Assembly (NCBI GenBank): GCA_017559185.1
Contig: JAFYSU010000034.1
Coordinates: forward strand, 90 to 64,089
DNA: 64,000 nt
Source: Oscillospiraceae bacterium
GTDB lineage: Bacteria; Bacillota; Clostridia; Oscillospirales; Ruminococcaceae
Direction: 5' to 3'
Below are positions 1 through 64,000 of the stretch, piece after piece. Each line of letters starts with the position of its first letter. Position 1 is the stretch's first letter. The notes below the pieces were generated by a model. It saw nothing but the letters and a program-made list of their open reading frames with translations, was not told the origin of the DNA and searched no databases. Position numbers and translations under genes: made by a program.

Positions 1-740
1 TTTCCTGCATTTTCTATATAGCATATTTTTTAAGCGGTCGCTCCGTGCTTTCCGTTTCCATAAAGGATTTCCGTCTCAAGGGAATTTTCGTGCCTGTTAT
101 GGTAATTGGAGTTCCCACTACACTCAACAACATCCTCATGAGCTGTTCAAACATTCTTTACAACAACTTCCTTGCATCATACGGTGACAACGCAGTTGCC
201 GCCATGGGGGTAGCCGCAAAAATCAACCTTGTTGTTATCATGCTGCAGATGGGCATATCCATGGGCGTTCAACCGCTTATTGGTTACTGCTACGGTGCAA
301 ATCTGCAAAAGCGTCTTAAAAACGCTACCAATTTTTCCATCCTATGCACCCTTGCAATAGGTACTTTAATGACTATTGTATGCTTCATATTTGCAAAACC
401 AATCATACAATTCTTCCTTAATGACTCCAATATTATGGATATCGGAATTTTAATGGTGCACGCACTCATGCTTTCCGCACCTGTTTTGGGAATATTGTTT
501 ATTTACGCTTCTGCACTTCAGGCAATGGGCAAAGCAGTCGCTTCTCTTGTTCTTTCGTTAAGCCGTCAGGGGTTGGTGTTCATACCTTTGCTGTTTATTC
601 TTGACCCGATGTTCGGTCTGCAAGGTATTATTTACGCACAGCCCGTTGCCGATATTATTTCAATTGTTATGGGTGCGGTAATGTTTTTCTCCATAGTCGG
701 AAAAATGAAACCCTCCGAACGCTCCACTGACGAAATTTAA
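1..740 (+). CDS. MATE family efflux transporter, C-terminal portion (5' end outside window)
   Basis: Frame of ORF 45..740 stays open back to base 3. Polytopic product with a MATE-type pattern (VAAMGVAAKINLVVIMLQMGISMGVQPLIGYCYGA). Same family as the complete gene at 47530..48879. Confidence 0.8.
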   Translation, partial: SCIFYIAYFLSGRSVLSVSIKDFRLKGIFVPVMVIGVPTTLNNILMSCSNILYNNFLASYGDNAVAAMGVAAKINLVVIMLQMGISMGVQPLIGYCYGANLQKRLKNATNFSILCTLAIGTLMTIVCFIFAKPIIQFFLNDSNIMDIGILMVHALMLSAPVLGILFIYASALQAMGKAVASLVLSLSRQGLVFIPLLFILDPMFGLQGIIYAQPVADIISIVMGAVMFFSIVGKMKPSERSTDEI

Positions 741-843
741 ATTTTGCCTTATTTCTAAAATTTTCCGTTTTTACCCTATGATTATCCGCACAAAAAGGTT
801 ATAATTATAAGATATTATTCTGCATGAAAGGAGGCATACAGTT

Positions 844-2265
844 CTGGACAGATACAAAACCCTGTTATCCAACACTATAATATTTTTCATAGGCACCTTT
901 GGCTCAAAGCTGTTGGTGTTCCTGCTTATGCCTCTTTACACCCGTGTGCTGACCACTGCCGATTACGGCATAGTGGATTTGATAGTGCAGACGGCAAACC
1001 TGCTTATACCTGTGGTTTCGGCAGGTATTTCCAACTCGGTCATACGCTTTGGCCTTGACCGCTCCGTACGAAAAAGCGATGTTTTCTCGACAGGTTTGCG
1101 CACAGTTTTCACAGGCTTTTTAATATTCCTTTTGCTGTATCCATTCTCGGACAAGCTGCCGTTTTTAAGCGAACACACCCTTTTAATATACCTTTATGTC
1201 TTGGCATCCTGCCTTCGCGGGATTTGCTCGCAGTTTACCAAATCGCTCGGTCTTGTGCGCCTTTACGCATTCGACGGCATATTCAGCACATTTATGGTAG
1301 TAGCGTTCAACATTACCTTTCTGGTTGGTTTGGGTTGGGGTATTACGGGATATATTCTATCCACCATACTTTCGGATTTTCTTTCGTCCTGCTTTTTGTT
1401 TTCCACTGCAAGACTTTACAAGTTTGTTAAATTAAACGGCATAAAAAAAAGCACACGGCGTGCCATGCTGCGTTATTCCGTTCCTTTGATACCTACAACC
1501 ATATTCTGGTGGATAACCAATGTTTCCGACCGTTATCTTGTTTCTTACATGCTTGGCAGTGATGCCAACGGACTTTATGCCGTATCCTACAAAATACCAA
1601 CCATTGTAATTCTCATTTCGGGTATATTCATTGATGCGTGGCAGATATCCGCAGTGTCTGAAACCGACCGCTACGAACGGGAACGCTTTTTTACCAAAGT
1701 GTTTGGTGTATACCAATCAATAGTTTTTCTTACATCTTCGGGACTTATTGCTTTTTGCAAGCTAATCACCATGATACTTGTTTCCGAAGCCTTTTACCCC
1801 TCATGGCAATACATCCCGTTCCTTGTTATGTCCACCGCATTCTCCTGCTTTGTAACCTTTCTGGGAACGGTTTACATGGTAGAAAAGTGCAGTGTTATGA
1901 ATCTTGCAACTACAATTATCGGTGCAGTGATAAACCTGATACTCAACATCAAGCTCATCCCTGTGTACGGTGTAACAGGTGCAGCATTCGCAACCTTCTT
2001 CAGTTATTTTGCCGTATTCTTCATCCGTGCAGTGGATACCAGAAGATTTTTGAAAATTGATTTCAATGTATTAAAATTAAGTGCCAATCTCTTCATAATC
2101 ACCGTACAAAGCATTGTGATTATGGCTTCACCGCCACGCTGGATACTTATGCAGGCAGCACTTGTATCACTCATGTTCCTGCTTAACTTCCGTGATATAA
2201 TGCTTAGCGTTTACAAGCTTTTAGGCAAATTCTTAGGTCGAAAAAACAGGCGTTTGGCCCAATAA
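844..2265 (+). CDS. MOP-superfamily polysaccharide/oligosaccharide flippase (Wzx/PST type)
   Basis: Polytopic membrane protein. The ORF track starts at TTG 913, but the family-typical N-terminus (DRYKTLLSNTIIFFIGTFGSKLL) lies upstream in frame with no ATG/GTG/TTG. GGAGG at 830-834 sits 9 nt before in-frame CTG 844. True start is uncertain (844-913). Confidence 0.7.
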   Translation: MDRYKTLLSNTIIFFIGTFGSKLLVFLLMPLYTRVLTTADYGIVDLIVQTANLLIPVVSAGISNSVIRFGLDRSVRKSDVFSTGLRTVFTGFLIFLLLYPFSDKLPFLSEHTLLIYLYVLASCLRGICSQFTKSLGLVRLYAFDGIFSTFMVVAFNITFLVGLGWGITGYILSTILSDFLSSCFLFSTARLYKFVKLNGIKKSTRRAMLRYSVPLIPTTIFWWITNVSDRYLVSYMLGSDANGLYAVSYKIPTIVILISGIFIDAWQISAVSETDRYERERFFTKVFGVYQSIVFLTSSGLIAFCKLITMILVSEAFYPSWQYIPFLVMSTAFSCFVTFLGTVYMVEKCSVMNLATTIIGAVINLILNIKLIPVYGVTGAAFATFFSYFAVFFIRAVDTRRFLKIDFNVLKLSANLFIITVQSIVIMASPPRWILMQAALVSLMFLLNFRDIMLSVYKLLGKFLGRKNRRLAQ

Positions 2266-2274
2266 AACAAATAC

Positions 2275-2310
2275 AAAAAGCGTGCCTTTTTATGAAAGGC
2301 ACGCTTTTTA
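2275..2310. terminator. Bidirectional intrinsic terminator (flippase / potD convergent)
   Basis: Stem agcgtgccttt / aaaggcacgct, flanked by an A-run and a T-run. Confidence 0.8.
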
Positions 2311-2313
2311 AAT

Positions 2314-3528
2314 TCAGCGGTATTTCTTTTTCCTTTTTTTGCGCATTGCAGTAACCAAAACAGAAATAACAAGTGCGCCAAGCACAAACAGCGGCATTGC
2401 CCAGTTAAGATAATCTGCGTCGTCACTCAATATCTCGGTCCACAACTGGTCCAAAAGCAGGTTTGTTTCCTCGGAAAGATTTACAAACATCTGCGCATTC
2501 GCAAGCTGTTCCGCCTCAGGATATCGAATAGGGTCATTCCGCACTTCATCCGGCAGCATTTCCAACGCTGCTGTATTAGGAGTAGAATAGCAGATATACT
2601 CGATGTTTGCAGCTGCAATTTCAGGCTCATTAAGGAAGTTGATATACATTTCGGCGGCTTCCTTATTTGCCGCACCTTTAGGAATACAAGCCGCATCCAC
2701 AAAGATGTTTGTTCCCTCTGCCGGAATACATATTTCAAGTGAATCGTTTACCTCTTTCATGGTAAAGTAGTCACCAACATAATACGGAGCCAATGCCGCT
2801 TCGTTGCCCTGCATTTTGTCAAAAATCTGGTCCATTACATATGCCTGAACCATGGTTTTTTGTTCTTTAAGCAGTTCTGCTGCTTCACGCAGCTGCATTG
2901 GGTCTTCGGTATTAATGCTGTATCCCAGTTTAAACAATGCAATTGCAAAAGCATCACGCGGATTTTTAAACATGAGCATATTGTTGGTGTACGACGGACT
3001 CCACATATCGTCCCAGCCTGTTATTTCACCGTTTACCATATCACGGTTGTAAATAAGACCCACCATACCCCAAGTATAAGGCACAGAGTACAAGTTTTGC
3101 GGGTCATATTCGGGATTAACAAACTTTTCATCAATATGCTCAAAGTTTGGAATGTTGTTAAAATCCAATTCTTCCAACATGCCTTCGTGCATCATTCTTG
3201 AAACCATGTAGTCAGATGGTATAACAACATCGTAAGTGTTAGCACCGCTTTTCAGCTTTGCGTACATTGCTTCGTTTGTATCGAATGTAGTGTAGTTAAC
3301 CTCGATACCGGTAAGCTCCTCGAACATGGAGTTTACATCCAATGTATCGTCAGTCCCGTCAGAGATATATTCACCCCAGTTGTACACATTAAGCTCAATA
3401 TCCTGACCTTTAAATTTTTGGTAATATTCCAAATCATAGTTGGAAAAATCATATTCCTCGGCACAGGCAGGAACTGCCATCGAAGCTGTAAGCACTGCCG
3501 CAAGAATTAAAGATGTCAGCTTTTTCAA
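2314..3528 (-). CDS. potD: Spermidine/putrescine ABC transporter substrate-binding protein with an extra C-terminal TM anchor
   Basis: Signal peptide MKKLTSLILAAVLTASMAVPACA. PotD/PotF-type motifs NVYNWGEYISDG, VVIPSDYM, SVPYTWGMVG. 4-nt overlap with potC. C-terminal hydrophobic helix followed by RKKRKKKYR. Confidence 0.85.
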   Translation of the reverse strand: MKKLTSLILAAVLTASMAVPACAEEYDFSNYDLEYYQKFKGQDIELNVYNWGEYISDGTDDTLDVNSMFEELTGIEVNYTTFDTNEAMYAKLKSGANTYDVVIPSDYMVSRMMHEGMLEELDFNNIPNFEHIDEKFVNPEYDPQNLYSVPYTWGMVGLIYNRDMVNGEITGWDDMWSPSYTNNMLMFKNPRDAFAIALFKLGYSINTEDPMQLREAAELLKEQKTMVQAYVMDQIFDKMQGNEAALAPYYVGDYFTMKEVNDSLEICIPAEGTNIFVDAACIPKGAANKEAAEMYINFLNEPEIAAANIEYICYSTPNTAALEMLPDEVRNDPIRYPEAEQLANAQMFVNLSEETNLLLDQLWTEILSDDADYLNWAMPLFVLGALVISVLVTAMRKKRKKKYR

Positions 3529-4379
3529 AACGCAGTGCCCCCTTTTCGTTTTTGTTTTGTTTGTTTTTCTTTATGCATTTCGTACAGGTTCGCACAAATA
3601 AGCACAAAAAGAACAACACAGAACATAACTGTAGAAAGCGCATTTATTTCAGGACTTACTCGTTTTTTGGTCATCGAATAAATCAGCACCGACAAAGGCT
3701 GGTGTTTTGTACCTGTTGTAAAATATCCTACAATGAAGTCATCTATCGAGTATGTCAGCGACATCAAAAATCCTGCCATAATACCCGGTTTAAGCTCATG
3801 TATTGCAACCTTAAAGAATGCCTGACGAGGGTTGCAGCCAAGGTCCATTGCTGCTTCCACAATGGAATAGTCCATTTGGCGCAGCTTTGGCAGAACATTC
3901 AAAATAACATACGGTACATTAAAGGTTATATGCGCAAGACAAAGGGTAAGCAAGCCGAATTCAAAACTCCAGTTTGTACCTGCAACTGCATTCCAGCGCA
4001 TTACCAAACCACGCATAGCAACAAACAACAGCATAAATCCTACACCGGTAATTATTTCCGGGTTAACTATCGGCAGGTAGGTGAGCTGCATAATAATATT
4101 TCTTGGGGTCTTCTTCATTTTATCAAGACCGATAGCCGCTGCTGTTCCAAGCACAGTTGCTATAACAGAAGCAATAAAAGCTACCAACAATGTGGTAATA
4201 AGTGCATCCATAACGGCTTCGTTACGAAACAGCTCCTTGTACCATTTTGTTGTAAAGTGTGTAAATGTACGCCCCTTCGCATCGTTAAAGGAATAAATTA
4301 TAAGCACAGCGATTGGTGCATACATGAATGCCATAAACAGTCCGATATATCCTGTGGAAACCCAATTTTGTTTTTTCAT
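3525..4379 (-). CDS. potC: Spermidine/putrescine ABC transporter permease
   Basis: Six-TM permease with EAA-type loop (VEAAMDLGCNPRQAFFKV). Overlaps potB stop and potD start by 4 nt. Confidence 0.85.
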   Translation of the reverse strand: MKKQNWVSTGYIGLFMAFMYAPIAVLIIYSFNDAKGRTFTHFTTKWYKELFRNEAVMDALITTLLVAFIASVIATVLGTAAAIGLDKMKKTPRNIIMQLTYLPIVNPEIITGVGFMLLFVAMRGLVMRWNAVAGTNWSFEFGLLTLCLAHITFNVPYVILNVLPKLRQMDYSIVEAAMDLGCNPRQAFFKVAIHELKPGIMAGFLMSLTYSIDDFIVGYFTTGTKHQPLSVLIYSMTKKRVSPEINALSTVMFCVVLFVLICANLYEMHKEKQTKQKRKGGTAF

Positions 4380-5188
4380 ATCAGTCGGTCCTCCACATCA
4401 TCGTCATCAAAGAAGCCTGTCAAGCTCATGCACAGCAGAACAAGCACCATAAGAACCATGGATATTGCCGAACCAAGACTTGGGTTGTAAGCATTGCCCA
4501 AGAACTGGAGTTCGATTATATCCCCAATAAGCTGGTTTGTGCCACCGCCAAGCATCTGCGATATAACAAATGTAGAAACAGCAGGCACGAATACCATTGT
4601 AATTCCGGTGCGAACACCAGGCATGCTCAGTGGCAGAATAACCTGACTGAATACACTTGCAGGGCTTGCACCAAGGTCCTGAGCTGCTTCAATAACATCC
4701 TTGCCTATTTTAACCATAACGGAATGCAGCGGAAGTATCATGAATGGGATGTAGTTGTACACCATACCCATAATAACTGCACCCTGAGTGTTTATCATGG
4801 TCAAGGGTTCAATGCCGAACACACCCAAAATCTGGTTGATTATGCCGTTTTTCTCCAACAAAGTCATCCAAGCATAGGTGCGCAGCAAAAAGTTCATCCA
4901 CATTGGCAGCATAACAAGAGTAAGCAGTGTTCGGCTTGTAAGCCCCTGCATTCTTGAAAGCATGTATGAAAGCGGATACGCAAGAACCAAGCAAACCGCA
5001 GTCGATATTGTTGCAAGCCAAATGGAACGAATAAGCACAGGCATGTAACGCCCTGTCTGTGCAATATTAGCTATTGTAAATGCTCCCGAAGCATCGGTAA
5101 GAGCAAAGTAGATAATAAGCCCCATCGGAATGGCCATAAACACTATAAGCCATATGATGTAGGGATATGCCGCATACTTCATTTTCAT
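4376..5188 (-). CDS. potB: Spermidine/putrescine ABC transporter permease
   Basis: Permease with EAA loop (IEAAQDLGASPASVFSQVILP). Lies between potA and potC. Confidence 0.85.
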   Translation of the reverse strand: MKMKYAAYPYIIWLIVFMAIPMGLIIYFALTDASGAFTIANIAQTGRYMPVLIRSIWLATISTAVCLVLAYPLSYMLSRMQGLTSRTLLTLVMLPMWMNFLLRTYAWMTLLEKNGIINQILGVFGIEPLTMINTQGAVIMGMVYNYIPFMILPLHSVMVKIGKDVIEAAQDLGASPASVFSQVILPLSMPGVRTGITMVFVPAVSTFVISQMLGGGTNQLIGDIIELQFLGNAYNPSLGSAISMVLMVLVLLCMSLTGFFDDDDVEDRLI

Positions 5189-5192
5189 GGGC

Positions 5193-6236
5193 CTATTCCT
5201 CCATCTTCTTCATGATGTGAATATCCTCCGGAGTCACCATCATACCAATAAGAGTGCCCGGAGTCTGGCTGAGTGTGGAATGAATTATCCACTTTTGGCC
5301 GTGTCCGTCTACTGCAATTTCATAATGCACTCCCTTGAAAGTGACCGATTCAACCAAGCCGGTAAGCTGTGCTTCGTCAACCGGAACAACCTTTATATCT
5401 TCCGGTCTTATAACAACATCTACCTGTTCGTCGGTTTCAAATCCTTTATCCACACAATCAAACTCTACTCCGGCAAATTCCACAAGGAAATCCTTGTGCA
5501 TTACACCGTCAACAATGTTGCTTTCGCCTATAAAGTCGGCAACGAAAGCATTGGCAGGTTCGTTGTAGATGTCCTGCGGAGTACCTATCTGCATAATTTC
5601 CCCGCGCTTCATTACTACAACTCTGTCAGACATTGTAAGGGCTTCTTCTTGGTCGTGTGTTACATAAATAAATGTAATTTTAAGGCTTTGCTGAATACGC
5701 TTGAGCTCAAGCTGCATTTCTTTTCTCAGCTTAAGGTCAAGTGCACCGAGCGGCTCGTCCAAAAGCAGAACTTTTGGTTCGTTAACAAGCGCACGGGCAA
5801 TTGCTACACGCTGCTGCTGACCGCCCGACAACTGGTTAATGCTTCTGCTTTCAAACCCCGAAAGGTTTACAAGCTTGAGCATTTCCTCTACCTTGTCGGC
5901 AATCTGTTCTTTAGGCATTTTTTTGAGCTTCAGTCCAAAAGCTACATTTTCAAACACATCCAGATGCGGGAACAGTGCGTAGCGCTGGAATACTGTGTTT
6001 ACATGACGCTGATAAGGCGGCAATCCGTTGATTTTTTTACCATCAAAAAAAACGTCACCCTCTTTAGGCTCGATGAAACCACCAATAATCCTAAGGGTGG
6101 TAGTTTTACCACAGCCCGAAGGGCCTAAAAATGTAACGAATTCTTCATCACGAATGTCGAGGTCCAGACCATCGAGCACTCGTTCACCATCGTACTCTGC
6201 AACGATACCGCGCAGACTAATGATATTTTTTTCCAT
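5193..6236 (-). CDS. potA: Spermidine/putrescine ABC transporter ATP-binding protein
   Basis: Walker [10 protein letters not shown], signature [15 protein letters not shown], Walker B LLLDEP, C-terminal TOBE-like domain. SD AAAGGGGGA lies 8 nt upstream of ATG 6236. Confidence 0.9.
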
Positions 6237-6609
6237 ATAAGAGCATCCCCCTTTGCGGATTTTAGTTAGAGCAAGTAAATTTTCGGGGTTATCCCCTTAT
6301 TAAACCCTGCTAACCCACAAACCTGTATACCGCTTCCCGCAAAAGGCTTTTATCTAATCGTTGCTTCACTTTTTTAAAAAGCGCAAAAATGCCCGTATTC
6401 CTGCCATTGGCAGAAAACAGACATCATGCAAAAGCGAAACCCGTTGTTAGGCGGTACCTTTTAGTCTGTGATTGTCGAACAAAAAATGACTTACTGTTCC
6501 TAAGTCACTTTTGCTCTGGTCATTGCTTTTAAGATGCTAACCCTCATACCTGAAGGTTAAACGATTTATATTTTATTATGCCGTGGACTGCGGCAAAATA
6601 ACAATGCTT

Positions 6610-6637
6610 ACTATAACAGATTATACACAAAAGTCAA
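6610..6637 (-). promoter_or_regulatory. Candidate sigma-A promoter of the pot operon leader
   Basis: Minus strand TTGACT, 16 nt, TATAGT. Would give a 5' leader of about 365 nt before potA. Confidence 0.4.
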
Positions 6638-6755
6638 GGAAAAACTGCCGTTACAGCTTTTCAGCCTTAGTTTTTCTCTGTTTTGAAGAATTATCTTTTA
6701 TTTTCGTCGGTAATTCTTCGTTTTTCTCGCAATTATACCAATTTGTGATAAGTTT

Positions 6756-7631
6756 TTAACATATAACTTCACTCATTTTAGGTATGGAATCGGATGCACC
6801 TTCACGGCTAACCGTTATCGAGCATGCACGCGAAGCCATGTCCATTATTTCGGGTATTTGCTGTCCCTGCAAAAGCCCTGCAAGGAAGTAACCTGTAAAT
6901 GTATCTCCGGCTGCAGTTGTGTCCACCACTTTGGTTGGATAAACTGCTTGTTCCGTATAATTTTCACCGTCAAAGCAAACCGAACCCTTTTCGCCAAGTG
7001 TAAGCACAGTTTTGCTTTTGGGGTACATTTTACTAAGTGCTTCGCATATCAATCTCGGCTCGCTTTCACCTGTAAGCTGCTCGCCTTCTATTTCATTCAG
7101 CAAAAACCAATCCACATTTTCCAAGCCGGATTTTTTAAGGCTGTCATCCATGGGAGACGGATTAAGAACTATAATCATACCCCGTTTTTTTGCCTGCGAC
7201 ATAATATACGGCATACCTGATATTTCATTTTGAAGCAGCAAAAAATCGCCCGCTTGAAAATTATTCAAAACTTCATCTATAAATGCTTCGTCTATTTCGC
7301 GATTTGCACCGCCAAAAAGCAGTATGCTGTTTTGACCGCTTTCATCAACCTGTATTACAGCATGTCCGCTTTCTCCCTGTGTTTGGCGAACAAACGATGT
7401 ATCCACACCTTTTTCCTTTAAGCGCTCGATTAGCATATCACCGTCTTTGCCAACCTTTCCCGCCATGCTCACCGGACAACCTGCACACGCAAGAGCAATA
7501 CTTTGGTTTAGTCCTTTTCCGCCGCAAAACAAGCTAAGTCCAAGCGATGCAAGCGTTTCACCGGGCTTTACAAAATGTTCGACTTTATAAACCTTATCCA
7601 AGTTCAGCGACCCGAAGCAAAGTATCCTCAC
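6756..7631 (-). CDS. rbsK: Ribokinase (PfkB family)
   Basis: Motifs ILCFGSLNLD, GGKGLNQS, DTTAAGDTFTGYF. Start re-set to GTG 7631, which lies 8 nt downstream of AAGGAGG; the ORF track ATG 7673 has no SD. Confidence 0.85.
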   Translation of the reverse strand: MRILCFGSLNLDKVYKVEHFVKPGETLASLGLSLFCGGKGLNQSIALACAGCPVSMAGKVGKDGDMLIERLKEKGVDTSFVRQTQGESGHAVIQVDESGQNSILLFGGANREIDEAFIDEVLNNFQAGDFLLLQNEISGMPYIMSQAKKRGMIIVLNPSPMDDSLKKSGLENVDWFLLNEIEGEQLTGESEPRLICEALSKMYPKSKTVLTLGEKGSVCFDGENYTEQAVYPTKVVDTTAAGDTFTGYFLAGLLQGQQIPEIMDMASRACSITVSREGASDSIPKMSEVIC

Positions 7632-7937
7632 ACACAATTCCTCCTTACAACTATATTGTGTACCTCTGCACATACAGCAGTTTTTTTAATTATATTTTAC
7701 ATTACACTTTAAAGTCAATCAAAGCATTGTCAGGTATCATATATTTAAATATGCCCCCACCGCCAAATTCCGACTTTTTATACATAAAAACTCCCCTCTC
7801 ACCGCAAGTTATCTTGAATATGGCACAAAAATATGTTAAATTTACATTGATAGATTGTTTTGAAACACCATTCCAACATGGTTAGTCAATACAAACACAT
7901 AATACTATTAAATACCCAAAAGGAGGCTTGCATTCCG

Positions 7938-9305
7938 ATGAAAAAACTACTCGCATTTGTTATGGCTGCCGCAATGACTTTCAGCCTTACCGCTTGCGGC
8001 GGGCAAAAAGAAGGCTCCGGTGCTGCATCTGAACAAGAAAAACCAACCGTTGTTTATTTAGCCGAGGTACCTGCTTCTACCGAAGAACAAAAAGCTTGGG
8101 AAGAAGTTGCTGCCGATTTTGAAAAAGAATCCGGCATTCATGTGGAATTGCGCTTCCAAGGTACATGGGCAGAAATCCCACAGGCATTGCAGACTGCTAA
8201 AATGTCCGGTGAGCAAATTGACCTTGTAAAAGTCGGAATAGGAACAATTCGTTCCACACTCGGCCCTGCCAAAGCAGTTATGGATATGACCGACCTCATG
8301 GCAGATTACACCGACCGTTTCCCAGAAGGTGTTTTGGACAGCTGTTACATTGGCGGACATTTGTGGGCATTTCCTTATGCAGATGCTTCCTGCACAACAT
8401 GCCTGTACAATAAAACCATGTTTGACGAACTTGGCTTGCAGCCACCAACAACAATGGAAGAATGGGTAGCCGTTTCGGAAAAAATAACAGCCGAAAAAGG
8501 CATTATGCCAATGATTTTCCACGGTAAAGACGGTTGGTCTTGGCCAATGCTTTACTTTGACACCTTTGCACAGACCAGTGGCAACGACTCCATTGCTCAG
8601 GTAGAATCCTTCCTGCAGGGTTCCACTAAATTTACAGGCGATGCTCAAAAACAGGGCTTTGTACTCATTAAAGACCTGTTTGACAAAGGCATTATGACAT
8701 CCGCTTCGTTTGACACCGATGCAGACGGTATGATTGCTACATTTGCACAGCAAAAGGCTGCTATGATGTTCTGCGGAACATGGGATTACGACTCGGTAAA
8801 AGCTGCATCCGATTTCGAAGTAGCTGCATTTGAATTCCCGCTTATGGTAGAAGGTGCACGCCGCGAACATGCTTTTGGTGTTGGTGACGGTGCTATTTCC
8901 ATTCCAAGCTTTGCAGACCAAAACAACATTAAAAACTCCATGAAGTTTGTTGAATACCTGCTCCGTCCTGAAGTTGCACACAAGCTCCTCACAGTAAACA
9001 CACCTAAATTTGAAGTTGTTAAAGGTGCTATGGCAGATGGTGACACAGTTACCGAATACCTCAACCAATATGTAGTGCCTAATTCCGTTATGTTCCTTGA
9101 CTGGATATGGCCATCCGAAGTAAACGATGCATTCTCGCAGACTATCCCTGCTGTTGCAAGCGGAAACATGACTCCTGAACAGGCTGTTGAAGTAGTTCAG
9201 GCGGCATATGACACCGCTGTTGCAGAAAAAGAATACACATACGACTGGTGGAATACTTGGACAGATGAGGACTGGGCAAAAGTTACTCCTCAGCTTCCTG
9301 AATAA
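7938..9305 (+). CDS. ABC transporter extracellular solute-binding lipoprotein (family 1 / CUT1-like)
   Basis: Start re-set to ATG 7938 after AGGAGG (7921-7926). Lipoprotein signal MKKLLAFVMAAAMTFSLTAC. Sugar-type SBP length and composition. Followed by two CUT1 permease genes. Confidence 0.8.
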   Translation: MKKLLAFVMAAAMTFSLTACGGQKEGSGAASEQEKPTVVYLAEVPASTEEQKAWEEVAADFEKESGIHVELRFQGTWAEIPQALQTAKMSGEQIDLVKVGIGTIRSTLGPAKAVMDMTDLMADYTDRFPEGVLDSCYIGGHLWAFPYADASCTTCLYNKTMFDELGLQPPTTMEEWVAVSEKITAEKGIMPMIFHGKDGWSWPMLYFDTFAQTSGNDSIAQVESFLQGSTKFTGDAQKQGFVLIKDLFDKGIMTSASFDTDADGMIATFAQQKAAMMFCGTWDYDSVKAASDFEVAAFEFPLMVEGARREHAFGVGDGAISIPSFADQNNIKNSMKFVEYLLRPEVAHKLLTVNTPKFEVVKGAMADGDTVTEYLNQYVVPNSVMFLDWIWPSEVNDAFSQTIPAVASGNMTPEQAVEVVQAAYDTAVAEKEYTYDWWNTWTDEDWAKVTPQLPE

Positions 9306-9324
9306 AAAATGACCGGTAAATTAA

Positions 9325-9362
9325 CTGCCGGCAGAACACCACCGTTCTGCCGGCAGTTTTTT
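9325..9362 (+). terminator. Intra-operon terminator/attenuator after the SBP gene
   Basis: 13-bp stem ctgccggcagaac / gttctgccggcag followed by TTTTTT. Confidence 0.75.
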
Positions 9363-9393
9363 CCAAGCAACCATTTAATTTGGAGGACTACCA

Positions 9394-10299
9394 ATGTCTA
9401 CTCAATCGGCACCCCATAAAAAAAGAAAAACAGACCTGTTCCCTTATCTTATGTGTCTGCCCGCTTTAATATTATTTGTACTTTTTGTTCTTGCCCCCTT
9501 TTTTACAGGACTTTACACCAGTTTTTTCCGTTGGGACGGATTTGACACCATGAAGTGGGTTGGTTTGGACAATTACAAATTTTCCCTTAGCGACGACATC
9601 TTTTGGCTTTCGCTGAAGAACACCCTTGTTTTTGCAATATGCGTAACCATTGTTAAAAACATAGTGGCTCTTGCTTTAGCTTTTGTTCTTTCCAAAAGCT
9701 TTATCGGAAGAACCGTATTTCGTACAGGCATTTACCTTCCTGTTACACTTTCGTACATAGTAATAGGCATATTGTGGGTTTGGATATTCAACCCTACCTT
9801 TGGTCTGCTAAATGAGCTTTTACGATTAGCCGGATTGGAAAATCTCATTCTTGGTTGGCTTAGCGACCCTGATATTGCACTTTATACGGTAGTGGCTGTA
9901 GACTCTTGGAAATGGATAGGCTACCACATGGTGCTGTATCTGGCAGGACTTCAGGCAATACCGCAAAGTCTTTATGAAGCTGCCGACATTGACGGTGCAG
10001 GCCCACTGACAAAGCTTTTCCGTGTTACAATTCCACAGCTTAACAGTACCATCGTGGTAAATGTGGTAATGAGCATGACAGGTGCATTTGTTGCAAACTA
10101 TGACATAGTTTACATTATGACCGACGGTGGCCCATTCCACAGCACCGAAGTAGCTTTGACACACATTATGACTACCGCTTACAAATATTCTGCCTTGGGC
10201 AAGGCAAACGCCATGAGCATAATATTGTTTGCTATCGTACTTATATTTGGATTTGCACAGCTTAAAATGATGGCTCGCGACGACAATTACAACAACTAA
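9394..10299 (+). CDS. Carbohydrate-type ABC transporter permease (MalF/UgpA-like)
   Basis: Six-TM permease with EAA loop YEAADIDGAGPLTKLFRVTIPQL. GGAGG 8 nt upstream of the start. Confidence 0.85.
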   Translation: MSTQSAPHKKRKTDLFPYLMCLPALILFVLFVLAPFFTGLYTSFFRWDGFDTMKWVGLDNYKFSLSDDIFWLSLKNTLVFAICVTIVKNIVALALAFVLSKSFIGRTVFRTGIYLPVTLSYIVIGILWVWIFNPTFGLLNELLRLAGLENLILGWLSDPDIALYTVVAVDSWKWIGYHMVLYLAGLQAIPQSLYEAADIDGAGPLTKLFRVTIPQLNSTIVVNVVMSMTGAFVANYDIVYIMTDGGPFHSTEVALTHIMTTAYKYSALGKANAMSIILFAIVLIFGFAQLKMMARDDNYNN

Positions 10300-10317
10300 G
10301 GAAAGGAGCTGTGCCCA

Positions 10318-11166
10318 ATGAAAAAAAGTTTGACCATGAAACAGCGGCGCATCCTTTCCGCAGTGTTTTGGGGCATTATTTTAACTGTAATGTTTCTGAT
10401 TTGCGTGTATCCTATTATTTGGATGTTCCTTGGTTCACTTAAAACCTCGGGTGAATTTTACACAAACATTTGGGGATTGCCCGATACAGCACAGTTTGTA
10501 AACTACCTCAATGCTTGGAATGAAGGTCAGTTAGGGCAAAAGTTTATTAACAGCCTCATCGTTACAGGCGGCTCGCTGCTCATACTCATTCCTGTAAACT
10601 GCTGTGCAGCGTATGCCATAGCGCGTCTGCGTTTTCGCCATCGTACAGCCATCTACTTCCTGCTCTTGCTTGGTATTATGATACCATCGGGTGTTCTTGG
10701 CATTCCCACATTCACTGTAGCCATGAAACTTGGACTTCTTAACTCGCATTTTGGACTTATGCTTATTTATGCCGCACAAAGCATTTCAATGGGTATATTC
10801 ATAATGCGTTCCTTTTTCATATCACTGCCCAAAGAGCTTGAAGAGGCTGCCATGATAGACGGCTGCTCACGCTTTGGCGGATTTGTTCGGGTAATACTCC
10901 CTCTTACAAAACCGGGAATAATGACACAAGTTATCTTTAACGGTCTTACTATTTGGAATGAGTATTTTATGGCTAACATCATACTTACCAAACCCGAGCT
11001 TAAAACTCTGCCGCTTGCCTTGGCTAATTTCACCGGAAAACATTCCACCGACTATCCAACCCTTTTCGCTGCACTTGCAATAGCAACCATACCGGTAGTA
11101 GTAACCTTTATTTTAGCGCAAAAAAGCTTTATTCAAGGTATATCTGCCGGTTCTGTAAAAGGTTAA
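10318..11166 (+). CDS. Carbohydrate-type ABC transporter permease (MalG/UgpE-like)
   Basis: EAA loop LEEAAMIDGCSRFGGFVRVILPL. AAAGGAG upstream of the start. Confidence 0.85.
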   Translation: MKKSLTMKQRRILSAVFWGIILTVMFLICVYPIIWMFLGSLKTSGEFYTNIWGLPDTAQFVNYLNAWNEGQLGQKFINSLIVTGGSLLILIPVNCCAAYAIARLRFRHRTAIYFLLLLGIMIPSGVLGIPTFTVAMKLGLLNSHFGLMLIYAAQSISMGIFIMRSFFISLPKELEEAAMIDGCSRFGGFVRVILPLTKPGIMTQVIFNGLTIWNEYFMANIILTKPELKTLPLALANFTGKHSTDYPTLFAALAIATIPVVVTFILAQKSFIQGISAGSVKG

Positions 11167-11192
11167 CTTCACCGAAAGGAGCACCCCTTGTA

Positions 11193-12116
11193 ATGAACGA
11201 TAAATATTTGTTTACTGTTCCCGAAAACAAAAAAATCAAATTAATAATCGACAGTGATACCTGCAACGAAGCTGATGACCAATTCGCCATATTGTATGCA
11301 TTAATGTCACCCAAGTTCAATATACGCGGTATAATAGCAACTCATTTCGGTCACGACCGCATACAAGACTCTCTTACTGCAAGCTGGGGAGAGCTTATGC
11401 GCGTTTTAAAATACAGCAATTGGGTTGGCAAAGTAACTGCCGTACAGGGAAGCCCCACCATGCTCAAAAAAGGCAGCGGATACTTTGGTGCAGTTCAGCC
11501 GTTTGACAACGACGGTGTGCGCCTTATTATAGACGAAGCCCTTGCCTGCAAGCCCGGAGAACGCCTTTACATTGGTGTAATGGGGCCTCTTACAAATGTA
11601 GCAAGTGCACTTTTGCTTGAACCCGCAATAGAAGACAGAATTACAATAGTATGGAACGGCGGTGGACTTTACCCTAATGGTGGCCCTGAATTTAATCTGG
11701 TCAACGATATCGTTGCTGCCAATATTGTAATGTCTTCAAAAGCCGAAGTTTGGCAGATACCAACCAAGGTTTATGCACATCCCCGCATAAGCCTTGCCGA
11801 AATGCAGCTTAAGGTTTATCCTTGCGGTGAAATAGGCAAATACCTTTTCAATAAAGTTGTGGACTTCATGCAGGAAATGAAAGATTACAAAGAATGGCCG
11901 CCTGCCGAGTCACTTGATATTTGCGACCTTACCGTTGTGGGTGTTCTTCTTGAGGAACACCGTTACTGCTACACATATCATCAGGCTCCGTTTATTGGTG
12001 ATGATATGTACTATCGTGTTGAACCTTCCAACCGCCCAATTCGCGTTTACAATGAACTGGACGGCCGTTATATTGTTGAAGACTTCTTTGCAAAACTGGC
12101 AATAAACTACCGCTGA
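11193..12116 (+). CDS. Nucleoside hydrolase (inosine/uridine-preferring family)
   Basis: N-terminal aspartate cluster DSDTCNEADDQFA (DXDXXXDD type). About 300 aa, typical of the IUNH fold. Confidence 0.75.
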   Translation: MNDKYLFTVPENKKIKLIIDSDTCNEADDQFAILYALMSPKFNIRGIIATHFGHDRIQDSLTASWGELMRVLKYSNWVGKVTAVQGSPTMLKKGSGYFGAVQPFDNDGVRLIIDEALACKPGERLYIGVMGPLTNVASALLLEPAIEDRITIVWNGGGLYPNGGPEFNLVNDIVAANIVMSSKAEVWQIPTKVYAHPRISLAEMQLKVYPCGEIGKYLFNKVVDFMQEMKDYKEWPPAESLDICDLTVVGVLLEEHRYCYTYHQAPFIGDDMYYRVEPSNRPIRVYNELDGRYIVEDFFAKLAINYR

Positions 12117-12134
12117 CAAGGAGGATATAGTAAA

Positions 12135-12623
12135 ATGAAAACCATCTGTGCAAAACCGCTTACCCTTGAAAGCTTTAACCAATACGGAAACTTTACAAAT
12201 CTTACCGATTGCAGCAGCACAAAAATTGGCGAAAATCCAATAGAATTTTTCCGTGATATTGTAAGCTGTAACCTGTGCAATATATGTCCTTCTTTTTCCG
12301 TAGTTAAAACATGGAAGCGCGATATGGTTATAGACGAAGCCGAGCAGCATTTTTACACCGCTGAGGCACTTTTGCCGCTTGACGGTGATGTGGTAATATT
12401 TGTTGCCCCATCTACCGACCGTACCGTTCCTTTTGACGAAATTGAAGCTTTTATAGTTCCCAAAAACACCCTTGTTACTGTAAAGTCGGGTGTTTGGCAC
12501 AAAGCACCTTTCCCAGTTAATGACGAAATTGTGCATAGTCTGGTTATTCTTCCGGAACGCACCTACGCAAACGACTGCCTTGTAGTAAACTTCCCTGAAG
12601 ACCAAAAAATACTTATAAAATAA
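12135..12623 (+). CDS. Ureidoglycolate lyase (AllA)-like cupin protein
   Basis: 162 aa. Aligns by eye with E. coli AllA blocks (LTLESFNQYG; EQHFYTAEALLPLDGDVVIFVAP; GVWHKAPF). Last gene of the transporter operon. Confidence 0.55.
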   Translation: MKTICAKPLTLESFNQYGNFTNLTDCSSTKIGENPIEFFRDIVSCNLCNICPSFSVVKTWKRDMVIDEAEQHFYTAEALLPLDGDVVIFVAPSTDRTVPFDEIEAFIVPKNTLVTVKSGVWHKAPFPVNDEIVHSLVILPERTYANDCLVVNFPEDQKILIK

Positions 12624-12663
12624 AAAATCGAGTGGGTACAATCCCACTCGATTTTATTTTTTT
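12622..12663. terminator. Bidirectional terminator (cupin gene / livF convergent)
   Basis: Stem atcgagtggg / cccactcgat, flanked by A- and T-runs. Confidence 0.8.
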
Positions 12664-13366
12664 AAGCACCCAGATAAGCCTTACGCACTTTATCGTCATT
12701 CATAAGTTCTTTTGCATCGCCTTCCATAGACACACGGCCTGTTTCAAGCACATATGCACGGTTAGCAATGGACAGTGCCATTTTTGCGTTCTGTTCAACC
12801 AGCAAAATGGTCATACCGTCCTTATTAACTTCCTGAATAATTTTAAATATTTCTTTTACCAACAGCGGGGAAAGACCCATTGAAGGCTCATCCATAAGCA
12901 AAAGTCTTGGTTTTCCCATAAGAGCTCTGCCAATAGCAAGCATCTGCTGTTCACCGCCGCTCAAAGTACCTGCATACTGAAGTCTTCTTTCCTTCAGACG
13001 AGGAAATCTGCGATAGATATCCTGAATATCTTCTTCAATAGCTTCCTTATCATTGCGAATAAATGCACCCATCTGCAAGTTTTCTTCTACAGTAAGCTGT
13101 GCAAAAATGCGTCTGCCTTCGGGAACATGTGCCATTCCCAAGCCAAGAATTTTGTGGCAGTCGGTGGTAAGCAGATTTTTGCCTTCAAACAAAACCTCAC
13201 CGCTGGTTGCTTTTTTCATACCGCTTATTGTATGGAGGGTTGTAGTTTTTCCGGCACCGTTAGCACCGATGAGCGAAACAATTTCACCCTGTTTAACTTC
13301 CAAGCTAACATCATGAATTGCATGAATTGCACCGTAGGATACATTCAAATTGTTTACTTTAAGCAT
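12662..13366 (-). CDS. livF: Branched-chain amino acid ABC transporter ATP-binding protein
   Basis: Walker A GANGAGKTT, LSGGEQQMLAIGRAL, LLLMDEPS. Start re-set to ATG 13366 after AGGAGGGGAAAG. Confidence 0.9.
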   Translation of the reverse strand: MLKVNNLNVSYGAIHAIHDVSLEVKQGEIVSLIGANGAGKTTTLHTISGMKKATSGEVLFEGKNLLTTDCHKILGLGMAHVPEGRRIFAQLTVEENLQMGAFIRNDKEAIEEDIQDIYRRFPRLKERRLQYAGTLSGGEQQMLAIGRALMGKPRLLLMDEPSMGLSPLLVKEIFKIIQEVNKDGMTILLVEQNAKMALSIANRAYVLETGRVSMEGDAKELMNDDKVRKAYLGA

Positions 13367-13379
13367 TTGCTTTCCCCTC

Positions 13380-14150
13380 CTATTCCCCAAGATATGCGCC
13401 GATAACACGCTTGTTCTGAGCAATTTCAGCAGGCAGACCTGTTGCAATTACCTGACCGTAGTCAATAACTACAAGTCGTTCGCAAATACCCATTACCAAG
13501 CTCATATCATGCTCGATGAGCAAAATGGAAAGTTTATACTTGTTACGGATAAGAGCAATAGCTTCCATAAGCTCGGCAGTTTCGGTAGGGTTCATACCTG
13601 CTGCTGGTTCGTCAAGCAGCAGAATTTTAGGGTTTGTAGCCAAAGCTCGTGCAATTTCAAGCTTACGCTGCTGACCGTAAGGAAGATTTGCAGCAATATT
13701 ATCTGCCAGACCTTCCATACCAAACAACGCAAGCAGCTCGCGGCTTTTGCGGTCGATTTCGGCTTCTTCCTTCCAATAACGAGGAAGTCTGAGTACACCT
13801 TCAAGTGTAGTGTATTTCATGCTGCCGTTAAACGCTGCTTTAACGTTATCCAAAACGGTAAGTTCTTTGAAAAGACGGATATTCTGGAATGTTCTTGCTA
13901 CACCCTGACGCACCATGTCATGCGGTTTTTTTGCGTGAATTTCTTTATCATTCAAGAATATTTTACCGCTTGTAGGCTGATAAACACCTGTAAGCAGGTT
14001 GAATACTGTGGTTTTACCTGCACCGTTAGGTCCAATGAGTCCCATCAATTCGCCTTCACGAATATCAATATTCAAATTTTGTACTGCTTTAAGACCACCG
14101 AAGGTAATACCCAAATTTTCGGTACGAAGTACAGATTTTGCTTCACTCAT
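13380..14150 (-). CDS. livG: Branched-chain amino acid ABC transporter ATP-binding protein
   Basis: GPNGAGKTT, LPYGQQRKLEIARAL, LLLDEPAAG. ATGA overlap with the livM stop. Confidence 0.9.
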   Translation of the reverse strand: MSEAKSVLRTENLGITFGGLKAVQNLNIDIREGELMGLIGPNGAGKTTVFNLLTGVYQPTSGKIFLNDKEIHAKKPHDMVRQGVARTFQNIRLFKELTVLDNVKAAFNGSMKYTTLEGVLRLPRYWKEEAEIDRKSRELLALFGMEGLADNIAANLPYGQQRKLEIARALATNPKILLLDEPAAGMNPTETAELMEAIALIRNKYKLSILLIEHDMSLVMGICERLVVIDYGQVIATGLPAEIAQNKRVIGAYLGE

Positions 14151-15178
14151 GCTGCCGAACCTCCTTTGGTGCCTTTCGGTTGATTTCCGGCTTTACCCTT
14201 TTTGAAAATATTGCTCAGTGCACGGCTGAGAGAAAATTCATATTTACCAAACAAACCGGATGGTTTGAAGAGCATAACAATGATAAGTGCAACGGAATAG
14301 ATGAGCATACGGTATTCTGCAAAGCCACGAAGTGCTTCAGGCAGTACAGTAAGACCGATTGCCGCAATTATAGAACCTGTAAGTGAGCCCATACCGCCCA
14401 ATACTACGATAACCAGAATATCGATAGATTTGTTGAAGTCGAATGTTTTTGCACCCAAAATACCAACATAGTGTGCATACAAACCGCCTGCAACACCTGC
14501 AAAGAACGCCGACACAACAAACGCCATAACTTTGTAGTATGTGTTGTTGATGCCAACTGCTTCGGACGCAATGTCGTCCTCACGAATAGCTGTGATAACG
14601 CGTCCCTGACGGGAACGAACGAATGTGAACAGGATAACTACAACTGCAATTGTAACCCAAAATACAACCGGAAGCTTTGCAATTTTAGGAATGGATTTAA
14701 GACCCTGAGCACCGCCTGTAAAAGGCACATACTCAATAAGAACACGGATTATTTCACCAAAGCCAAGCGTGATTATTGCAAGATAGTCACCCTTCAAACG
14801 CAGTGCAGGAATACCTACAAGCATGCCAAACGCAGCCGCTACAAGTCCGCCAAGAGCCAATGCAACAAGCAGATAAACCCATGCATTTGGTGTTTTGGTT
14901 GTAATTTCCATGTGTTTTGTAAATAATGCGGCAGTGTAAGCACCTACCGACATAAAGCCTGCATGGCCCAATGCAATCTCGCCCAAAAAGCCTGTTGCAA
15001 TGTTCAAGGAAACCGCAAGTATAATATTGATGCACACTGTAATAATAATACCCTGTGCATAGCGTGTTATGAATTTGCCGTCAACCCCTGCCATCATTAC
15101 CGCATACAGCAGCGCAATACACAAGGTGTTGAGGATATATGATTTTACAGGTATCTTTGTATTTGTCATATCGCTCAC
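14147..15178 (-). CDS. livM: Branched-chain amino acid ABC transporter permease
   Basis: Polytopic LivM-type permease located between livH and livG. Start is either GTG 15178 or ATG 15169. Confidence 0.85.
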   Translation of the reverse strand: MSDMTNTKIPVKSYILNTLCIALLYAVMMAGVDGKFITRYAQGIIITVCINIILAVSLNIATGFLGEIALGHAGFMSVGAYTAALFTKHMEITTKTPNAWVYLLVALALGGLVAAAFGMLVGIPALRLKGDYLAIITLGFGEIIRVLIEYVPFTGGAQGLKSIPKIAKLPVVFWVTIAVVVILFTFVRSRQGRVITAIREDDIASEAVGINNTYYKVMAFVVSAFFAGVAGGLYAHYVGILGAKTFDFNKSIDILVIVVLGGMGSLTGSIIAAIGLTVLPEALRGFAEYRMLIYSVALIIVMLFKPSGLFGKYEFSLSRALSNIFKKGKAGNQPKGTKGGSAA

Positions 15179-16075
15179 CTACACTTTCTCGCCTACATTT
15201 TTGCCAAGAACACCGGTAGGCTTAACCAGCAGAACGACGATCAAAATACCGTAAACAACCGCATCTGCCAACTGCGAAGAAATATATGCTTTTGTAAAGC
15301 TTTCAACTATACCAATAACAAATCCGCCAAGCATAGCACCCGGAATAATACCGATACCACCAAGAACTGCTGCAACAAAAGCTTTAAGCCCAAGCAGTGA
15401 ACCCATGTATGGGTTTACCAGTGGATAAGCCGCACAGTACATAACAGCCGCAATTGCAGCCAAAGCACAACCAATTGCAAATGTCAGCGATATTGTAGTG
15501 TTTACATTAATACCCATGAGCTGCGCTGCTGCCATATCTTCGGATACAGCACGCATAGCTTTACCCATGCGGGTTTTCTTAACGAACATCTGCAGGCATA
15601 TCATACATGCAACCGAAAGAACAATTGTAACCAGTGTAGACATGGAAAGCTGAATGCCACTGCCGCCCATCTGCTCAGTGGAAAATACTGCTGGATAAGG
15701 CTTGGATGCAGAGCCGAACATTACCATGAACAGGTTCTGCAGCAAAAGGCTTACCGCAATCGCTGTAATAAGAGCAGTAAGACGAGGTGAATTTCTTAAA
15801 GGTTTGTATGCTACTCGTTCGGTAACTACACCCATAACTGCACACAAAAGTGCTGCAACTATCATGCACACCCAAACAGGAAGCCCTGCGGAAATCATTA
15901 CAGGAATAGCCATCATGGATATGTACGCACCAACCATAATGAAATCCCCGTGTGCAAAGTTTATCAATTTAATAATACCGTAAACCATGGTATAGCCCAA
16001 TGCAACCAGCGCATAAATACTGCCTACCTGCAAACCATTAAAAAGGTGCTTTACCAGTACAACAATACTATCCAT
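15179..16075 (-). CDS. livH: Branched-chain amino acid ABC transporter permease
   Basis: LivH-type permease (LVALGYTMVYGIIKLINFAHGD). Start re-set to ATG 16075 after GGAGGG. Confidence 0.85.
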   Translation of the reverse strand: MDSIVVLVKHLFNGLQVGSIYALVALGYTMVYGIIKLINFAHGDFIMVGAYISMMAIPVMISAGLPVWVCMIVAALLCAVMGVVTERVAYKPLRNSPRLTALITAIAVSLLLQNLFMVMFGSASKPYPAVFSTEQMGGSGIQLSMSTLVTIVLSVACMICLQMFVKKTRMGKAMRAVSEDMAAAQLMGINVNTTISLTFAIGCALAAIAAVMYCAAYPLVNPYMGSLLGLKAFVAAVLGGIGIIPGAMLGGFVIGIVESFTKAYISSQLADAVVYGILIVVLLVKPTGVLGKNVGEKV

Positions 16076-16209
16076 AGTAACCCTCCGTTTCAACTGCGCT
16101 GTAAAAGCGCCGTACCGCCAAACCCCTGTTAGGCGGTTTATTTAATAAAGCGGTTTCCCGCTTAATTTTCTTGATTAATGAAATGTAGTCTAAAGTCGTT
16201 ATTCATTGC

Positions 16210-16277
16210 AAAAGCCCATACAAGGGCTGTTTTCTTTCTTTCATGCGTAGGGGGCAGAGCTTTTGGCCCTGCCCCTC
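16210..16277 (-). terminator. Two hairpins between livJ and livH (candidate partial terminator)
   Basis: Minus strand GGGGCAG..CTGCCCC, then AGCCC-ttgtat-GGGCT-TTT. Confidence 0.4.
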
Positions 16278-16351
16278 GCTTTGTCTTTAAAATGAATCCT
16301 TACTGCCGGACCATTTGCCGACAGAGGCAAAATTCGTGGAAAGCTATTATA

Positions 16352-17521
16352 TTATGCCATTACTTTTGTTTCCAGAGCTTCTTTACCGTCTACCAAAGTA
16401 ATGATGGAAGTGCTCTTAATTGGGTTGCCGATTTCATCGAAAGTAATATCGCCGGTGATGCCGGAGTAGTTTGTTTCGTTAAGTGCAGCAACGATAGCAT
16501 CAGCATCGGTAGAACCAGCAGCACCGATAGCATTGCACATGATGTATGCAGCATCGTAGCCCAGTGCAGCAAAGGAGTTAGCTTCTTCGCCGTATTTTTC
16601 TTTGTAATCAGCAAGGAATTTCTGGAGTCTTTCGTTTTCAACATCTTCTTTGAAGATATGGCAAGCATAGTAGCTGCCGTTAACTACATCCAGTTTGCTT
16701 TCGTCCAGAACAGTCAGAACGCCGTCCCAGCCGTCGCCGCCAAGCAGAGCGCCGGTGTAACCAACTTCTCTTGCCTGAGCTGCAATCAGAGCAACTTTTT
16801 CGTAGTAGTCAGGAATCATGATAGCATCTGGATTGCTGTCAGCAATATTTGTCAGCTGAGTTTTGAAGTCTGTATCGGAAGCACCGTAACCTTCGTAAGC
16901 TACAACTGTCATGCCTTTTTCTTCAGCATCTTTTTTGAAGGTTTCTGCAATACCCTGAGAATAGTCGTCAGAAGTATTGTACAGAACTGCTACGCTTTTA
17001 GCTTCAAGTTTTTCTGCTGCAAATGTAGCCATGATTGTACCCTGACCTGGGTCGGTAAAGCAAGCACGGAATACATTGTCACCAATTGGTGTAATGTCTG
17101 CCATTGTACCGGTTGGAGTAATCATTGGAATGTTGTCCTCAACAGCAACTTCTGCTACTGCAGCACATGGTTTGGAGGTAACATCACCAATCAAAGCAAC
17201 CATACCTTCGTCAACCAATTTGTTGTATGCGTTTACAGCTTCGGTTGGGTCGCCTTTTTCGTCCAGAATGTTAATAACAACCTGTTTGCCCATAACACCG
17301 CCTGCTGCATTGATTTCATCAATAGCAAGCTTAACACCGTTTGCGGTAGCAATACCATATACAGATACAGCACCGGTCAAAGGAGCCAGACCGCCCAGTA
17401 CGATGGTTTCGCTTTCAGCAGCTTCTGGAGCAGCTTCAGCAGGAGCTTCGGATTTAGAACCACATGCTGCTGTGGAAAGACACATCATTGATGCAAGCAG
17501 CATTGCCAATATCTTTTTCAT
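16352..17521 (-). CDS. livJ: Branched-chain amino acid ABC transporter substrate-binding lipoprotein (LivJ/BraC-like)
   Basis: Lipoprotein signal MKKILAMLLASMMCLSTAAC. Type-1 periplasmic binding fold. Start re-set to ATG 17521, since GGAGG lies inside the longer ORF. Confidence 0.85.
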   Translation of the reverse strand: MKKILAMLLASMMCLSTAACGSKSEAPAEAAPEAAESETIVLGGLAPLTGAVSVYGIATANGVKLAIDEINAAGGVMGKQVVINILDEKGDPTEAVNAYNKLVDEGMVALIGDVTSKPCAAVAEVAVEDNIPMITPTGTMADITPIGDNVFRACFTDPGQGTIMATFAAEKLEAKSVAVLYNTSDDYSQGIAETFKKDAEEKGMTVVAYEGYGASDTDFKTQLTNIADSNPDAIMIPDYYEKVALIAAQAREVGYTGALLGGDGWDGVLTVLDESKLDVVNGSYYACHIFKEDVENERLQKFLADYKEKYGEEANSFAALGYDAAYIMCNAIGAAGSTDADAIVAALNETNYSGITGDITFDEIGNPIKSTSIITLVDGKEALETKVMA

Positions 17522-17618
17522 ATTCTTTTCCTCCATTCGTTCTGCAAGCTTTTGTCCTTTGTAACAAAAATTTTATTGAGGACATGAATTTTTTTAGCTT
17601 GTCAGTATCTTATCAGCT

Positions 17619-17647
17619 ATTATAATTGCTCTGCCGAAAAATTACAA
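17619..17647 (-). promoter_or_regulatory. Candidate sigma-A promoter of livJ
   Basis: Minus strand TTGTAA, 17 nt, TATAAT, about 95 nt upstream of the livJ start. Confidence 0.5.
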
Positions 17648-17718
17648 TAGTTTTTTTACACAATCATTTCATCAAAACCCACCTTGCGTTTAATATAATT
17701 CACAAAAAGCCTAATCAA

Positions 17719-17735
17719 ATGAAATAAAATTTCAT
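17719..17735. promoter_or_regulatory. Perfect 17-bp palindrome ATGAAAT-AAA-ATTTCAT (candidate operator)
   Basis: Read directly from the sequence. Lies in the divergent livJ / arcC intergenic region. Loosely resembles an ARG box. Confidence 0.3.
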
Positions 17736-18012
17736 TTTTATGTCGTTTTCTTGAATTTCGCCAAGCATTATTCACGCTTTAACGCACTGTATTCCGCAAA
17801 ACTTTATTTCAGCGAAAGGTTATTTTTCAAAATTTTTAACGCTTGAACACCCATAAACATGAACCTTTTTTAATACCTTTTTATTTACATATAAAAGTTT
17901 CCTTATTGATTTTTGTGTTATAACAAGGCATTTACGGAACAATAATTTTGTGAGTCTTTTTCCTTAAAAGACTTTAACAATGCCAAAACAAAGGCGGATT
18001 GGAGTTTTTAAA

Positions 18013-18951
18013 ATGTCACGCATAGTAATAGCTTTGGGCGGCAACGCTCTTGGGAACACACCAACAGAACAACAGCAGATGGTAAAACAAGCTGTACCGT
18101 CACTTGTTCAGCTCATAAAAGACGGACATCAAATAATAGTCAGCCACGGCAACGGCCCTCAGGTTGGTATGATAGACCTGGCGTTTGACACAGCATGCAG
18201 AACTAACGAAAAAATTCCTCCCATGCCTCTGCCAGAATGTGCAGCAATGAGTCAGGGCTACATTGGCTATCATCTTCAAAAAGAACTTTCGGAAGAACTG
18301 CATCGCGAAGGAATTAAACTTCATACTGCCAGTGTTATCACTCAATCCGTTGTAGATGCCAATGACCCAGCCTTTTCTTCCCCCACAAAACCTATTGGCA
18401 GCTTTTACACCAAAGAGCAGGCAGAAGCTCTTATGGCAAAAGACCCCGATTTAAAATTTGTCGAGGATGCCGGCCGCGGCTGGCGCCGTGTAGTACCATC
18501 ACCAAAGCCTATTGATATAGTTGAAAAAGGTGCAATATTGTCCATGGCAGAAAAAAACATCGTTGTTATAGCCTGTGGCGGTGGCGGTATTCCCGTAGTA
18601 AAGGAAGCCGACGGCAGCCTTAAAGGTGTTGCCGCAGTTATCGACAAGGACTTTGCAAGTGCACGGCTTGCCGAATTGGTTGGAGCCGATGTACTGTTCA
18701 TTTTAACAGCAGTGGACAGAGTAGCCGTTAACTTTGGAAAACCTGACCAAAAATTCCTTGAAAGCATAACAGCTTCCGAAGCGCGCAAACTTTGTGCACA
18801 GGGACATTTTGCACCCGGAAGCATGCTGCCTAAGGTAGAAGCTGCCATTGAATTCGCACAGTTCCGTCCGGGCAACAAAGCTATAATTGCCTCGCTTGAA
18901 AAGGCTGCCCTTGCCGTACGCGGTGAAAGCGGAACAGCAATAACCGTTTAA
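18013..18951 (+). CDS. arcC: Carbamate kinase
   Basis: Near-colinear by eye with enterococcal carbamate kinase: IVIALGGNAL, IVSHGNGPQVG, GRGWRRVVPSPKP, ACGGGGIPV, AVIDKDFAS, GHFAPGSMLPKVEAA. Confidence 0.9.
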   Translation: MSRIVIALGGNALGNTPTEQQQMVKQAVPSLVQLIKDGHQIIVSHGNGPQVGMIDLAFDTACRTNEKIPPMPLPECAAMSQGYIGYHLQKELSEELHREGIKLHTASVITQSVVDANDPAFSSPTKPIGSFYTKEQAEALMAKDPDLKFVEDAGRGWRRVVPSPKPIDIVEKGAILSMAEKNIVVIACGGGGIPVVKEADGSLKGVAAVIDKDFASARLAELVGADVLFILTAVDRVAVNFGKPDQKFLESITASEARKLCAQGHFAPGSMLPKVEAAIEFAQFRPGNKAIIASLEKAALAVRGESGTAITV

Positions 18952-18957
18952 CCTCAG

Positions 18958-19003
18958 CAAAAACCAAGTCTTTTTCACACAAGGAAAAGACTTGGTTTTT
19001 TTA
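18958..19003. terminator. Bidirectional terminator (arcC / ytvI-like convergent)
   Basis: 13-bp stem aaccaagtctttt / aaaagacttggtt followed by a T-run. Confidence 0.85.
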
Positions 19004-19013
19004 TTTATCAGTA

Positions 19014-20090
19014 TTATTGTCGTTTTTGTACAGTATCATCCAGCAAATATTTTATCATTAAAGCTGTTGGCGGAGCTGCTATCACACCAATCAAACCAAA
19101 AAGCTTCATTCCCGCATACATCGCAGTTATTGTAAGCACCGGATGAAGCCCCATTTGTTTTCCTACTATTTTAGGCTCCGCCATGTTGCGCACCACAACT
19201 ACCAACACATAAAGTATAAGCAGCCCTATTCCCTGTGCCGTGCTTCCCAAAACAACCTCATATAATCCCCACGGCACAAGAACTCCCCCTGCGCCTACAA
19301 TTGGCAATATATCAAGCAGAGAAATAATCAACGCCATCAAAAAAGCGTGCTCTGCCCCAAGCAAGCTCAACCCCAACCATAATTGTGCCAATGTTAAACT
19401 TAATATAATACCGTATGCCTTAATCAGTCTTCCAAAAGTTTTAAGCAAAAAGTCTTTAGCTTTAAACACCGTCTTTCTCCACTCAAACGGCATAAGCTCA
19501 AGAATATACGAAACTATGTTGTTGTAGTCCATACTTATAAAAACTGAGCATATAACCGAAAACAAAAAGGTTACCATTATCATTGGCAGTTTGCGTGCGA
19601 ACTCGGTTATTTTTAATATTGCGTTTGCCGAAAGATCGCTTAATATATCGGATGTCTGCCCCGACAACCACCTTAGCAGCTCCGATGCTGAAAACGCTGC
19701 CTGAGGTGAAACGGACTCCAGCTTTGCGGTAAGCCATAAATTAAGCTTGCTCGATACCGTCATTACATATTTGTCGTAAAATTGCGGCAGTCCGTGCAAA
19801 AATAATCCTATTTCTTTTAAAAGATATGCTCCTGCAAGCCAAACAATATTCCCTACAAGAAGATAAAACATCAAAATAACAATAAAGGAAACCCCTTTGC
19901 GCTTTATGCTTGTGGCTCGTGTAAGCCATACCGCAGCAGGCTTTAAGAAAAAAGCAATCGCAAAACCGATAACAAAAGGAAGCAAGCACGGCAGCACAAC
20001 CTTAAGAACCATCCATATTAAAATAAATACCGCTGCCGCTGCAGCAAAATTCAGCAAAAAATCCGACTTTTGCCTTTTAGTCACTTTCAT
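19014..20090 (-). CDS. AI-2E family transporter (sporulation membrane protein YtvI-like)
   Basis: Polytopic PerM/AI-2E-like protein. Start re-set to ATG 20090 (MKVTKRQ); the upstream 99 codons of the ORF have no SD and are non-membranous. Confidence 0.7.
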   Translation of the reverse strand: MKVTKRQKSDFLLNFAAAAAVFILIWMVLKVVLPCLLPFVIGFAIAFFLKPAAVWLTRATSIKRKGVSFIVILMFYLLVGNIVWLAGAYLLKEIGLFLHGLPQFYDKYVMTVSSKLNLWLTAKLESVSPQAAFSASELLRWLSGQTSDILSDLSANAILKITEFARKLPMIMVTFLFSVICSVFISMDYNNIVSYILELMPFEWRKTVFKAKDFLLKTFGRLIKAYGIILSLTLAQLWLGLSLLGAEHAFLMALIISLLDILPIVGAGGVLVPWGLYEVVLGSTAQGIGLLILYVLVVVVRNMAEPKIVGKQMGLHPVLTITAMYAGMKLFGLIGVIAAPPTALMIKYLLDDTVQKRQ

Positions 20091-20287
20091 TTCACCACCA
20101 ATAATTCTTTTGTTCAAAATAACAATAAAAAAATATTTTTTTGCTATTGTAATACAAAGTTTTTCGTGATATAGTGTACCTATTGCTAACACAATTGTAT
20201 GCGTATCACGGAATTTATTTAATTCAAGTACATTATAATTGTCGGCTGCGCTTACTTTTATTCCAAACAGAGAGGGGTTATTTCCTA

Positions 20288-20719
20288 ATGGAATCACCAA
20301 AATACCTGCTTGTAGACAGCAAGGTTCTTCCGGAAGTATTCTTAAAGGTTCTTGAAGCAAAAACCTTGCTTGCAAAAGGCAAGGCAAAAAATTCCTCGGA
20401 AGCTGCCCGAATGTCGGGTATTTCGCGAAGTGCGTTTTACAAATACAAAGACAGCATTCATGAATACGACCTGCGAATGCGCGGAAGTATGCTTACACTG
20501 TATATTTCTCTTGAAGATGAACCGGGTGTTCTTTCGAATGTAATGAACTGTATTTACAGCATGGGCGGAAATATTATTACAATAAATCAAAACATTCCAA
20601 CCGATGGCGTAGCCCCCGTAACAATATCACTTCGTTTGAATGACGAACAACACGGAAGTGCCCAAATTATAAATTCACTGCAAAAAATAAAAGGTGTTAT
20701 AAAAGCAAAAGAAATCTAA
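20288..20719 (+). CDS. ACT domain-containing protein (UPF0735 / PheB-like), first gene of the threonine operon
   Basis: N-terminal HTH-like segment (SSEAARMSGISRSAFYKYK) plus ACT domain (LTLYISLEDEPGVLSNVMN). Start re-set to ATG 20288. Confidence 0.7.
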   Translation: MESPKYLLVDSKVLPEVFLKVLEAKTLLAKGKAKNSSEAARMSGISRSAFYKYKDSIHEYDLRMRGSMLTLYISLEDEPGVLSNVMNCIYSMGGNIITINQNIPTDGVAPVTISLRLNDEQHGSAQIINSLQKIKGVIKAKEI

Positions 20720-20788
20720 TCCCAGCCGCTGCACTGATTATTAAAACAACAATTACCATTTTATTTATAGACAGAAAGGATAAATTAT

Positions 20789-22024
20789 ATGAAAAAGATT
20801 GCTGTCCTCGGTCACGGAGTTGTAGGCTCCGGTGTTTGTGAATTGTTTTATGAAAAGCGCGAGGAGTTTTCCAAAAAGCTTGGCGAAGAAATCTGCCTTA
20901 AATACATTCTTGTAAGACGCGATTATCCAAATGCCGCTTACCAAGAGCTGTTTACCCGCAATTTCGACGATATACTCAACGATGACGAGGTAGCAGTGGT
21001 TGCCGAAGTTATGGGCGGTATTGAACCTGCTTACTCATATGTAAAAAGCCTGCTTGAAAAAGGCAAAAGCGTTGTTACCTCTAATAAACAGCTTGTTGCC
21101 GAAAAAGGGGCAGAACTTTTGAAACTTGCAAAAGAACATAATGTTAACTTTATGTTCGAAGGCAGTGTTGCCGGCGGTGTGCCTGTAATTCGTCCTATGC
21201 ACCGTTGCTTATCTGCCAACAAAATAGAAAAGGTTTGCGGAATACTTAACGGTACAACAAACTTTATACTTACAAAAATGATTACCGACGGACTTAGCTT
21301 TAAAGAAGCATTGACTCAGGCACAGGAGCTCGGCTATGCTGAACGCGACCCTTCTGCCGATGTTGAAGGTTTGGATGCATGCCGTAAAATTTGCATTCTG
21401 GCATCCCTTGCTTTCGGCAAGCATGTTTATCCCGACCAAGTGGAATGCGAAGGCATAACCGCTATCACTAAAGAGGATGTTGCCTATGCCGAAGCTTGGG
21501 GCGGTGTAATAAAACTCGTAGGCACCGCAGTACCAATGCCAAACGGTAAGATTGATGTTCTTGTTGCACCAAGATTTGTTGCAAAAGACAACCTGCTTGC
21601 CCATGTTAACGATGTATTCAACGCAGTTCAGGTAAGCTGTGATTATGTAGAAGATTTAATGTTCTACGGAAAAGGAGCAGGCAAACAGGTAACCGCAAGT
21701 GCTGTAGGCGGCGATATTCTTGATTGCTTGAGTGCAAAAGGAACAGTGGATTCCCTTACATGGGAAGACAGCTCCGAAAGCGTAGTGTATGACCCATTCA
21801 AATCTGTATTCCGTATGTACTTCCGCTTCAAATACGATGAAAAAGAACAGCTTGACGAAATACGCGAGGTGTTCTCGCCAATAACCGAACTTCACCGCAA
21901 GGACCAGCCTGAAAACGAAATTGCTTTCGTTACAGCCTTTGACAGTGCAAGCGAATTTGCTTCAAAGATTAATGTTATGAATACTCACGGCGTAAAACTT
22001 CTTGGCGGTATACGCTTACTGTAA
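20789..22024 (+). CDS. hom: Homoserine dehydrogenase
   Basis: N-terminal Rossmann motif IAVLGHGVVGSGV, catalytic-domain blocks (GILNGTTNFILT, AQELGYAERDPSADVEG), C-terminal ACT-like domain. Confidence 0.9.
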   Translation: MKKIAVLGHGVVGSGVCELFYEKREEFSKKLGEEICLKYILVRRDYPNAAYQELFTRNFDDILNDDEVAVVAEVMGGIEPAYSYVKSLLEKGKSVVTSNKQLVAEKGAELLKLAKEHNVNFMFEGSVAGGVPVIRPMHRCLSANKIEKVCGILNGTTNFILTKMITDGLSFKEALTQAQELGYAERDPSADVEGLDACRKICILASLAFGKHVYPDQVECEGITAITKEDVAYAEAWGGVIKLVGTAVPMPNGKIDVLVAPRFVAKDNLLAHVNDVFNAVQVSCDYVEDLMFYGKGAGKQVTASAVGGDILDCLSAKGTVDSLTWEDSSESVVYDPFKSVFRMYFRFKYDEKEQLDEIREVFSPITELHRKDQPENEIAFVTAFDSASEFASKINVMNTHGVKLLGGIRLL

Positions 22025-22040
22025 TCAGGAGGGACAGATA

Positions 22041-22934
22041 TTGATAAAAATTAAAATTCCCGCAACCAGCGCGAACATCGGTTCAGGGTTTGACTCTCTT
22101 GGCGTTGCCCTTAATATGTACAACTATGTAAATATGAAAGAGCACGACTTTGTTGAAATACGCTCGTTAGACGGTGTTTCCGTACCTACCGACACAAACA
22201 ACCTTATTTATAAAACAGTAAAATATATGTTTGATTTGTGCGGTAAACCGCTCAACGGCCTTTACATCGAACAAGTAAGCCGTATTCCATTGGCACGAGG
22301 ACTCGGAAGCAGCTCTGCCTGCATTGCAGCAGGTGTAATGGGAGCTAATGCGCTGATGGGCTTTCCGCTTTCCAAAGACGAGCTTATTAATGCCGCTGCA
22401 AAACTGGAAGGCCACCCCGACAACTCCACACCTGCAATTGCCGGCGGCCTTGTTACCGCAGTTATTGACAATGACAAGGTTTACTATGTAAAACAGCCAC
22501 TGCGTGACGACCTTACATTCGCTGCAATCATTCCGGATTTCGAGCTTAAAACATCAAAAGCCCGTTCGGTAATTCCAAAAGAAATATCGCACAAAAACGG
22601 TGTTTTCAACCTTTCTCGTGCGGCACTTATGTCGGTTTCCTTGTACAGCGGAAATTATCAAAATCTTCGTGTGGCATGCGATGACCGCCTGCACCAACCA
22701 TACAGACTTCCACTGATAAAAGGTGCCAACGAAGTATTTAACGGTGTTTACCAGCTTGGTGCTTACGGCGCATACATAAGCGGGGCAGGCTCTACCCTTA
22801 TGGCTATAGTAGATAAAAACAACGCACAGTTTGCGCAGGACTGCCGCGCAATGCTTGACAGTCTGGGGCACAATGGCTGGGCACTTGAGATGCTTTCCAT
22901 TGATAACGAAGGCGCACAGCTTGTTTGTGAATAA
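22041..22934 (+). CDS. thrB: Homoserine kinase
   Basis: GHMP kinase motifs PATSANIGSGFDSLG and GLGSSSA. Start re-set to TTG 22041, 7 nt after AGGAGGG and just after the hom stop. Confidence 0.9.
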   Translation: MIKIKIPATSANIGSGFDSLGVALNMYNYVNMKEHDFVEIRSLDGVSVPTDTNNLIYKTVKYMFDLCGKPLNGLYIEQVSRIPLARGLGSSSACIAAGVMGANALMGFPLSKDELINAAAKLEGHPDNSTPAIAGGLVTAVIDNDKVYYVKQPLRDDLTFAAIIPDFELKTSKARSVIPKEISHKNGVFNLSRAALMSVSLYSGNYQNLRVACDDRLHQPYRLPLIKGANEVFNGVYQLGAYGAYISGAGSTLMAIVDKNNAQFAQDCRAMLDSLGHNGWALEMLSIDNEGAQLVCE

Positions 22935-22958
22935 TTTTTTTGAAAAGAGGGGTTAACC

Positions 22959-24167
22959 ATGGGACTTATCGTCCAAAAATTCGGCGGCAGCTCGGTTGCC
23001 AATGCTGAACGAATCAAAAATGTTGCCCAAATTGTTACCGATACATACGCACAGGGCAATATGGTTGTTGTTGTAGTTTCCGCCCAAGGCGACACTACCG
23101 ACGATTTGATTGAAAAAGCCAAAGAAATCAATCCAAATGCATCACCTCGTGAAATGGATGTTTTGTTATCAACAGGTGAGCAAATTTCAATCTCCTTGCT
23201 GTCAATGGCTATTGAAGCACTGGGATTCCCCGTTAAAAGCCTTACCGGCTGGCAGGCAGGATTTTTGACCAAATCCACACACGGCAGTGCACGCATAAAC
23301 AAAATTAATAAAGAGCGCATTGAAAACGAACTCGGTAAGAAAAACATTGTTGTTGTTGCAGGATTCCAAGGCATAAACCGTTATGACGACATTACCACAC
23401 TGGGCCGTGGCGGCAGCGACACAAGCGCAGTTGCCCTTGCTGCAGCACTCCATGCAGACTGCTGCCAGATTTATACCGATGTTGACGGTGTTTACACCGC
23501 TGACCCACGCTTGGTTAAAAATGCGCGTAAACTTGACGAAGTCTCCTACGACGAAATGCTGGAGCTTGCATCTCTTGGTGCACAGGTTCTTCATAACCGT
23601 TCGGTGGAAATGGCTAAAAAATACAGCGTTAAACTGCATGTGCTGTCCAGCCTGAACAGAGGTGTTCCCGGCACAGAAATCAAGGAGGTTGTTGATATGG
23701 AAAAAATGTTGATAAAAGGTGTCGCTCGCGACAATGATGTTGCTCGTATTTCACTTATTGGTGTTCCTGACCGTCCGGGTGTTGCTTTTAAATTGTTCTC
23801 CCTGTTGGCTGCAAACAAAATAAATGTAGACATTATTCTGCAGTCTGTAGGCCGCAACAATACCAAAGACATCAGCTTCACCACATCCCGCAGCCACATG
23901 AAGCAGACCGTTGAGCTTTTGGAAACACAGCTGGGCTCGCTTAATGCTGAACGCGTAGAATACGGCGACAATATCTCCAAAATCTCCATTGTAGGTGCAG
24001 GCATGCAAACACATTTCGGTGTTGCTTCCAAAATGTTTGAAGCATTGTCCGATGCAGGAATTAACATCCAAATGATTTCTACCAGCGAAATTAAAATTTC
24101 CGTTCTCATCGATATCAACGATTCCGAACGCGCACTCAATGTTATTCACGACGCTTTTATTGTATAA
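22959..24167 (+). CDS. lysC: Aspartate kinase
   Basis: VQKFGGSSV, TLGRGGSDTSA, two C-terminal ACT domains. Confidence 0.9.
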   Translation: MGLIVQKFGGSSVANAERIKNVAQIVTDTYAQGNMVVVVVSAQGDTTDDLIEKAKEINPNASPREMDVLLSTGEQISISLLSMAIEALGFPVKSLTGWQAGFLTKSTHGSARINKINKERIENELGKKNIVVVAGFQGINRYDDITTLGRGGSDTSAVALAAALHADCCQIYTDVDGVYTADPRLVKNARKLDEVSYDEMLELASLGAQVLHNRSVEMAKKYSVKLHVLSSLNRGVPGTEIKEVVDMEKMLIKGVARDNDVARISLIGVPDRPGVAFKLFSLLAANKINVDIILQSVGRNNTKDISFTTSRSHMKQTVELLETQLGSLNAERVEYGDNISKISIVGAGMQTHFGVASKMFEALSDAGINIQMISTSEIKISVLIDINDSERALNVIHDAFIV

Positions 24168-24174
24168 CAAATAT

Positions 24175-24210
24175 AAAAAAGGTGACCGAAAATATCGGTC
24201 ACCTTTTTTA
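24175..24210. terminator. Bidirectional terminator (lysC / NifX-like convergent)
   Basis: Stem ggtgaccga / tcggtcacc, flanked by AAAAAA and TTTTTT. Confidence 0.85.
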
Positions 24211-24216
24211 CTTACA

Positions 24217-24585
24217 TTAGTGATGATGATGTTCACCGCATTCGTGCGCGTGTTCATGGTTGTGGCAAACGGAGCCTGTGGATTTAAGCTCACCTTTAAG
24301 GTATTTTTCCACAGTTTCCTTTACATCGCCCATAGCACCAACGATTACTTCAACATTTCTTTGATTGAAGATATCAACAGCACCGCCGCCCATGCCACCG
24401 GAAATGATAACTTCCACACCCATATCTGCCAGATAGTTAGGCAGGAAGCCCGGTTTGTGACCCGGATTTGGAATACTGGTCATAGATACTATCTGAGCAT
24501 TTTCAGCTTCAACAATAGTAAAGTTTTCGCAGTGACCAAAGTGGCCTGCAACAATAGTTCCCATAGAAGCAACAGCAATTTTCAT
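24217..24585 (-). CDS. NifX/NifB-C-terminal-type (dinitrogenase FeMo-cofactor-binding fold) protein with His-rich tail
   Basis: MKIAVAS...GHFGHCENFTIVE...VIISGGMGGGA, typical of the small NifX-like family. C-terminus is HNHEHAHECGEHHHH. Confidence 0.75.
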   Translation of the reverse strand: MKIAVASMGTIVAGHFGHCENFTIVEAENAQIVSMTSIPNPGHKPGFLPNYLADMGVEVIISGGMGGGAVDIFNQRNVEVIVGAMGDVKETVEKYLKGELKSTGSVCHNHEHAHECGEHHHH

Positions 24586-24658
24586 TTTACATTTCTCCTG
24601 TCAATTTAAATATTATCTGTGAGTTTCGTCAATTATCGGTAATCGGCAGTATCACAGT

Positions 24659-25516
24659 TTACAGCATAGCAATGGTTTTTTTATAAACATCAATCATGGC
24701 TTCACGAGCAGGACATTCAACATCCGCAATGCTCATACCATTGTTTATCGCTTCCGACACCTGTTTGTCATAAGGTATTACTCCTGCAAAAGGTACCGAC
24801 AGCTCGGAACAATATTTTTTTATCTCATCTGTAATTTGCGGGCTGACATCATATTTATTAACGCAAACGGCAGTTTTTGTTCCGAACTTTTCGGCTGTTT
24901 TAAGTATACGCTTCATATCGCTCAACCCCGAAAGCGAAGGTTCTGCAACTATCAGCACCATGTCAACTCCGTTCATGGAAGCAATTACAGGACAGCCAAT
25001 CCCCGGCGAACCGTCGATTATTGCAAGCTCCGCATCGGGTGCTGCACTTGTAAGCGCATTTTTCACGGCCGTAACAAGCAATCCCGAATTTCCTCTGCCC
25101 ATTTTAAGCATTGCGGTCGAAAATGTTACATCCTCCTTGTACAGTACAAGCTCACCTGCAACATCATCCGTCATTACCGCTGCCCCTGTCGGACATACCA
25201 GTGTGCAAACTCCGCAGCCTTCGCAGGCATATTCCGAAACAGTGTATCCACTGTCGGTTTTAATCAGTGCGTTAAATCGGCAATTGTCCACACAAGCGGC
25301 ACAGCCAATGCACTTTTCGGTATCTATTTTTGCTTTTTTAGAACCATAAAAGTCCGATTTAGTCGGCTGTGAGCTCATCTTGGCTACAAGGTGCAGGTTA
25401 GGTGCGTCAACATCACAGTCTGCAACCGCTTTTGCCTGCGAAAATCTGCTGAATGCCGCAGCGGTAGTGGTTTTCCCCGTACCGCCCTTACCGCTTAAAA
25501 TCAAAAGCTTTTTCAT
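24659..25516 (-). CDS. MinD/ParA-type P-loop ATPase with inserted 2x[4Fe-4S] ferredoxin module
   Basis: Deviant Walker A GKGGTGKTT. Cys motifs CIGCAACVDNC and CEGCGVCTLVCP. ATGA overlap with the upstream paralog. Confidence 0.8.
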   Translation of the reverse strand: MKKLLILSGKGGTGKTTTAAAFSRFSQAKAVADCDVDAPNLHLVAKMSSQPTKSDFYGSKKAKIDTEKCIGCAACVDNCRFNALIKTDSGYTVSEYACEGCGVCTLVCPTGAAVMTDDVAGELVLYKEDVTFSTAMLKMGRGNSGLLVTAVKNALTSAAPDAELAIIDGSPGIGCPVIASMNGVDMVLIVAEPSLSGLSDMKRILKTAEKFGTKTAVCVNKYDVSPQITDEIKKYCSELSVPFAGVIPYDKQVSEAINNGMSIADVECPAREAMIDVYKKTIAML

Positions 25517-26352
25517 TCAAGCTCACCACCTATTCTGTTTAAAAGCTGAACAAAAATCTCCCTTGCCTGCTCGTCATGCTCTGCCGCTATTTTTCCGTTT
25601 GCGGCAAGCTCTGCCAGCTTTTCGCTGTATGGAATTTCGGCAAGAATTTCAAGCGAGTTTTCCCTGCAAAAGCTTTCCAACGGTTCGTACGGTACATCCT
25701 TTTTATTAAGTACAACCCCGCAAGGCTTACCAAGCAGTCTTACAAGCTCGTACACCATACGGAAGTTATGAAAGCCAAACGCTGTCGACTCAACAACCAA
25801 CACGCAGTAATCGGCTTCGTTCACACTTTCCATTACAGAACAGCTGCTGCCGGGCGGACAATCTATAACCGTGGTATTGTCGTCAAGCTCCTTGCCTTTT
25901 TCAAGTGCTGCCTTTATTACAGGCACAGCCGATGCTTCACCAACATTCAGCACCCCTGTGACAACCTGTACCCCGCTGCTATGTCCATGCTCAACAATAC
26001 CGACAGGTCGTTTTATCTCGCTCACTGCATTTTCGGGACACACAAGCAAACATCCGCCGCACGAGTGGCAAACATCCTGAAATATCATGGGCTTGTTTTT
26101 TATGTATGCCAGTGCATTAAAATGACAAAAGTCAACACATTTGCGGCAGCCTGTACAGCACTGGGCATCAAACTGCGGCAGTAAGGAATACACTGTTTCT
26201 GTGTTTACTCCCTCGGGTTTAAAAAACACCCTGCCGTTTGGTTCTTCAACATCGCAATCAATGTAAACGCTTTTGCCTGCGGCAGCGGCAAGATTAACCG
26301 CAACAAAGGTTTTGCCTGTACCGCCTTTACCGCTTAATACCGCCGCCCTCAT
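25513..26352 (-). CDS. MinD/ParA-type P-loop ATPase with inserted 2x[4Fe-4S] ferredoxin module (paralog)
   Basis: GKGGTGKTF. CTGCRKCVDFC and CHSCGGCLLVCP. ATGA overlaps on both sides. Confidence 0.8.
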   Translation of the reverse strand: MRAAVLSGKGGTGKTFVAVNLAAAAGKSVYIDCDVEEPNGRVFFKPEGVNTETVYSLLPQFDAQCCTGCRKCVDFCHFNALAYIKNKPMIFQDVCHSCGGCLLVCPENAVSEIKRPVGIVEHGHSSGVQVVTGVLNVGEASAVPVIKAALEKGKELDDNTTVIDCPPGSSCSVMESVNEADYCVLVVESTAFGFHNFRMVYELVRLLGKPCGVVLNKKDVPYEPLESFCRENSLEILAEIPYSEKLAELAANGKIAAEHDEQAREIFVQLLNRIGGELE

Positions 26353-26705
26353 TGGTGACCGTGAAAGCCTGCATGGAACTGTGTAAGCTGTGCAAGCTTA
26401 TTTTCTTCAAATAATTTTATGTTTTCTTCAGCCGAGCAGCCCTCTGCTTTATAAATTTTTATTTCAGCAGCTTTCAAAACCTCGCCTGCATTTTCACCGC
26501 AGCGAACTGTAATAAGAACATCAGCATTTGAGTCCGCAACAAACTGAGCCGCTTTTGGACCTGCACCGCCCTGTGCGCTTGCAGCAGGATTTTCCTTATA
26601 TTCAATTCCTTTGGTGTCACAGTCGTAAATCAAAAACAATGGTGCTCTGCCGAATGAAACACAAACATCTTTTTTATTTTCATCAACGGGTACTGCTATT
26701 TTCAT
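26349..26705 (-). CDS. NifX/NifB-C-terminal-type protein
   Basis: MKIAVPVDENKKDVCVSFGRAPLFLIYD. Start re-set to ATG 26705, 8 nt after AAGGAG. Confidence 0.75.
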   Translation of the reverse strand: MKIAVPVDENKKDVCVSFGRAPLFLIYDCDTKGIEYKENPAASAQGGAGPKAAQFVADSNADVLITVRCGENAGEVLKAAEIKIYKAEGCSAEENIKLFEENKLAQLTQFHAGFHGHQ

Positions 26706-26723
26706 TATATTCACTCCTTAATG

Positions 26724-27065
26724 CTAATTCCTTTTGTGCTTGCTGCATCCTCCGCAGCCGCAAAATTCCTCGCTGCCGTCACACAGCACATAGTCTCCGC
26801 CCTCTATTTTAAGCGGACGCGACTCCACCAGTGCAACTGCTGTTTTTTTCCTTGCCGAGGTGTATATCTGCTGAACTGTGGTGCGTGCTATTCTCATGTA
26901 TTCACCGCATTCCTGTTGGGAAAAACCTTCCTTATCTATCAATCGCAGGGTTTCGTACTCATCAACTGTCATAACAACCGCCTGCTTTTCATGATGATTT
27001 ACAGGGACAAATTCCCTTGCTCCCGGCATTCGGCATACCTTTCGGCATTTTCTTGGTCTTGGCAC
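26724..27065 (-). CDS. DUF134/UPF0251 predicted DNA-binding protein with Cys-rich C-terminal tail
   Basis: Family-typical N-terminus PRPRKCRKVCRMPG is reached from GTG 27065. Sigma-70 region-4-like HTH (SQQECGEYMRIARTTVQQIY). Tail is CDGSEEFCGCGGC. Confidence 0.7.
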   Translation of the reverse strand: MPRPRKCRKVCRMPGAREFVPVNHHEKQAVVMTVDEYETLRLIDKEGFSQQECGEYMRIARTTVQQIYTSARKKTAVALVESRPLKIEGGDYVLCDGSEEFCGCGGCSKHKRN

Positions 27066-27316
27066 TTTCCACCACCCTTTCACTGTGCTGCACACATTAG
27101 TTTTAATTATGGCATATGCCATTTATGATTTTTATTATACTCTGTTACCGACATATGTCAATAATTCCATTTTGTCAGTCTTTACATATTTTATCCCATT
27201 AGCACATAACAGCATCAGCACAACACAATAATTTGTAGAAAATGTCAGTGCGGTGCTGTTAAAATGTCCTCAAAATATACAAATTAGGAAACTTTCGTCG
27301 TTTTTCGCCAAACAAA

Positions 27317-27345
27317 TTGCCTTTATTTCAACTTCAAGTTATAAT
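27317..27345 (+). promoter_or_regulatory. Candidate sigma-A promoter of the PEPCK gene
   Basis: TTGCCT, 17 nt, TATAAT, about 115 nt upstream of ATG 27461. Confidence 0.5.
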
Positions 27346-27460
27346 AAAAATGAATAAGGGGTATTGGTTTTTCTTATATCCCTTTTTTGTGCCGTCCACG
27401 GACGGTTTTATAAATACATACTCACATTGTATTGATAACTAAAAGGAGTTGTACATTTTT

Positions 27461-29227
27461 ATGACTACCAATAAACAGGTTCTGAACTGGATTGAGGAAA
27501 TTAAATCTCTTGTTACACCAAAAGAAGTAATTTGGATTGACGGCAGCGAAGAACAGCTTGAAAAACTGCGTCAGGAATGTGTTGAAACAGGCGAGCTTAT
27601 CCGCCTTAATCAGGAAAAACTTCCGGGCTGCTACCTCCACCGCAGTGCTCAAAACGATGTTGCTCGTGTTGAGGGCAGAACATTCATCTGCTGTCGTGAC
27701 AAAAACGATGCGGGTCCAACAAACAACTGGGAAGACCCTCAGGTAATGTATGCTCGTTTGAAAGAGCTTTGCAGCGGCGTTATGAAAGACCGCACAATGT
27801 ACATCATTCCTTATTCCATGGGACCTATTGGTTCTCCATTCTCCAAAATCGGTTTTGAAATCACTGACTCCAAATATGTTGTATTGAATATGGCTATCAT
27901 GGCACGCATTGGTCAGAAAGTACTTGACCAGCTTGGTGACTCCAACGATTTTGTTCGCGGACTTCACACCACAGGCAGCGTTGACCCTGAAAACCGTTAC
28001 ATCTGCCACTTCCCTGAAGATAATGCTATCTGGAGCGTTAACTCCGCTTACGGTGGCAATGTTCTTCAAGGCAAAAAATGCTTTGCTTTGAGAATTGCTT
28101 CCTTCCAAGGCCGCAACGAAGGCTGGCTTGCCGAACACATGCTCATCCTTGGTATTCGTGACCCTAAAGGAAACACCCGTTATATCGCTGCTGCGTTCCC
28201 ATCCGCTTGCGGCAAAACCAACCTTTCCATGCTTATCCCTCCAAAAAGCTTCCTTGAAAAAGGTTACTCCGTTTGGACTGTTGGTGATGACATTGCATGG
28301 ATTCGCAAAGGCGAAGATGGTCGCCTTTGGGCGGTTAACCCTGAAGCAGGCTTCTTTGGCGTTGCTCCGGGCACAAGCGAAAAATCCAACCCTAATGCAC
28401 TTGAAGCTACACGCAAAAATACTATTTTCACCAATGTTGTTCACGACCTTACCGACAATACAGTTTGGTGGGAAAGAATGACCAAACAGCCTCCTGCACA
28501 TGAGCTGCGCAACTGGAAAGGCGAGCCATGGGACGGTACCGACGGCACACCGGGTGCTCATCCAAACAGCCGCTTTACCGCACCTGCAATTAACTGTCCT
28601 TCCATCAGCAGCGAGTTCAACTCCCCTAACGGTGTACCGCTGGATGCTATTATTTTTGGTGGTCGTCGTGCAAAAACTGCACCACTGGTATACCAGTCCT
28701 TTGACTGGAATCACGGTGTATTTGTTGGTTCCGTTATGGGCAGCGAAACCACCGCAGCAGCTACCGGTCAGGTTGGCGTTGTTCGTCACGACCCAATGGC
28801 TATGCTTCCTTTCTGCGGATATCACATGGGCGACTACTTTGCACATTGGCTTAAAATGGGCGAAGGTCTTGGTGAAAAAGCACCTAAGATATTCAATGTA
28901 AACTGGTTCCGCACAGATGACGAAGGCAAATTCATCTGGCCCGGCTTTGGCGATAACCTGCGCATTCTCCTTTGGATACTTGGAAGATGCGACGGCAGTG
29001 CAGGCGCTGTTGAAACAGCTTTGGGCTGGCAGCCAAGCACATCCGATATTTGTCTTGACGGTCTTGATATCACCGAAGATGAAATGAACACACTGCTCAG
29101 CATTGATAAAGACCTGTGGAAAACCGAAGTTGAAGGTATTCATAAATTCTATGAAAAATTCGGCGACCGTCTGCCTAAAGAGCTTAAAGCTCAGCTGGCT
29201 GCTTTGGAAGAGCGTCTTGGCAAATAA
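27461..29227 (+). CDS. pckG: Phosphoenolpyruvate carboxykinase (GTP)
   Basis: About 590 aa GTP-PEPCK. Blocks FPSACGKTN (kinase-1a P-loop), WIRKGEDGRLWAVNPE, FGVAPGT, NWFR. Start ATG 27461 follows AAAGGAG. Confidence 0.9.
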   Translation: MTTNKQVLNWIEEIKSLVTPKEVIWIDGSEEQLEKLRQECVETGELIRLNQEKLPGCYLHRSAQNDVARVEGRTFICCRDKNDAGPTNNWEDPQVMYARLKELCSGVMKDRTMYIIPYSMGPIGSPFSKIGFEITDSKYVVLNMAIMARIGQKVLDQLGDSNDFVRGLHTTGSVDPENRYICHFPEDNAIWSVNSAYGGNVLQGKKCFALRIASFQGRNEGWLAEHMLILGIRDPKGNTRYIAAAFPSACGKTNLSMLIPPKSFLEKGYSVWTVGDDIAWIRKGEDGRLWAVNPEAGFFGVAPGTSEKSNPNALEATRKNTIFTNVVHDLTDNTVWWERMTKQPPAHELRNWKGEPWDGTDGTPGAHPNSRFTAPAINCPSISSEFNSPNGVPLDAIIFGGRRAKTAPLVYQSFDWNHGVFVGSVMGSETTAAATGQVGVVRHDPMAMLPFCGYHMGDYFAHWLKMGEGLGEKAPKIFNVNWFRTDDEGKFIWPGFGDNLRILLWILGRCDGSAGAVETALGWQPSTSDICLDGLDITEDEMNTLLSIDKDLWKTEVEGIHKFYEKFGDRLPKELKAQLAALEERLGK

Positions 29228-29263
29228 CTAAATACTTTTATCCTGCTTAAAGGAGTGGCTTGA

Positions 29264-29611
29264 ATGAAAAATCGTTTTAATTTGGCATGCCGCATTTCCG
29301 CAGCACTGTTAATGGGATCGGCAACGATTCGTTTTCTTGCCGGCTGTTTTCAAAACTGGTGGCTCAAACGCCATGTTTCCGGCAAGGCAGGACAAATCTC
29401 CTATGTTAAGGATAAAAACGGTACCGGAAGCGTGTATGTTACCTATATTGACAAGAACAGCGGTGAGGTTATTCAGGAAAACTGTACCGAACTTTTCCGT
29501 TGTATAACATGGGTGGATATAACCCGTAATGTCATGGTGGTGCTTTCCGCTTTGAGCATGGTAAGCTATATTGCAAGCTGTATTATGCAGGTGGTTTTTA
29601 AAGAGGACTAA
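29264..29611 (+). CDS. Hypothetical small membrane protein (2 predicted TM helices)
   Basis: AAGGAG 9 nt upstream of the start. Hydrophobic N- and C-terminal segments flank a small soluble domain. No family recognised. Followed by a strong terminator. Confidence 0.55.
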   Translation: MKNRFNLACRISAALLMGSATIRFLAGCFQNWWLKRHVSGKAGQISYVKDKNGTGSVYVTYIDKNSGEVIQENCTELFRCITWVDITRNVMVVLSALSMVSYIASCIMQVVFKED

Positions 29612-29621
29612 TAATCAACAT

Positions 29622-29659
29622 AAAAAGCAGAGTTTTCGCTTGAAAACTCTGCTTTTTTA
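29622..29659. terminator. Bidirectional terminator (pck operon / wbp operon convergent)
   Basis: 12-bp stem agcagagttttc / gaaaactctgct, flanked by A- and T-runs. Confidence 0.85.
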
Positions 29660-29730
29660 TCTGCCTTACTTTCTGTATTTGGACCTTTTCACAGCGGGTG
29701 GGGGTAAATCAGTGTAAAAACGAAATGTTC

Positions 29731-30813
29731 TTAAAATTTATTTATAATATCCGCCACTTTAGCTATCTCATCATTCGTTATGTACGGATGTATAGGCAGC
29801 GACAGCACTGTTTGGCATAGAATTTCGGAATTAGGGCAATCTGCAAATTTTTCAAATTTTTTAAAAGCCTGCTGTTTACTTAAAGGTTTGGGATAGTAAA
29901 TCATTGTGGGAATACCCATCTTCGCAAGACTTTTTTGTACCATGTCACGCTTGCTTTTATTGTCAAAACGGATTGTATACTGAGCCCACGACGATTTAAA
30001 GTCTTGCGGTATTACAGGTATATTCCATTTTTCACACAGCTGCTTGCTGTAAAATTCTGCCGCCATACGCAGTGCAGCAAGCTCACTGTTTTTAAAAGCC
30101 TTAAACTTCACCTGAAGTATTGCTGCCTGTACAGTATCCAACCGTGAGTTTATGCCAACTCTCACATTTTCGTATTTATCTTTCCCTTTGCCATGGCATT
30201 TAAGCGAGCGCATAATATCTGCCTTTTGGGTATCGTTTGTAAAAACCGCACCTCCGTCTCCATAGCATCCAAGCGGTTTTGACGGAAAAAACGACACAGC
30301 TGCAGCATTTCCAAAACTGCCGTTTAATCTGCCGTTTATTTCTCCTCCAAACCCCTGTGCCGAATCTTGAAAAAGCAATAAATCATGTTTTTGTGCTATA
30401 ACGCTTAATTCAGGGTAATTTGCAGGCAACCCAAACATATCCACTGCAACAACCGCTTTTGCATTAAGCTTACCGCTGTTTTTTACCTTTTGTACGGCAT
30501 TTTCCAACGACTGCACGTCTACATTGAAGGTATCTTTTTGCACATCACAAAACACAGGTACGGCACCTGTTCTTGCAACTGCCTCGGCTGTTGCAAAAAA
30601 TGTAAAGTCGGGTACAAACACTGCGTCACCACTGCCTATCCCCCAAGCGGAAAGCATTAAAAAAATAGCATCTGTACCGTTTGCGCAGCTCACACAATGC
30701 TTTACCCCCACATACTCGGCAAGGCTTTTTTCAAGCTCTCCAACCTGTCTGCCGTCAATGCTTCGGCACTCATCCAACGCATTTAAAACAGCTTTGTTTA
30801 TCTCATTCTGCAA
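29731..30813 (-). CDS. DegT/DnrJ/EryC1/StrS-family PLP sugar aminotransferase (WbpE-like); N-terminus apparently frameshifted
   Basis: Colinear by eye with P. aeruginosa WbpE (CANGTDA, FFPSKPLGCYGDGGA, NSRLDTVQAAIL). Homology continues upstream of TTG 30813 to the wbpD-like stop, but the only ATG (30856) is out of frame. Confidence 0.8.
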   Translation of the reverse strand: MQNEINKAVLNALDECRSIDGRQVGELEKSLAEYVGVKHCVSCANGTDAIFLMLSAWGIGSGDAVFVPDFTFFATAEAVARTGAVPVFCDVQKDTFNVDVQSLENAVQKVKNSGKLNAKAVVAVDMFGLPANYPELSVIAQKHDLLLFQDSAQGFGGEINGRLNGSFGNAAAVSFFPSKPLGCYGDGGAVFTNDTQKADIMRSLKCHGKGKDKYENVRVGINSRLDTVQAAILQVKFKAFKNSELAALRMAAEFYSKQLCEKWNIPVIPQDFKSSWAQYTIRFDNKSKRDMVQKSLAKMGIPTMIYYPKPLSKQQAFKKFEKFADCPNSEILCQTVLSLPIHPYITNDEIAKVADIINKF

Positions 30814-30852
30814 TATGCTGTATTGCAGTTTTAAGCCTTTGAATTCCGTTTT

Positions 30853-31422
30853 TCATCCCTCCGTCTGTTTTATTCCGGTCCCACAGCTAACATATTTTTT
30901 ACCGCAAACGGTACATTCAAGGTTTTCATCCAACTTTGCTCCGCAACAGCAAACCCACCCCGTTAATACGGCAGGCACGCCAACAGCAAGTGCATGGTCA
31001 GGTACATCTTTGGTTACTACCGCACCTGCTGCAATCATTGCCCAACTGCCAATAGTACAGCCACAAACTATTACCGCATTGGCACCGATAGAAGCTCCAT
31101 TTTTCACCAGTGTTGGAATACGTTCTTTCTTTGGGAAAGGAGCTCTTGGAGTTAAATCATTGGTAAACACACAAGACGGGCCGCAAAACACATTGTCTTG
31201 TAAAATTACCCCGCCATATACCGATACATTATTTTGAATTTTAACCCCATTACCAACCTCTGCACCGTTTCCAATGTAAACATTCTGCCCTATAACACAG
31301 TTTTCACCTACTTTTGCCCCCGTTTGTATATGCGAAAAATGCCATATTTTTGTTCCTTGTCCTACATATGCTCCATCATCAATAACTGCTGTTGCATGAT
31401 GATAATAATCAGGCTTTTCCAA
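30853..31422 (-). CDS. Left-handed beta-helix (hexapeptide) N-acetyltransferase (WbpD-like)
   Basis: Hexapeptide repeats (IGQNVYIGNGAEVGNGVKIQNNVSV). Start re-set to TTG 31422, 5 nt after GGAGGG, overlapping the upstream stop. Confidence 0.8.
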   Translation of the reverse strand: MEKPDYYHHATAVIDDGAYVGQGTKIWHFSHIQTGAKVGENCVIGQNVYIGNGAEVGNGVKIQNNVSVYGGVILQDNVFCGPSCVFTNDLTPRAPFPKKERIPTLVKNGASIGANAVIVCGCTIGSWAMIAAGAVVTKDVPDHALAVGVPAVLTGWVCCCGAKLDENLECTVCGKKYVSCGTGIKQTEG

Positions 31423-32482
31423 ACGAACCCTCCATTTCCCGCGTGGAAAAATCATCAAGAGGCAAAAAAACCTCCTGCCTTGTTTTGTGGCTTTTGTATA
31501 TGGCAAGTACCAGTTCAACTGCCTGTGCGGTTTGCGAAAGGTCAACAATTGAAGCTTCACCACTTTTTACAGCCGAAATAAATTCCCTGTACAGCTCGCT
31601 GTGACCGCTGCCATACACATTTTGGGGTGCAGTGTTCAAGATACTGATGTTTTTTTCAAACGGTTCGCCATTAACACGCCAAAGTTCCACCTTTTCAAGG
31701 GCATACCCCCCAAGGCACACTGTCCCTTTTTCACCAAATACGCAGAGCGTTTCCTCCAAATTTTCAGGGTACACATTCCCCGTACCCTCCACTATTCCCA
31801 ATGCTCCGTTTTCATAGCTTATTATTGCAGCCCCAACATCCTCCGCCTGTATGTACGGATGAAACCTGTTTTGTATAACACCTTTTACCGAAATCGGGCG
31901 ACAGTTCATCATGTAATTAAGCAGGTCTATTCCATGAATACATTGGTTCATAAGTATTCCGCCGTCTTGGTCCCATCTGCCTCTCCACGCTGCTTGTGAA
32001 TAGTAATCCTTGTCCCTGTACCATCGCACTTGCAGGGAGATGTGTGATATTTTACCCAAGCGGTTTTCCTGCAAAGCTTTTTTCAGTCTGCGCACAGGCG
32101 GGTTAAATCTGTTTTGATGACATACACCTATCCTTAATCCTGTATCACACTGAGCTTTTTTAAGCTGGGAAAGTTCTTTCATTGAAAGCGCGGCAGGTTT
32201 TTCCAATATAACGCTGCTTGAATTTTTCAAACATTCAACCGCAGCTTGTGCATGACCTCCGCTGGGTATTGCTATTGCAGTAATGTTGGGAGATACCTCT
32301 TGGAGCATAAGCCGATAATCCGTATAAACAGCTGTTTTGCCAGAAAGCCCGAATTCCTCCAAAAGCAAATTTGCCTTATCATCTGAAAGGTCACACACTG
32401 CCGCAGGTATTACACCGTTTTCCATTATTGCCTGAATGTGTTTCGGTGCTATTCGTCCGCAACCAATTAAAGCATACCTCAT
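31409..32482 (-). CDS. Gfo/Idh/MocA-family oxidoreductase (WbpB-like)
   Basis: N-terminal Rossmann motif MRYALIGCGRIAPKH. Length and position between the WbpA-like and WbpD-like genes. Confidence 0.8.
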   Translation of the reverse strand: MRYALIGCGRIAPKHIQAIMENGVIPAAVCDLSDDKANLLLEEFGLSGKTAVYTDYRLMLQEVSPNITAIAIPSGGHAQAAVECLKNSSSVILEKPAALSMKELSQLKKAQCDTGLRIGVCHQNRFNPPVRRLKKALQENRLGKISHISLQVRWYRDKDYYSQAAWRGRWDQDGGILMNQCIHGIDLLNYMMNCRPISVKGVIQNRFHPYIQAEDVGAAIISYENGALGIVEGTGNVYPENLEETLCVFGEKGTVCLGGYALEKVELWRVNGEPFEKNISILNTAPQNVYGSGHSELYREFISAVKSGEASIVDLSQTAQAVELVLAIYKSHKTRQEVFLPLDDFSTREMEGSFGKA

Positions 32483-32493
32483 ATCCCGTCACC

Positions 32494-33804
32494 TCACAGC
32501 ACTTCCACATTTTCGCGCTCTGTAATGCATTTAAGGGCATTTTTGCAGTCAAAAATGGCTCTGGCGTTTTTTGCGGCAAGGGAATAATCAACATTTGTAT
32601 GTGCTGTCGAAACTATTACTGCATCGTATTCTTTTATCATATCCGCAGTAAGCATTGGACGGCTGATTTTAATTTCTCCGTTCACCCGAACATTAGGAAC
32701 CCATGGATCGTAATATTCAACAGCTGCACCTTTTTTCTCCAACAGCTGCCATATTTTTAATGCGGGACTTTCCCTGTAATCCGAAACATCCTGCTTATAT
32801 GCAACTCCCAACAGCAGTATTTTTGAATTCTGTATGCTTTTTGTTTTTTGGTTAAGCATATCGGCAACACGGCTGACACAGTATTCCGGCATTTTGTCGT
32901 TCACAGTCATGGCACTCTCTATCATTGTTGTGTGAAAACCGTATTCCCGTGCCTTCCACGAAAGGTAGTAAGGGTCAAGCGGTATGCAGTGACCTCCTAT
33001 TCCCGGTCCGGGATAAAAGGCTTGAAAACCGTATGGCTTTGACTTTGCAGCTTCGATTACCTCCCACACATTTATCCCCATTTTGTGACAGAGCATTGCA
33101 AATTCATTTATAAGGCTTATATTCACATTACGGTATGTATTCTCCAAAAGTTTTTCCATTTCCGCTGCTGCCGGTGAGGAAAGCACTGCAACCTCTGCTT
33201 CAAGTACGGTTTTGTACATCTGTGCAATAACCTCGGCTGCGTCTTTGCCTATCGCACCAACCACACGCGGTGTGTTTTTTATTTTATAAATACGGTTGCC
33301 CGGGTCCACCCTTTCGGGAGAGTATCCCAAATAAAAATCTGTTCCGCATTTAAAACCATTCTGCTCCAACAAGGGTTTTACAAGCTCCTGTGTTGTGCCG
33401 GGATAGGTAGTGGACTCCAGTACAACCACTGTCCCCTTTTTCATGTACTTGGCTATCTGCTTTGCTGATGCTTCAATATAGCTTAAATCAGGCTGTTGGT
33501 GTTTATCCAAAGGCGTGGGTACACAAACTGCAATAAAATCCACTTGTGAAATTTGTGAAAAGTCATCGGTTGCACAAAGCATTCCGCTTTTCACCACTTC
33601 GGCAAGTTCTTGGGGTACAACATCTCCAATATAGTTTTCCGCACGATTTACCTGCCTTGTTTTATTTTTTTGCACATCAAATCCAATTGTTAAAAAACCT
33701 GCCTTTGCCTTTTCAACAGCTAACGGCAATCCAACATATCCCAGACCTATTATGCCTACTTTAAGTTTTCTTTCCTTTATTTTTTCAAGCAGTTTTTCCT
33801 TCAC
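32494..33804 (-). CDS. UDP-N-acetyl-hexosamine 6-dehydrogenase (WbpA/WecC-like nucleotide-sugar dehydrogenase)
   Basis: VGIIGLGYVGLPLA, GPGIGGHCIP (catalytic Cys). GTG start 8 nt after AAGGAGG. Confidence 0.85.
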   Translation of the reverse strand: MKEKLLEKIKERKLKVGIIGLGYVGLPLAVEKAKAGFLTIGFDVQKNKTRQVNRAENYIGDVVPQELAEVVKSGMLCATDDFSQISQVDFIAVCVPTPLDKHQQPDLSYIEASAKQIAKYMKKGTVVVLESTTYPGTTQELVKPLLEQNGFKCGTDFYLGYSPERVDPGNRIYKIKNTPRVVGAIGKDAAEVIAQMYKTVLEAEVAVLSSPAAAEMEKLLENTYRNVNISLINEFAMLCHKMGINVWEVIEAAKSKPYGFQAFYPGPGIGGHCIPLDPYYLSWKAREYGFHTTMIESAMTVNDKMPEYCVSRVADMLNQKTKSIQNSKILLLGVAYKQDVSDYRESPALKIWQLLEKKGAAVEYYDPWVPNVRVNGEIKISRPMLTADMIKEYDAVIVSTAHTNVDYSLAAKNARAIFDCKNALKCITERENVEVL

Positions 33805-33867
33805 CTTCGTTTCCTCCTTACTGCTTTTTTAAATTATTTATTCCAAATAATTTAAAAATAGTACAAG

Positions 33868-33908
33868 CAAAAACACCGCAGTCCCAAAATGAACTGCGGT
33901 GTTTTTTG
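33868..33908 (-). terminator. Terminator about 150 nt downstream of the cotH-like stop
   Basis: Stem acaccgcagt / actgcggtgt, flanked by A- and T-runs. Confidence 0.7.
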
Positions 33909-34059
33909 ATGGAAAAGAAAGAAGAATAGTATTAATTTAGGAGTACTGCTGCCCTTTCGGGCAGTATGTTCAGCGAGTACATTTTTATTATACCAATATT
34001 GCGAAAAAATATCAGAACTTTAAATTAAGTCCGTGTAAACAAATTTTAAACATCCTGCA

Positions 34060-36066
34060 TTATCGGCGTTTAAACTTTGCTGCTGCAAATAGTCCTGCCC
34101 CCAGCAGTGCCAAGCTTCCTGCTAACAGGCACCATTGGTATACCTCTTCTTCGCTGTTGTTGGCATTTTCCGTTTGCATTTGATGATGTTTAAACTCTCT
34201 TGGAAATCCTTCGGGTGGATTTTCACCCCACTCACGCTGCATTTGCGGGAAACCTTCTGGCGGATTTTCACCCCACTCACGCTGCATTTGCGAAAAACCT
34301 TCTGGCGGATTTTCACCCCACTCACGCTGCATTTGCGGGAAACCTTCTGGTGGGTTTTCACCCCACTCACGCTGCATTTGCGGAAAACCTTCTGGCGGGT
34401 TTTCACCCTGCTCCTCGTTATCTTTAATGCCGCGTCTGCCGCCAAAGCCACCCATGTGATTGCCCATTGCTGCTATGTCAACCTCGTCTGCATTTATAAG
34501 TGCCGAAGAATCCGCCTTTTGTGCTTCATCGGTCGATGGTATGCTGCCATCCAGTTGTCCCTTTACACTTTCGGCTCTAAGCAAACAAAGCTTCTTCAAA
34601 ACAGGTGCCGCTTTTTCAAATTCTTCATATGTGCAAAAAGCAGTAGGGTCTTTTTTCACATACGGTGCAATTAAGCTGTAAGTATTATCAAAAGTTTCTT
34701 CAAATTGTCCGCTGTTAAAATAGCTTTCAATCCAGCTCAGATAAATTTCGTGATACTTTTTCGTGTATTCTTCATTACTGAATATCCACGAAAGCATGGG
34801 AAGATTTTCAACATTGTTTGCAGGTGTGTCGATGGCATCGTTCACAAGTGCAGACGCATCTCCGCCGCCCATACCTCCAAACGCAAGGTTGTAGTCCCAA
34901 CCAATCATCGAAAGCTTGCCTTCATGCTCGTGCACATAATAGTTATGAACTATCATTCCTGTATAGCTGTCGTTGTTCAGTACAAATGTATGTGCTGCAA
35001 AGTAACGCATTACCTCGTCAATTTCAAGCACTTGTTCAAGGTCTTTTTGCTCACCAAGCTGTTTTAATGATGCAATAAGCCTTTCTTTGTCGGCTTTGCT
35101 TACATCAAATACCGCGTTGTCAAAAATGTTTGAATAGCTTTCGATGTTATCATCACTGTACTGTAAACGCACAGCGGTATTACCGCCCATGCCTTTGCCA
35201 AAGCCCGACCAATTCGGCATTCTTCTGTCTGCGTTTTGGTTATCAGCCGTTTTATTTTCGGTTTCCGATTGATTTTCAGGCTTATCATTCATTATCGGCA
35301 GTTCGCTTTGACTTTCAGGCGCAATACTTTCGGATTTTTTTATTTCCGCTGTTTGTTGATGGTTAAAGCCCTCGCCATTTTTACGATTTTTCCATTGTTT
35401 TGCAAAGTCTTCGAAATTATTTTTTCCGTTTCCGCCGCCCATGTTCATACTTTCAGGCTTGTAGATACTGCCGTAGTCAGAACCGAAATTCCGCTGTGCA
35501 AATCCATCTTCAATTCCTTCAACGGCAAGGTAAAGTCCCCAATCCTCACCGTTGAGCGTTACCCAAACATAGCTTGCAAGCGGAGCATATGCACCCGCCT
35601 GGCGCAGCATATCAAGACAAATATAATCCTTCATGCAGGTTTTATCCTGTATCAAATTGTTAAGTGCCAGTTTATCCAAACCGTAATATGTGGTATTCTT
35701 ATCATAATGATCGAATTCCACCTTAAAGCTGTACCTGTCCGAGTCGGATGAGGACACCTGCCGCAGCGAAGAGTTACCCTTTGGTCTAATGGCAACATTA
35801 TGGTACGCTTCGCCGTCTATTACAACATCACAGGTTATGTATTCTTCGCTTCGTGCGTTGTCCAGCATGTTTTGCCAGTCATCTTTATTGGCAACTATAT
35901 CTATGGTATGAACCTTGTCGGTTGTAAAAAGCTTTTGCGTGTACGGCAAAACTGTATCTGCTCTTACAATTCCGAATTTTTCGCCATTTACAAACAGCAG
36001 CGTTATAACCAGTGTAAGCAGTGTTATGATACCGCAAACAACACCGATATGTCTGCTTGTAGACAT
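34060..36066 (-). CDS. cotH: CotH kinase-family protein, membrane anchored at both termini, with C-terminal 15-aa tandem repeats
   Basis: CotH-type blocks (RYSFKVEFDHYDK, LDKLALNN, GLYLAVEGIED, NYYVHE). N-terminal TM VVCGIITLLTLVITLLFV. C-terminal TM plus KFKRR. 4.5 copies of GENPPEGFPQMQREW. Confidence 0.8.
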   Translation of the reverse strand: MSTSRHIGVVCGIITLLTLVITLLFVNGEKFGIVRADTVLPYTQKLFTTDKVHTIDIVANKDDWQNMLDNARSEEYITCDVVIDGEAYHNVAIRPKGNSSLRQVSSSDSDRYSFKVEFDHYDKNTTYYGLDKLALNNLIQDKTCMKDYICLDMLRQAGAYAPLASYVWVTLNGEDWGLYLAVEGIEDGFAQRNFGSDYGSIYKPESMNMGGGNGKNNFEDFAKQWKNRKNGEGFNHQQTAEIKKSESIAPESQSELPIMNDKPENQSETENKTADNQNADRRMPNWSGFGKGMGGNTAVRLQYSDDNIESYSNIFDNAVFDVSKADKERLIASLKQLGEQKDLEQVLEIDEVMRYFAAHTFVLNNDSYTGMIVHNYYVHEHEGKLSMIGWDYNLAFGGMGGGDASALVNDAIDTPANNVENLPMLSWIFSNEEYTKKYHEIYLSWIESYFNSGQFEETFDNTYSLIAPYVKKDPTAFCTYEEFEKAAPVLKKLCLLRAESVKGQLDGSIPSTDEAQKADSSALINADEVDIAAMGNHMGGFGGRRGIKDNEEQGENPPEGFPQMQREWGENPPEGFPQMQREWGENPPEGFSQMQREWGENPPEGFPQMQREWGENPPEGFPREFKHHQMQTENANNSEEEVYQWCLLAGSLALLGAGLFAAAKFKRR
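34208..34410 (-). repeat. 45-bp in-frame tandem repeat, about 4.5 copies, inside the cotH-like gene
   Basis: Plus-strand unit ccttctggcggattttcaccccactcacgctgcatttgcgggaaa recurs at 34208, 34253, 34298 and 34343, with a partial copy at 34388. Only 1-4 substitutions per copy. Encodes GENPPEGFPQMQREW. Confidence 0.95.
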
Positions 36067-36079
36067 TTTTGCTGCCCCC

Positions 36080-36751
36080 TTAGCTCATGTAATCGCCATT
36101 ATAGCTTACAAGCACCGCACTTTGAATTCCATCCATTTCGGCCAGCTTGTTCACAAAGTCAGTGTTATCGTTTTTCAAACGAAGCTCGTAGTTAACCTCA
36201 ACACCTGCGCGTGTAACAGTTTTGCTTTTAATAACGCAGCGTTCACAAACGCTTTCCAAGCATGCTTTTGCTGCTTTTTCAGCATCGTGTCCGTCACAGC
36301 GAATTACTGCTATGTACGGCTGAACATAGCTTTTGCGGTTGCTGAAAACCAGCAGCACCACACCAATAACCAAGCTGCCGAATACAGCAAGTGTAATAAG
36401 CCCCGCAGCCAAAACTATACCTGCTGCCAATGCCCAAAACAGAAAAACTATATCCATTGGGTCTTTTATTGCTGCTCGGAAACGGACAATGGACAATGCA
36501 CCCACCATACCAAGCGAAAGCACCACATTGCTTGTTACCGCCAGTATTACCAGTGTGGTTATCATTGTAAGTGCTATGAGCGATGTTCCAAAACTTGCGG
36601 AATAAAGCACACCGTTGTATGTTTTCTTATAAATGAAAAAGATAAATGTTCCCAAGCCAAACGCAAGCAGCAGCGCAAGAACCATATCGAACATAGATAC
36701 ACTTGTTATATTCTCCAGAAAGTTAGATTTAAATATGTCTTGAAAAGTCAT
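36080..36751 (-). CDS. DUF4956 domain-containing membrane protein
   Basis: About 4 TM helices with the conserved SIVRFRAAIKDPMDIVFLFWA block, plus a soluble C-terminal domain. GGAGGA upstream of the start. Confidence 0.7.
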   Translation of the reverse strand: MTFQDIFKSNFLENITSVSMFDMVLALLLAFGLGTFIFFIYKKTYNGVLYSASFGTSLIALTMITTLVILAVTSNVVLSLGMVGALSIVRFRAAIKDPMDIVFLFWALAAGIVLAAGLITLAVFGSLVIGVVLLVFSNRKSYVQPYIAVIRCDGHDAEKAAKACLESVCERCVIKSKTVTRAGVEVNYELRLKNDNTDFVNKLAEMDGIQSAVLVSYNGDYMS

Positions 36752-36768
36752 TTTTTGTCCTCCTTATA

Positions 36769-37449
36769 TTAACCGTACTTACGGCATATTGCGTATTTTG
36801 AAAATGCCGCAGCTCTGCGGCTGTCCAGCTGTATTATATCTTTTATTAGTGCGGGTAAAAAGTTATCGTACTTTACCTCCATTAAATATGCGTTTTCCGA
36901 TGTCGGAAGTGTAATCCCTTCATCGGTCAGCCAGTTACCCCGTGCATTACCTGTGCGTATTTCTCGGTCAAGTGTTACACGCACATTGCCTGCATCAAAC
37001 ACAAACGGCTCTCGTATATAATCCACAAGCACTTTGGGTTCAAGTCGCTGACATTTCAGCTTTACATAAAACTCCCGCACAAGCTCGTTTTCGTGGTTTA
37101 TCATCCAATCCCATTCACCTGCCGTTACCGCCAATGCTTGTTCAGCGGTAAGTTTTGCAGACTGCTTATTTCCCAACCCGTTAACCTTTGTTTTTTTCTC
37201 CAGCTTTATGTGAGATGAATCATTGTTATACAAGCGAATTCTGAATTTTTCGCGTATGGCTGTACCGTTTAGTTTATCCAGAAGTGCCTTGTCCTCGGGT
37301 GTATCAAAATACAAACTTCTTATTTTATATTCACCGTTTTTGTCGGCATTTGGGTCTTTATGCAGAACAGCTCGCAGCCGTTGGCGCACCGTAAGGTAGT
37401 CGGCATAATTCAACGGGTATTTCAGTTCGTGTCTGAATTGCACCGTCAT
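36769..37449 (-). CDS. VTC-domain (polyphosphate polymerase / triphosphate-tunnel type) protein
   Basis: N-terminal FRHELKY strand followed by alternating charged beta-strand pattern (YKIRSLYFDT, REKFRIRLY, IKLEKKTK, LMEVKYD). Start ATG 37449; GTG 37443 is also possible. Confidence 0.7.
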   Translation of the reverse strand: MTVQFRHELKYPLNYADYLTVRQRLRAVLHKDPNADKNGEYKIRSLYFDTPEDKALLDKLNGTAIREKFRIRLYNNDSSHIKLEKKTKVNGLGNKQSAKLTAEQALAVTAGEWDWMINHENELVREFYVKLKCQRLEPKVLVDYIREPFVFDAGNVRVTLDREIRTGNARGNWLTDEGITLPTSENAYLMEVKYDNFLPALIKDIIQLDSRRAAAFSKYAICRKYG

Positions 37450-37611
37450 CTGCTCCTTTCCTTTTAGCTTAACATTACAGCTTGCATTGTACTGCTGCAA
37501 CCTTGAAAGTTCATTGAACACTCATGCTTCAATATTACTTCAATCCAAAGCATTATAATTAAATCCACAATATATAAAAATAAAGTACAAAATACAGGGA
37601 GGATATATTTC

Positions 37612-38292
37612 GTGAAATTACTGCTTGTAGAGGACGAACTTGCACTTGCCGAAGCCTTGTGCAGTGTTTTTTCAAAAGAAAACTACATAACCGACCATTG
37701 CGACAACGGAACCGACGGCTTAAACAATGCTCTTACAGGCATTTATGATGCCGTTGTATTGGATGTAATGCTTCCTGGAATGAACGGATTTGAAATTCTG
37801 CGTGAAATGCGAAAAAACAAAATTTCTACTCCCGTTATAATGCTCACGGCAAAATCACAGCTTGAAGACAAGATATACGGTTTGGACAGTGGAGCCGACG
37901 ATTACCTTACCAAACCCTTTGAAACTGGGGAGCTGCTTGCAAGAATACGCGCTGCCACCCGCCGAAAAGGCGAAGTAACCTCCAACACTTTAAGCTTTGG
38001 CGACCTTGAGCTTCGACAAAAATCAGGGGAGATTTTCTGCACTGCTACCACACAGGCTGTGCGTCTTGGCAGCAAAGAATTCCAATTACTTGAGTTTTTA
38101 ATGAAAAACCAAAAGCAAATAGTAACAAAGGAACAGCTTATTGAACGCGTATGGGGCTACAATGATGAATCGGAATACAACAATGTTGAGGTTTACATTT
38201 CCTTTGTTCGCAAAAAGCTTACCTTTGTTGGTTCAACCGTAAAAATCAAAGCTGTACGCGGTATGGGATATTCATTGGAGGAAAGCGTATGA
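37612..38292 (+). CDS. OmpR-family response regulator
   Basis: Receiver domain (LLVEDE, VVLDVMLPGMNG, LTAK) plus winged-helix output (VYISFVRKKL, RGMGY). GTG start after GGGAGG. Confidence 0.9.
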   Translation: MKLLLVEDELALAEALCSVFSKENYITDHCDNGTDGLNNALTGIYDAVVLDVMLPGMNGFEILREMRKNKISTPVIMLTAKSQLEDKIYGLDSGADDYLTKPFETGELLARIRAATRRKGEVTSNTLSFGDLELRQKSGEIFCTATTQAVRLGSKEFQLLEFLMKNQKQIVTKEQLIERVWGYNDESEYNNVEVYISFVRKKLTFVGSTVKIKAVRGMGYSLEESV

Positions 38293-39539
38293 TAGAAAAT
38301 TTAAATCGAAAAATAATTGCCACTCTGATGTGTATTTTGAGTATTGTTTTTATAGGCATAGTAGGCAGTATAAACATCGTAAGTTATCATACCAATCAAC
38401 AGCGCGTTATGGGGTTTTTGCATGTTATTGCCCAAAATGACGGCAAGCGTCCCCAAAACAGCTTTCGCTTACGCATGAACAACCGCCCTTCCACCCCTGC
38501 AAAGTCTGCACCAAACACCCCACCACAAAAAAACGATGCTATATTCGGCCTTTCTACATTTGGTTCGGTTAAATTTGACAAGGACGGAAATGCAATTCAG
38601 GTTTTTCAGGATAAGGAGGGTTTTTACACTAAAGACGAAATAGTCGAATTAGCCAAAAACGCCTTGAACTCCGGCAAGCGTTCCGGAATAGCCGACCACC
38701 AAATGTTCCTTGTTCAGCAGCGACAAAACAGCGACCTTGTGGTGTTTGCCGACAATCACTTTGCCGAAGATGCTGCTGCACAGCTATTTATAAGCTCCTG
38801 CATTTTAACCTTAATCGGACTTATAATAATGTTCTGCATTTCAATAATGATTTCCAACTGGTTGGTCGCACCTGTAAGCAAAGCATTTGAACTTCAAAAG
38901 CAGTTTATTTCCGACGCAAGTCATGAGCTTAAAACACCGCTTTCGGTAATAACCACAAATGCCGAGGTTTTGGAAAGTGAAATTGGCGAAAACAAATGGC
39001 TTTCTTACATTCAATCGGAAGCACTGCGAATGAATACGCTGCTTGGAGAATTGCTCGCACTTGCCCGTTTGGATTCCAACGGTGTGCAAAATGTTTTTTC
39101 GGAATTTGATTTGAGTAAAGCGGTGGAAGGCTCTGCACTGCCTTTTGAAAGTACGGCTTTCGAATCCGGTCGTACCTTTAATTCAAACATTTCCGAAGGC
39201 ATTACCTTTAACGGAAATCAAGATAAAATTAAACAGCTCACAGCTATATTGCTTGACAACGCATTTAAATACAGCCCTGTAAACGGTGAAATATCCGTTT
39301 GTCTTACACAGATATCGGGAAAAAACATCTTAACGGTTTCCAACACCGGTGACCCTATACCCGAAGAAGAACGCAAACATATTTTTGACCGTTTTTACCG
39401 CACCGACAAAGCACGCTCGCGTGCTAACGGCAGTTACGGCTTGGGCCTTGCAATAGCTAAGTCAATAGTTACCGCACATGGCGGAAAAATATTCGTAGAT
39501 TGTGCCGACGGAAAGGTAATCTTCACCGTAGTGCTGTAA
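38289..39539 (+). CDS. Sensor histidine kinase
   Basis: Two TM helices flank an extracytoplasmic loop of about 150 aa. H-box FISDASHELKTPL. N, G1 and G2 boxes (LLDNAFKY, DRFYRTD, GLGLAIAK). ATGA overlap with the response regulator gene. Confidence 0.9.
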   Translation: MIENLNRKIIATLMCILSIVFIGIVGSINIVSYHTNQQRVMGFLHVIAQNDGKRPQNSFRLRMNNRPSTPAKSAPNTPPQKNDAIFGLSTFGSVKFDKDGNAIQVFQDKEGFYTKDEIVELAKNALNSGKRSGIADHQMFLVQQRQNSDLVVFADNHFAEDAAAQLFISSCILTLIGLIIMFCISIMISNWLVAPVSKAFELQKQFISDASHELKTPLSVITTNAEVLESEIGENKWLSYIQSEALRMNTLLGELLALARLDSNGVQNVFSEFDLSKAVEGSALPFESTAFESGRTFNSNISEGITFNGNQDKIKQLTAILLDNAFKYSPVNGEISVCLTQISGKNILTVSNTGDPIPEEERKHIFDRFYRTDKARSRANGSYGLGLAIAKSIVTAHGGKIFVDCADGKVIFTVVL

Positions 39540-39572
39540 AAAAAGCGGCTGTTTCACAACAGCCGCTTTTTA
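39540..39572 (+). terminator. Terminator directly after the histidine kinase gene and before TraX
   Basis: Stem agcggctgt / acagccgct followed by TTTTT. Confidence 0.75.
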
Positions 39573-39598
39573 AAAATTCTGCAAGGGAGGAAGCGCAT

Positions 39599-40270
39599 AT
39601 TAACGGACAGCAACTAAAGACACTCGCAGCTTTTTTCATGCTTCTTGACCATATTGCCGTAATCATAATATTTTCTCTTTTGGGAAGCAGTCCTTGGCTT
39701 CTGCCTGTTTTCACGCTTCTTCGCACCGTGGGAAGATTGTCGTTCCCGATATTTTGTTTTTTACTTAGTGAGGGGTTTCGTCATACCAAAAGCCGTAAGC
39801 GTTATTTTTTGCGGCTTGCTTGCTTTGCAGTAATCTCCGAAATACCTTTCAATCTTGCCTATGCAGGTACTGTTTACTGCTCCGACAAGCAAAATATATT
39901 TTTTACACTTGCTGCCGCACTTGTTACACTGTGTGCATTTGAGCGCTTTAAAAATAGCTTACCTTTAAAAATCGCAGCGACAGCCGCAGGTTGTGCCGTT
40001 TCACTGCTGCTTAACACCGATTATGCCGTAACGGGAATTATAATACCGTTAATGTTTTATATTTCAAGCAATAACGCCGACCGCCTATTCCTTGCCGGCA
40101 GTGTCGCCTTTTTTGACTCACTCCAATTTTATGGAGCTGGAATACTTTCCTTAATTCCCATAAGCTTTTACAATCAAAAGCGAGGCAATGGCAGTTCTTT
40201 ATTTTTCTACCTTTTTTATCCGCTTCACTTTATTGCCTTGTTATTTATAAAGCATATAATGAGCATATAA
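39599..40270 (+). CDS. TraX family membrane protein
   Basis: Conserved LKTLAAFFMLLDH N-terminal helix. The only SD-supported in-frame initiator is ATT 39599, 8 nt after GGGAGG. ATG 39638 would remove the conserved segment. Confidence 0.65.
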   Translation: MNGQQLKTLAAFFMLLDHIAVIIIFSLLGSSPWLLPVFTLLRTVGRLSFPIFCFLLSEGFRHTKSRKRYFLRLACFAVISEIPFNLAYAGTVYCSDKQNIFFTLAAALVTLCAFERFKNSLPLKIAATAAGCAVSLLLNTDYAVTGIIIPLMFYISSNNADRLFLAGSVAFFDSLQFYGAGILSLIPISFYNQKRGNGSSLFFYLFYPLHFIALLFIKHIMSI

Positions 40271-40307
40271 AAAGCACTCTGTTATGTTAAAACAGAGTGC
40301 TTTTTTG
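40269..40307. terminator. Bidirectional terminator (TraX / TRIC-like convergent)
   Basis: Stem agcactctgtt / aacagagtgct, flanked by A- and T-runs. Confidence 0.85.
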
Positions 40308-40308
40308 T

Positions 40309-40959
40309 TTATCTTTCGATTTTTACACTTGGAAGGTCCCAACGGTATTTACTTGCTGCAACACGGATTATTGTAACAAGCATAGCACTTATAAACATTG
40401 CATAACCGATAGGCAGCATTTTCAAAAGCAGGCTGTATGTCAACGCACCTGCAATAGATGCACTTGCATAAACCTGTTTTTGAAGAACAACAGGTTTTCT
40501 GCCGGCAAGCACATCACGCACCATACCGCCGCCAATACCTGTAGTTACACCAAGCACGATTATCAAAAAGTCGTATTCGCCGTAGCCTGCTGCAATACCT
40601 GTATCCATACCTACTACTGTAAATATACCCAAACCAATAGCATCAAGGAAGTTTACAATCTTTTCACTTTTTACATAACGGTTGTTTAATGTATGCGGGA
40701 AATATTTAAAGCAAAGGAACAACAGTACCGATGTAATAAACGCTGCTGTAACATAAATAGGATTGCGGAACATATTTGGAGGTATGTTTCCAATTAGTAC
40801 ATCTCGTATCATCCCCCCACCAACCGAGGTTATAATACCAAGCACAACCACACCAAACAAATCAAGCTTTTCACGCACTGCAACAGCTGCACCCGACAAA
40901 GCAAAGGCAACTGTTCCAACCATTTCCATAACAAAAACTGCTGAAGTATACAGTTCCAT
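40309..40959 (-). CDS. Trimeric intracellular cation channel-like protein (UPF0126 / YadS family)
   Basis: Two UPF0126 repeats, each with the GGGMIRDVL / GGGMVRDVL glycine motif. Seven predicted TM helices. Confidence 0.8.
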   Translation of the reverse strand: MELYTSAVFVMEMVGTVAFALSGAAVAVREKLDLFGVVVLGIITSVGGGMIRDVLIGNIPPNMFRNPIYVTAAFITSVLLFLCFKYFPHTLNNRYVKSEKIVNFLDAIGLGIFTVVGMDTGIAAGYGEYDFLIIVLGVTTGIGGGMVRDVLAGRKPVVLQKQVYASASIAGALTYSLLLKMLPIGYAMFISAMLVTIIRVAASKYRWDLPSVKIER

Positions 40960-41070
40960 ATCATCAGAACCTTTCTTTTCCCTTTTAACGGCGCTTGTAT
41001 CACCGTTTCTTTAATTTATGTAAAGATTATAGCAGACTGTTTTTTTAAAATCAACCAATAACAAGCAAAT

Positions 41071-41108
41071 AGGAAGCTCGTTCCTAACATTGCAGGAACG
41101 AGCTTCCT
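41071..41108 (-). terminator. Hairpin downstream of the duplicated lipoprotein gene
   Basis: 14-bp perfect stem ggaagctcgttcct / aggaacgagcttcc. Weak U-tract. Confidence 0.55.
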
Positions 41109-41158
41109 TCTACTCATTCAAGGAGCTATTTTCACCGGCATAGATTACTCGTTAAACT

Positions 41159-42118
41159 TTACTGAAGACCTGCAATATATTCTGCAGTAACATCTGTTGT
41201 TTCTGCAGCAATAACATCCATTGCATCAATAACTACCTGTGGTTCTGCTTCTACGATAGTTGCAACATCACCGTCGCCCATGTCAACAGTCAAAGTACCG
41301 TCGCCATTATCGGTAGTTGTGAAGTTAATCTGCAAACCGGATTCGTCATCTGTAAGAGATTCAATTCCTGCTGCTTCATCGTATACATAGTTACCAATAA
41401 CGGAAATGCTCTGTGTGCAGTCAGCAGACAACATAAACATTGCACCACGGGTAGCAGTTTCGTCAACTGCGAAGAAAACAGTTGTTTCGCCATCAGGCAT
41501 TACACCCTGATAGCAGGACCAGCCTGTCAGGTCAACAGCAGTTTCTTCAGCAGGTACAGCTTCTTCAGCGGCAGGAACTTCAAGACCCTGTGCTTCGTAC
41601 AGGGAAGCTATGTACTGTTCTGTTACATCCTCAGTTCCTTCTGCAATAACATCCATTGCATCCAAAACTTCCTGAGTATCGGAAAGCACTATTGTTGCGG
41701 AGTCACCGTCTGCAAAGGAAATTTCAATGGTGCCGTCTTCGTTTTCCTGATGTGTATAGTACATGGTCAAGCCTTTGTCAGCATCTGCAATGTACTCATA
41801 ACCCAGTTCTTCATCAATGCCGTTTTCACCAAATACGGAAATGCTCTTGGTTGCATCAGCCGAAACAATTACCAAACCACCGGCGGTAGAATCTTCGTTA
41901 AATACATAGAACAGTGTTGTTTCGCCGTCAGCCATAACACCTTGGAAAGCTGTCCAGTTTGTAATGTCAATTTCCTCTTCGGCAGGAGCAGCTTCTTCAA
42001 CAACCTCTTCAGCAGCAGGAGCACTTGTTTCTTCAGCTGGTGCATCTCCACCACCGCAAGCAGCAAAGCTGAATGTCATTGCAGCAGCCATAAGGATAGC
42101 TAAAATTTTCTTTTTCAT
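41159..42118 (-). CDS. Hypothetical acidic lipoprotein with an internal tandem domain duplication
   Basis: Lipobox MKKKILAILMAAAMTFSFAAC. Two domains of about 125 aa are clearly alignable (ITNWTAFQGVMADGETTLFYVF... / LTGWSCYQGVMPDGETTVFFAV...). Confidence 0.7.
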   Translation of the reverse strand: MKKKILAILMAAAMTFSFAACGGGDAPAEETSAPAAEEVVEEAAPAEEEIDITNWTAFQGVMADGETTLFYVFNEDSTAGGLVIVSADATKSISVFGENGIDEELGYEYIADADKGLTMYYTHQENEDGTIEISFADGDSATIVLSDTQEVLDAMDVIAEGTEDVTEQYIASLYEAQGLEVPAAEEAVPAEETAVDLTGWSCYQGVMPDGETTVFFAVDETATRGAMFMLSADCTQSISVIGNYVYDEAAGIESLTDDESGLQINFTTTDNGDGTLTVDMGDGDVATIVEAEPQVVIDAMDVIAAETTDVTAEYIAGLQ

Positions 42119-42159
42119 TTTCCACTCTTCCTTTCAACTTAAGTTCTGTATATTTTTAA

Positions 42160-42186
42160 AACAGAGGGGTAAACATTTGACCCCAT
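42160..42186 (-). terminator. Candidate terminator after the helical lipoprotein gene
   Basis: Minus strand GGGGT..ACCCC stem followed by TCTGTTTT. Confidence 0.45.
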
Positions 42187-42193
42187 AGTGCCA

Positions 42194-42685
42194 TTAGTAC
42201 TGAACTTCCAAGCCATGTTCAGCAGCCAAAGTTTCCAAAGCAGCATTGTATTCATCCAACAAAACAACGCCTTCGTCAATCTTTGCAACAGCTTCGTTTA
42301 CGGTAGCTTCATCCCCTGTACTGCAAGCTTCAAGCAGCTTTTCATAACCTTCCTTGTATGCAAGCAAAACTTTTTCGTATTTTGCTTTTACAGCCTTCAC
42401 TTCTTCTGTTTGCAGTTCAATTTTAGAAAGCATATCCAATGATTCATTAATGATAGGGAGTATGCTGTTTTCTATGCAATGTGCTATTTCTTCATCGCTT
42501 GTCAAATTTGCCGATTCTTCAACCGCTGTCTTCAGTTCTTCATAATTTGTGTTTACCGCTGCCATATCGGTATTAAGGAATTTTTCAAATTCTTCTGCAA
42601 CAGGGTCTCCTGCACAGCCTGTAAGAACAGTGAATACCATAACAACAGTAAACAAAATCGCCATGAATTTTTTAATGGATTTCAT
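42194..42685 (-). CDS. Hypothetical helical lipoprotein
   Basis: Lipobox VFTVLTGC. GGAGG 9 nt upstream of the start. Glu/Lys/Ala-rich, predicted all-helical. No family recognised. Confidence 0.65.
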   Translation of the reverse strand: MKSIKKFMAILFTVVMVFTVLTGCAGDPVAEEFEKFLNTDMAAVNTNYEELKTAVEESANLTSDEEIAHCIENSILPIINESLDMLSKIELQTEEVKAVKAKYEKVLLAYKEGYEKLLEACSTGDEATVNEAVAKIDEGVVLLDEYNAALETLAAEHGLEVQY

Positions 42686-42782
42686 TTTAAAAAACCTCCT
42701 TCATTAACCTAAACTTTTTTGGAGCACATATGTTTGATATACCGGTTCATATGTCAAACATCCCTTTTTTAGGTATTGGGAT

Positions 42783-44432
42783 TTATCTTGAACCGCCTCC
42801 GCGGCCACCACCGGAAAATCCGCCGCCGCCGCCATGCGAAGCACGACCGCCACGACCTTCGGAGCGTTTTTTCTGGATAGCTCGCTGTGCTGAACCGTAC
42901 ATACTGCTGCGATAACGGTAGGATGCCATAACATTTCGTTCATATCTGTCAATCTCGGCAACTTTTTCAGGATAAACCTTTTTGAATTGTTCCATAACCT
43001 TATCAGCAATACCCAAAAGGGCTGCATATATCATGTAATCCTGCCAAATTACCGTTTCGCTTATCTCTCTTTCGGAAATAAGTGAAAATTCATCAAGATA
43101 TTTTTTAAGTCCGACAACCTGCGCCAATTCGCTTTTGCCTTTTTCGTTCAAGTCCTTAATGCAGTTGCCTGCACCGTTTGCAAAACCGCCTTTGGCTGCG
43201 AATTCGGTTTCACCGTCTTCTTTTACTTTACTTATAAAGCTTGTAATTACTTCGGGATTTGCATAGGAATAGTTTTCAAGCTCTTTTTCCTGCAAAATGC
43301 CGTCATCACCTGCGGATATCTTTAAAATATCGTAAAGTTGTTTTTGCAGAATATTTTTCGGCTCTTTAATTATCTTAAGACTAACATTCTGTTTGCTTCG
43401 TCCCAAGAATCCTGTTTCTTCCTCGACAACAGCCTCCAGTACACCATCGTTTATCATTGAAATTATGAGTGCACCAATTATAAGGCTTTCCTCGTCAGCT
43501 GCATCAAAATTCTGTGATAAGTAGTATGTAACCGCCATACTGCCGTCGTTTGGAACATCACGGAAATATGGTGCTGCTTTAAAGAATTTTTTAATGGCTA
43601 TCTTTCGTTTTATGTACCAAACAGCAGTCCATATCATTACTGCAATAATACCAAAAAATACTATAATGCCTACTATGCTGACATCGTCGTCATCGTAGTC
43701 ACTGCCTTCGAAAGCTCTGTCTTTTACTTCATCAAACGAACAATCTTCTTCATATGCAGGGGACACAATGCCTTTATCAAGTCGGAGCATGAGTATCATG
43801 GAATCTTCACCGCTCAAAGCAGTATTTGAATAGGCAACTACACAGCCCTCATAAAACTCTACCATGCCGTCGAAGCCAAAGCCCCATATTGCAGTGTTTT
43901 CTTCCGAAAGATATGTTCCGTCGTTCATTACCACCACTGCGGTTACATCGGTTGGGAATGTGGACATACCCGGATTTACAAGCATGAAGTTTGTACCGTC
44001 ATAATCCGAGTAGCTTTTTATAAAGTCCTCAACAACATACTCGATTGCGTAAACATTTTCACCATATTCCGATATACCAAAGCAAAGCTCCACACCGTCA
44101 TATGTTTCATTTATTCCGCATTTTCTTGACTTTTCTTCAAAGCTTGCATCAACATCCCAGTAATCAACAAATTCATATTCGCCGTATTGGTCAGAAACTT
44201 TAAGCTGTGAAACAGCTATATCTTGTGTTGAGATTGGAATGTAGTTTTCGGTTCCTTCGTGAAATGTTCCGCGCCATGTTTGAACAATATAGGCACTTCC
44301 GTCGTTTTGCAAAACAACTTCGATGTCCATTTCAGAAACATTGTTTTGTGCCGAAGCCAACACTGCCCCTGCCGTTAAACATAACGCCGCCGTCACGGAA
44401 AAAAACAGTTTTCTAAAAATGTTCAATGCCAT
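42783..44432 (-). CDS. DUF2207 domain-containing membrane protein
   Basis: Signal peptide, DUF2207-type N-terminal beta domain (IEVVLQNDGSAYIVQTW...YIPIS), central TM helices and a Gly-rich tail GGRASHGGGGGFSGGGRGGGSR. Lies 4 nt after the lemA stop. Confidence 0.75.
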   Translation of the reverse strand: MALNIFRKLFFSVTAALCLTAGAVLASAQNNVSEMDIEVVLQNDGSAYIVQTWRGTFHEGTENYIPISTQDIAVSQLKVSDQYGEYEFVDYWDVDASFEEKSRKCGINETYDGVELCFGISEYGENVYAIEYVVEDFIKSYSDYDGTNFMLVNPGMSTFPTDVTAVVVMNDGTYLSEENTAIWGFGFDGMVEFYEGCVVAYSNTALSGEDSMILMLRLDKGIVSPAYEEDCSFDEVKDRAFEGSDYDDDDVSIVGIIVFFGIIAVMIWTAVWYIKRKIAIKKFFKAAPYFRDVPNDGSMAVTYYLSQNFDAADEESLIIGALIISMINDGVLEAVVEEETGFLGRSKQNVSLKIIKEPKNILQKQLYDILKISAGDDGILQEKELENYSYANPEVITSFISKVKEDGETEFAAKGGFANGAGNCIKDLNEKGKSELAQVVGLKKYLDEFSLISEREISETVIWQDYMIYAALLGIADKVMEQFKKVYPEKVAEIDRYERNVMASYRYRSSMYGSAQRAIQKKRSEGRGGRASHGGGGGFSGGGRGGGSR

Positions 44433-44436
44433 CTCC

Positions 44437-44976
44437 TCATTTCATGCTTGGCATATCTGCTTTACTTTCATTTGTTTCAAGATAATCGCGGCTTCTGATG
44501 TTGAGTACACCTGCCACTATTGATGTAGGGAACATACGAATTTCACGATTAAGCTTGGTAACGCTGTCATTGTAAATCAAACGAGACTGACGAACCATTT
44601 TTTCGTATTCGTTTACGCTGTCCATGGTTTTAATGTAGTTTTCGTTTGATTTAAGTTCCGGATAGCTTTCGGCAACTGCCATAATTTTGCCCATGGCTTC
44701 TGTCAGCATATTTTCCTGTTTGTTAACATCGGCAGCAGTGCTTCTTACATTTATGCTTGAACGCATTTTAATTGTATCGGTAATTGTTTTGTATTCATGC
44801 TCATCATAGCCTTTTGTCAAATCCAAAAGTGCTGTAAGAGCATCCCATCTGGAAGACAGCTGCACACCAATCTGACTCATGGCGTTGTTTACATTTTCAT
44901 CCATTGCTACAAGCTTTCTTTGCACGGAAACAAACCAAAATGCAACCACAGCCAAAATAATCAATAAAATCAACAT
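44437..44976 (-). CDS. lemA: LemA family protein
   Basis: N-terminal TM then LemA helical bundle (SRWDALTALLDL, ESYPELKSNENY, RLIYNDSVTKLNREIRMFP). Start re-set to ATG 44976 after GGAGG. Confidence 0.85.
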   Translation of the reverse strand: MLILLIILAVVAFWFVSVQRKLVAMDENVNNAMSQIGVQLSSRWDALTALLDLTKGYDEHEYKTITDTIKMRSSINVRSTAADVNKQENMLTEAMGKIMAVAESYPELKSNENYIKTMDSVNEYEKMVRQSRLIYNDSVTKLNREIRMFPTSIVAGVLNIRSRDYLETNESKADMPSMK

Positions 44977-45265
44977 TATTTTATACACCTCCAAAATTTT
45001 TAGCTTCATATATTGATAAAAGTTTATCACATATCGCTATTTTTTTCAATATAAGTAAAATATTTTTGTTGATACAGCACAGTATACATATATTACCATT
45101 TTTATCTCTTATCGCTTACTCTGTGCATAAATTAAACAAAATAGGAAGAACAAATGCCCTTCCGATAGTCTTTTATCATATTAAAAATTCTGCAAACTAT
45201 GCTATTCGTGTTTACTGCCTATATTACTATGCAAAGCCTGCATTTATTATGTTTTTATTCTTGCA

Positions 45266-45301
45266 TAAAAAAAGAGCAAGCCTTACATTGCTTGCTCTTT
45301 T
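45266..45301 (-). terminator. Terminator directly after tRNA-Leu
   Basis: Stem gagcaagc / gcttgctc with a U-run on the minus strand. Confidence 0.8.
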
Positions 45302-45388
45302 TGGTGCCGCTAACCGGGCTCGAACCGGTATGGTGTTTCCACCGAGGGATTTTAAGTCCCTTGCGTCTGCCAGTTTCGCCATAGCGGC
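45302..45388 (-). tRNA. tRNA-Leu (anticodon UAA), CCA encoded
   Basis: Minus-strand sequence GCCGCTATGGCGAAACTGGCAGACGCAAGGGACTTAAAATCCCTCGGTGGAAACACCATACCGGTTCGAGCCCGGTTAGCGGCACCA. 7-bp acceptor stem, anticodon loop CUUAAAA, long variable arm GGTG-GAAA-CACC, T-loop TTCGAGC. Confidence 0.95.
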
Positions 45389-45399
45389 ATACAATAGAT

Positions 45400-45428
45400 A
45401 TTATACACAAACACCAAGTTTTAGTCAA
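45400..45428 (-). promoter_or_regulatory. Candidate sigma-A promoter of tRNA-Leu
   Basis: Minus strand TTGACT, 17 nt, TATAAT. The -10 box ends 11 nt upstream of the mature tRNA 5' end. Confidence 0.6.
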
Positions 45429-45568
45429 TAAATCATCCTGTATTTTAAGCTTCGTTTAATGTATGTTTCTATTATATATAATATATATGCCCAATGTGCA
45501 AAAAATTACAAGTATAATTCTGTACAATTCTCAATTAAAACATTCCTGCTATTTACAGCATTATTTTT

Positions 45569-46228
45569 TTATTTTGCTGCATCAAGAATATACTGCATAA
45601 CATTGTCAAATCTGCTCAAATGCGCATCATAGTCCAGCTGCTCACCCTGAAGATACGCATCATAAATATAGTTCTGGTGAACCGCAATCAGCAGCTCCAG
45701 TGTCATGTCTGCCTTTTCGGGATTTACAAAACCGTCGATTACCATATCCCTCATTGTTATTCTGTCACGCTCAAGCATTGTTCCTGTAAGAAGTACCCGA
45801 CGCATTGATTCACTTATACCCGAAAGTTCTTCAGGGAACAGCTCATTATAGTAAGTGTTCAGTACCTCGCCCAATTTGTGGCTGTGCTTGCCGAAAAACA
45901 GGTTGTGAAATATTGCAGGGTTTCGAAATGCAAATTCGTTAAAGCAGTGATACATTGTTCTGAAACGCTCGATGGATGTCATGTCTTTATTAAGAGTTAC
46001 TGACAGCTTAATAATATAATCACGCAGATAGCAAACCGACCCAAACAGGGTAAGATGCTCCAAATCACTGAAATAGTGGTAAATTGTCGCACTGTTATAG
46101 CCCGCTTCGGTAGCTATTTTGCGAATGGACAAACCGTCAACGCCTTCGGTTTGTATAAGATTTCTTGTTGCTTCGATAAAGTATATCATTATCCTTTTTC
46201 GTTTTATTGTGAGCGACTGTTCAGACAT
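45569..46228 (-). CDS. TetR/AcrR family transcriptional regulator
   Basis: N-terminal HTH (LSIRKIATEAGYNSATIYHYF). SD GAGAGGTGA. Divergent from the DMT transporter gene. Confidence 0.85.
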   Translation of the reverse strand: MSEQSLTIKRKRIMIYFIEATRNLIQTEGVDGLSIRKIATEAGYNSATIYHYFSDLEHLTLFGSVCYLRDYIIKLSVTLNKDMTSIERFRTMYHCFNEFAFRNPAIFHNLFFGKHSHKLGEVLNTYYNELFPEELSGISESMRRVLLTGTMLERDRITMRDMVIDGFVNPEKADMTLELLIAVHQNYIYDAYLQGEQLDYDAHLSRFDNVMQYILDAAK

Positions 46229-46297
46229 ATTTTCACCTCTCTTTAAAATAACAATTTAATTTTACGATAAAATTTATTTTTTTTTCAAGATAACCTA

Positions 46298-46326
46298 TTG
46301 ACAATGGATTTTTTCGGTGATATTAT
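46298..46326 (+). promoter_or_regulatory. Candidate sigma-A promoter of the DMT transporter gene
   Basis: TTGACA, 17 nt, TATTAT. Followed by two direct TCACGAT(T/A)AA repeats at 46344 and 46361. Confidence 0.55.
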
Positions 46327-46385
46327 ACACAAGCAAAATTCAATCACGATTAAAAATTACTCACGATAAATTCGAGGTGGCGGTT

Positions 46386-47285
46386 ATGAACATGAAACTT
46401 TCCGGTGGTATGATGGTTTTTCTTGGCGCAGTATTTTGGAGCTTAAATGCGCCTATTGTTAAATTTTTGGAGGTAGATGCTATTCTGCTTTGCGGGCTTC
46501 GTGCACTTATTGCAGGCTTGTCCCTTTGCGGATTTATCCGTCCTAAACAGCTGCGCTGGAATGGTTGGATGCTGCTTTACCTGTGCTGCTACTGCTGCTT
46601 GGGTCTTAGCGTTATCTTCTCCCTTACCATGACCTCCTCTGCTGTTGCAATTGGCATGCAGTATACCGCTATCATCTGGTTGTTCATTATAAACTGCATT
46701 AAAAGCAAAAGCTTTGATATGCGCAGCTTCATTCCTGTATGTGTAGTTTTCGCAGGTGTGCTGTTCTTTATGGCTTCCGGCAGCGGTGAAACAAGCGTTA
46801 TGGGCCAGCTGCTCACCCTTAGCGAAGGTATCTTCTTTGCAGGTCTTACCATCAGCTCGAAAAAGGCTGCAGGTACAAACCCTCTCGGTCTTACCGCTGT
46901 AGGCAACCTTGTTACAGGTGTTGTTCTCCTTACTGCATTCCCAAATGCAGGTGCTTCCATTGCAGCTTTAAGCGGTCTTGATTGGGCTCTTATGATTATC
47001 CTTGGTGTTGTTCAGATTGGCTGCGGCTACGCATTCTACAACCTTGGCGTACAAAAAATTTCTGCTCAAAAAGCTTCCCTGCTTTCCCTTTGGGAAATGC
47101 TCCTCGGACCACTTTGGGTTGCACTGTTCTTGGGTGAATACCCATCCACTCCTGTTTTGATTGGTTTCGTAATTATAATCATCGGTATTCTGTTGGATGT
47201 AAAACTCAGCCAGAAAGCACCTGAAAAATCTGAAGCAGAAGTTTCTGCTCACCATGAAGCTTCCGTTTCTACCGTATCCTGCTAA
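46386..47285 (+). CDS. DMT (EamA) family transporter
   Basis: Ten-TM protein with a duplicated EamA pattern. Start re-set to ATG 46386 after GAGGTGG; the ORF-track start lies inside the promoter -10 box. Confidence 0.8.
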   Translation: MNMKLSGGMMVFLGAVFWSLNAPIVKFLEVDAILLCGLRALIAGLSLCGFIRPKQLRWNGWMLLYLCCYCCLGLSVIFSLTMTSSAVAIGMQYTAIIWLFIINCIKSKSFDMRSFIPVCVVFAGVLFFMASGSGETSVMGQLLTLSEGIFFAGLTISSKKAAGTNPLGLTAVGNLVTGVVLLTAFPNAGASIAALSGLDWALMIILGVVQIGCGYAFYNLGVQKISAQKASLLSLWEMLLGPLWVALFLGEYPSTPVLIGFVIIIIGILLDVKLSQKAPEKSEAEVSAHHEASVSTVSC

Positions 47286-47373
47286 TTTTTATTAATTCAG
47301 TTTTAACACCTAAAAAATCCGTTCTACTTATGTGCTGTTGCCCGCACAATGTAGTAATCTATTCATATTCTCA

Positions 47374-47415
47374 AATAATAAACACGACCTGCATTTGTGG
47401 TCGTGTTTATTATTT
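47374..47415 (+). terminator. Terminator after the DMT gene
   Basis: 13-bp stem aataaacacgacc / ggtcgtgtttatt. Confidence 0.7.
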
Positions 47416-47529
47416 ATACTCTTCTCCTTAAATCGACAATGCATACACTTGTACTGTATCATAAAAAATGATATAATAAAGTTTTGTTAAAACCAATAAT
47501 TAATAACATTAAAGGATGATTTTAAATTT

Positions 47530-48879
47530 ATGGAAAAAAATGAAAATAAAATGGGGCATGCCCCAATAGGCAAGCTTCTTTTTTCAATGTCGCTGCCGGC
47601 AATGTTTTCCATGCTGGTTCAAGCCTGTTACAATGTTGTTGACAGTATATTCGTAGCTCAGCTTGGCGAAGATGCACTCACCGCAGTTTCCTTGGCTTTT
47701 CCAATCCAAATGCTCATGGTTGCGGTTGCTGTCGGCACCGCCATTGGTATAAACTCACTCATATCCCGCCGTCTTGGTGCAAAACATTATTCCGAAGCTA
47801 ACATGGTAGCAAGTCACGGTGTAATTTTGCTTGTGCTGTCGTGGGTATTGTTTGCCCTGTTTGGTTTGTTTGGAACAAGAGCCTTTATTGCAGGCTTTAC
47901 TGACAACGCTGCAATAATTGAAATGGGTACCCAGTACGGTGCAATTGTTACCATTTTTGCCTTTGGTGCGTTTGTTGAAACTGCAATAAGCCGTACACTT
48001 CAAGCTACCGGCAACATGACCTACCCAATGATTTCCCAGATAATTGGTGCTGTAGTAAATATCATTCTTGACCCTATTATGATTTTTGGCTTGTGCGGCT
48101 GCCCTGCACTTGGTGTTCGCGGTGCTGCTTTGGCAACCGTTATAGGTCAGATAGTTGCAATGTTTTTTGCTGTGTATATCATCACCCACAAAAAATTTGA
48201 TGTTCACATCAGCTTCAAAAACTTTAAATTCAGCTCTTCAATTGTCTTCAACATTTACGCTGTTGGTTTTCCTTCCATTATTATGCAGGCAATCGGCTCG
48301 TTCCTTATTGTGTGCCTTAACACTATTTTGATGGGACTTTCGGGTGCTGCCGTTGCTGTTTTGGGTGTATACTACAAGCTGCAGTCCTTTGTATTTATGC
48401 CTGTTTTTGGCTTAACTCAGGGTGCTATGCCAATTTTGGGCTACAACTTTGGTGCGCGTGACAAAAAACGCCTTTTGGATTGTTTAAAACTCACCGCATT
48501 TGTTGCACTTGCCATAATGACAGCAGGTACAGCTTTGTTCTGGGGGTGTACCGAACTGCTGCTTACACTGTTTAATGCCTCTTCTGAAATGCTTGAAATA
48601 GGTATCCCTGCACTTCGCACAATAAGCCTTTGCTTTATTCCTGCGGCATTGGGTATATCCTTTTCTACTATGTTCCAAGCGATTGGCCACGGTATTAAAA
48701 GCTTGATTATGTCCCTGCTGCGTCAGCTTTTTGCAATTTTGCCGCTTGCATGGTTCTTCGCACGCTTCTTTACACTTAACGAAGTATGGATGGCATTCCC
48801 AATTGCCGAAATTGTTTCACTTATTGCATGTGCATTTATGTTTATTTCCGCTTACCGCAAAGAGATTGCCCACCTTTAA
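47530..48879 (+). CDS. MATE family efflux transporter
   Basis: 449 aa, 12 TM, N-terminal MATE pattern (PIGKLLFSMSLPAMFSMLVQACYNVVDSIFVAQLGEDAL). Confidence 0.9.
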   Translation: MEKNENKMGHAPIGKLLFSMSLPAMFSMLVQACYNVVDSIFVAQLGEDALTAVSLAFPIQMLMVAVAVGTAIGINSLISRRLGAKHYSEANMVASHGVILLVLSWVLFALFGLFGTRAFIAGFTDNAAIIEMGTQYGAIVTIFAFGAFVETAISRTLQATGNMTYPMISQIIGAVVNIILDPIMIFGLCGCPALGVRGAALATVIGQIVAMFFAVYIITHKKFDVHISFKNFKFSSSIVFNIYAVGFPSIIMQAIGSFLIVCLNTILMGLSGAAVAVLGVYYKLQSFVFMPVFGLTQGAMPILGYNFGARDKKRLLDCLKLTAFVALAIMTAGTALFWGCTELLLTLFNASSEMLEIGIPALRTISLCFIPAALGISFSTMFQAIGHGIKSLIMSLLRQLFAILPLAWFFARFFTLNEVWMAFPIAEIVSLIACAFMFISAYRKEIAHL

Positions 48880-48895
48880 TAAATATTTTGTGCTT

Positions 48896-48936
48896 AAAAA
48901 ACATCCGCTGTATTAAATACAGCGGATGTTTTTTTA
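48896..48936 (+). terminator. Terminator after the MATE gene
   Basis: 12-bp stem acatccgctgta / tacagcggatgt followed by TTTTTTT. Confidence 0.85.
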
Positions 48937-48986
48937 CATAAACCACTAATTGCTACAATTTTTCGCTAAGTTTTAACTGTAACCAC

Positions 48987-49015
48987 TTCAAAATTTAGAA
49001 AATATGCTGTATAAT
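48987..49015 (+). promoter_or_regulatory. Candidate sigma-A promoter of the secreted-protein gene 49093
   Basis: TTCAAA, 17 nt, TATAAT. Confidence 0.45.
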
Positions 49016-49092
49016 ATAGCTGTACTACTGTGTTTTTATGCTTACAGTACTTGCCGTACATAAAATTTGTAATTTGAAAGGAGTTCAAATAC

Positions 49093-50274
49093 ATGAAAAA
49101 ACTTTTGGCGCTCCTGCTTTCTTCCGCTATGATTTTCAGCATGGGCATAACTGCTTTTGCAGATAGTAAACATGTCAATGACGGTAACGAGCTTGAAGAA
49201 GACTACGAACCAGGCGGTGAATTTGGGATTGACTATGGTCAGTTTACAAGATATCCAATGACACCCGGTCAGCTTTATGCATTCGATATTGTTACAGAAG
49301 ACGGCTACCTTGCCGATTGGGAATGGAAGGATGCTCATTCCATTACATGGAACATTACCAGCGGTGAAAATATTGTTACCGAATTCTACATCGACCAAGC
49401 GCAGGACGGGCGTAACTATCAGCTTTACATTCAAACCGACCCTAATGCTGACTACACAAATGACAAAACAATAAAATTCACCATGCGTGCAAAAAACAAC
49501 TGGCGAGATGAGGACGACAAGCGCGGTAAATACTACGGTGAAGCTTTCAAATTCGAAGGTAAGCTCAAGGTTGGTTACGGCAACTCCCCACGCAACAAAA
49601 TTGAAGACGATTATTTTGTAATCGACCCGCTTAGCTCTGCTGTTACCTTGGATAAAGACTGTACATTTATGACAGCCTACTTCAAAAATGTTGGTTATCT
49701 GGACTTTAAAGTAACCGAAACATATCAGTACACTTTTGCATACAACACCGTTGTTCCAAAAACCTTGATTCATGAAAACGAGGACAACTACCTTGAAGCA
49801 TGGAACATTACAGGCAAACCTGTTCTTGATGCTCCGGGTACACTTTCCTACTTGTCTGACAGCAATATGTATGTTTACAAGCTTAACGACGACGGCAGCT
49901 ACACTCCTATGGAGTCCACCTACAGCACCGCATACCGCCGCATTAAGTTTGTAGACCAAGAGCTTGGCTCCTACCTGTTTACACAAAAGCCTTTGCAGAA
50001 TGCAACAATAACATCTGCTGACCGTTATACCGATGCAACTGTTGGCGAAGCTGACGGAAGCCTTGTAGCTGATAATGTACCGGTAGTTAACGAAAATTGG
50101 GGTCGCCCTGTGGATGTTACCGCTGCACCATCCGTACCTGCGGTTCAACCTTCCGCACCTGCGGTTCAGCAAACTCCTGCTGTACAGCAGCAAACCCCAA
50201 CCAAGCAGGAAGAAACAACCGATGCTGTTATTGAAAACCCAACAGCAGCTACTTTGTTCTATCTTCAATTTTAA
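49093..50274 (+). CDS. Hypothetical secreted protein (paralog of 50571..51722), Pro/Gln-rich C-terminal linker, no anchor
   Basis: AAAGGAG upstream of the start. Signal peptide MKKLLALLLSSAMIFSMGITAFA. Shares blocks with the next gene (MTPGQLYAFDI / LTPGETYRFKV; YVYKLNDDG...ELGSYLFTQ / YVYRYYKGK...ELGRFVITD). Confidence 0.7.
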   Translation: MKKLLALLLSSAMIFSMGITAFADSKHVNDGNELEEDYEPGGEFGIDYGQFTRYPMTPGQLYAFDIVTEDGYLADWEWKDAHSITWNITSGENIVTEFYIDQAQDGRNYQLYIQTDPNADYTNDKTIKFTMRAKNNWRDEDDKRGKYYGEAFKFEGKLKVGYGNSPRNKIEDDYFVIDPLSSAVTLDKDCTFMTAYFKNVGYLDFKVTETYQYTFAYNTVVPKTLIHENEDNYLEAWNITGKPVLDAPGTLSYLSDSNMYVYKLNDDGSYTPMESTYSTAYRRIKFVDQELGSYLFTQKPLQNATITSADRYTDATVGEADGSLVADNVPVVNENWGRPVDVTAAPSVPAVQPSAPAVQQTPAVQQQTPTKQEETTDAVIENPTAATLFYLQF

Positions 50275-50286
50275 AATTTAGTTTGC

Positions 50287-50323
50287 AAAAGAGCATTTTC
50301 CAAGTGAAGATGCTCTTTTTTTG
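50287..50323 (+). terminator. Terminator after secreted-protein gene 49093
   Basis: 13-bp stem with one mismatch, aaagagcattttc / gaagatgctcttt, followed by a T-run. Confidence 0.75.
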
Positions 50324-50355
50324 TACAATAGATTACATTTTGTAACCTATTGTAC
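50323..50355. promoter_or_regulatory. 33-bp near-perfect palindrome between the two paralogous surface-protein genes
   Basis: GTACAATAG-A-TTACA-TTT-TGTAA-C-CTATTGTAC, with a single A/C mismatch. Immediately downstream of the terminator at 50287..50323. Confidence 0.3.
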
Positions 50356-50570
50356 TCGCAATTAATTCTGTCTTCAACAACCTCATAGCTTATAAAAGCC
50401 CCATTAAACCGTTGTTTTTTAATTTTATCCACTTCATATATTACATTTCGGTAACAAATACCTGTTGTTTTTAGCATTGTACTGTTGTATACTCTCGTCG
50501 TACCCAATAAACAGGGTTCTCAAGCTTCGCAGGTTTTTACCTGCAGCAACTATTTTGGAGGTTTTTGTAT

Positions 50571-51722
50571 ATGAAACAGTTCATTGCGTTAATTTTGGCT
50601 CTTGCAGCGGCAGCATCCATGGCAGTTCCTGCGTTTGCCGAAACAGCTCCGACAACAGTAATCGAAAGAGCGACAGCAGCACCTGGCTTCTCCTTTGAAA
50701 AAGACAGCGAGCATGGCATAGCTTTGGGTGGTCTTCTTACACCGGGCGAAACCTACCGCTTTAAAGTAAATGTTACCGATGAAAGCGGCAGCTCTGCAGC
50801 TTTGAATGAAGAACATCTTGAAAATCACAAATTCACATTTCAGATTCGCAAAGGCAAAACTTGGATAAAATCCATTGACATTATAAACGACAACGACGAA
50901 TACTTCCTTGAAATTGAAACAGCAGCAGGCTGGCCTGCAAAACAGCAAGAGGTTGCAGGTGAAATAAAATTCTCCTCCAAGTCTTCCACAAAAACTCTTT
51001 ACTCTCATGAGCTTTCTTTTGACATTGGTTACGAGATAATTTCCGACGAAGCTTTGGATATTGAAAATAAGGACGAAGCTATCGTAGTGAACCCTGCTGC
51101 ACCTGTAATAACAACCAAGCAGTTCGACAAACTGGAGGATATTGCAAAAGGCGGAAAAATTACCTTTACCAATGATGACTGGAAATACGAGGTTAAAATT
51201 TCCGGTCAGGAAGATGTAAACATGGTGCACAACGACCTGCCCATTAAAGATATTGCTGTTAAATACGAAGATGCTAACTTTAAGTTCATTTCTTTCCCGG
51301 CAGGCCCGCAGTTTAATTTTACAGGTACCTTCTCCGTTAACATTTATGACGAAGAAGACACATGGGAAAACTTTTATGTTTACCGTTATTACAAAGGTAA
51401 GCTGAACAAAATTGATGCTGTTCGCAATGTTGAAGAAGCTGAACTTACCTTTAACACAAAAGAACTCGGCAGATTTGTAATTACCGATAAAAACATTCCT
51501 GACGGTACTGTTATTGAAGAAGGCTTTGGTGGTTCTTCCAACAATTCCTCCAATAACACATCAAACAACACTTCCAACAATACTCCTCAAAACAACACTT
51601 CCAGCGGTGAAAGCAAACCCAACCCAAGCACCGGCTCTGCCGATGCAATGGCTGAGATTGCACTGGCAGCGGCAGCACTTTCCGCAGTTTGCGGTGCTGT
51701 TGTTCTTAAAAGAAAGGACTAA
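50571..51722 (+). CDS. Hypothetical cell-wall-anchored surface protein (NPSTG sortase-type sorting signal)
   Basis: Start ATG 50571, 9 nt after GGAGG. Signal peptide ending AFA-ETAP. Asn/Ser-rich linker. C-terminus is NPSTG plus a hydrophobic helix plus KRKD. Confidence 0.7.
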   Translation: MKQFIALILALAAAASMAVPAFAETAPTTVIERATAAPGFSFEKDSEHGIALGGLLTPGETYRFKVNVTDESGSSAALNEEHLENHKFTFQIRKGKTWIKSIDIINDNDEYFLEIETAAGWPAKQQEVAGEIKFSSKSSTKTLYSHELSFDIGYEIISDEALDIENKDEAIVVNPAAPVITTKQFDKLEDIAKGGKITFTNDDWKYEVKISGQEDVNMVHNDLPIKDIAVKYEDANFKFISFPAGPQFNFTGTFSVNIYDEEDTWENFYVYRYYKGKLNKIDAVRNVEEAELTFNTKELGRFVITDKNIPDGTVIEEGFGGSSNNSSNNTSNNTSNNTPQNNTSSGESKPNPSTGSADAMAEIALAAAALSAVCGAVVLKRKD

Positions 51723-51731
51723 GCCCTAAAC

Positions 51732-51774
51732 AAAATTATCCCCCTGACCTATAAAGTCAGAGGGATAATTTTTT
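51732..51774. terminator. Bidirectional terminator (surface protein / ptsI convergent)
   Basis: 15-bp stem with one mismatch, aattatccccctgac / gtcagagggataatt, flanked by A- and T-runs. Confidence 0.8.
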
Positions 51775-53443
51775 ATTTCATACCAAGTAATTTGTCTGCC
51801 TGTTCTTTTGCTTCACGCATATCCAAATTGCATATAGTCTCGCGTATTTCCAGTACAGCTGCCGGATTTACCGAAAGCTCGTCAACACCAAGAGCAAGCA
51901 GCATTGCTGTCATAGAACGCTGCGAGCCCATTTCACCGCAAACGCTTATTTTTTTGCCTTCGCGGTGTATGCAATCCGCAGAAAACTTAATAAGCCTTAG
52001 CACCGCAACATGTATATCTTCATACAGATACGAAAGTCGGCTGTTCATACGGTCAGCCGCCAAAACATACTGTGTAAGGTCGTTTGTTCCTACACTGAAA
52101 AAGTCCACATGTTTTGCCAGTATGTCACTTATAAGTGCAGCAGCAGGAGTTTCTATCATAATACCAACAGGAACATCCTTTACATAAGGTATACCGTCGG
52201 CATCAAGCTCTGCTTGAACTTCCTTTATTATCTCTTTGCCTTGCAGCACTTCGTCAAGTGTACTTATCATTGGGAACATTATCGAAAGCGGTCCATATAC
52301 CGATGCACGGTAAAGTGCTTTTATTTGTGTTTTGTAAACATCACGGTGCCACAAGCCAAGGCGCATACCGCGAAATCCCATTGCCGGATTTTGCTCGGGC
52401 GGTATTTGTATGTAGCTGCCTTCCTTGTCACTGCCTACATCAAGTGTTCGTATTGTTACAGGTTTTCCGTCCATGCTTTCAAGAATATTTTTGTAGCAAA
52501 GGAACTGTTCTTCTTCGGTCGGCAAGCTGGTTGAACGCATATACAAAAATTCACTTCTGAAGAGACCTATGCCCTCGGCATCGTTCAGCTTTATGCGTTC
52601 AAGGTCTTCCACAACAGCACCATTACCGCGAATTACAACCTTTACACCATCCTTGGTAACAGACGGTTTTCCGATATATTCCCTTAAGCGCTGTTGTGTT
52701 TCGTAAAGTTCTTCCTTTTTCTTGTCGAACTGGGCATAAGTAGCTTCATCAGGATTAAGGTAAACCGTTCCAGTGTCACCGTCAACAATCAAGACATCAC
52801 CATCGTTTACTGCATCAAGCTGACTGCCCAATCCCACTATTGACGGAATGTTCATTGTTCTTGCCAAAATTGCCGAATGTGACATTATCGAACCTTCTTT
52901 GGTAAGAATGGCTGATACCGCACTTACGTCCAAATCCACAGTTTCACTTGGCATAAGTTCACGCGCTATCAATATTTCTTGAGCGTATCTGTTTGGAGTC
53001 CATTCCACAGTATGTCCCATAAGCAGGCGCGACAAACGCAGGCAAATGTCTTTTATGTCGGTGCATCTGGCGTTCATGTACTCATTTTCCATTGAGCTGA
53101 ACATTCTTGTATATCGTTCTTCTGCCATTTTTACAGCGAACTCCGCATTCACCTTCATGCCTGAAATAATGTTGGTTATTTCATGCAAAAAGCCTTTATC
53201 TCTAAGCAGAAACATTTGAGTCTGCAAAATATTTGCAGTATCCTCGTCCATTGTGCCGCTTGCACGCTCGTAAACCTTTTTCAGGTCCTCCAACGCATCA
53301 TCATGGGCTTTCCTAAAGCGTGCCAACTCGGCTCTGGGGTCTTCCACGCGCACGCAAACAGCATCTACAAAGCTGTCACCCAATATTCGCGCTTGACCCA
53401 ATGCAATCCCTTTTGAAGCTGGGGTTGCCTTCATTACTTTCAT
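51773..53443 (-). CDS. ptsI: Phosphoenolpyruvate-protein phosphotransferase (PTS enzyme I)
   Basis: Phospho-His motif GSIMSHSAILART. PEP-utilising TIM barrel blocks (FRSEFLY, GTNDLTQY, CGEMG). Start re-set to ATG 53443 after GGGAGGAA. Confidence 0.9.
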   Translation of the reverse strand: MKVMKATPASKGIALGQARILGDSFVDAVCVRVEDPRAELARFRKAHDDALEDLKKVYERASGTMDEDTANILQTQMFLLRDKGFLHEITNIISGMKVNAEFAVKMAEERYTRMFSSMENEYMNARCTDIKDICLRLSRLLMGHTVEWTPNRYAQEILIARELMPSETVDLDVSAVSAILTKEGSIMSHSAILARTMNIPSIVGLGSQLDAVNDGDVLIVDGDTGTVYLNPDEATYAQFDKKKEELYETQQRLREYIGKPSVTKDGVKVVIRGNGAVVEDLERIKLNDAEGIGLFRSEFLYMRSTSLPTEEEQFLCYKNILESMDGKPVTIRTLDVGSDKEGSYIQIPPEQNPAMGFRGMRLGLWHRDVYKTQIKALYRASVYGPLSIMFPMISTLDEVLQGKEIIKEVQAELDADGIPYVKDVPVGIMIETPAAALISDILAKHVDFFSVGTNDLTQYVLAADRMNSRLSYLYEDIHVAVLRLIKFSADCIHREGKKISVCGEMGSQRSMTAMLLALGVDELSVNPAAVLEIRETICNLDMREAKEQADKLLGMK

Positions 53444-53526
53444 CTTGTTCTTCCTCCCGGCACTGTTTTGGAAATCGTCATGCATTACTTTAAAGTATAA
53501 ATGTGCGTATTTTCTTTGTCAACTTG

Positions 53527-54684
53527 TTATTCGTTAACTTTGATACCGTTCAAAAAATCTTCTATTTGGCTGCGTGATGCGGTACAAGACCCTTGCACCA
53601 TTGCTTTTTGTCCGCCGCCTCTGCCCGAAAGTGCTGCATTGAATTCCTTGCCTATTGCTCGCACATCTGCCTCGCTGCTTCCTATCGCGTATTTATATCC
53701 GCTGTCATCGCTGCCGGACAAAGCTGCTGCAATCACGCCTTTTTTGCAAAGTAATTGGCAAAGCTGGTTCAAATCACCTGGGGTAAGGTCATCTTCAAAC
53801 AACCATACAACCTGTGCAGACTCTGTTTTTTCAACTAAAGCTGCAAATATCTGTTTGCGTGCAGCAGCAAGCTTTTGTTTTAACTGCTCCTGTTCGGCAA
53901 GCAGACGCTCGACCGCCTGCACCACTTCGTACGGTTTTGTGGAAGTCAGTGCCGAAATTGCCGCAACACTTTCGTTTTTTGTGCCGTAGTCCTGCATAGC
54001 ACGGCGGCCGCAAAGCATTGCTACCCTTGTTCCGCCTTTGTATTTTTGTGATGAAATAAGCTTTATTGCTCCTGTCATTCCTGTTGTTGGAAGGTGTGTT
54101 CCGCAGCAGGCACACATATCATATCCTGCTATTCTTACTATTCTCACCTGCCCCGAAAGCTCTTTTTTGCTTCGGTAATTCATAGCTTTAAGTTCGTCAG
54201 CGGTAGGATACAAAACTTCTACAGGCAGGTTTTTGTACACTGCTTCGTTTGCTCTTTTTTCAACTTCTTTAAGCTGCTCGGCTGTAAGCTCTCCGTTAAG
54301 GTCAATGGTTACGAATTCGCTTCCCATGTGGAAGCCTACATTGTCCCAGCCGTAAAGCTCGTTTATTATGCCAGATACTATATGCTCGCCTGTGTGCTGC
54401 TGCATAAGGTCAAAACGATATTCACCGTCAACACAACCCTGCACTTGAGCACCCAGTTCAAGTTCCCCGTCAATCAGGTGTATTACCTCGCCTTCCTTTT
54501 CCCTTACATCAAGCACATTTTTTCCGCCAAGTGTGCCCTTGTCCGCAGGCTGACCACCGCCTTCGGGATAAAATGCCGTTCTGTCCAAGGTTACCTGCCA
54601 CCCGTTTTCGGTTTGTACACAGCTTTTAACCACAGCTGTAAAATCGGTCATAAGACTATCATTATAAAATAATTTTTCTGCCAT
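53527..54684 (-). CDS. alaX: Alanyl-tRNA editing protein (AlaX-L type; AlaRS-related, SAD + DHHA1 domains)
   Basis: FYPEGGGQPAD, zinc motifs HTGEHIVSG and CCGTH, C-terminal DHHA1-like GGGQKAMVQGS. Confidence 0.8.
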   Translation of the reverse strand: MAEKLFYNDSLMTDFTAVVKSCVQTENGWQVTLDRTAFYPEGGGQPADKGTLGGKNVLDVREKEGEVIHLIDGELELGAQVQGCVDGEYRFDLMQQHTGEHIVSGIINELYGWDNVGFHMGSEFVTIDLNGELTAEQLKEVEKRANEAVYKNLPVEVLYPTADELKAMNYRSKKELSGQVRIVRIAGYDMCACCGTHLPTTGMTGAIKLISSQKYKGGTRVAMLCGRRAMQDYGTKNESVAAISALTSTKPYEVVQAVERLLAEQEQLKQKLAAARKQIFAALVEKTESAQVVWLFEDDLTPGDLNQLCQLLCKKGVIAAALSGSDDSGYKYAIGSSEADVRAIGKEFNAALSGRGGGQKAMVQGSCTASRSQIEDFLNGIKVNE

Positions 54685-54850
54685 TTTTATTCTCCGTAAA
54701 TTAAAAATTAAACGCTGCTCCTTTTTAGGAAAAGCTTTTCTATTCTTTACTATACTTTTTCATTATACCTGTTTTATTTTGGTTTGAAAAGTTATTTGCC
54801 AAAAGCAAAAGGCGGCACGGCTTTTGTGCCATACCGCCCATAAGTTTTAA

Positions 54851-56221
54851 TTATTTTACGCTTTCTTCTTCAGCAACTTCGTCCAAGTTGTTGTCCCACA
54901 GGTAATGCTTGGTTTCTTTTACGATAACACCGCTGAGAAGCAGCAGGCTTACAAGGTTAGGGAATGCCATCAAGCCGTTCATAAGGTCTGCAAAGCCCCA
55001 AACAATGTCAAGAGATGTGAAAGAACCAACAAACAAAATTACAAGGAACGCTATACGGTAAACCATTGTTCCGCTGTAACCGAATACATATTCAACGCAG
55101 CGTTCACCGTAGTAGGACCAACCAAGAATGGTAGTGAAAGCAAATACGCTAAGTGCAATTGCCAGTATGTAGCTGCCAACATAAGGAAGCTGTGCAAATG
55201 CCATCTGTGTCAAAGCGTCGCCGCCTGCACCTGCAAATTTTTCAGGAGCACTCATTACGGAGCTTACAATAACGATACCGGTCATTGCACATACAACAAC
55301 TGTATCCCAGAATGTACCTGTCATGGAAACCAATGCCTGACGAACAGGGTTTTTGGTCTGTGCGGAAGCCGCAGCGATTGGAGCTGTACCCAAACCGGAT
55401 TCGTTAGAGAACAAACCGCGAGCTACCCCATAACGGCAAGCAAGCATAACAGTGCTTCCAATAAAGCCGCCTGCTGCTGCCTGAGCAGAAAATGCAGATT
55501 TAACGATGAGAACCAGTGCAGGAACAACGAACTCATGGTTCATGCACAAAATTGCAAAGCAGCCAACAATATAGAACAAGGACATGAAAGGAACCAGTTT
55601 TTCACAAACACTTGCAATGGATTTTACCCCGCCAAGGATAACAAACGCTGTAAGCACTGTGATAATAAAGCCGGATACAACAGGGTCAACATGGAATGTG
55701 GATTCAATAACACCTGCAATAGCATGGGACTGAACGGTACAGCCTGCACCAAAGGTTGCAAAGATTGTAATAACACAGAACAAAATTGCAAGCCATTTCC
55801 AACCCAAGCCTCTTTCAATAGCGTACATAGGACCGCCAATCATGGTACCTCTGGAGTTTTTAACACGATATTTTACTGCAAGGAGTGCTTCACCGTATTT
55901 TGTAGCAATACCAAATACCCCTGTAAGCCAGCACCACATAACAGCACCGGGACCACCAAGAGCTACCGCTGTGGAAACACCTATAATGTTACCTGTACCG
56001 ATTGTTGCTGCCAATGCGGTAGCAAGTGCACCAAACTGGCTTATATCGCCTGTGCTGCCGTCGTCAGGTGTAACGGACAGCTTAATCGCTTTAAATGTAT
56101 GACGCTGAATGAATTTCAGACGGATTGTCAGGAAAAGATGTGTACCAAAAAGCATTATGAGCATTGGTGCGCCCCACACAACATCGTTGCATGCTTGTAT
56201 GATTGAACTAATGGTTTCCAT
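54851..56221 (-). CDS. Alanine/glycine:cation symporter (AGCS family)
   Basis: 456 aa polytopic protein. AGCS-type blocks (FGALATALAATIGTGNIIGV, GPGAVMWCW, GLFSNESGLGTAPIAAA). Confidence 0.85.
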   Translation of the reverse strand: METISSIIQACNDVVWGAPMLIMLFGTHLFLTIRLKFIQRHTFKAIKLSVTPDDGSTGDISQFGALATALAATIGTGNIIGVSTAVALGGPGAVMWCWLTGVFGIATKYGEALLAVKYRVKNSRGTMIGGPMYAIERGLGWKWLAILFCVITIFATFGAGCTVQSHAIAGVIESTFHVDPVVSGFIITVLTAFVILGGVKSIASVCEKLVPFMSLFYIVGCFAILCMNHEFVVPALVLIVKSAFSAQAAAGGFIGSTVMLACRYGVARGLFSNESGLGTAPIAAASAQTKNPVRQALVSMTGTFWDTVVVCAMTGIVIVSSVMSAPEKFAGAGGDALTQMAFAQLPYVGSYILAIALSVFAFTTILGWSYYGERCVEYVFGYSGTMVYRIAFLVILFVGSFTSLDIVWGFADLMNGLMAFPNLVSLLLLSGVIVKETKHYLWDNNLDEVAEEESVK

Positions 56222-56453
56222 GGGAAGAACTCCTTTTCTTTCTTTATAAGTTTTATGTGCTAAAACTGCTTAATTGATATTATACTTCGATTTATGTGTT
56301 TCATCAATAAACAGTTCTGACACAATTTGAATATTTTTGGTTCTTTCCCTTGGCAAAAACCACCAATTATACCATAAAATCACCCTAAAAAACGCTAATT
56401 ATCTTTTTGACAAGCAAAATGAAGAATATTATTCTTCATTTTGTGTCTTTGTA

Positions 56454-57635
56454 TCAAAAACACTTCTTGAATTTTTCCACCAGATATTCCTGTTCTTCCA
56501 AAGTCATTGTACTGTAAAGAGGCAGCGTGAGCTCGCTGTTGTAGTGCTGCACAGCTATTGGATAATCTTCGGCAGCAAAGCCCATTTTTTTGTATGCAGT
56601 AAGCAATGGCAGTGGTTTGTAATGCACATTGCAGCGTATTCCATCTTCGGCAAGCGCAGCTATAACCTTATCCCTTGAACCGTTTGAAAGCTTTGTCATG
56701 TACAAATGCCCGCTTGACATTTGACCGCGCCCTTTGTGCTTTATAAGCTGTACAGGCAGACTTTTAAAAGCCTTGTTGAAGTTTTCTATCATACTGCGGC
56801 GTTTTTCCAGTGTGGCTTCGTAGCGTCTTAACTGGCTTACCCCCAAAGCAGCCTGCATATCGGTCATATTGCATTTGTAATACGGTGCTGTTACATCGTA
56901 CTCCCAGCAATTACTTCTGCTTTTTTCCAGTGCGTCTTTATCCTGCCCATGAAGTGAAAACAGTTTATATTGGCGGTAGATTTTTTCACTATCCAATGCA
57001 GGATTTTTGCGCCATGTAACCGCACCGCCTTCGGCAGTTGTAAGATTTTTTACCGCATGAAAAGAAAATGTGGTAAAATCCGCAGCCTGCCCGCTTTTTT
57101 CACCACTGCGGAACGCCCCCAATGAGTGTGCAGCATCCGCCATAATTATAATTCTGCCAAATGCTTTTTGCAGTTCATTTTTCGGCAGAAACCATGCCGA
57201 TTTTGCTTTTACCGCTTCCAATATACTTTTGTAGTCACACATCTTCCCCGCTATGTCCACGGGGATTATGCATTTTGTGCGGTGTGTTATTGCTTTTTCC
57301 AGTTTATCCAAATCCATTTCGGGACTGTCGTCGGCACAATCCACCAAAACAGGAGTTGCACCGACATGGCAAACTACGCTGCAGGTCGCGGTGTAAGTAT
57401 AAGCAGGAACTATTACCTCATCTCCTTGACCTATTCCAAGCAGTCTGAGGGTTAGTTCTGCTGCCGCAGTTTGTGAGCTTAAACACACGGCTTTTTCCGT
57501 TGAGCAAAATCTTGCAAGCTCCCTCTCCAGCTGTGCAGTTTTACCGCCGGTTGTTATCCATCCCGAACGCAAGGTATTTACTACCTCCTGAATATCATCC
57601 TCGGTTATGTCAGGCTTATAAAAAGGAATATTCAT
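56454..57635 (-). CDS. DegT/DnrJ/EryC1/StrS-family aminotransferase (SpsC-like)
   Basis: IPFYKPDITEDD N-terminus. PLP-lysine context FSFHAVKNLTTAEGG. Start re-set to ATG 57635 after GGGGAGGA. Confidence 0.8.
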   Translation of the reverse strand: MNIPFYKPDITEDDIQEVVNTLRSGWITTGGKTAQLERELARFCSTEKAVCLSSQTAAAELTLRLLGIGQGDEVIVPAYTYTATCSVVCHVGATPVLVDCADDSPEMDLDKLEKAITHRTKCIIPVDIAGKMCDYKSILEAVKAKSAWFLPKNELQKAFGRIIIMADAAHSLGAFRSGEKSGQAADFTTFSFHAVKNLTTAEGGAVTWRKNPALDSEKIYRQYKLFSLHGQDKDALEKSRSNCWEYDVTAPYYKCNMTDMQAALGVSQLRRYEATLEKRRSMIENFNKAFKSLPVQLIKHKGRGQMSSGHLYMTKLSNGSRDKVIAALAEDGIRCNVHYKPLPLLTAYKKMGFAAEDYPIAVQHYNSELTLPLYSTMTLEEQEYLVEKFKKCF

Positions 57636-57672
57636 GCAATAATATCCTCCCCTATGCAAATTTGATATGTAA

Positions 57673-57712
57673 CAGCGGCGTTTCCTTACTAAAATTCGGA
57701 AACGCCGCCATT
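57673..57712 (-). terminator. Hairpin between spoVT and the DegT-family gene
   Basis: 11-bp GC-rich stem gcggcgtttcc / ggaaacgccgc. Weak U-tract on the minus strand. Confidence 0.5.
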
Positions 57713-58255
57713 TTATTCTTCCAACTGTTTTCCAAGAAATGCCGCTGCCGTCTGAATAAGTTTATTCTCAATCTCGGTACAATATCCGCCGTTTTCACCG
57801 CTGAACATCATTATTGCTCCGCAAACATCACCTGCCGCTATAATGGGATACTGCACAAGAGCATAACGGTCAACCCCTTCAATTGGCTGAAGCTTGCGCT
57901 GTGAGTCCGATTCATAAATGTAGCTTTTGCGCTGTTCCATCATTTCTTCAAGCGAAGCCGATACTCTGCGCTCCAGCACTTCTTTTTTTGGCATTCCCGA
58001 AACCGAAATAACATGGTCTCTGTCGCACACTATTACAGGACAGCTTACAGCCTTGCTCAAAATTTCTGCGAACTGTCCCGAAAATGCAGAAAGCTCACCT
58101 ATTGGAGAATATTTTTTAAAAATAACCTCACCGTCATTGTCGGTGTATATTTCAAGCGGGTCGCCCTCACGAATTCGCATTGTTCGTCTTATCTCTTTAG
58201 GTATAACAACACGACCCAAGTCGTCAATTCTTCGCACGATGCCGGTAGCTTTCAT
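57713..58255 (-). CDS. spoVT: Stage V sporulation protein T (AbrB-family regulator with GAF-like domain)
   Basis: MKATGIVRRIDDLGRVVIPKEIRRTMRIREGDPLEI swapped-hairpin N-domain. 180 aa. AAGGAG upstream of the start. Confidence 0.9.
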   Translation of the reverse strand: MKATGIVRRIDDLGRVVIPKEIRRTMRIREGDPLEIYTDNDGEVIFKKYSPIGELSAFSGQFAEILSKAVSCPVIVCDRDHVISVSGMPKKEVLERRVSASLEEMMEQRKSYIYESDSQRKLQPIEGVDRYALVQYPIIAAGDVCGAIMMFSGENGGYCTEIENKLIQTAAAFLGKQLEE

Positions 58256-58508
58256 TATTTAAAACTCCTTCGTTTTTTATTTCCAAGCCTGCCCCACATT
58301 TTCCTGTCGTTATTATATTTTTATCACTGCGGTAAATTTTATTCTCATATTAAGTTAAAATTTGAAGAATACAAAACACGATTTTTCTCTAATCGGAATA
58401 TACTCATTTTTAAAATTACAAGACTTTACAGCTGTTGTTTATTGCTTGGCTTTAATGTTATAATGTAAAAAATTATCGGCACTGCCGAAGAAACAGAGGA
58501 CTTTACCA

Positions 58509-60287
58509 TTGGTTTTATTAAGTGCAGAACATATTTCAAAAGGATATACCGAAAAACAACTGCTTAATGATGTCAGCTTCAATATATGCGAGGGCGACAA
58601 AATAGGACTTATCGGAGTAAACGGCACAGGTAAATCAACCCTGCTTAAAATTCTTGCAGGTATTTCCCAACCCGACAGCGGTAAAATTGTTAAAGCCGGT
58701 GGTACTCGGATTGGCTGGCTGCCGCAGACACCCGACTTTTCCGATGAATTTACCGTTCTGGAACAGGTGCTTGACGGATTAACACAGCAGCAAAAAGATT
58801 TTAAGGAATACGAGTGCAAATCCATTCTTAATAAACTTGGCATTACCGATTTTGACCAAAAAATCGGCTTACTTTCGGGCGGGCAAAAAAAGCGTGTTGC
58901 CATGGCACAGGCATTGGTGCATGAAACCGATATTCTTATAATGGACGAACCCACTAACCACATAGACAACGAAATGGTAACATGGCTTGAAAATTACCTT
59001 GCCCGCTACAACGGTGCTTTGGTAATGGTAACCCATGACCGTTACTTTTTGGAGCGAGTGTGCAACCGCATAGTAGAGTTGGAAAAAGGCAGCATTTACA
59101 GCTACCCTGCCAATTACAGCCAATACCTTGAGCTTAAAGCTCAACGCTTGGAAATGGCTGCCGCTACCGAACGCAAACGCCAAAGCCTGCTTAGAAAAGA
59201 GTTAGCATGGATTCAGCGCGGTGCAAGAGCAAGAAGCACCAAACAACAGTTTAGGGTAAATCGTTTCCATGAAATGAGCGCCCAAAAGGTTGACCTGCCC
59301 GACCAACAGCTTGAAATGTCCTCCATGAGCAGCCGTCTTGGCAAAAAAATAGTTGAAATATCCCATTTGAGCAAAGCATTTGGTGATAAAGTTCTGTTCG
59401 ATGATTTTTCTTATAACCTGCTTCGTGATGACCGCATTGGTATAATAGGCGAAAACGGCAGCGGCAAGTCCACCCTGCTAAAAATACTAATGGGGCAAAC
59501 TCAACCCGACAGCGGCGTTATTGATATAGGCACAACGGTGCGCTTTGGATATTTTTCGCAGGAAGGCCGTGAAATGGACCCATCGCAGCGTGTTATTGAC
59601 TTTATAAAAGATATTGCGGTTGACATTCAAACCCCCGACGGTGTATTAACACCCTCGCAGATGCTTGAAAAATTTTTGTTTGACTCCACATTGCAGTATA
59701 CACAAATCGGACGACTTTCGGGCGGTGAAAAACGCAGACTGTTCTTGCTTAGTATCCTTATACAAGCACCTAATGTACTCTTGCTTGACGAGCCTACCAA
59801 TGATTTGGATATTCAAACACTGACTATACTTGAGGATTACCTTGAAACCTTTGCAGGTGCTGTTATTGCAGTATCGCACGACAGATATTTTCTTGATAAG
59901 GTTGCCGACCACCTTTTCGCGTATGAAAACGGAAAAATCACACATTATCTTGGCGGCTACAGCGACTATCTTGCTCAAAAAAGCGAACAGCAAAAAGCTG
60001 CTGCACCACCAGCTAAAGAGCCAAAAGCAGAACGCCAGCAAAAGCCTCGCGAAAAAACTCGTTTTTCCTTTAAGGAACAGCGTGAGTTTGAGGAAATTGA
60101 CGGTATAATTGCGTCTCTGGAAGAACAAATTGAACAGGCACAGCTTCAAATTGATTCCAATACCAGTGATTACTCGGTTTTGCAGGAATGGATTGAAAAG
60201 AAGGAAAATCTTGAAGCACAGCTTGAAGAAAAAATGGAGCGTTGGGTTTATCTTAACGAGCTTAACGAACAATTTAACAGCAAATAA
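58509..60287 (+). CDS. ABC-F family ATPase (two ABC domains, C-terminal coiled coil)
   Basis: Two Walker A motifs (GVNGTGKST, GENGSGKST), two signatures (LSGGQKKRV, LSGGEKRRL) and an inter-domain linker. TTG start 8 nt after AGAGGA. Confidence 0.85.
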   Translation: MVLLSAEHISKGYTEKQLLNDVSFNICEGDKIGLIGVNGTGKSTLLKILAGISQPDSGKIVKAGGTRIGWLPQTPDFSDEFTVLEQVLDGLTQQQKDFKEYECKSILNKLGITDFDQKIGLLSGGQKKRVAMAQALVHETDILIMDEPTNHIDNEMVTWLENYLARYNGALVMVTHDRYFLERVCNRIVELEKGSIYSYPANYSQYLELKAQRLEMAAATERKRQSLLRKELAWIQRGARARSTKQQFRVNRFHEMSAQKVDLPDQQLEMSSMSSRLGKKIVEISHLSKAFGDKVLFDDFSYNLLRDDRIGIIGENGSGKSTLLKILMGQTQPDSGVIDIGTTVRFGYFSQEGREMDPSQRVIDFIKDIAVDIQTPDGVLTPSQMLEKFLFDSTLQYTQIGRLSGGEKRRLFLLSILIQAPNVLLLDEPTNDLDIQTLTILEDYLETFAGAVIAVSHDRYFLDKVADHLFAYENGKITHYLGGYSDYLAQKSEQQKAAAPPAKEPKAERQQKPREKTRFSFKEQREFEEIDGIIASLEEQIEQAQLQIDSNTSDYSVLQEWIEKKENLEAQLEEKMERWVYLNELNEQFNSK

Positions 60288-60328
60288 AAAATACATCTCT
60301 GCAATTGCTATGCAGAGATGTATTTTTA
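60286..60328. terminator. Bidirectional terminator (ABC-F / hydrolase convergent)
   Basis: 13-bp stem atacatctctgca / tgcagagatgtat, flanked by A- and T-runs. Confidence 0.85.
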
Positions 60329-60332
60329 TTGT

Positions 60333-63300
60333 TTAGTCTTCGGTTACTATAATCACACATTCGGCAGTGAACTCTCCGTCATCGGTTGTGACGGTTATGG
60401 TACATTCACCCTCGCCCACTGCGGTTACTTTACCGCGCGAATTCACTTCGGCTACATCCTCATCGTCGGACTCCCATTCAACATCGGTATTGGTTGCCTT
60501 GGATGGTTTGATTGTTTCCGTAAGGTAAATTGTTTCGCCAACCTCAAGCTCGACTTCTTCTTCATCAAGCTCAATTCCGGTAACTTCTACTTCGTCTTCA
60601 TCTTCATCCTCGTCATCTTCGTCTTCAGAGGTTACCGTTACCTTGCAGGTATCCTTTTCACCCGAGTCTTTGTGAGTTACAGTGATTATTGCCGTACCCT
60701 CGCCCACTGCGGTTACTTTACCGCGCGAGTTTACTTCGGCTACATCCTCGTCATCGGAGCTCCACTTAACTTCGTCATCATCGTTATCAGAAAGAGTATA
60801 TTCAAGCGTAATGCTTTCCCCTTCTTCAAGCGTGATTTTGGATTTTTCCAAGTCGATGGAGGTATCGTCTCCAGTGAAGATAATATCCTCATCGTCTTCG
60901 TACCGACTGCTTGATGATGATGTACTTACTCCCGTTGTGCTGCCCACCGACTGCGTTCCTGTTATTCCCGCATTCGACGCACCTGCACCTTTAAGGAAAG
61001 TATTTATTGAAGCGAGTATTCCTGTTGCAACTCGTTTTTGATATTGAGTTTCAATGAGCTTGTTATAGTCGTTTCGGTTACTTACAAAGCCTGTTTCGCA
61101 CAAAACTGCAACATAATGGCTTGAGCGTGTAACATAATAAAGACCATACTTGCCGCCGCGGTTTGTTGTGCCAAGTGCACTTGCCATCTGCGAAGCTGTG
61201 TATCCGCTAAGATTTTTTGCAAACGGATAGAAGTAGTACGCTTCGCTTCCGACTGCGGTAGACTTACCTGAGTTTGCATGAACACTTACATAAACATGTG
61301 GTTTGAATGCGTTGGCTATTGCCACGCGTTCTTCCATGGTAGGCTCTACCGATACTCCTCGTGTTTTTATGAGTTTTACATTTGCACCGTAGCTTTGCAG
61401 GTCTGCCGCAAGCTTTTCGGCAATTTCCCAGTTGATAACACTTTCGGGGTAGTTAGGGTTAAAGCCTGCTGCCCCCTTGTCTTTAACACCATGTCCGGGG
61501 TCAACAACTATTTTTGAACCTTTAAGCTGTGTTGGATTGTTAAAGGCTATTTCCAGACCATTGTTTGTGTAGGTCGCTGTGTAGCCAAGGAATGCCCCCG
61601 ACTTAAGCAGCTTCAAGGTAAGTGTTGAACCGTTCCACGAAGCATTGCTGAACAATGGGTTTTTGCTCAGTTTCATGTTGTCGGGTACTTTTTTGGTATA
61701 CTGGAACGAGAACTGAATACTGTCACCCGAATAGTTTACCTTGTAAGGCACATTCTGGCTTGTATTAAGTACAACGGTTGTGTAACGGTTGTCCGCCTTA
61801 ACAAGCATACCTTTAATTGTGTTTTCGTAAAGCTCACCCGAGCTTACCGCTGTTATATCCTTTGAATACACACGAAGTCCTGACTTCAGCTTGTAGTAAT
61901 TGAAGGTTTTATTGCCGTCCTTGTAGGTTATTTCATTACCAACAGCATAATCCAAAGTTCCTTTAGGAAGCGGATAGTGCGATGGACTTGAAATATCGTC
62001 CAGCTTGTTTATTGGGAAAGTTTCCGCCTGTGCTGCGGTAACACGAACGAGCACCCCGTCACCCACTGCTACCTTTTTGTTAACGGTAACATTTGCACCT
62101 GTTTTACTGTCGGACAAGCCTTCCCAAGTTGCATGAACCTTAATTTGTCCCAAATTCTGCACCGATGATGTAGCTTCGGGAACGGTAAACACACCTTTAA
62201 ATTTACGGTACGAAGTTCCGCGGAGTTCTTCGTCCTCGTCAGTGTCATCAAGGGTCAGCGTAATATTTTGACCACCCACAGATGCAGTCAGCACAGCATC
62301 CTGATATGCGGTAACAGTAACGGTAACTTCCATTCCTCCGTCTACTGCCATCGTTCCAGTCGGAGTTACTTCCTTAATAATCTGAACTATTCTGTTAATA
62401 TGGAATGTTCTGTCCCTGTCTTTATGCTTAAAGTTTATTACATTGTCGCCTGGGACAAGTGTTACCGGTATTGCAAAGTAACCGTTGGAGTCGCGTTCAA
62501 CCTCTTCGCCATCCATATACAATGGGAATGTAGGGTCGGACGCACCCTTGATTAGCAGTTCTTTTTCAAATGTGGTTTTGTTGTATGCATCCGGTGCAGT
62601 AAACACCAAGTCTTTAAGTATGTGGTCCATGCTGATGTTATCGTTAAAATACGCCAGCAGTGCATCGGTACTATTTTTTGTGTTTGCCGAAAGTGCCGAA
62701 AGCGAATTGAATACACTGCCTTGTACGGCAACACAATCGGCAAGTGCTCCCACCTGTCTTACAAGCTGGTCTTCGGAAGTCCAACCTGCTTCATCGGTGC
62801 ATATTTTGCTTGACGCATGCTCCATGTATACAGGAATTCCTGCATTATTTGCAACGCTGTCCCACCATTTTGCAACAGTTGCAAAAGGAACCGCACCATC
62901 CAAGGTCGAGCCGTAGTTCTGTACCATTGCAAAATCCACGGTTCCATCGTTAATAAATCTTCTTGTGTCGGCATTACCGTCCACAAGGGCTGTCCACATT
63001 GCTTTTGTGGACGAACCTTCTTCGTGCTCCATAGCATTCGCCCACGGAACATCAATAAGCAAACCCGCTTGTACATTCGGGCAATAGCTGCGAACCATGC
63101 GAACAGCGTGGGTAATCATGCTGCGTGAAGCATCCTTCATGTAGGCATCGTACCCCATGCCACCGCCGTATTTAAGGTAATCAGCATAATCACCTTCCTG
63201 CGGCGGATTGTAATATCCCGTAAACATGATGCCGTTAAGCTCATCGTACTTTTTAACAAACTGCTTAAGTGTGGACATTACCGAATCCACCGAATCGGTG

Positions 63301-63974
63301 TCAATTCCGTTTACATCGGTTACAGTGCTGCCTTTTGCCTGTTTTGAAAGGTCGTACACCGCATAAACATACATATCGTTCGCTTTAGCAGTTTTAATAA
63401 CCATATCCAATACATCAAATACAGCAGCCGACGGCATTGATGCTGTGTTGTGCAGTGCCTTGTTTTCGTAAAAGCAATCTACAACTATTGTGTTTATCTG
63501 CAATTCAAGCGCTGCTGCAACAGCTGCATCCAGCTCCTCTTGTACTGTTTGGCTGTCCTTGTTTTCCTGTGCCAAAAAGTCCACTCCGGCAGTAAGATGT
63601 ACTGCGCGCATTTCTTCCGGACGGTCAAACATAATATCATCGGGCAGTGAGGTATCCAAAGCCTCGGTAAACTCCGATTGTGCTGTTTCACCCTCAGCAT
63701 TAGGCTGTTCGCCATCCTGCTTTTCCGTGTTTTCATCTTCAGCATCTTCGGTATCTTGTTCAAAGTCTTCATCATCAGCATCGCCAAAGAATTCTTCTTC
63801 GTCTTGGTCGTCCTGTTTTATTTCTTCGATTTCCGAAACCGCTGTCTGTTCGGGCATAAGTTCCAAATCACTCAGGAAAAATGCAGCCGCAATTGCAATA
63901 AGGGTAATGACAAGAAAGCCGGCTGCCAAACCGACCAGCATTATTTTGCTGTTTGATTTTCTTCTCCTTGCCAC
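60333..63974 (-). CDS. Multidomain cell-wall hydrolase: N-terminal TM, acidic linker, GHL10/DUF187-like TIM-barrel region, beta-rich middle, N-acetylmuramoyl-L-alanine amidase (Amidase_3), 2x Big_2
   Basis: Amidase_3 blocks (KIVVDPGHGVKDKGA, YVSVHANSG). Two Ig-like Big_2 modules with shared SDDEDVAEVNSRGKVTAVGEG. GTG start 10 nt after GGAGG. Confidence 0.8.
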   Translation of the reverse strand: MARRRKSNSKIMLVGLAAGFLVITLIAIAAAFFLSDLELMPEQTAVSEIEEIKQDDQDEEEFFGDADDEDFEQDTEDAEDENTEKQDGEQPNAEGETAQSEFTEALDTSLPDDIMFDRPEEMRAVHLTAGVDFLAQENKDSQTVQEELDAAVAAALELQINTIVVDCFYENKALHNTASMPSAAVFDVLDMVIKTAKANDMYVYAVYDLSKQAKGSTVTDVNGIDTDSVDSVMSTLKQFVKKYDELNGIMFTGYYNPPQEGDYADYLKYGGGMGYDAYMKDASRSMITHAVRMVRSYCPNVQAGLLIDVPWANAMEHEEGSSTKAMWTALVDGNADTRRFINDGTVDFAMVQNYGSTLDGAVPFATVAKWWDSVANNAGIPVYMEHASSKICTDEAGWTSEDQLVRQVGALADCVAVQGSVFNSLSALSANTKNSTDALLAYFNDNISMDHILKDLVFTAPDAYNKTTFEKELLIKGASDPTFPLYMDGEEVERDSNGYFAIPVTLVPGDNVINFKHKDRDRTFHINRIVQIIKEVTPTGTMAVDGGMEVTVTVTAYQDAVLTASVGGQNITLTLDDTDEDEELRGTSYRKFKGVFTVPEATSSVQNLGQIKVHATWEGLSDSKTGANVTVNKKVAVGDGVLVRVTAAQAETFPINKLDDISSPSHYPLPKGTLDYAVGNEITYKDGNKTFNYYKLKSGLRVYSKDITAVSSGELYENTIKGMLVKADNRYTTVVLNTSQNVPYKVNYSGDSIQFSFQYTKKVPDNMKLSKNPLFSNASWNGSTLTLKLLKSGAFLGYTATYTNNGLEIAFNNPTQLKGSKIVVDPGHGVKDKGAAGFNPNYPESVINWEIAEKLAADLQSYGANVKLIKTRGVSVEPTMEERVAIANAFKPHVYVSVHANSGKSTAVGSEAYYFYPFAKNLSGYTASQMASALGTTNRGGKYGLYYVTRSSHYVAVLCETGFVSNRNDYNKLIETQYQKRVATGILASINTFLKGAGASNAGITGTQSVGSTTGVSTSSSSSRYEDDEDIIFTGDDTSIDLEKSKITLEEGESITLEYTLSDNDDDEVKWSSDDEDVAEVNSRGKVTAVGEGTAIITVTHKDSGEKDTCKVTVTSEDEDDEDEDEDEVEVTGIELDEEEVELEVGETIYLTETIKPSKATNTDVEWESDDEDVAEVNSRGKVTAVGEGECTITVTTDDGEFTAECVIIVTED
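60408..60758 (-). repeat. Two direct repeats of about 63 bp (60408..60470 and 60696..60758) inside the hydrolase gene
   Basis: accctcgcccactgcggttactttaccgcgcga.tt.acttcggctacatcctc.tcatcgg occurs twice at about 90% identity by eye. Both copies encode the same Big_2 strand SDDEDVAEVNSRGKVTAVGEG. Confidence 0.9.
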
Positions 63975-64000
63975 CTTAAAATTCCTCCTGTTTTGCTAAA

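Follow-up and report, generated by a model that had tools for sequence, protein, structure and literature searches.

A VTC-DUF4956-CotH gene cassette with its own two-component system: a candidate polyphosphate module of the bacterial envelope

Organization of the locus

The window, a 64 kb stretch of DNA analysed as a whole, carries a compact gene cluster between positions 34060 and 40270, with every predicted open reading frame found where the first-pass annotation had placed it (Table 1). Three minus-strand genes encoding a VTC-domain protein, a DUF4956 protein and a CotH-family protein follow one another with intergenic gaps of 17 and 13 nt, bearing out the tight co-directional trio described earlier. 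Profile searches upheld all three family assignments (PF09359, E=1e-43; PF16316, E=5e-10; PF08757, E=6e-56). Genes for an OmpR-type response regulator (RR) and a histidine kinase (HK), and then a TraX-family gene, run divergently from the trio as had been proposed; their Pfam domains match, and the VTC and RR start codons lie 162 nt apart. The predicted promoter falls between ATG 37449 and a GTG further upstream at 37521, which makes the ATG the likely VTC start.

Downstream of cotH, the region 33869-33907 folds with a z of -6.6, and no Rfam family scored above threshold there. With so strong a terminator, the WbpA/B/D/E-like genes that lie beyond it are taken as a separate unit. On the other side, a terminator at 40269-40305 closes the RR-HK-TraX transcription unit, of which TraX is the last gene. 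TraX adjoins the cassette in just two other loci (L006 and L057) and is probably outside the core of the module. No pel or other polysaccharide-synthase operon adjoins the cassette in this window.

Table 1. Features of the cassette and its products (window positions, or residue numbers of the protein named)
Feature	Position	Strand	Details
Intrinsic terminator of the VTC-DUF4956-cotH operon	33869..33907	-	AAAAAACACCGCAGT, 10-nt loop, ACTGCGGTGTTTTT; sequence inspection
CotH-family protein, 668 aa	34060..36066	-	Pfam PF08757
CotH C-terminal membrane helix (aa 643-663), then KFKRR	34078..34140	-	Clade consensus ilLGaSxLvLLxGLxFAfKFKR
45-nt tandem repeat, 4.6 copies	34202..34408	-	Tandem Repeats Finder, 93% matches, score 349
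CotH N-terminal membrane helix (aa 7-27)	35986..36048	-	Within motif MSTxKxIxxxC...T.LF.NGEKLG
DUF4956 protein, 223 aa	36080..36751	-	Pfam PF16316
DUF4956 membrane helices	20-44, 52-72, 76-92, 98-115, 119-137		AF2 model
DUF4956 conserved core	residues 74-100		SNxVLSLGMVGALSIVRFRxAIKDPxD; R90/R92/K96 at predicted cytoplasmic face
DUF4956 cytoplasmic ACT/ferredoxin-like domain	145-216		AF2 model, PDB fold matches
VTC-domain protein, 226 aa	36769..37449	-	Pfam PF09359
Candidate catalytic residues, VTC protein	K10, R70, R72, K86, Y144, R146, E191, S217, K218		Match the Vtc4 catalytic set
Candidate RR box facing the VTC operon, TTCAATGAACTTTCAA	37503..37518	-	At -35 position; TACAAT -10 at 37486-37491
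Candidate RR box facing the RR-HK operon, TTCAATATTACTTCAA	37528..37543	+	At -35 position; TATAAT -10 at 37554-37559
OmpR/PhoB-family response regulator, 226 aa	37612..38292	+	Pfam Response_reg + Trans_reg_C
Sensor histidine kinase, 416 aa	38289..39539	+	Pfam HisKA + HATPase_c
TraX-family membrane protein	39500..40270	+	Pfam PF05857, E=7e-42

Conservation of the trio

The same gene order is kept in about 150 independent loci, and the VTC-DUF4956-cotH arrangement is far beyond chance. Among 80 genome loci anchored on VTC, 78 have DUF4956 immediately 3' of it, and VTC lies immediately 5' of DUF4956 in all 61 metagenome loci anchored on divergent DUF4956 sequences; the two are essentially an obligate pair, mostly outside pel loci. 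The third gene encodes either CotH or a Cthe_2159 beta-helix protein in 72/75 genome and 48/50 metagenome loci, the beta-helix protein replacing CotH in about a quarter of loci. No further gene was conserved nearby in the cassette loci surveyed. Apparent VTC-DUF4956 fusions look like assembly chimeras. The trio also occurs in a Planococcus plasmid, adjoining a glycosyltransferase, in an exopolysaccharide cluster on pNP95, and in Atopobium-type genomes.

As a cluster, the trio is already in the literature. It was described as accessory genes, of unknown function, in Gram-positive pel operons, and is reported from non-sporulating streptococci and bifidobacteria (Whitfield et al. 2020, PMC7112168); it is carried by C. 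perfringens NELoc-2 (PMC2879425) and corresponds to SIR_1592-1594 of S. intermedius (bioRxiv 10.1101/2024.04.20.589940). The S. intermedius preprint reported finding no trio outside pel operons, contrary to which most of the roughly 150 loci collected here have it elsewhere. All literature found agrees with the first-pass annotation that no trio member has a demonstrated function, and literature searches turned up no experimental study of a bacterial VTC-domain protein. New here are the near-obligate VTC/DUF4956 pairing, mostly away from pel loci; the CotH/Cthe_2159 alternation, with N- and C-terminal membrane helices common to both in this clade; the conservation of nine Vtc4-set residues and both CotH aspartates; the MgtC-like five-helix nature of DUF4956; and the direct repeat at both divergent promoters.

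The VTC-domain protein

The protein aligns with positions 1-231 of the 235 in the Pfam model, and its hydropathy profile contains no hydrophobic segment. Its AF2 model (pLDDT 82) has Vtc4 as top PDB fold match (3G3R/3G3Q, E=4e-13, TM 0.73), whereas the remaining tunnel enzymes, hydrolases and cyclases, scored 2e-8 or worse. Profile alignment to 3G3Q pairs R70, R72, K86, Y144 and R146 with Vtc4 R264, R266, K281, Y359 and R361. Each of the nine candidate catalytic residues is at least 97% conserved among 83 sequences. The first strand of the bacterial proteins also has a conserved Glu (E8, in RHExK), a feature resembling hydrolytic CYTH enzymes. Counterparts of Vtc4 K200, E426 and S457/K458 were assigned provisionally from motif order and spacing, with K218 the proposed equivalent of K458, a position occupied by Ile or Leu in the inactive Vtc2/3 (bioRxiv 10.1101/2023.01.27.525886). 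The soluble VTC-type tunnel protein that had been postulated thus finds support, and its catalytic domain is Vtc4-like. It appears to be a cytoplasmic, Vtc4-type triphosphate-tunnel enzyme and a candidate polyphosphate polymerase, and sequence and fold together argue strongly that the cassette makes polyphosphate.

The DUF4956 membrane protein

DUF4956 is the more conserved partner, about 75% identical to an R. albus protein, versus about 58% identity for the VTC protein, and belongs to a family of some 5459 clusters at 50% identity. The first-pass annotation had given it about four transmembrane helices and a soluble C-domain. The C-domain stands, as an ACT-like fold, but the helix count does not; the AF2 model (pLDDT 86) has five membrane helices preceded by an N-terminal amphipathic helix. 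Matches in the PDB fold search were confined to the ACT-like domain, with none for the membrane domain. A weak NCBIfam match to MgtC/SapB lies below the curated cutoff, and 42 of 54 diverse family members weakly match Pfam MgtC; none of the 54 matches DUF202, and no similarity to the Vtc1-type channel domain was detected. By profile and model, DUF4956 is thus predicted to be MgtC-like, with five helices and an ACT-like domain, and bears no relation to the channel of yeast VTC. Characterised MgtC is a regulator binding other membrane proteins, rather than a channel. It binds the F1Fo ATP synthase and PhoR, without transport (bioRxiv 10.1101/2024.04.20.589940).

CotH and its beta-helix alternative

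CotH consists of an N-terminal membrane helix, a kinase-like ectodomain interrupted by a low-complexity insert (about residues 205-300), a repeat stalk and a C-terminal membrane helix followed by KFKRR. The stalk, which links the CotH domain to the C-terminal helix, is built of 15-aa repeats, GENPPEGFPQMQREW, encoded by the 45-nt tandem repeat. The ectodomain matches B. cereus CotH 5JD9 by phmmer (E=1.8e-12), with NNDSY and WDYN aligning with the motifs of B. subtilis D228 and D251, whose roles are described (PMC7821199). Their counterparts, D366 and D391, are at least 97% conserved among 54 sequences. Hydrophobic segments at 2-34 and 642-665, the latter followed by basic residues, predict an N-in/C-in protein with the CotH domain outside, which fits the positive-inside rule. 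An N-terminal signal sequence, signal anchor or lipobox was found on all CotH or Cthe_2159 partners examined, in keeping with the earlier proposal of an outward-facing CotH anchored at both ends. The CotH C-terminus lacks an LPXTG motif and matched no NCBIfam sorting-signal model.

Every third-gene product carries the N-terminal segment, whose motif also occurs on Cthe_2159-type products, and the C-terminal membrane helix is present on 39/53 complete CotH-type and 15/21 Cthe_2159-type proteins. That two unrelated ectodomains carry the same helices argues for docking of the helices onto a partner that stays constant. A non-kinase beta-helix can stand in for CotH, which also weakens any model that makes a kinase indispensable on the outer side, and supply of a phosphoryl donor to a kinase therefore cannot be the whole rationale of the cassette. 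Cthe_2159 itself binds cellulose and polygalacturonate (PMC6712302).

The two-component system and its candidate promoter boxes

In 34 of 69 genome loci, an RR-HK pair is found upstream of VTC at a distance of no more than 1.5 kb. The nearest NCBIfam models are RppA, CopR and PhoB for the regulator and PnpS, RppB, WalK and PhoR for the kinase, each below cutoff. Membrane segments of the kinase at about 4-35 and 161-198 enclose an extracytoplasmic loop of some 125 aa. Kinases encoded next to the cassette group together coherently; they are about 400-415 aa long and have a median of about 180 bits, where non-adjacent kinases have about 62, but their sensor loop is just about 14% identical.

Exact TTCAA-N6-TTCAA occurs only twice in the window, once at each of the back-to-back promoters; the copy at the RR-HK promoter implies autoregulation. 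Both promoters carry a direct repeat, TTCA[G/A]-N5-7-TTCA[G/A], in 18 of the 22 loci with the divergent arrangement, versus 5% of random windows and 1% of shuffles, and the VTC-facing box is present in 16/21 loci with a divergent two-component system, against 6/46 loci scored as without an adjacent one. These candidate boxes support the predicted control of the cassette by the neighbouring two-component system, as had been suggested in the first-pass annotation.

Proposed function and alternatives

Gene order, family and fold assignments, conserved candidate residues, predicted outward topology and regulator boxes allow a reading, to which a probability of roughly 0.35 is given, in which the cluster is a self-contained envelope module under its own two-component system and polyphosphate is made and passed outward. 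The phosphorylated regulator would bind the boxes and activate both its own operon and that of the trio. At the inner membrane face, the VTC protein would polymerise polyphosphate from ATP, working with its obligate partner DUF4956, whose conserved basic patch (R90/R92/K96) is predicted at the cytoplasmic face. DUF4956, probably oligomeric, and the two membrane helices of the third protein might then pass the nascent chain or phosphoryl groups outside; complex formation and export by this route are put forward tentatively. In yeast, the catalytic subunit on its own does not suffice to make polyphosphate in vivo, and the mouth of its tunnel gives straight onto the channel (bioRxiv 10.1101/2023.01.27.525886; PMC9911596). 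Outside, the tethered CotH ectodomain could act on a surface polymer, perhaps most plausibly an acidic glycopolymer or surface protein, with the Cthe_2159 beta-helix in its place in sister cassettes. The link to surface polymers is drawn because the trio sits in pel operons, NELoc-2, the Planococcus plasmid and pNP95, and because Cthe_2159 binds polysaccharides. CotH might use polyphosphate as phosphoryl donor, although we know of no protein-kinase-fold enzyme that does so. Counting against the reading are the MgtC-like character of DUF4956 and the lack of a structural relative for its membrane domain, the conserved first-strand Glu of bacterial VTC proteins, the exchangeability of CotH for a beta-helix, and the cytoplasmic location of polyphosphate suggested in the S. 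intermedius preprint. If the reading is true, polyphosphate could be assembled or consumed by the module on the outside of the cell.

Polyphosphate might instead be made but kept in the cytoplasm, as suggested by the authors of the S. intermedius preprint (bioRxiv 10.1101/2024.04.20.589940). DUF4956 would then be an MgtC-like anchor or regulator that holds the polymerase at the membrane. Through its ACT-like domain it would report the phosphate, energy or ligand status of the cytoplasm, either to the two-helix scaffold that carries the outer enzyme or to a polysaccharide synthase nearby. CotH or Cthe_2159 would act on the outer side, using a different donor or serving for binding or as a lyase. 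The regulatory, non-transporting character of MgtC favours this somewhat doubtful account, and the non-kinase beta-helix swap suits a regulatory link better than donor supply. It leaves unexplained, however, the polymerase kept in 139/141 loci and the yeast-like pairing of a tunnel domain with a membrane domain; nor is any domain for signalling across the membrane apparent, and PPK enzymes are the general bacterial route to cytoplasmic polyphosphate (PMC10657179).

It is less probable, and on balance unlikely, that the VTC protein is a tunnel enzyme with hydrolase or cyclase activity towards triphosphate, ATP or a similar compound, with DUF4956 transporting a small solute (phosphate, pyrophosphate, Mg2+/Mn2+ or nucleotide) that supplies or conditions the outer enzyme. 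Most of the tunnel-enzyme superfamily are hydrolases and cyclases, seen here as weaker fold matches, the Glu of RHExK is kept, and MgtC-family genes were historically tied to Mg2+ transport loci (bioRxiv 10.1101/2024.04.20.589940); against this, the protein matches Vtc4 and Vtc2/3 clearly better than other tunnel enzymes by both sequence and fold, and the tunnel-lining basic residues of Vtc4 are conserved, as is the SK pair, whose Lys is the proposed equivalent of the residue that separates active Vtc4 from inactive Vtc2/3. A Bacillus-like spore-coat kinase among chance neighbours, to which family membership, conserved catalytic aspartates and a host among Clostridia might point, is highly improbable and effectively refuted by synteny and topology: the order recurs in about 150 loci, Atopobium-type genomes among them, and the trio is reported from streptococci and bifidobacteria that do not sporulate (PMC7112168); a signal anchor and a C-terminal membrane helix distinguish the protein from Bacillus CotH, which is soluble and 362 aa long; and the operon promoter is sigma-70-like and two-component-regulated.

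Comparison with known systems

The eukaryotic VTC complex (in yeast, Vtc4/Vtc3 or Vtc2/Vtc1), which couples polymerisation of polyphosphate to its translocation, resembles the cassette in a catalytic domain homologous in family and fold, with candidate triphosphate- and metal-binding residues conserved, in the obligatory pairing of the polymerase with an integral membrane protein and, as proposed here, in a product compartment across the membrane from the cytoplasm. The cassette differs in having a two-component system and an ACT-like domain rather than an SPX domain or inositol-pyrophosphate control, a separate soluble catalytic protein without fused membrane helices, an MgtC-like five-helix partner in place of the three-helix Vtc1/DUF202, and an outward CotH or beta-helix protein that yeast lacks. 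The pel-operon and NELoc-2 trios likewise have the three families contiguous with CotH secreted or surface-exposed; the VTC-DUF4956-cotH order, divergent two-component system and double anchoring of CotH set the present cassette apart from these trios.

Bacillus CotH (5JD9/5JDA) shares the Pfam family and catalytic aspartates (B. subtilis D228, D251), but is a soluble enzyme of the mother cell and spore coat that uses ATP to phosphorylate the Ser-rich CotB and CotG, whereas cassette CotH is membrane-tethered and predicted to face outward, with a large insert and repeat stalk. MgtC/SapB/YhiD proteins, like DUF4956, place a cytoplasmic ACT-like domain after a hydrophobic domain of five helices, and weak profile matches between the two recur; DUF4956 scores below curated cutoffs, is set apart by the invariant core SLGMVGALSIVRFR and pairs obligately with VTC, and MgtC is known as a regulator of F1Fo ATP synthase and PhoR, not as part of a polymer synthase. 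Cellulose synthase BcsA-BcsB polymerises on the cytoplasmic side and couples this step to translocation, and the C-terminal membrane helix of the outward partner packs against the synthase. By analogy, and with no homology between the systems, the cassette may follow a like logic, with a polymer that would be inorganic polyphosphate rather than a glycan.

Gene organization of the locus

Open reading frame lists and profile searches bore out the gene set and coordinates proposed in the first-pass annotation, and the assignment of its three minus-strand genes to the VTC, DUF4956 and CotH families held when run against the HMMs (see table for E-values). The genes of this trio are separated by gaps of only 17 and 13 nt, and a distance of 162 nt lies between the VTC start codon and the beginning of the plus-strand unit, which comprises a response regulator, a histidine kinase and a TraX gene. 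Proteins identical to this VTC and DUF4956 pair have been deposited from an Oscillospiraceae metagenome-assembled genome. On the 3' side of cotH, a GC-rich hairpin and, after it, a T-run can be read in the sequence, and folding of this region against its shuffled versions gave z = -6.6; the automatic terminator scan misses it because of its 10-nt loop. With this terminator after cotH, the trio is regarded as one transcription unit. Rfam matches in the intergenic region between cotH and the WbpA-like gene were all below threshold, so a known riboswitch was rejected there in favor of a plain terminator. The stretch from the cotH stop to this terminator includes a site that resembles a promoter, with an extended -10 element, and then a GNRA-capped hairpin that matched no family in an Rfam search; this may represent a leader or small RNA ahead of the Wbp-like genes, or may have arisen by chance.

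Features of the locus and its surroundings in the window
Feature	Coordinates	Strand	Remarks
Strong terminator of Wbp-like set	29622-29657
WbpA/B/D/E-like four-gene set	29731-33804	minus	Pfam: UDP-sugar 6-dehydrogenase, GFO/IDH/MocA oxidoreductase, hexapeptide acetyltransferase, DegT aminotransferase
Terminator 3' of cotH	33869-33907		GC-rich hairpin, T-run
Promoter-like site and GNRA-capped hairpin	33908-34015	minus	extended -10 site at 34015-33987
CotH protein, 668 aa	34060-36066	minus	PF08757, E=6e-56
45-nt tandem repeat in cotH	34202-34408	minus	4.6 copies, 93% matches; encodes 15-aa repeat GENPPEGFPQMQREW
DUF4956 protein, 223 aa	36080-36751	minus	PF16316, E=5e-10; weak MgtC/SapB match
VTC-domain protein, 226 aa	36769-37449	minus	PF09359, E=1e-43, whole model
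Candidate box facing VTC operon	37503-37518	minus
Candidate box facing response regulator-histidine kinase operon	37528-37543	plus
OmpR-type response regulator	37612-38292	plus
Histidine kinase	38289-39539	plus	two membrane helices flanking a loop of ~125 aa
TraX-family membrane protein	39500-40270	plus
Terminator common to kinase and TraX genes	40269-40305
Acidic putative lipoprotein	41159-42118	minus	internal duplication
Second putative lipoprotein	42194-42685	minus
DUF2207 + LemA membrane pair	42783-45030	minus
1213-aa protein	60333-63974	minus	N-acetylmuramoyl-L-alanine amidase domain, Big_2 and Ig-like repeats

The TraX gene overlaps the end of the kinase gene, with which it shares a terminator. 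It adjoins the cassette in two other loci (L006 and L057), too few for it to be called part of the module. The Wbp-like genes 3' of cotH, which end at a strong terminator of their own, are a unit separate from the trio; together they resemble an enzyme set that makes UDP-2,3-diacetamido-2,3-dideoxy-hexuronic acid. No glycosyltransferase was found near this set in the window, and no pel or other polysaccharide-synthase operon stands beside the cassette among the Pfam-annotated predicted genes of the 64 kb. The Wbp-like genes were rejected as part of the module because they are not conserved beside the cassette in other genomes, and the envelope proteins encoded at 41159-45030 are likewise not conserved with it. 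A large protein with an amidase domain and Ig-like repeats is encoded near the far end of the window.

Conservation of the module

Conserved synteny, on which the first-pass annotation had placed weight, was evident in two surveys. Searching one genome per species with a VTC alignment gave at least 596 confirmed matches, and DUF4956 directly follows VTC in 78 of the 80 loci listed. Where these listed loci extend at least 3 kb downstream, the third gene is CotH in 52, a member of the Cthe_2159 beta-helix family in 20 and something else in three, one of which is a rearranged locus with all three genes still present. A second survey, of metagenomes and anchored independently on divergent DUF4956 sequences, placed VTC directly 5' of DUF4956 in every locus with room for it (61/61), and a CotH or Cthe_2159 partner was present in 48 of 50. 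Individual look-ups showed unchanged gene order even for DUF4956 proteins only 35-38% identical to that of the window. Unbiased clustering of all other cassette neighbors brought out nothing further that is conserved, nor did any glycosyltransferase family turn up repeatedly around the 80 genome loci listed; the module is thus made up of VTC, DUF4956 and an outer protein. That these three constitute one functional module is considered highly probable (about 0.9).

Some divergent cassettes carry an extra gene in between, and in some CotH is fused to a right-handed beta-helix. In one such locus, L088 (8764-10455), a PF01663 type-I phosphodiesterase/nucleotide pyrophosphatase having no hydrophobic N-terminal segment lies between DUF4956 and such a fusion, and in two others (L091, 1079-2065; L136, 8632-9696) an uncharacterized protein of 328-354 aa occupies the same position. 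Cthe_2159-type cassettes of Atopobium-type genomes (L003, 8527-9864; L008; L010; L083, 4384-5571) are accompanied by a conserved protein, 395-445 aa long and unmatched in Pfam, in which a Cys after a short hydrophobic stretch at the N-terminus may be a lipobox. Long VTC-DUF4956 and DUF4956-CotH fusions, considered as a Rosetta-stone test, join truncated domains and were set aside as most likely metagenome chimeras.

The module lies mostly outside pel loci, and some copies are set within exopolysaccharide loci. On the Pseudobutyrivibrio plasmid pNP95 the cassette is found among glycosyltransferase, acyltransferase and pyruvyl-transferase genes, and a Planococcus plasmid cassette has the gene order of NELoc-2, a Clostridium perfringens locus, with genes for a HEAT-repeat protein and a glycosyltransferase coming after it. 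Two metagenome-assembled genomes hold two cassettes each (L059 and L061 in CADAPH01; L056 and L058 in JAZUJY01). Some genomes have one cassette of each type, L059 and L061 being an example; in one case a CotH-type cassette having a two-component system is combined with a Cthe_2159-type cassette, and this points to types that complement each other rather than being interchangeable.

The VTC-domain protein as a candidate polymerase

The VTC protein matches PF09359 with E=1.2e-43 and 149.8 bits (cutoff 23), its residues 5-223 covering model positions 1-231 of 235. It is a VTC domain alone, the SPX domain being absent. An AF2 model (pLDDT 82, pTM 0.80) found its best fold matches in 3G3R, 3G3Q, 5IIQ, 8I6V and 7YTJ (E=4e-13 to 1e-11, TM ~0.7); Vtc4 structures rank first (E=4e-13, TM 0.73) and the inactive Vtc2/3 domains next, with the hydrolytic and cyclase tunnel enzymes well behind (ygiF at 2e-8; CYTH at ~1e-6, TM ~0.5). 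A single-sequence search of the PDB with the VTC protein gave no match, whereas a profile of the bacterial family reached yeast Vtc4 with E=5e-4.

In yeast, cryo-EM showed that triphosphate is bound by Vtc4 residues K200, R264, R266, K281, Y359, R361, S457 and K458, and Mn2+ by E426, and that K458 is replaced by Ile or Leu in the inactive paralogues Vtc2/3 (bioRxiv 10.1101/2023.01.27.525886). The profile alignment pairs R70, R72, K86, Y144 and R146 of the bacterial protein with R264, R266, K281, Y359 and R361. The bacterial motifs RHELK (K10), EVKYD (E191) and FSKYA (S217, K218) follow in the same order as in Vtc4, with similar K10-R70 spacing (60 residues vs 64) and E191-S217 spacing (26 vs 31). 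From this order and spacing, K10, E191, S217 and K218 are put forward as candidate counterparts of K200, E426, S457 and K458, an equivalence we infer at one remove since profiles of the N- or C-terminal segments alone did not reach Vtc4. All nine candidate catalytic residues are at least 97% conserved among 83 sequences. Together with the fold model, these features make it likely that the VTC protein synthesizes polyphosphate.

The DUF4956 membrane partner

The first-pass annotation had given DUF4956 about four transmembrane helices; a confident model (pLDDT 86) instead has five membrane helices and a short amphipathic helix. Its C-terminal beta-alpha-beta-beta-alpha-beta domain resembles ACT, NikR and S6 folds when compared with the PDB, the matches being generic ferredoxin/ACT-like ones confined to this domain. 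Charge distribution predicts that the N-terminus is outside and the C-terminus inside, so that the ACT-like domain and an invariant RFRxAIKDP segment would face the cytoplasm. The family is large (~5,459 clusters at 50% identity), and in comparison with Ruminococcus the membrane partner is the more conserved of the pair, at ~75% identity vs ~58% for VTC.

In Pfam the DUF4956 protein of the window matches DUF4956 only, and its NCBIfam MgtC/SapB score is 22.9 bits vs a cutoff of 214. Weak MgtC matches nonetheless occur in 42 of 54 diverse members, and their recurrence indicates distant homology, not membership of MgtC (PF02308). DUF202, the Vtc1-type domain, matched none of the same 54 at E up to 1, and neither a DUF4956 profile against PDB sequences nor the model against PDB folds returned anything for the membrane domain; DUF4956 thus appears not to be homologous to the yeast channel.

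The outer protein

CotH of the window aligns with the solved CotH structure 5JD9 in two segments (E=1.8e-12), with D366 (in NNDSY) and D391 (in WDYN) falling on the corresponding motifs of that structure. Across 54 orthologues, conservation of each is at least 97%. In Bacillus subtilis CotH, D228 is the catalytic Asp and D251 a metal-binding one (PMC7821199); the window protein retains the counterparts of both in D366 and D391. The outward-facing orientation predicted at first pass stood up as a prediction: both termini are positively charged, placing the ectodomain outside. This predicted topology, and the non-sporulating hosts in the literature, argue for a substrate different from the spore-coat proteins. 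The GENPPEGFPQMQREW repeats make up a stalk before the C-terminal membrane helix; the stalks of orthologues are low-complexity and different.

Every partner in the window's clade has the motif MSTxKxIxxxC...T.LF.NGEKLG, and the N-terminal segment of CotH is too long and too conserved for an ordinary signal peptide. A C-terminal helix and basic tail (consensus ilLGaSxLvLLxGLxFAfKFKR), for which an NCBIfam scan gave no known C-terminal sorting-signal model, is found in 39 of 53 complete CotH-type proteins and 15 of 21 of the Cthe_2159 type. Partners from distant lineages lack the C-terminal helix, but all of them have a signal anchor or lipobox at the N-terminus. We read the sharing of one two-helix scaffold by two unrelated ectodomains as evidence for contact between the helices and an unchanging membrane partner, most simply DUF4956.

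The alternative partner matches the solved Cthe_2159 beta-helix with E=8e-25, and Cthe_2159 binds cellulose and polygalacturonate (PMC6712302). At the founding Cthe_2159 locus (L174, 3556-6861), the protein, 99% identical to the PDB 4PEU query segment, is encoded directly 3' of a 797-aa LTD/Fn3_assoc/CotH protein. Membership of the founding Cthe_2159 in a VTC cassette was rejected, as no VTC or DUF4956 gene is nearby and a CotH gene adjoins it; the neighborhood is an independent link of the CotH and Cthe_2159 families. CotH and the beta-helix are thus linked as alternative third genes, as fusions and as neighbors, and from these links the business of the outer component seems to be an extracellular, probably acidic, polymer.

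Probable regulation by the adjacent two-component system

Of 69 genome loci, 34 have a response regulator-histidine kinase pair within 1.5 kb on the 5' side of VTC; it is divergent, as in the window, in 21 and co-directional in 13. The cassette-adjacent kinases are coherent by size and score; their sensor loops diverge fast, so that the signal is not readable from sequence. TTCA[G/A]-N5-7-TTCA[G/A] direct repeats with an 11-bp period were found in 18 of the 22 divergent intergenic regions, usually one facing each gene and at the -35 position of a TATAAT-like element; among random windows and shuffles, 5% and 1% respectively show such repeats. The VTC-facing box is present in 16 of 21 divergent loci vs 6 of 46 scored as lacking a two-component system, and in three of those six the system lies one gene further upstream. 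Within the 64 kb, exact TTCAA-N6-TTCAA occurs at the two candidate boxes of the cassette only, and the box positions point to ATG 37449 as the likely VTC start.

The first-pass suggestion that the two-component system could control the operon is therefore strengthened by recurrent adjacency and by conserved boxes at both promoters. The pattern supports a model in which the regulator, through these putative sites, activates both operons directly, and the two-component system very probably controls the trio.

Interpretation

In the reading favored here, the regulated module would make polyphosphate at the membrane, and the polymer, or its phosphoryl groups, would be passed to an enzyme that faces outward and acts on a polymer at the surface. 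The main rival holds that polyphosphate stays inside and that DUF4956 is an MgtC-like coupler. A preprint on Streptococcus intermedius (bioRxiv 10.1101/2024.04.20.589940), which modelled all three proteins and described an MgtC-like plus ACT architecture for DUF4956, likewise suggested that polyphosphate may remain cytoplasmic; the weak MgtC matches and the predicted cytoplasmic ACT-like domain sit well with such a role, and the unlikeness of the membrane domain to the yeast channel bears on any export function. On the other side are the predicted outward topology of the third protein and its scaffold, the constant partner of which would be DUF4956. Export of the polymer through DUF4956 is offered tentatively, at somewhat less than even odds.

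Use of polyphosphate by CotH as phosphoryl donor is considered unlikely, and a model built solely on a kinase in need of a donor is too narrow, the Cthe_2159 beta-helix filling the same position in many cassettes. A fuller version of the favored reading, in which a Vtc4-like polymerase and an MgtC-like oligomer mechanically couple polyphosphate synthesis to export, membrane-tethered CotH phosphorylates surface glycopolymers or proteins with the chain replacing ATP, and Cthe_2159 binds or processes the same polyanion, must be considered speculative and rather improbable. If true, it would be a third bacterial polyphosphate route beside PPK1 and PPK2, and the first means of supplying energy to extracytoplasmic phosphorylation in bacteria. 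The VTC-DUF4956 pair, with its at least 596 matches, is carried by commensals of the gut and rumen and is also present in streptococcal pel biofilm operons and a C. perfringens necrotic-enteritis-associated locus; were polyphosphate both made and exported, this would bear on the route by which bacterial polyphosphate reaches the outside, on the phosphoryl donor of an outward-facing kinase and on the role of the pel accessory genes. K10, R70/R72 and K218 of VTC, D366 of CotH, the candidate operator, the two-helix scaffold and the natural CotH/Cthe_2159 variants provide comparative handles.

Comparison with known systems

No functional test or assay of any bacterial VTC-domain member was found in the literature searched, in agreement with the first-pass statement that no member of the trio has a demonstrated function. 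Polyphosphate reviews treat VTC as eukaryotic and PPK1/PPK2 as bacterial, and one on polyphosphate evolution surveys the VTC domain in eukaryotes only (PMC10657179). In Bacteroides thetaiotaomicron, BT3498-BT3499 (DUF4956 and DUF2490 genes) form one row of a table of iron-responsive genes (PMC10434189). Ethanol-adapted C. thermocellum strains give weak indications of convergent mutation in the VTC-domain gene Clo1313_1989, and a mutation 14 bp upstream of this gene halves its expression (PMC10503014, PMC7063780); a role in membrane or envelope stress is a possible hint from these mutations.

Genes for cotH, a "polyphosphate polymerase" and DUF4956 have been described as accessory to, and contiguous with, pelDEADAFG in streptococci, clostridia and bifidobacteria (PMC7112168), and NELoc-2 of C. 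perfringens has the same genes, DUF4956 then being annotated as "tubulin/FtsZ" (PMC2879425). The window holds the same three contiguous genes as the pel accessory cluster, but without pelDEADAFG; and whereas the S. intermedius preprint found no such combination outside pel operons, the module surveyed here is mostly outside them. In contrast to the eukaryotic VTC complex, the window system has neither a Vtc1-type (DUF202) three-helix channel nor SPX. The module is thus a stand-alone, two-component-regulated form of a cluster already in the literature, though never characterized, and a new variation on the VTC principle.
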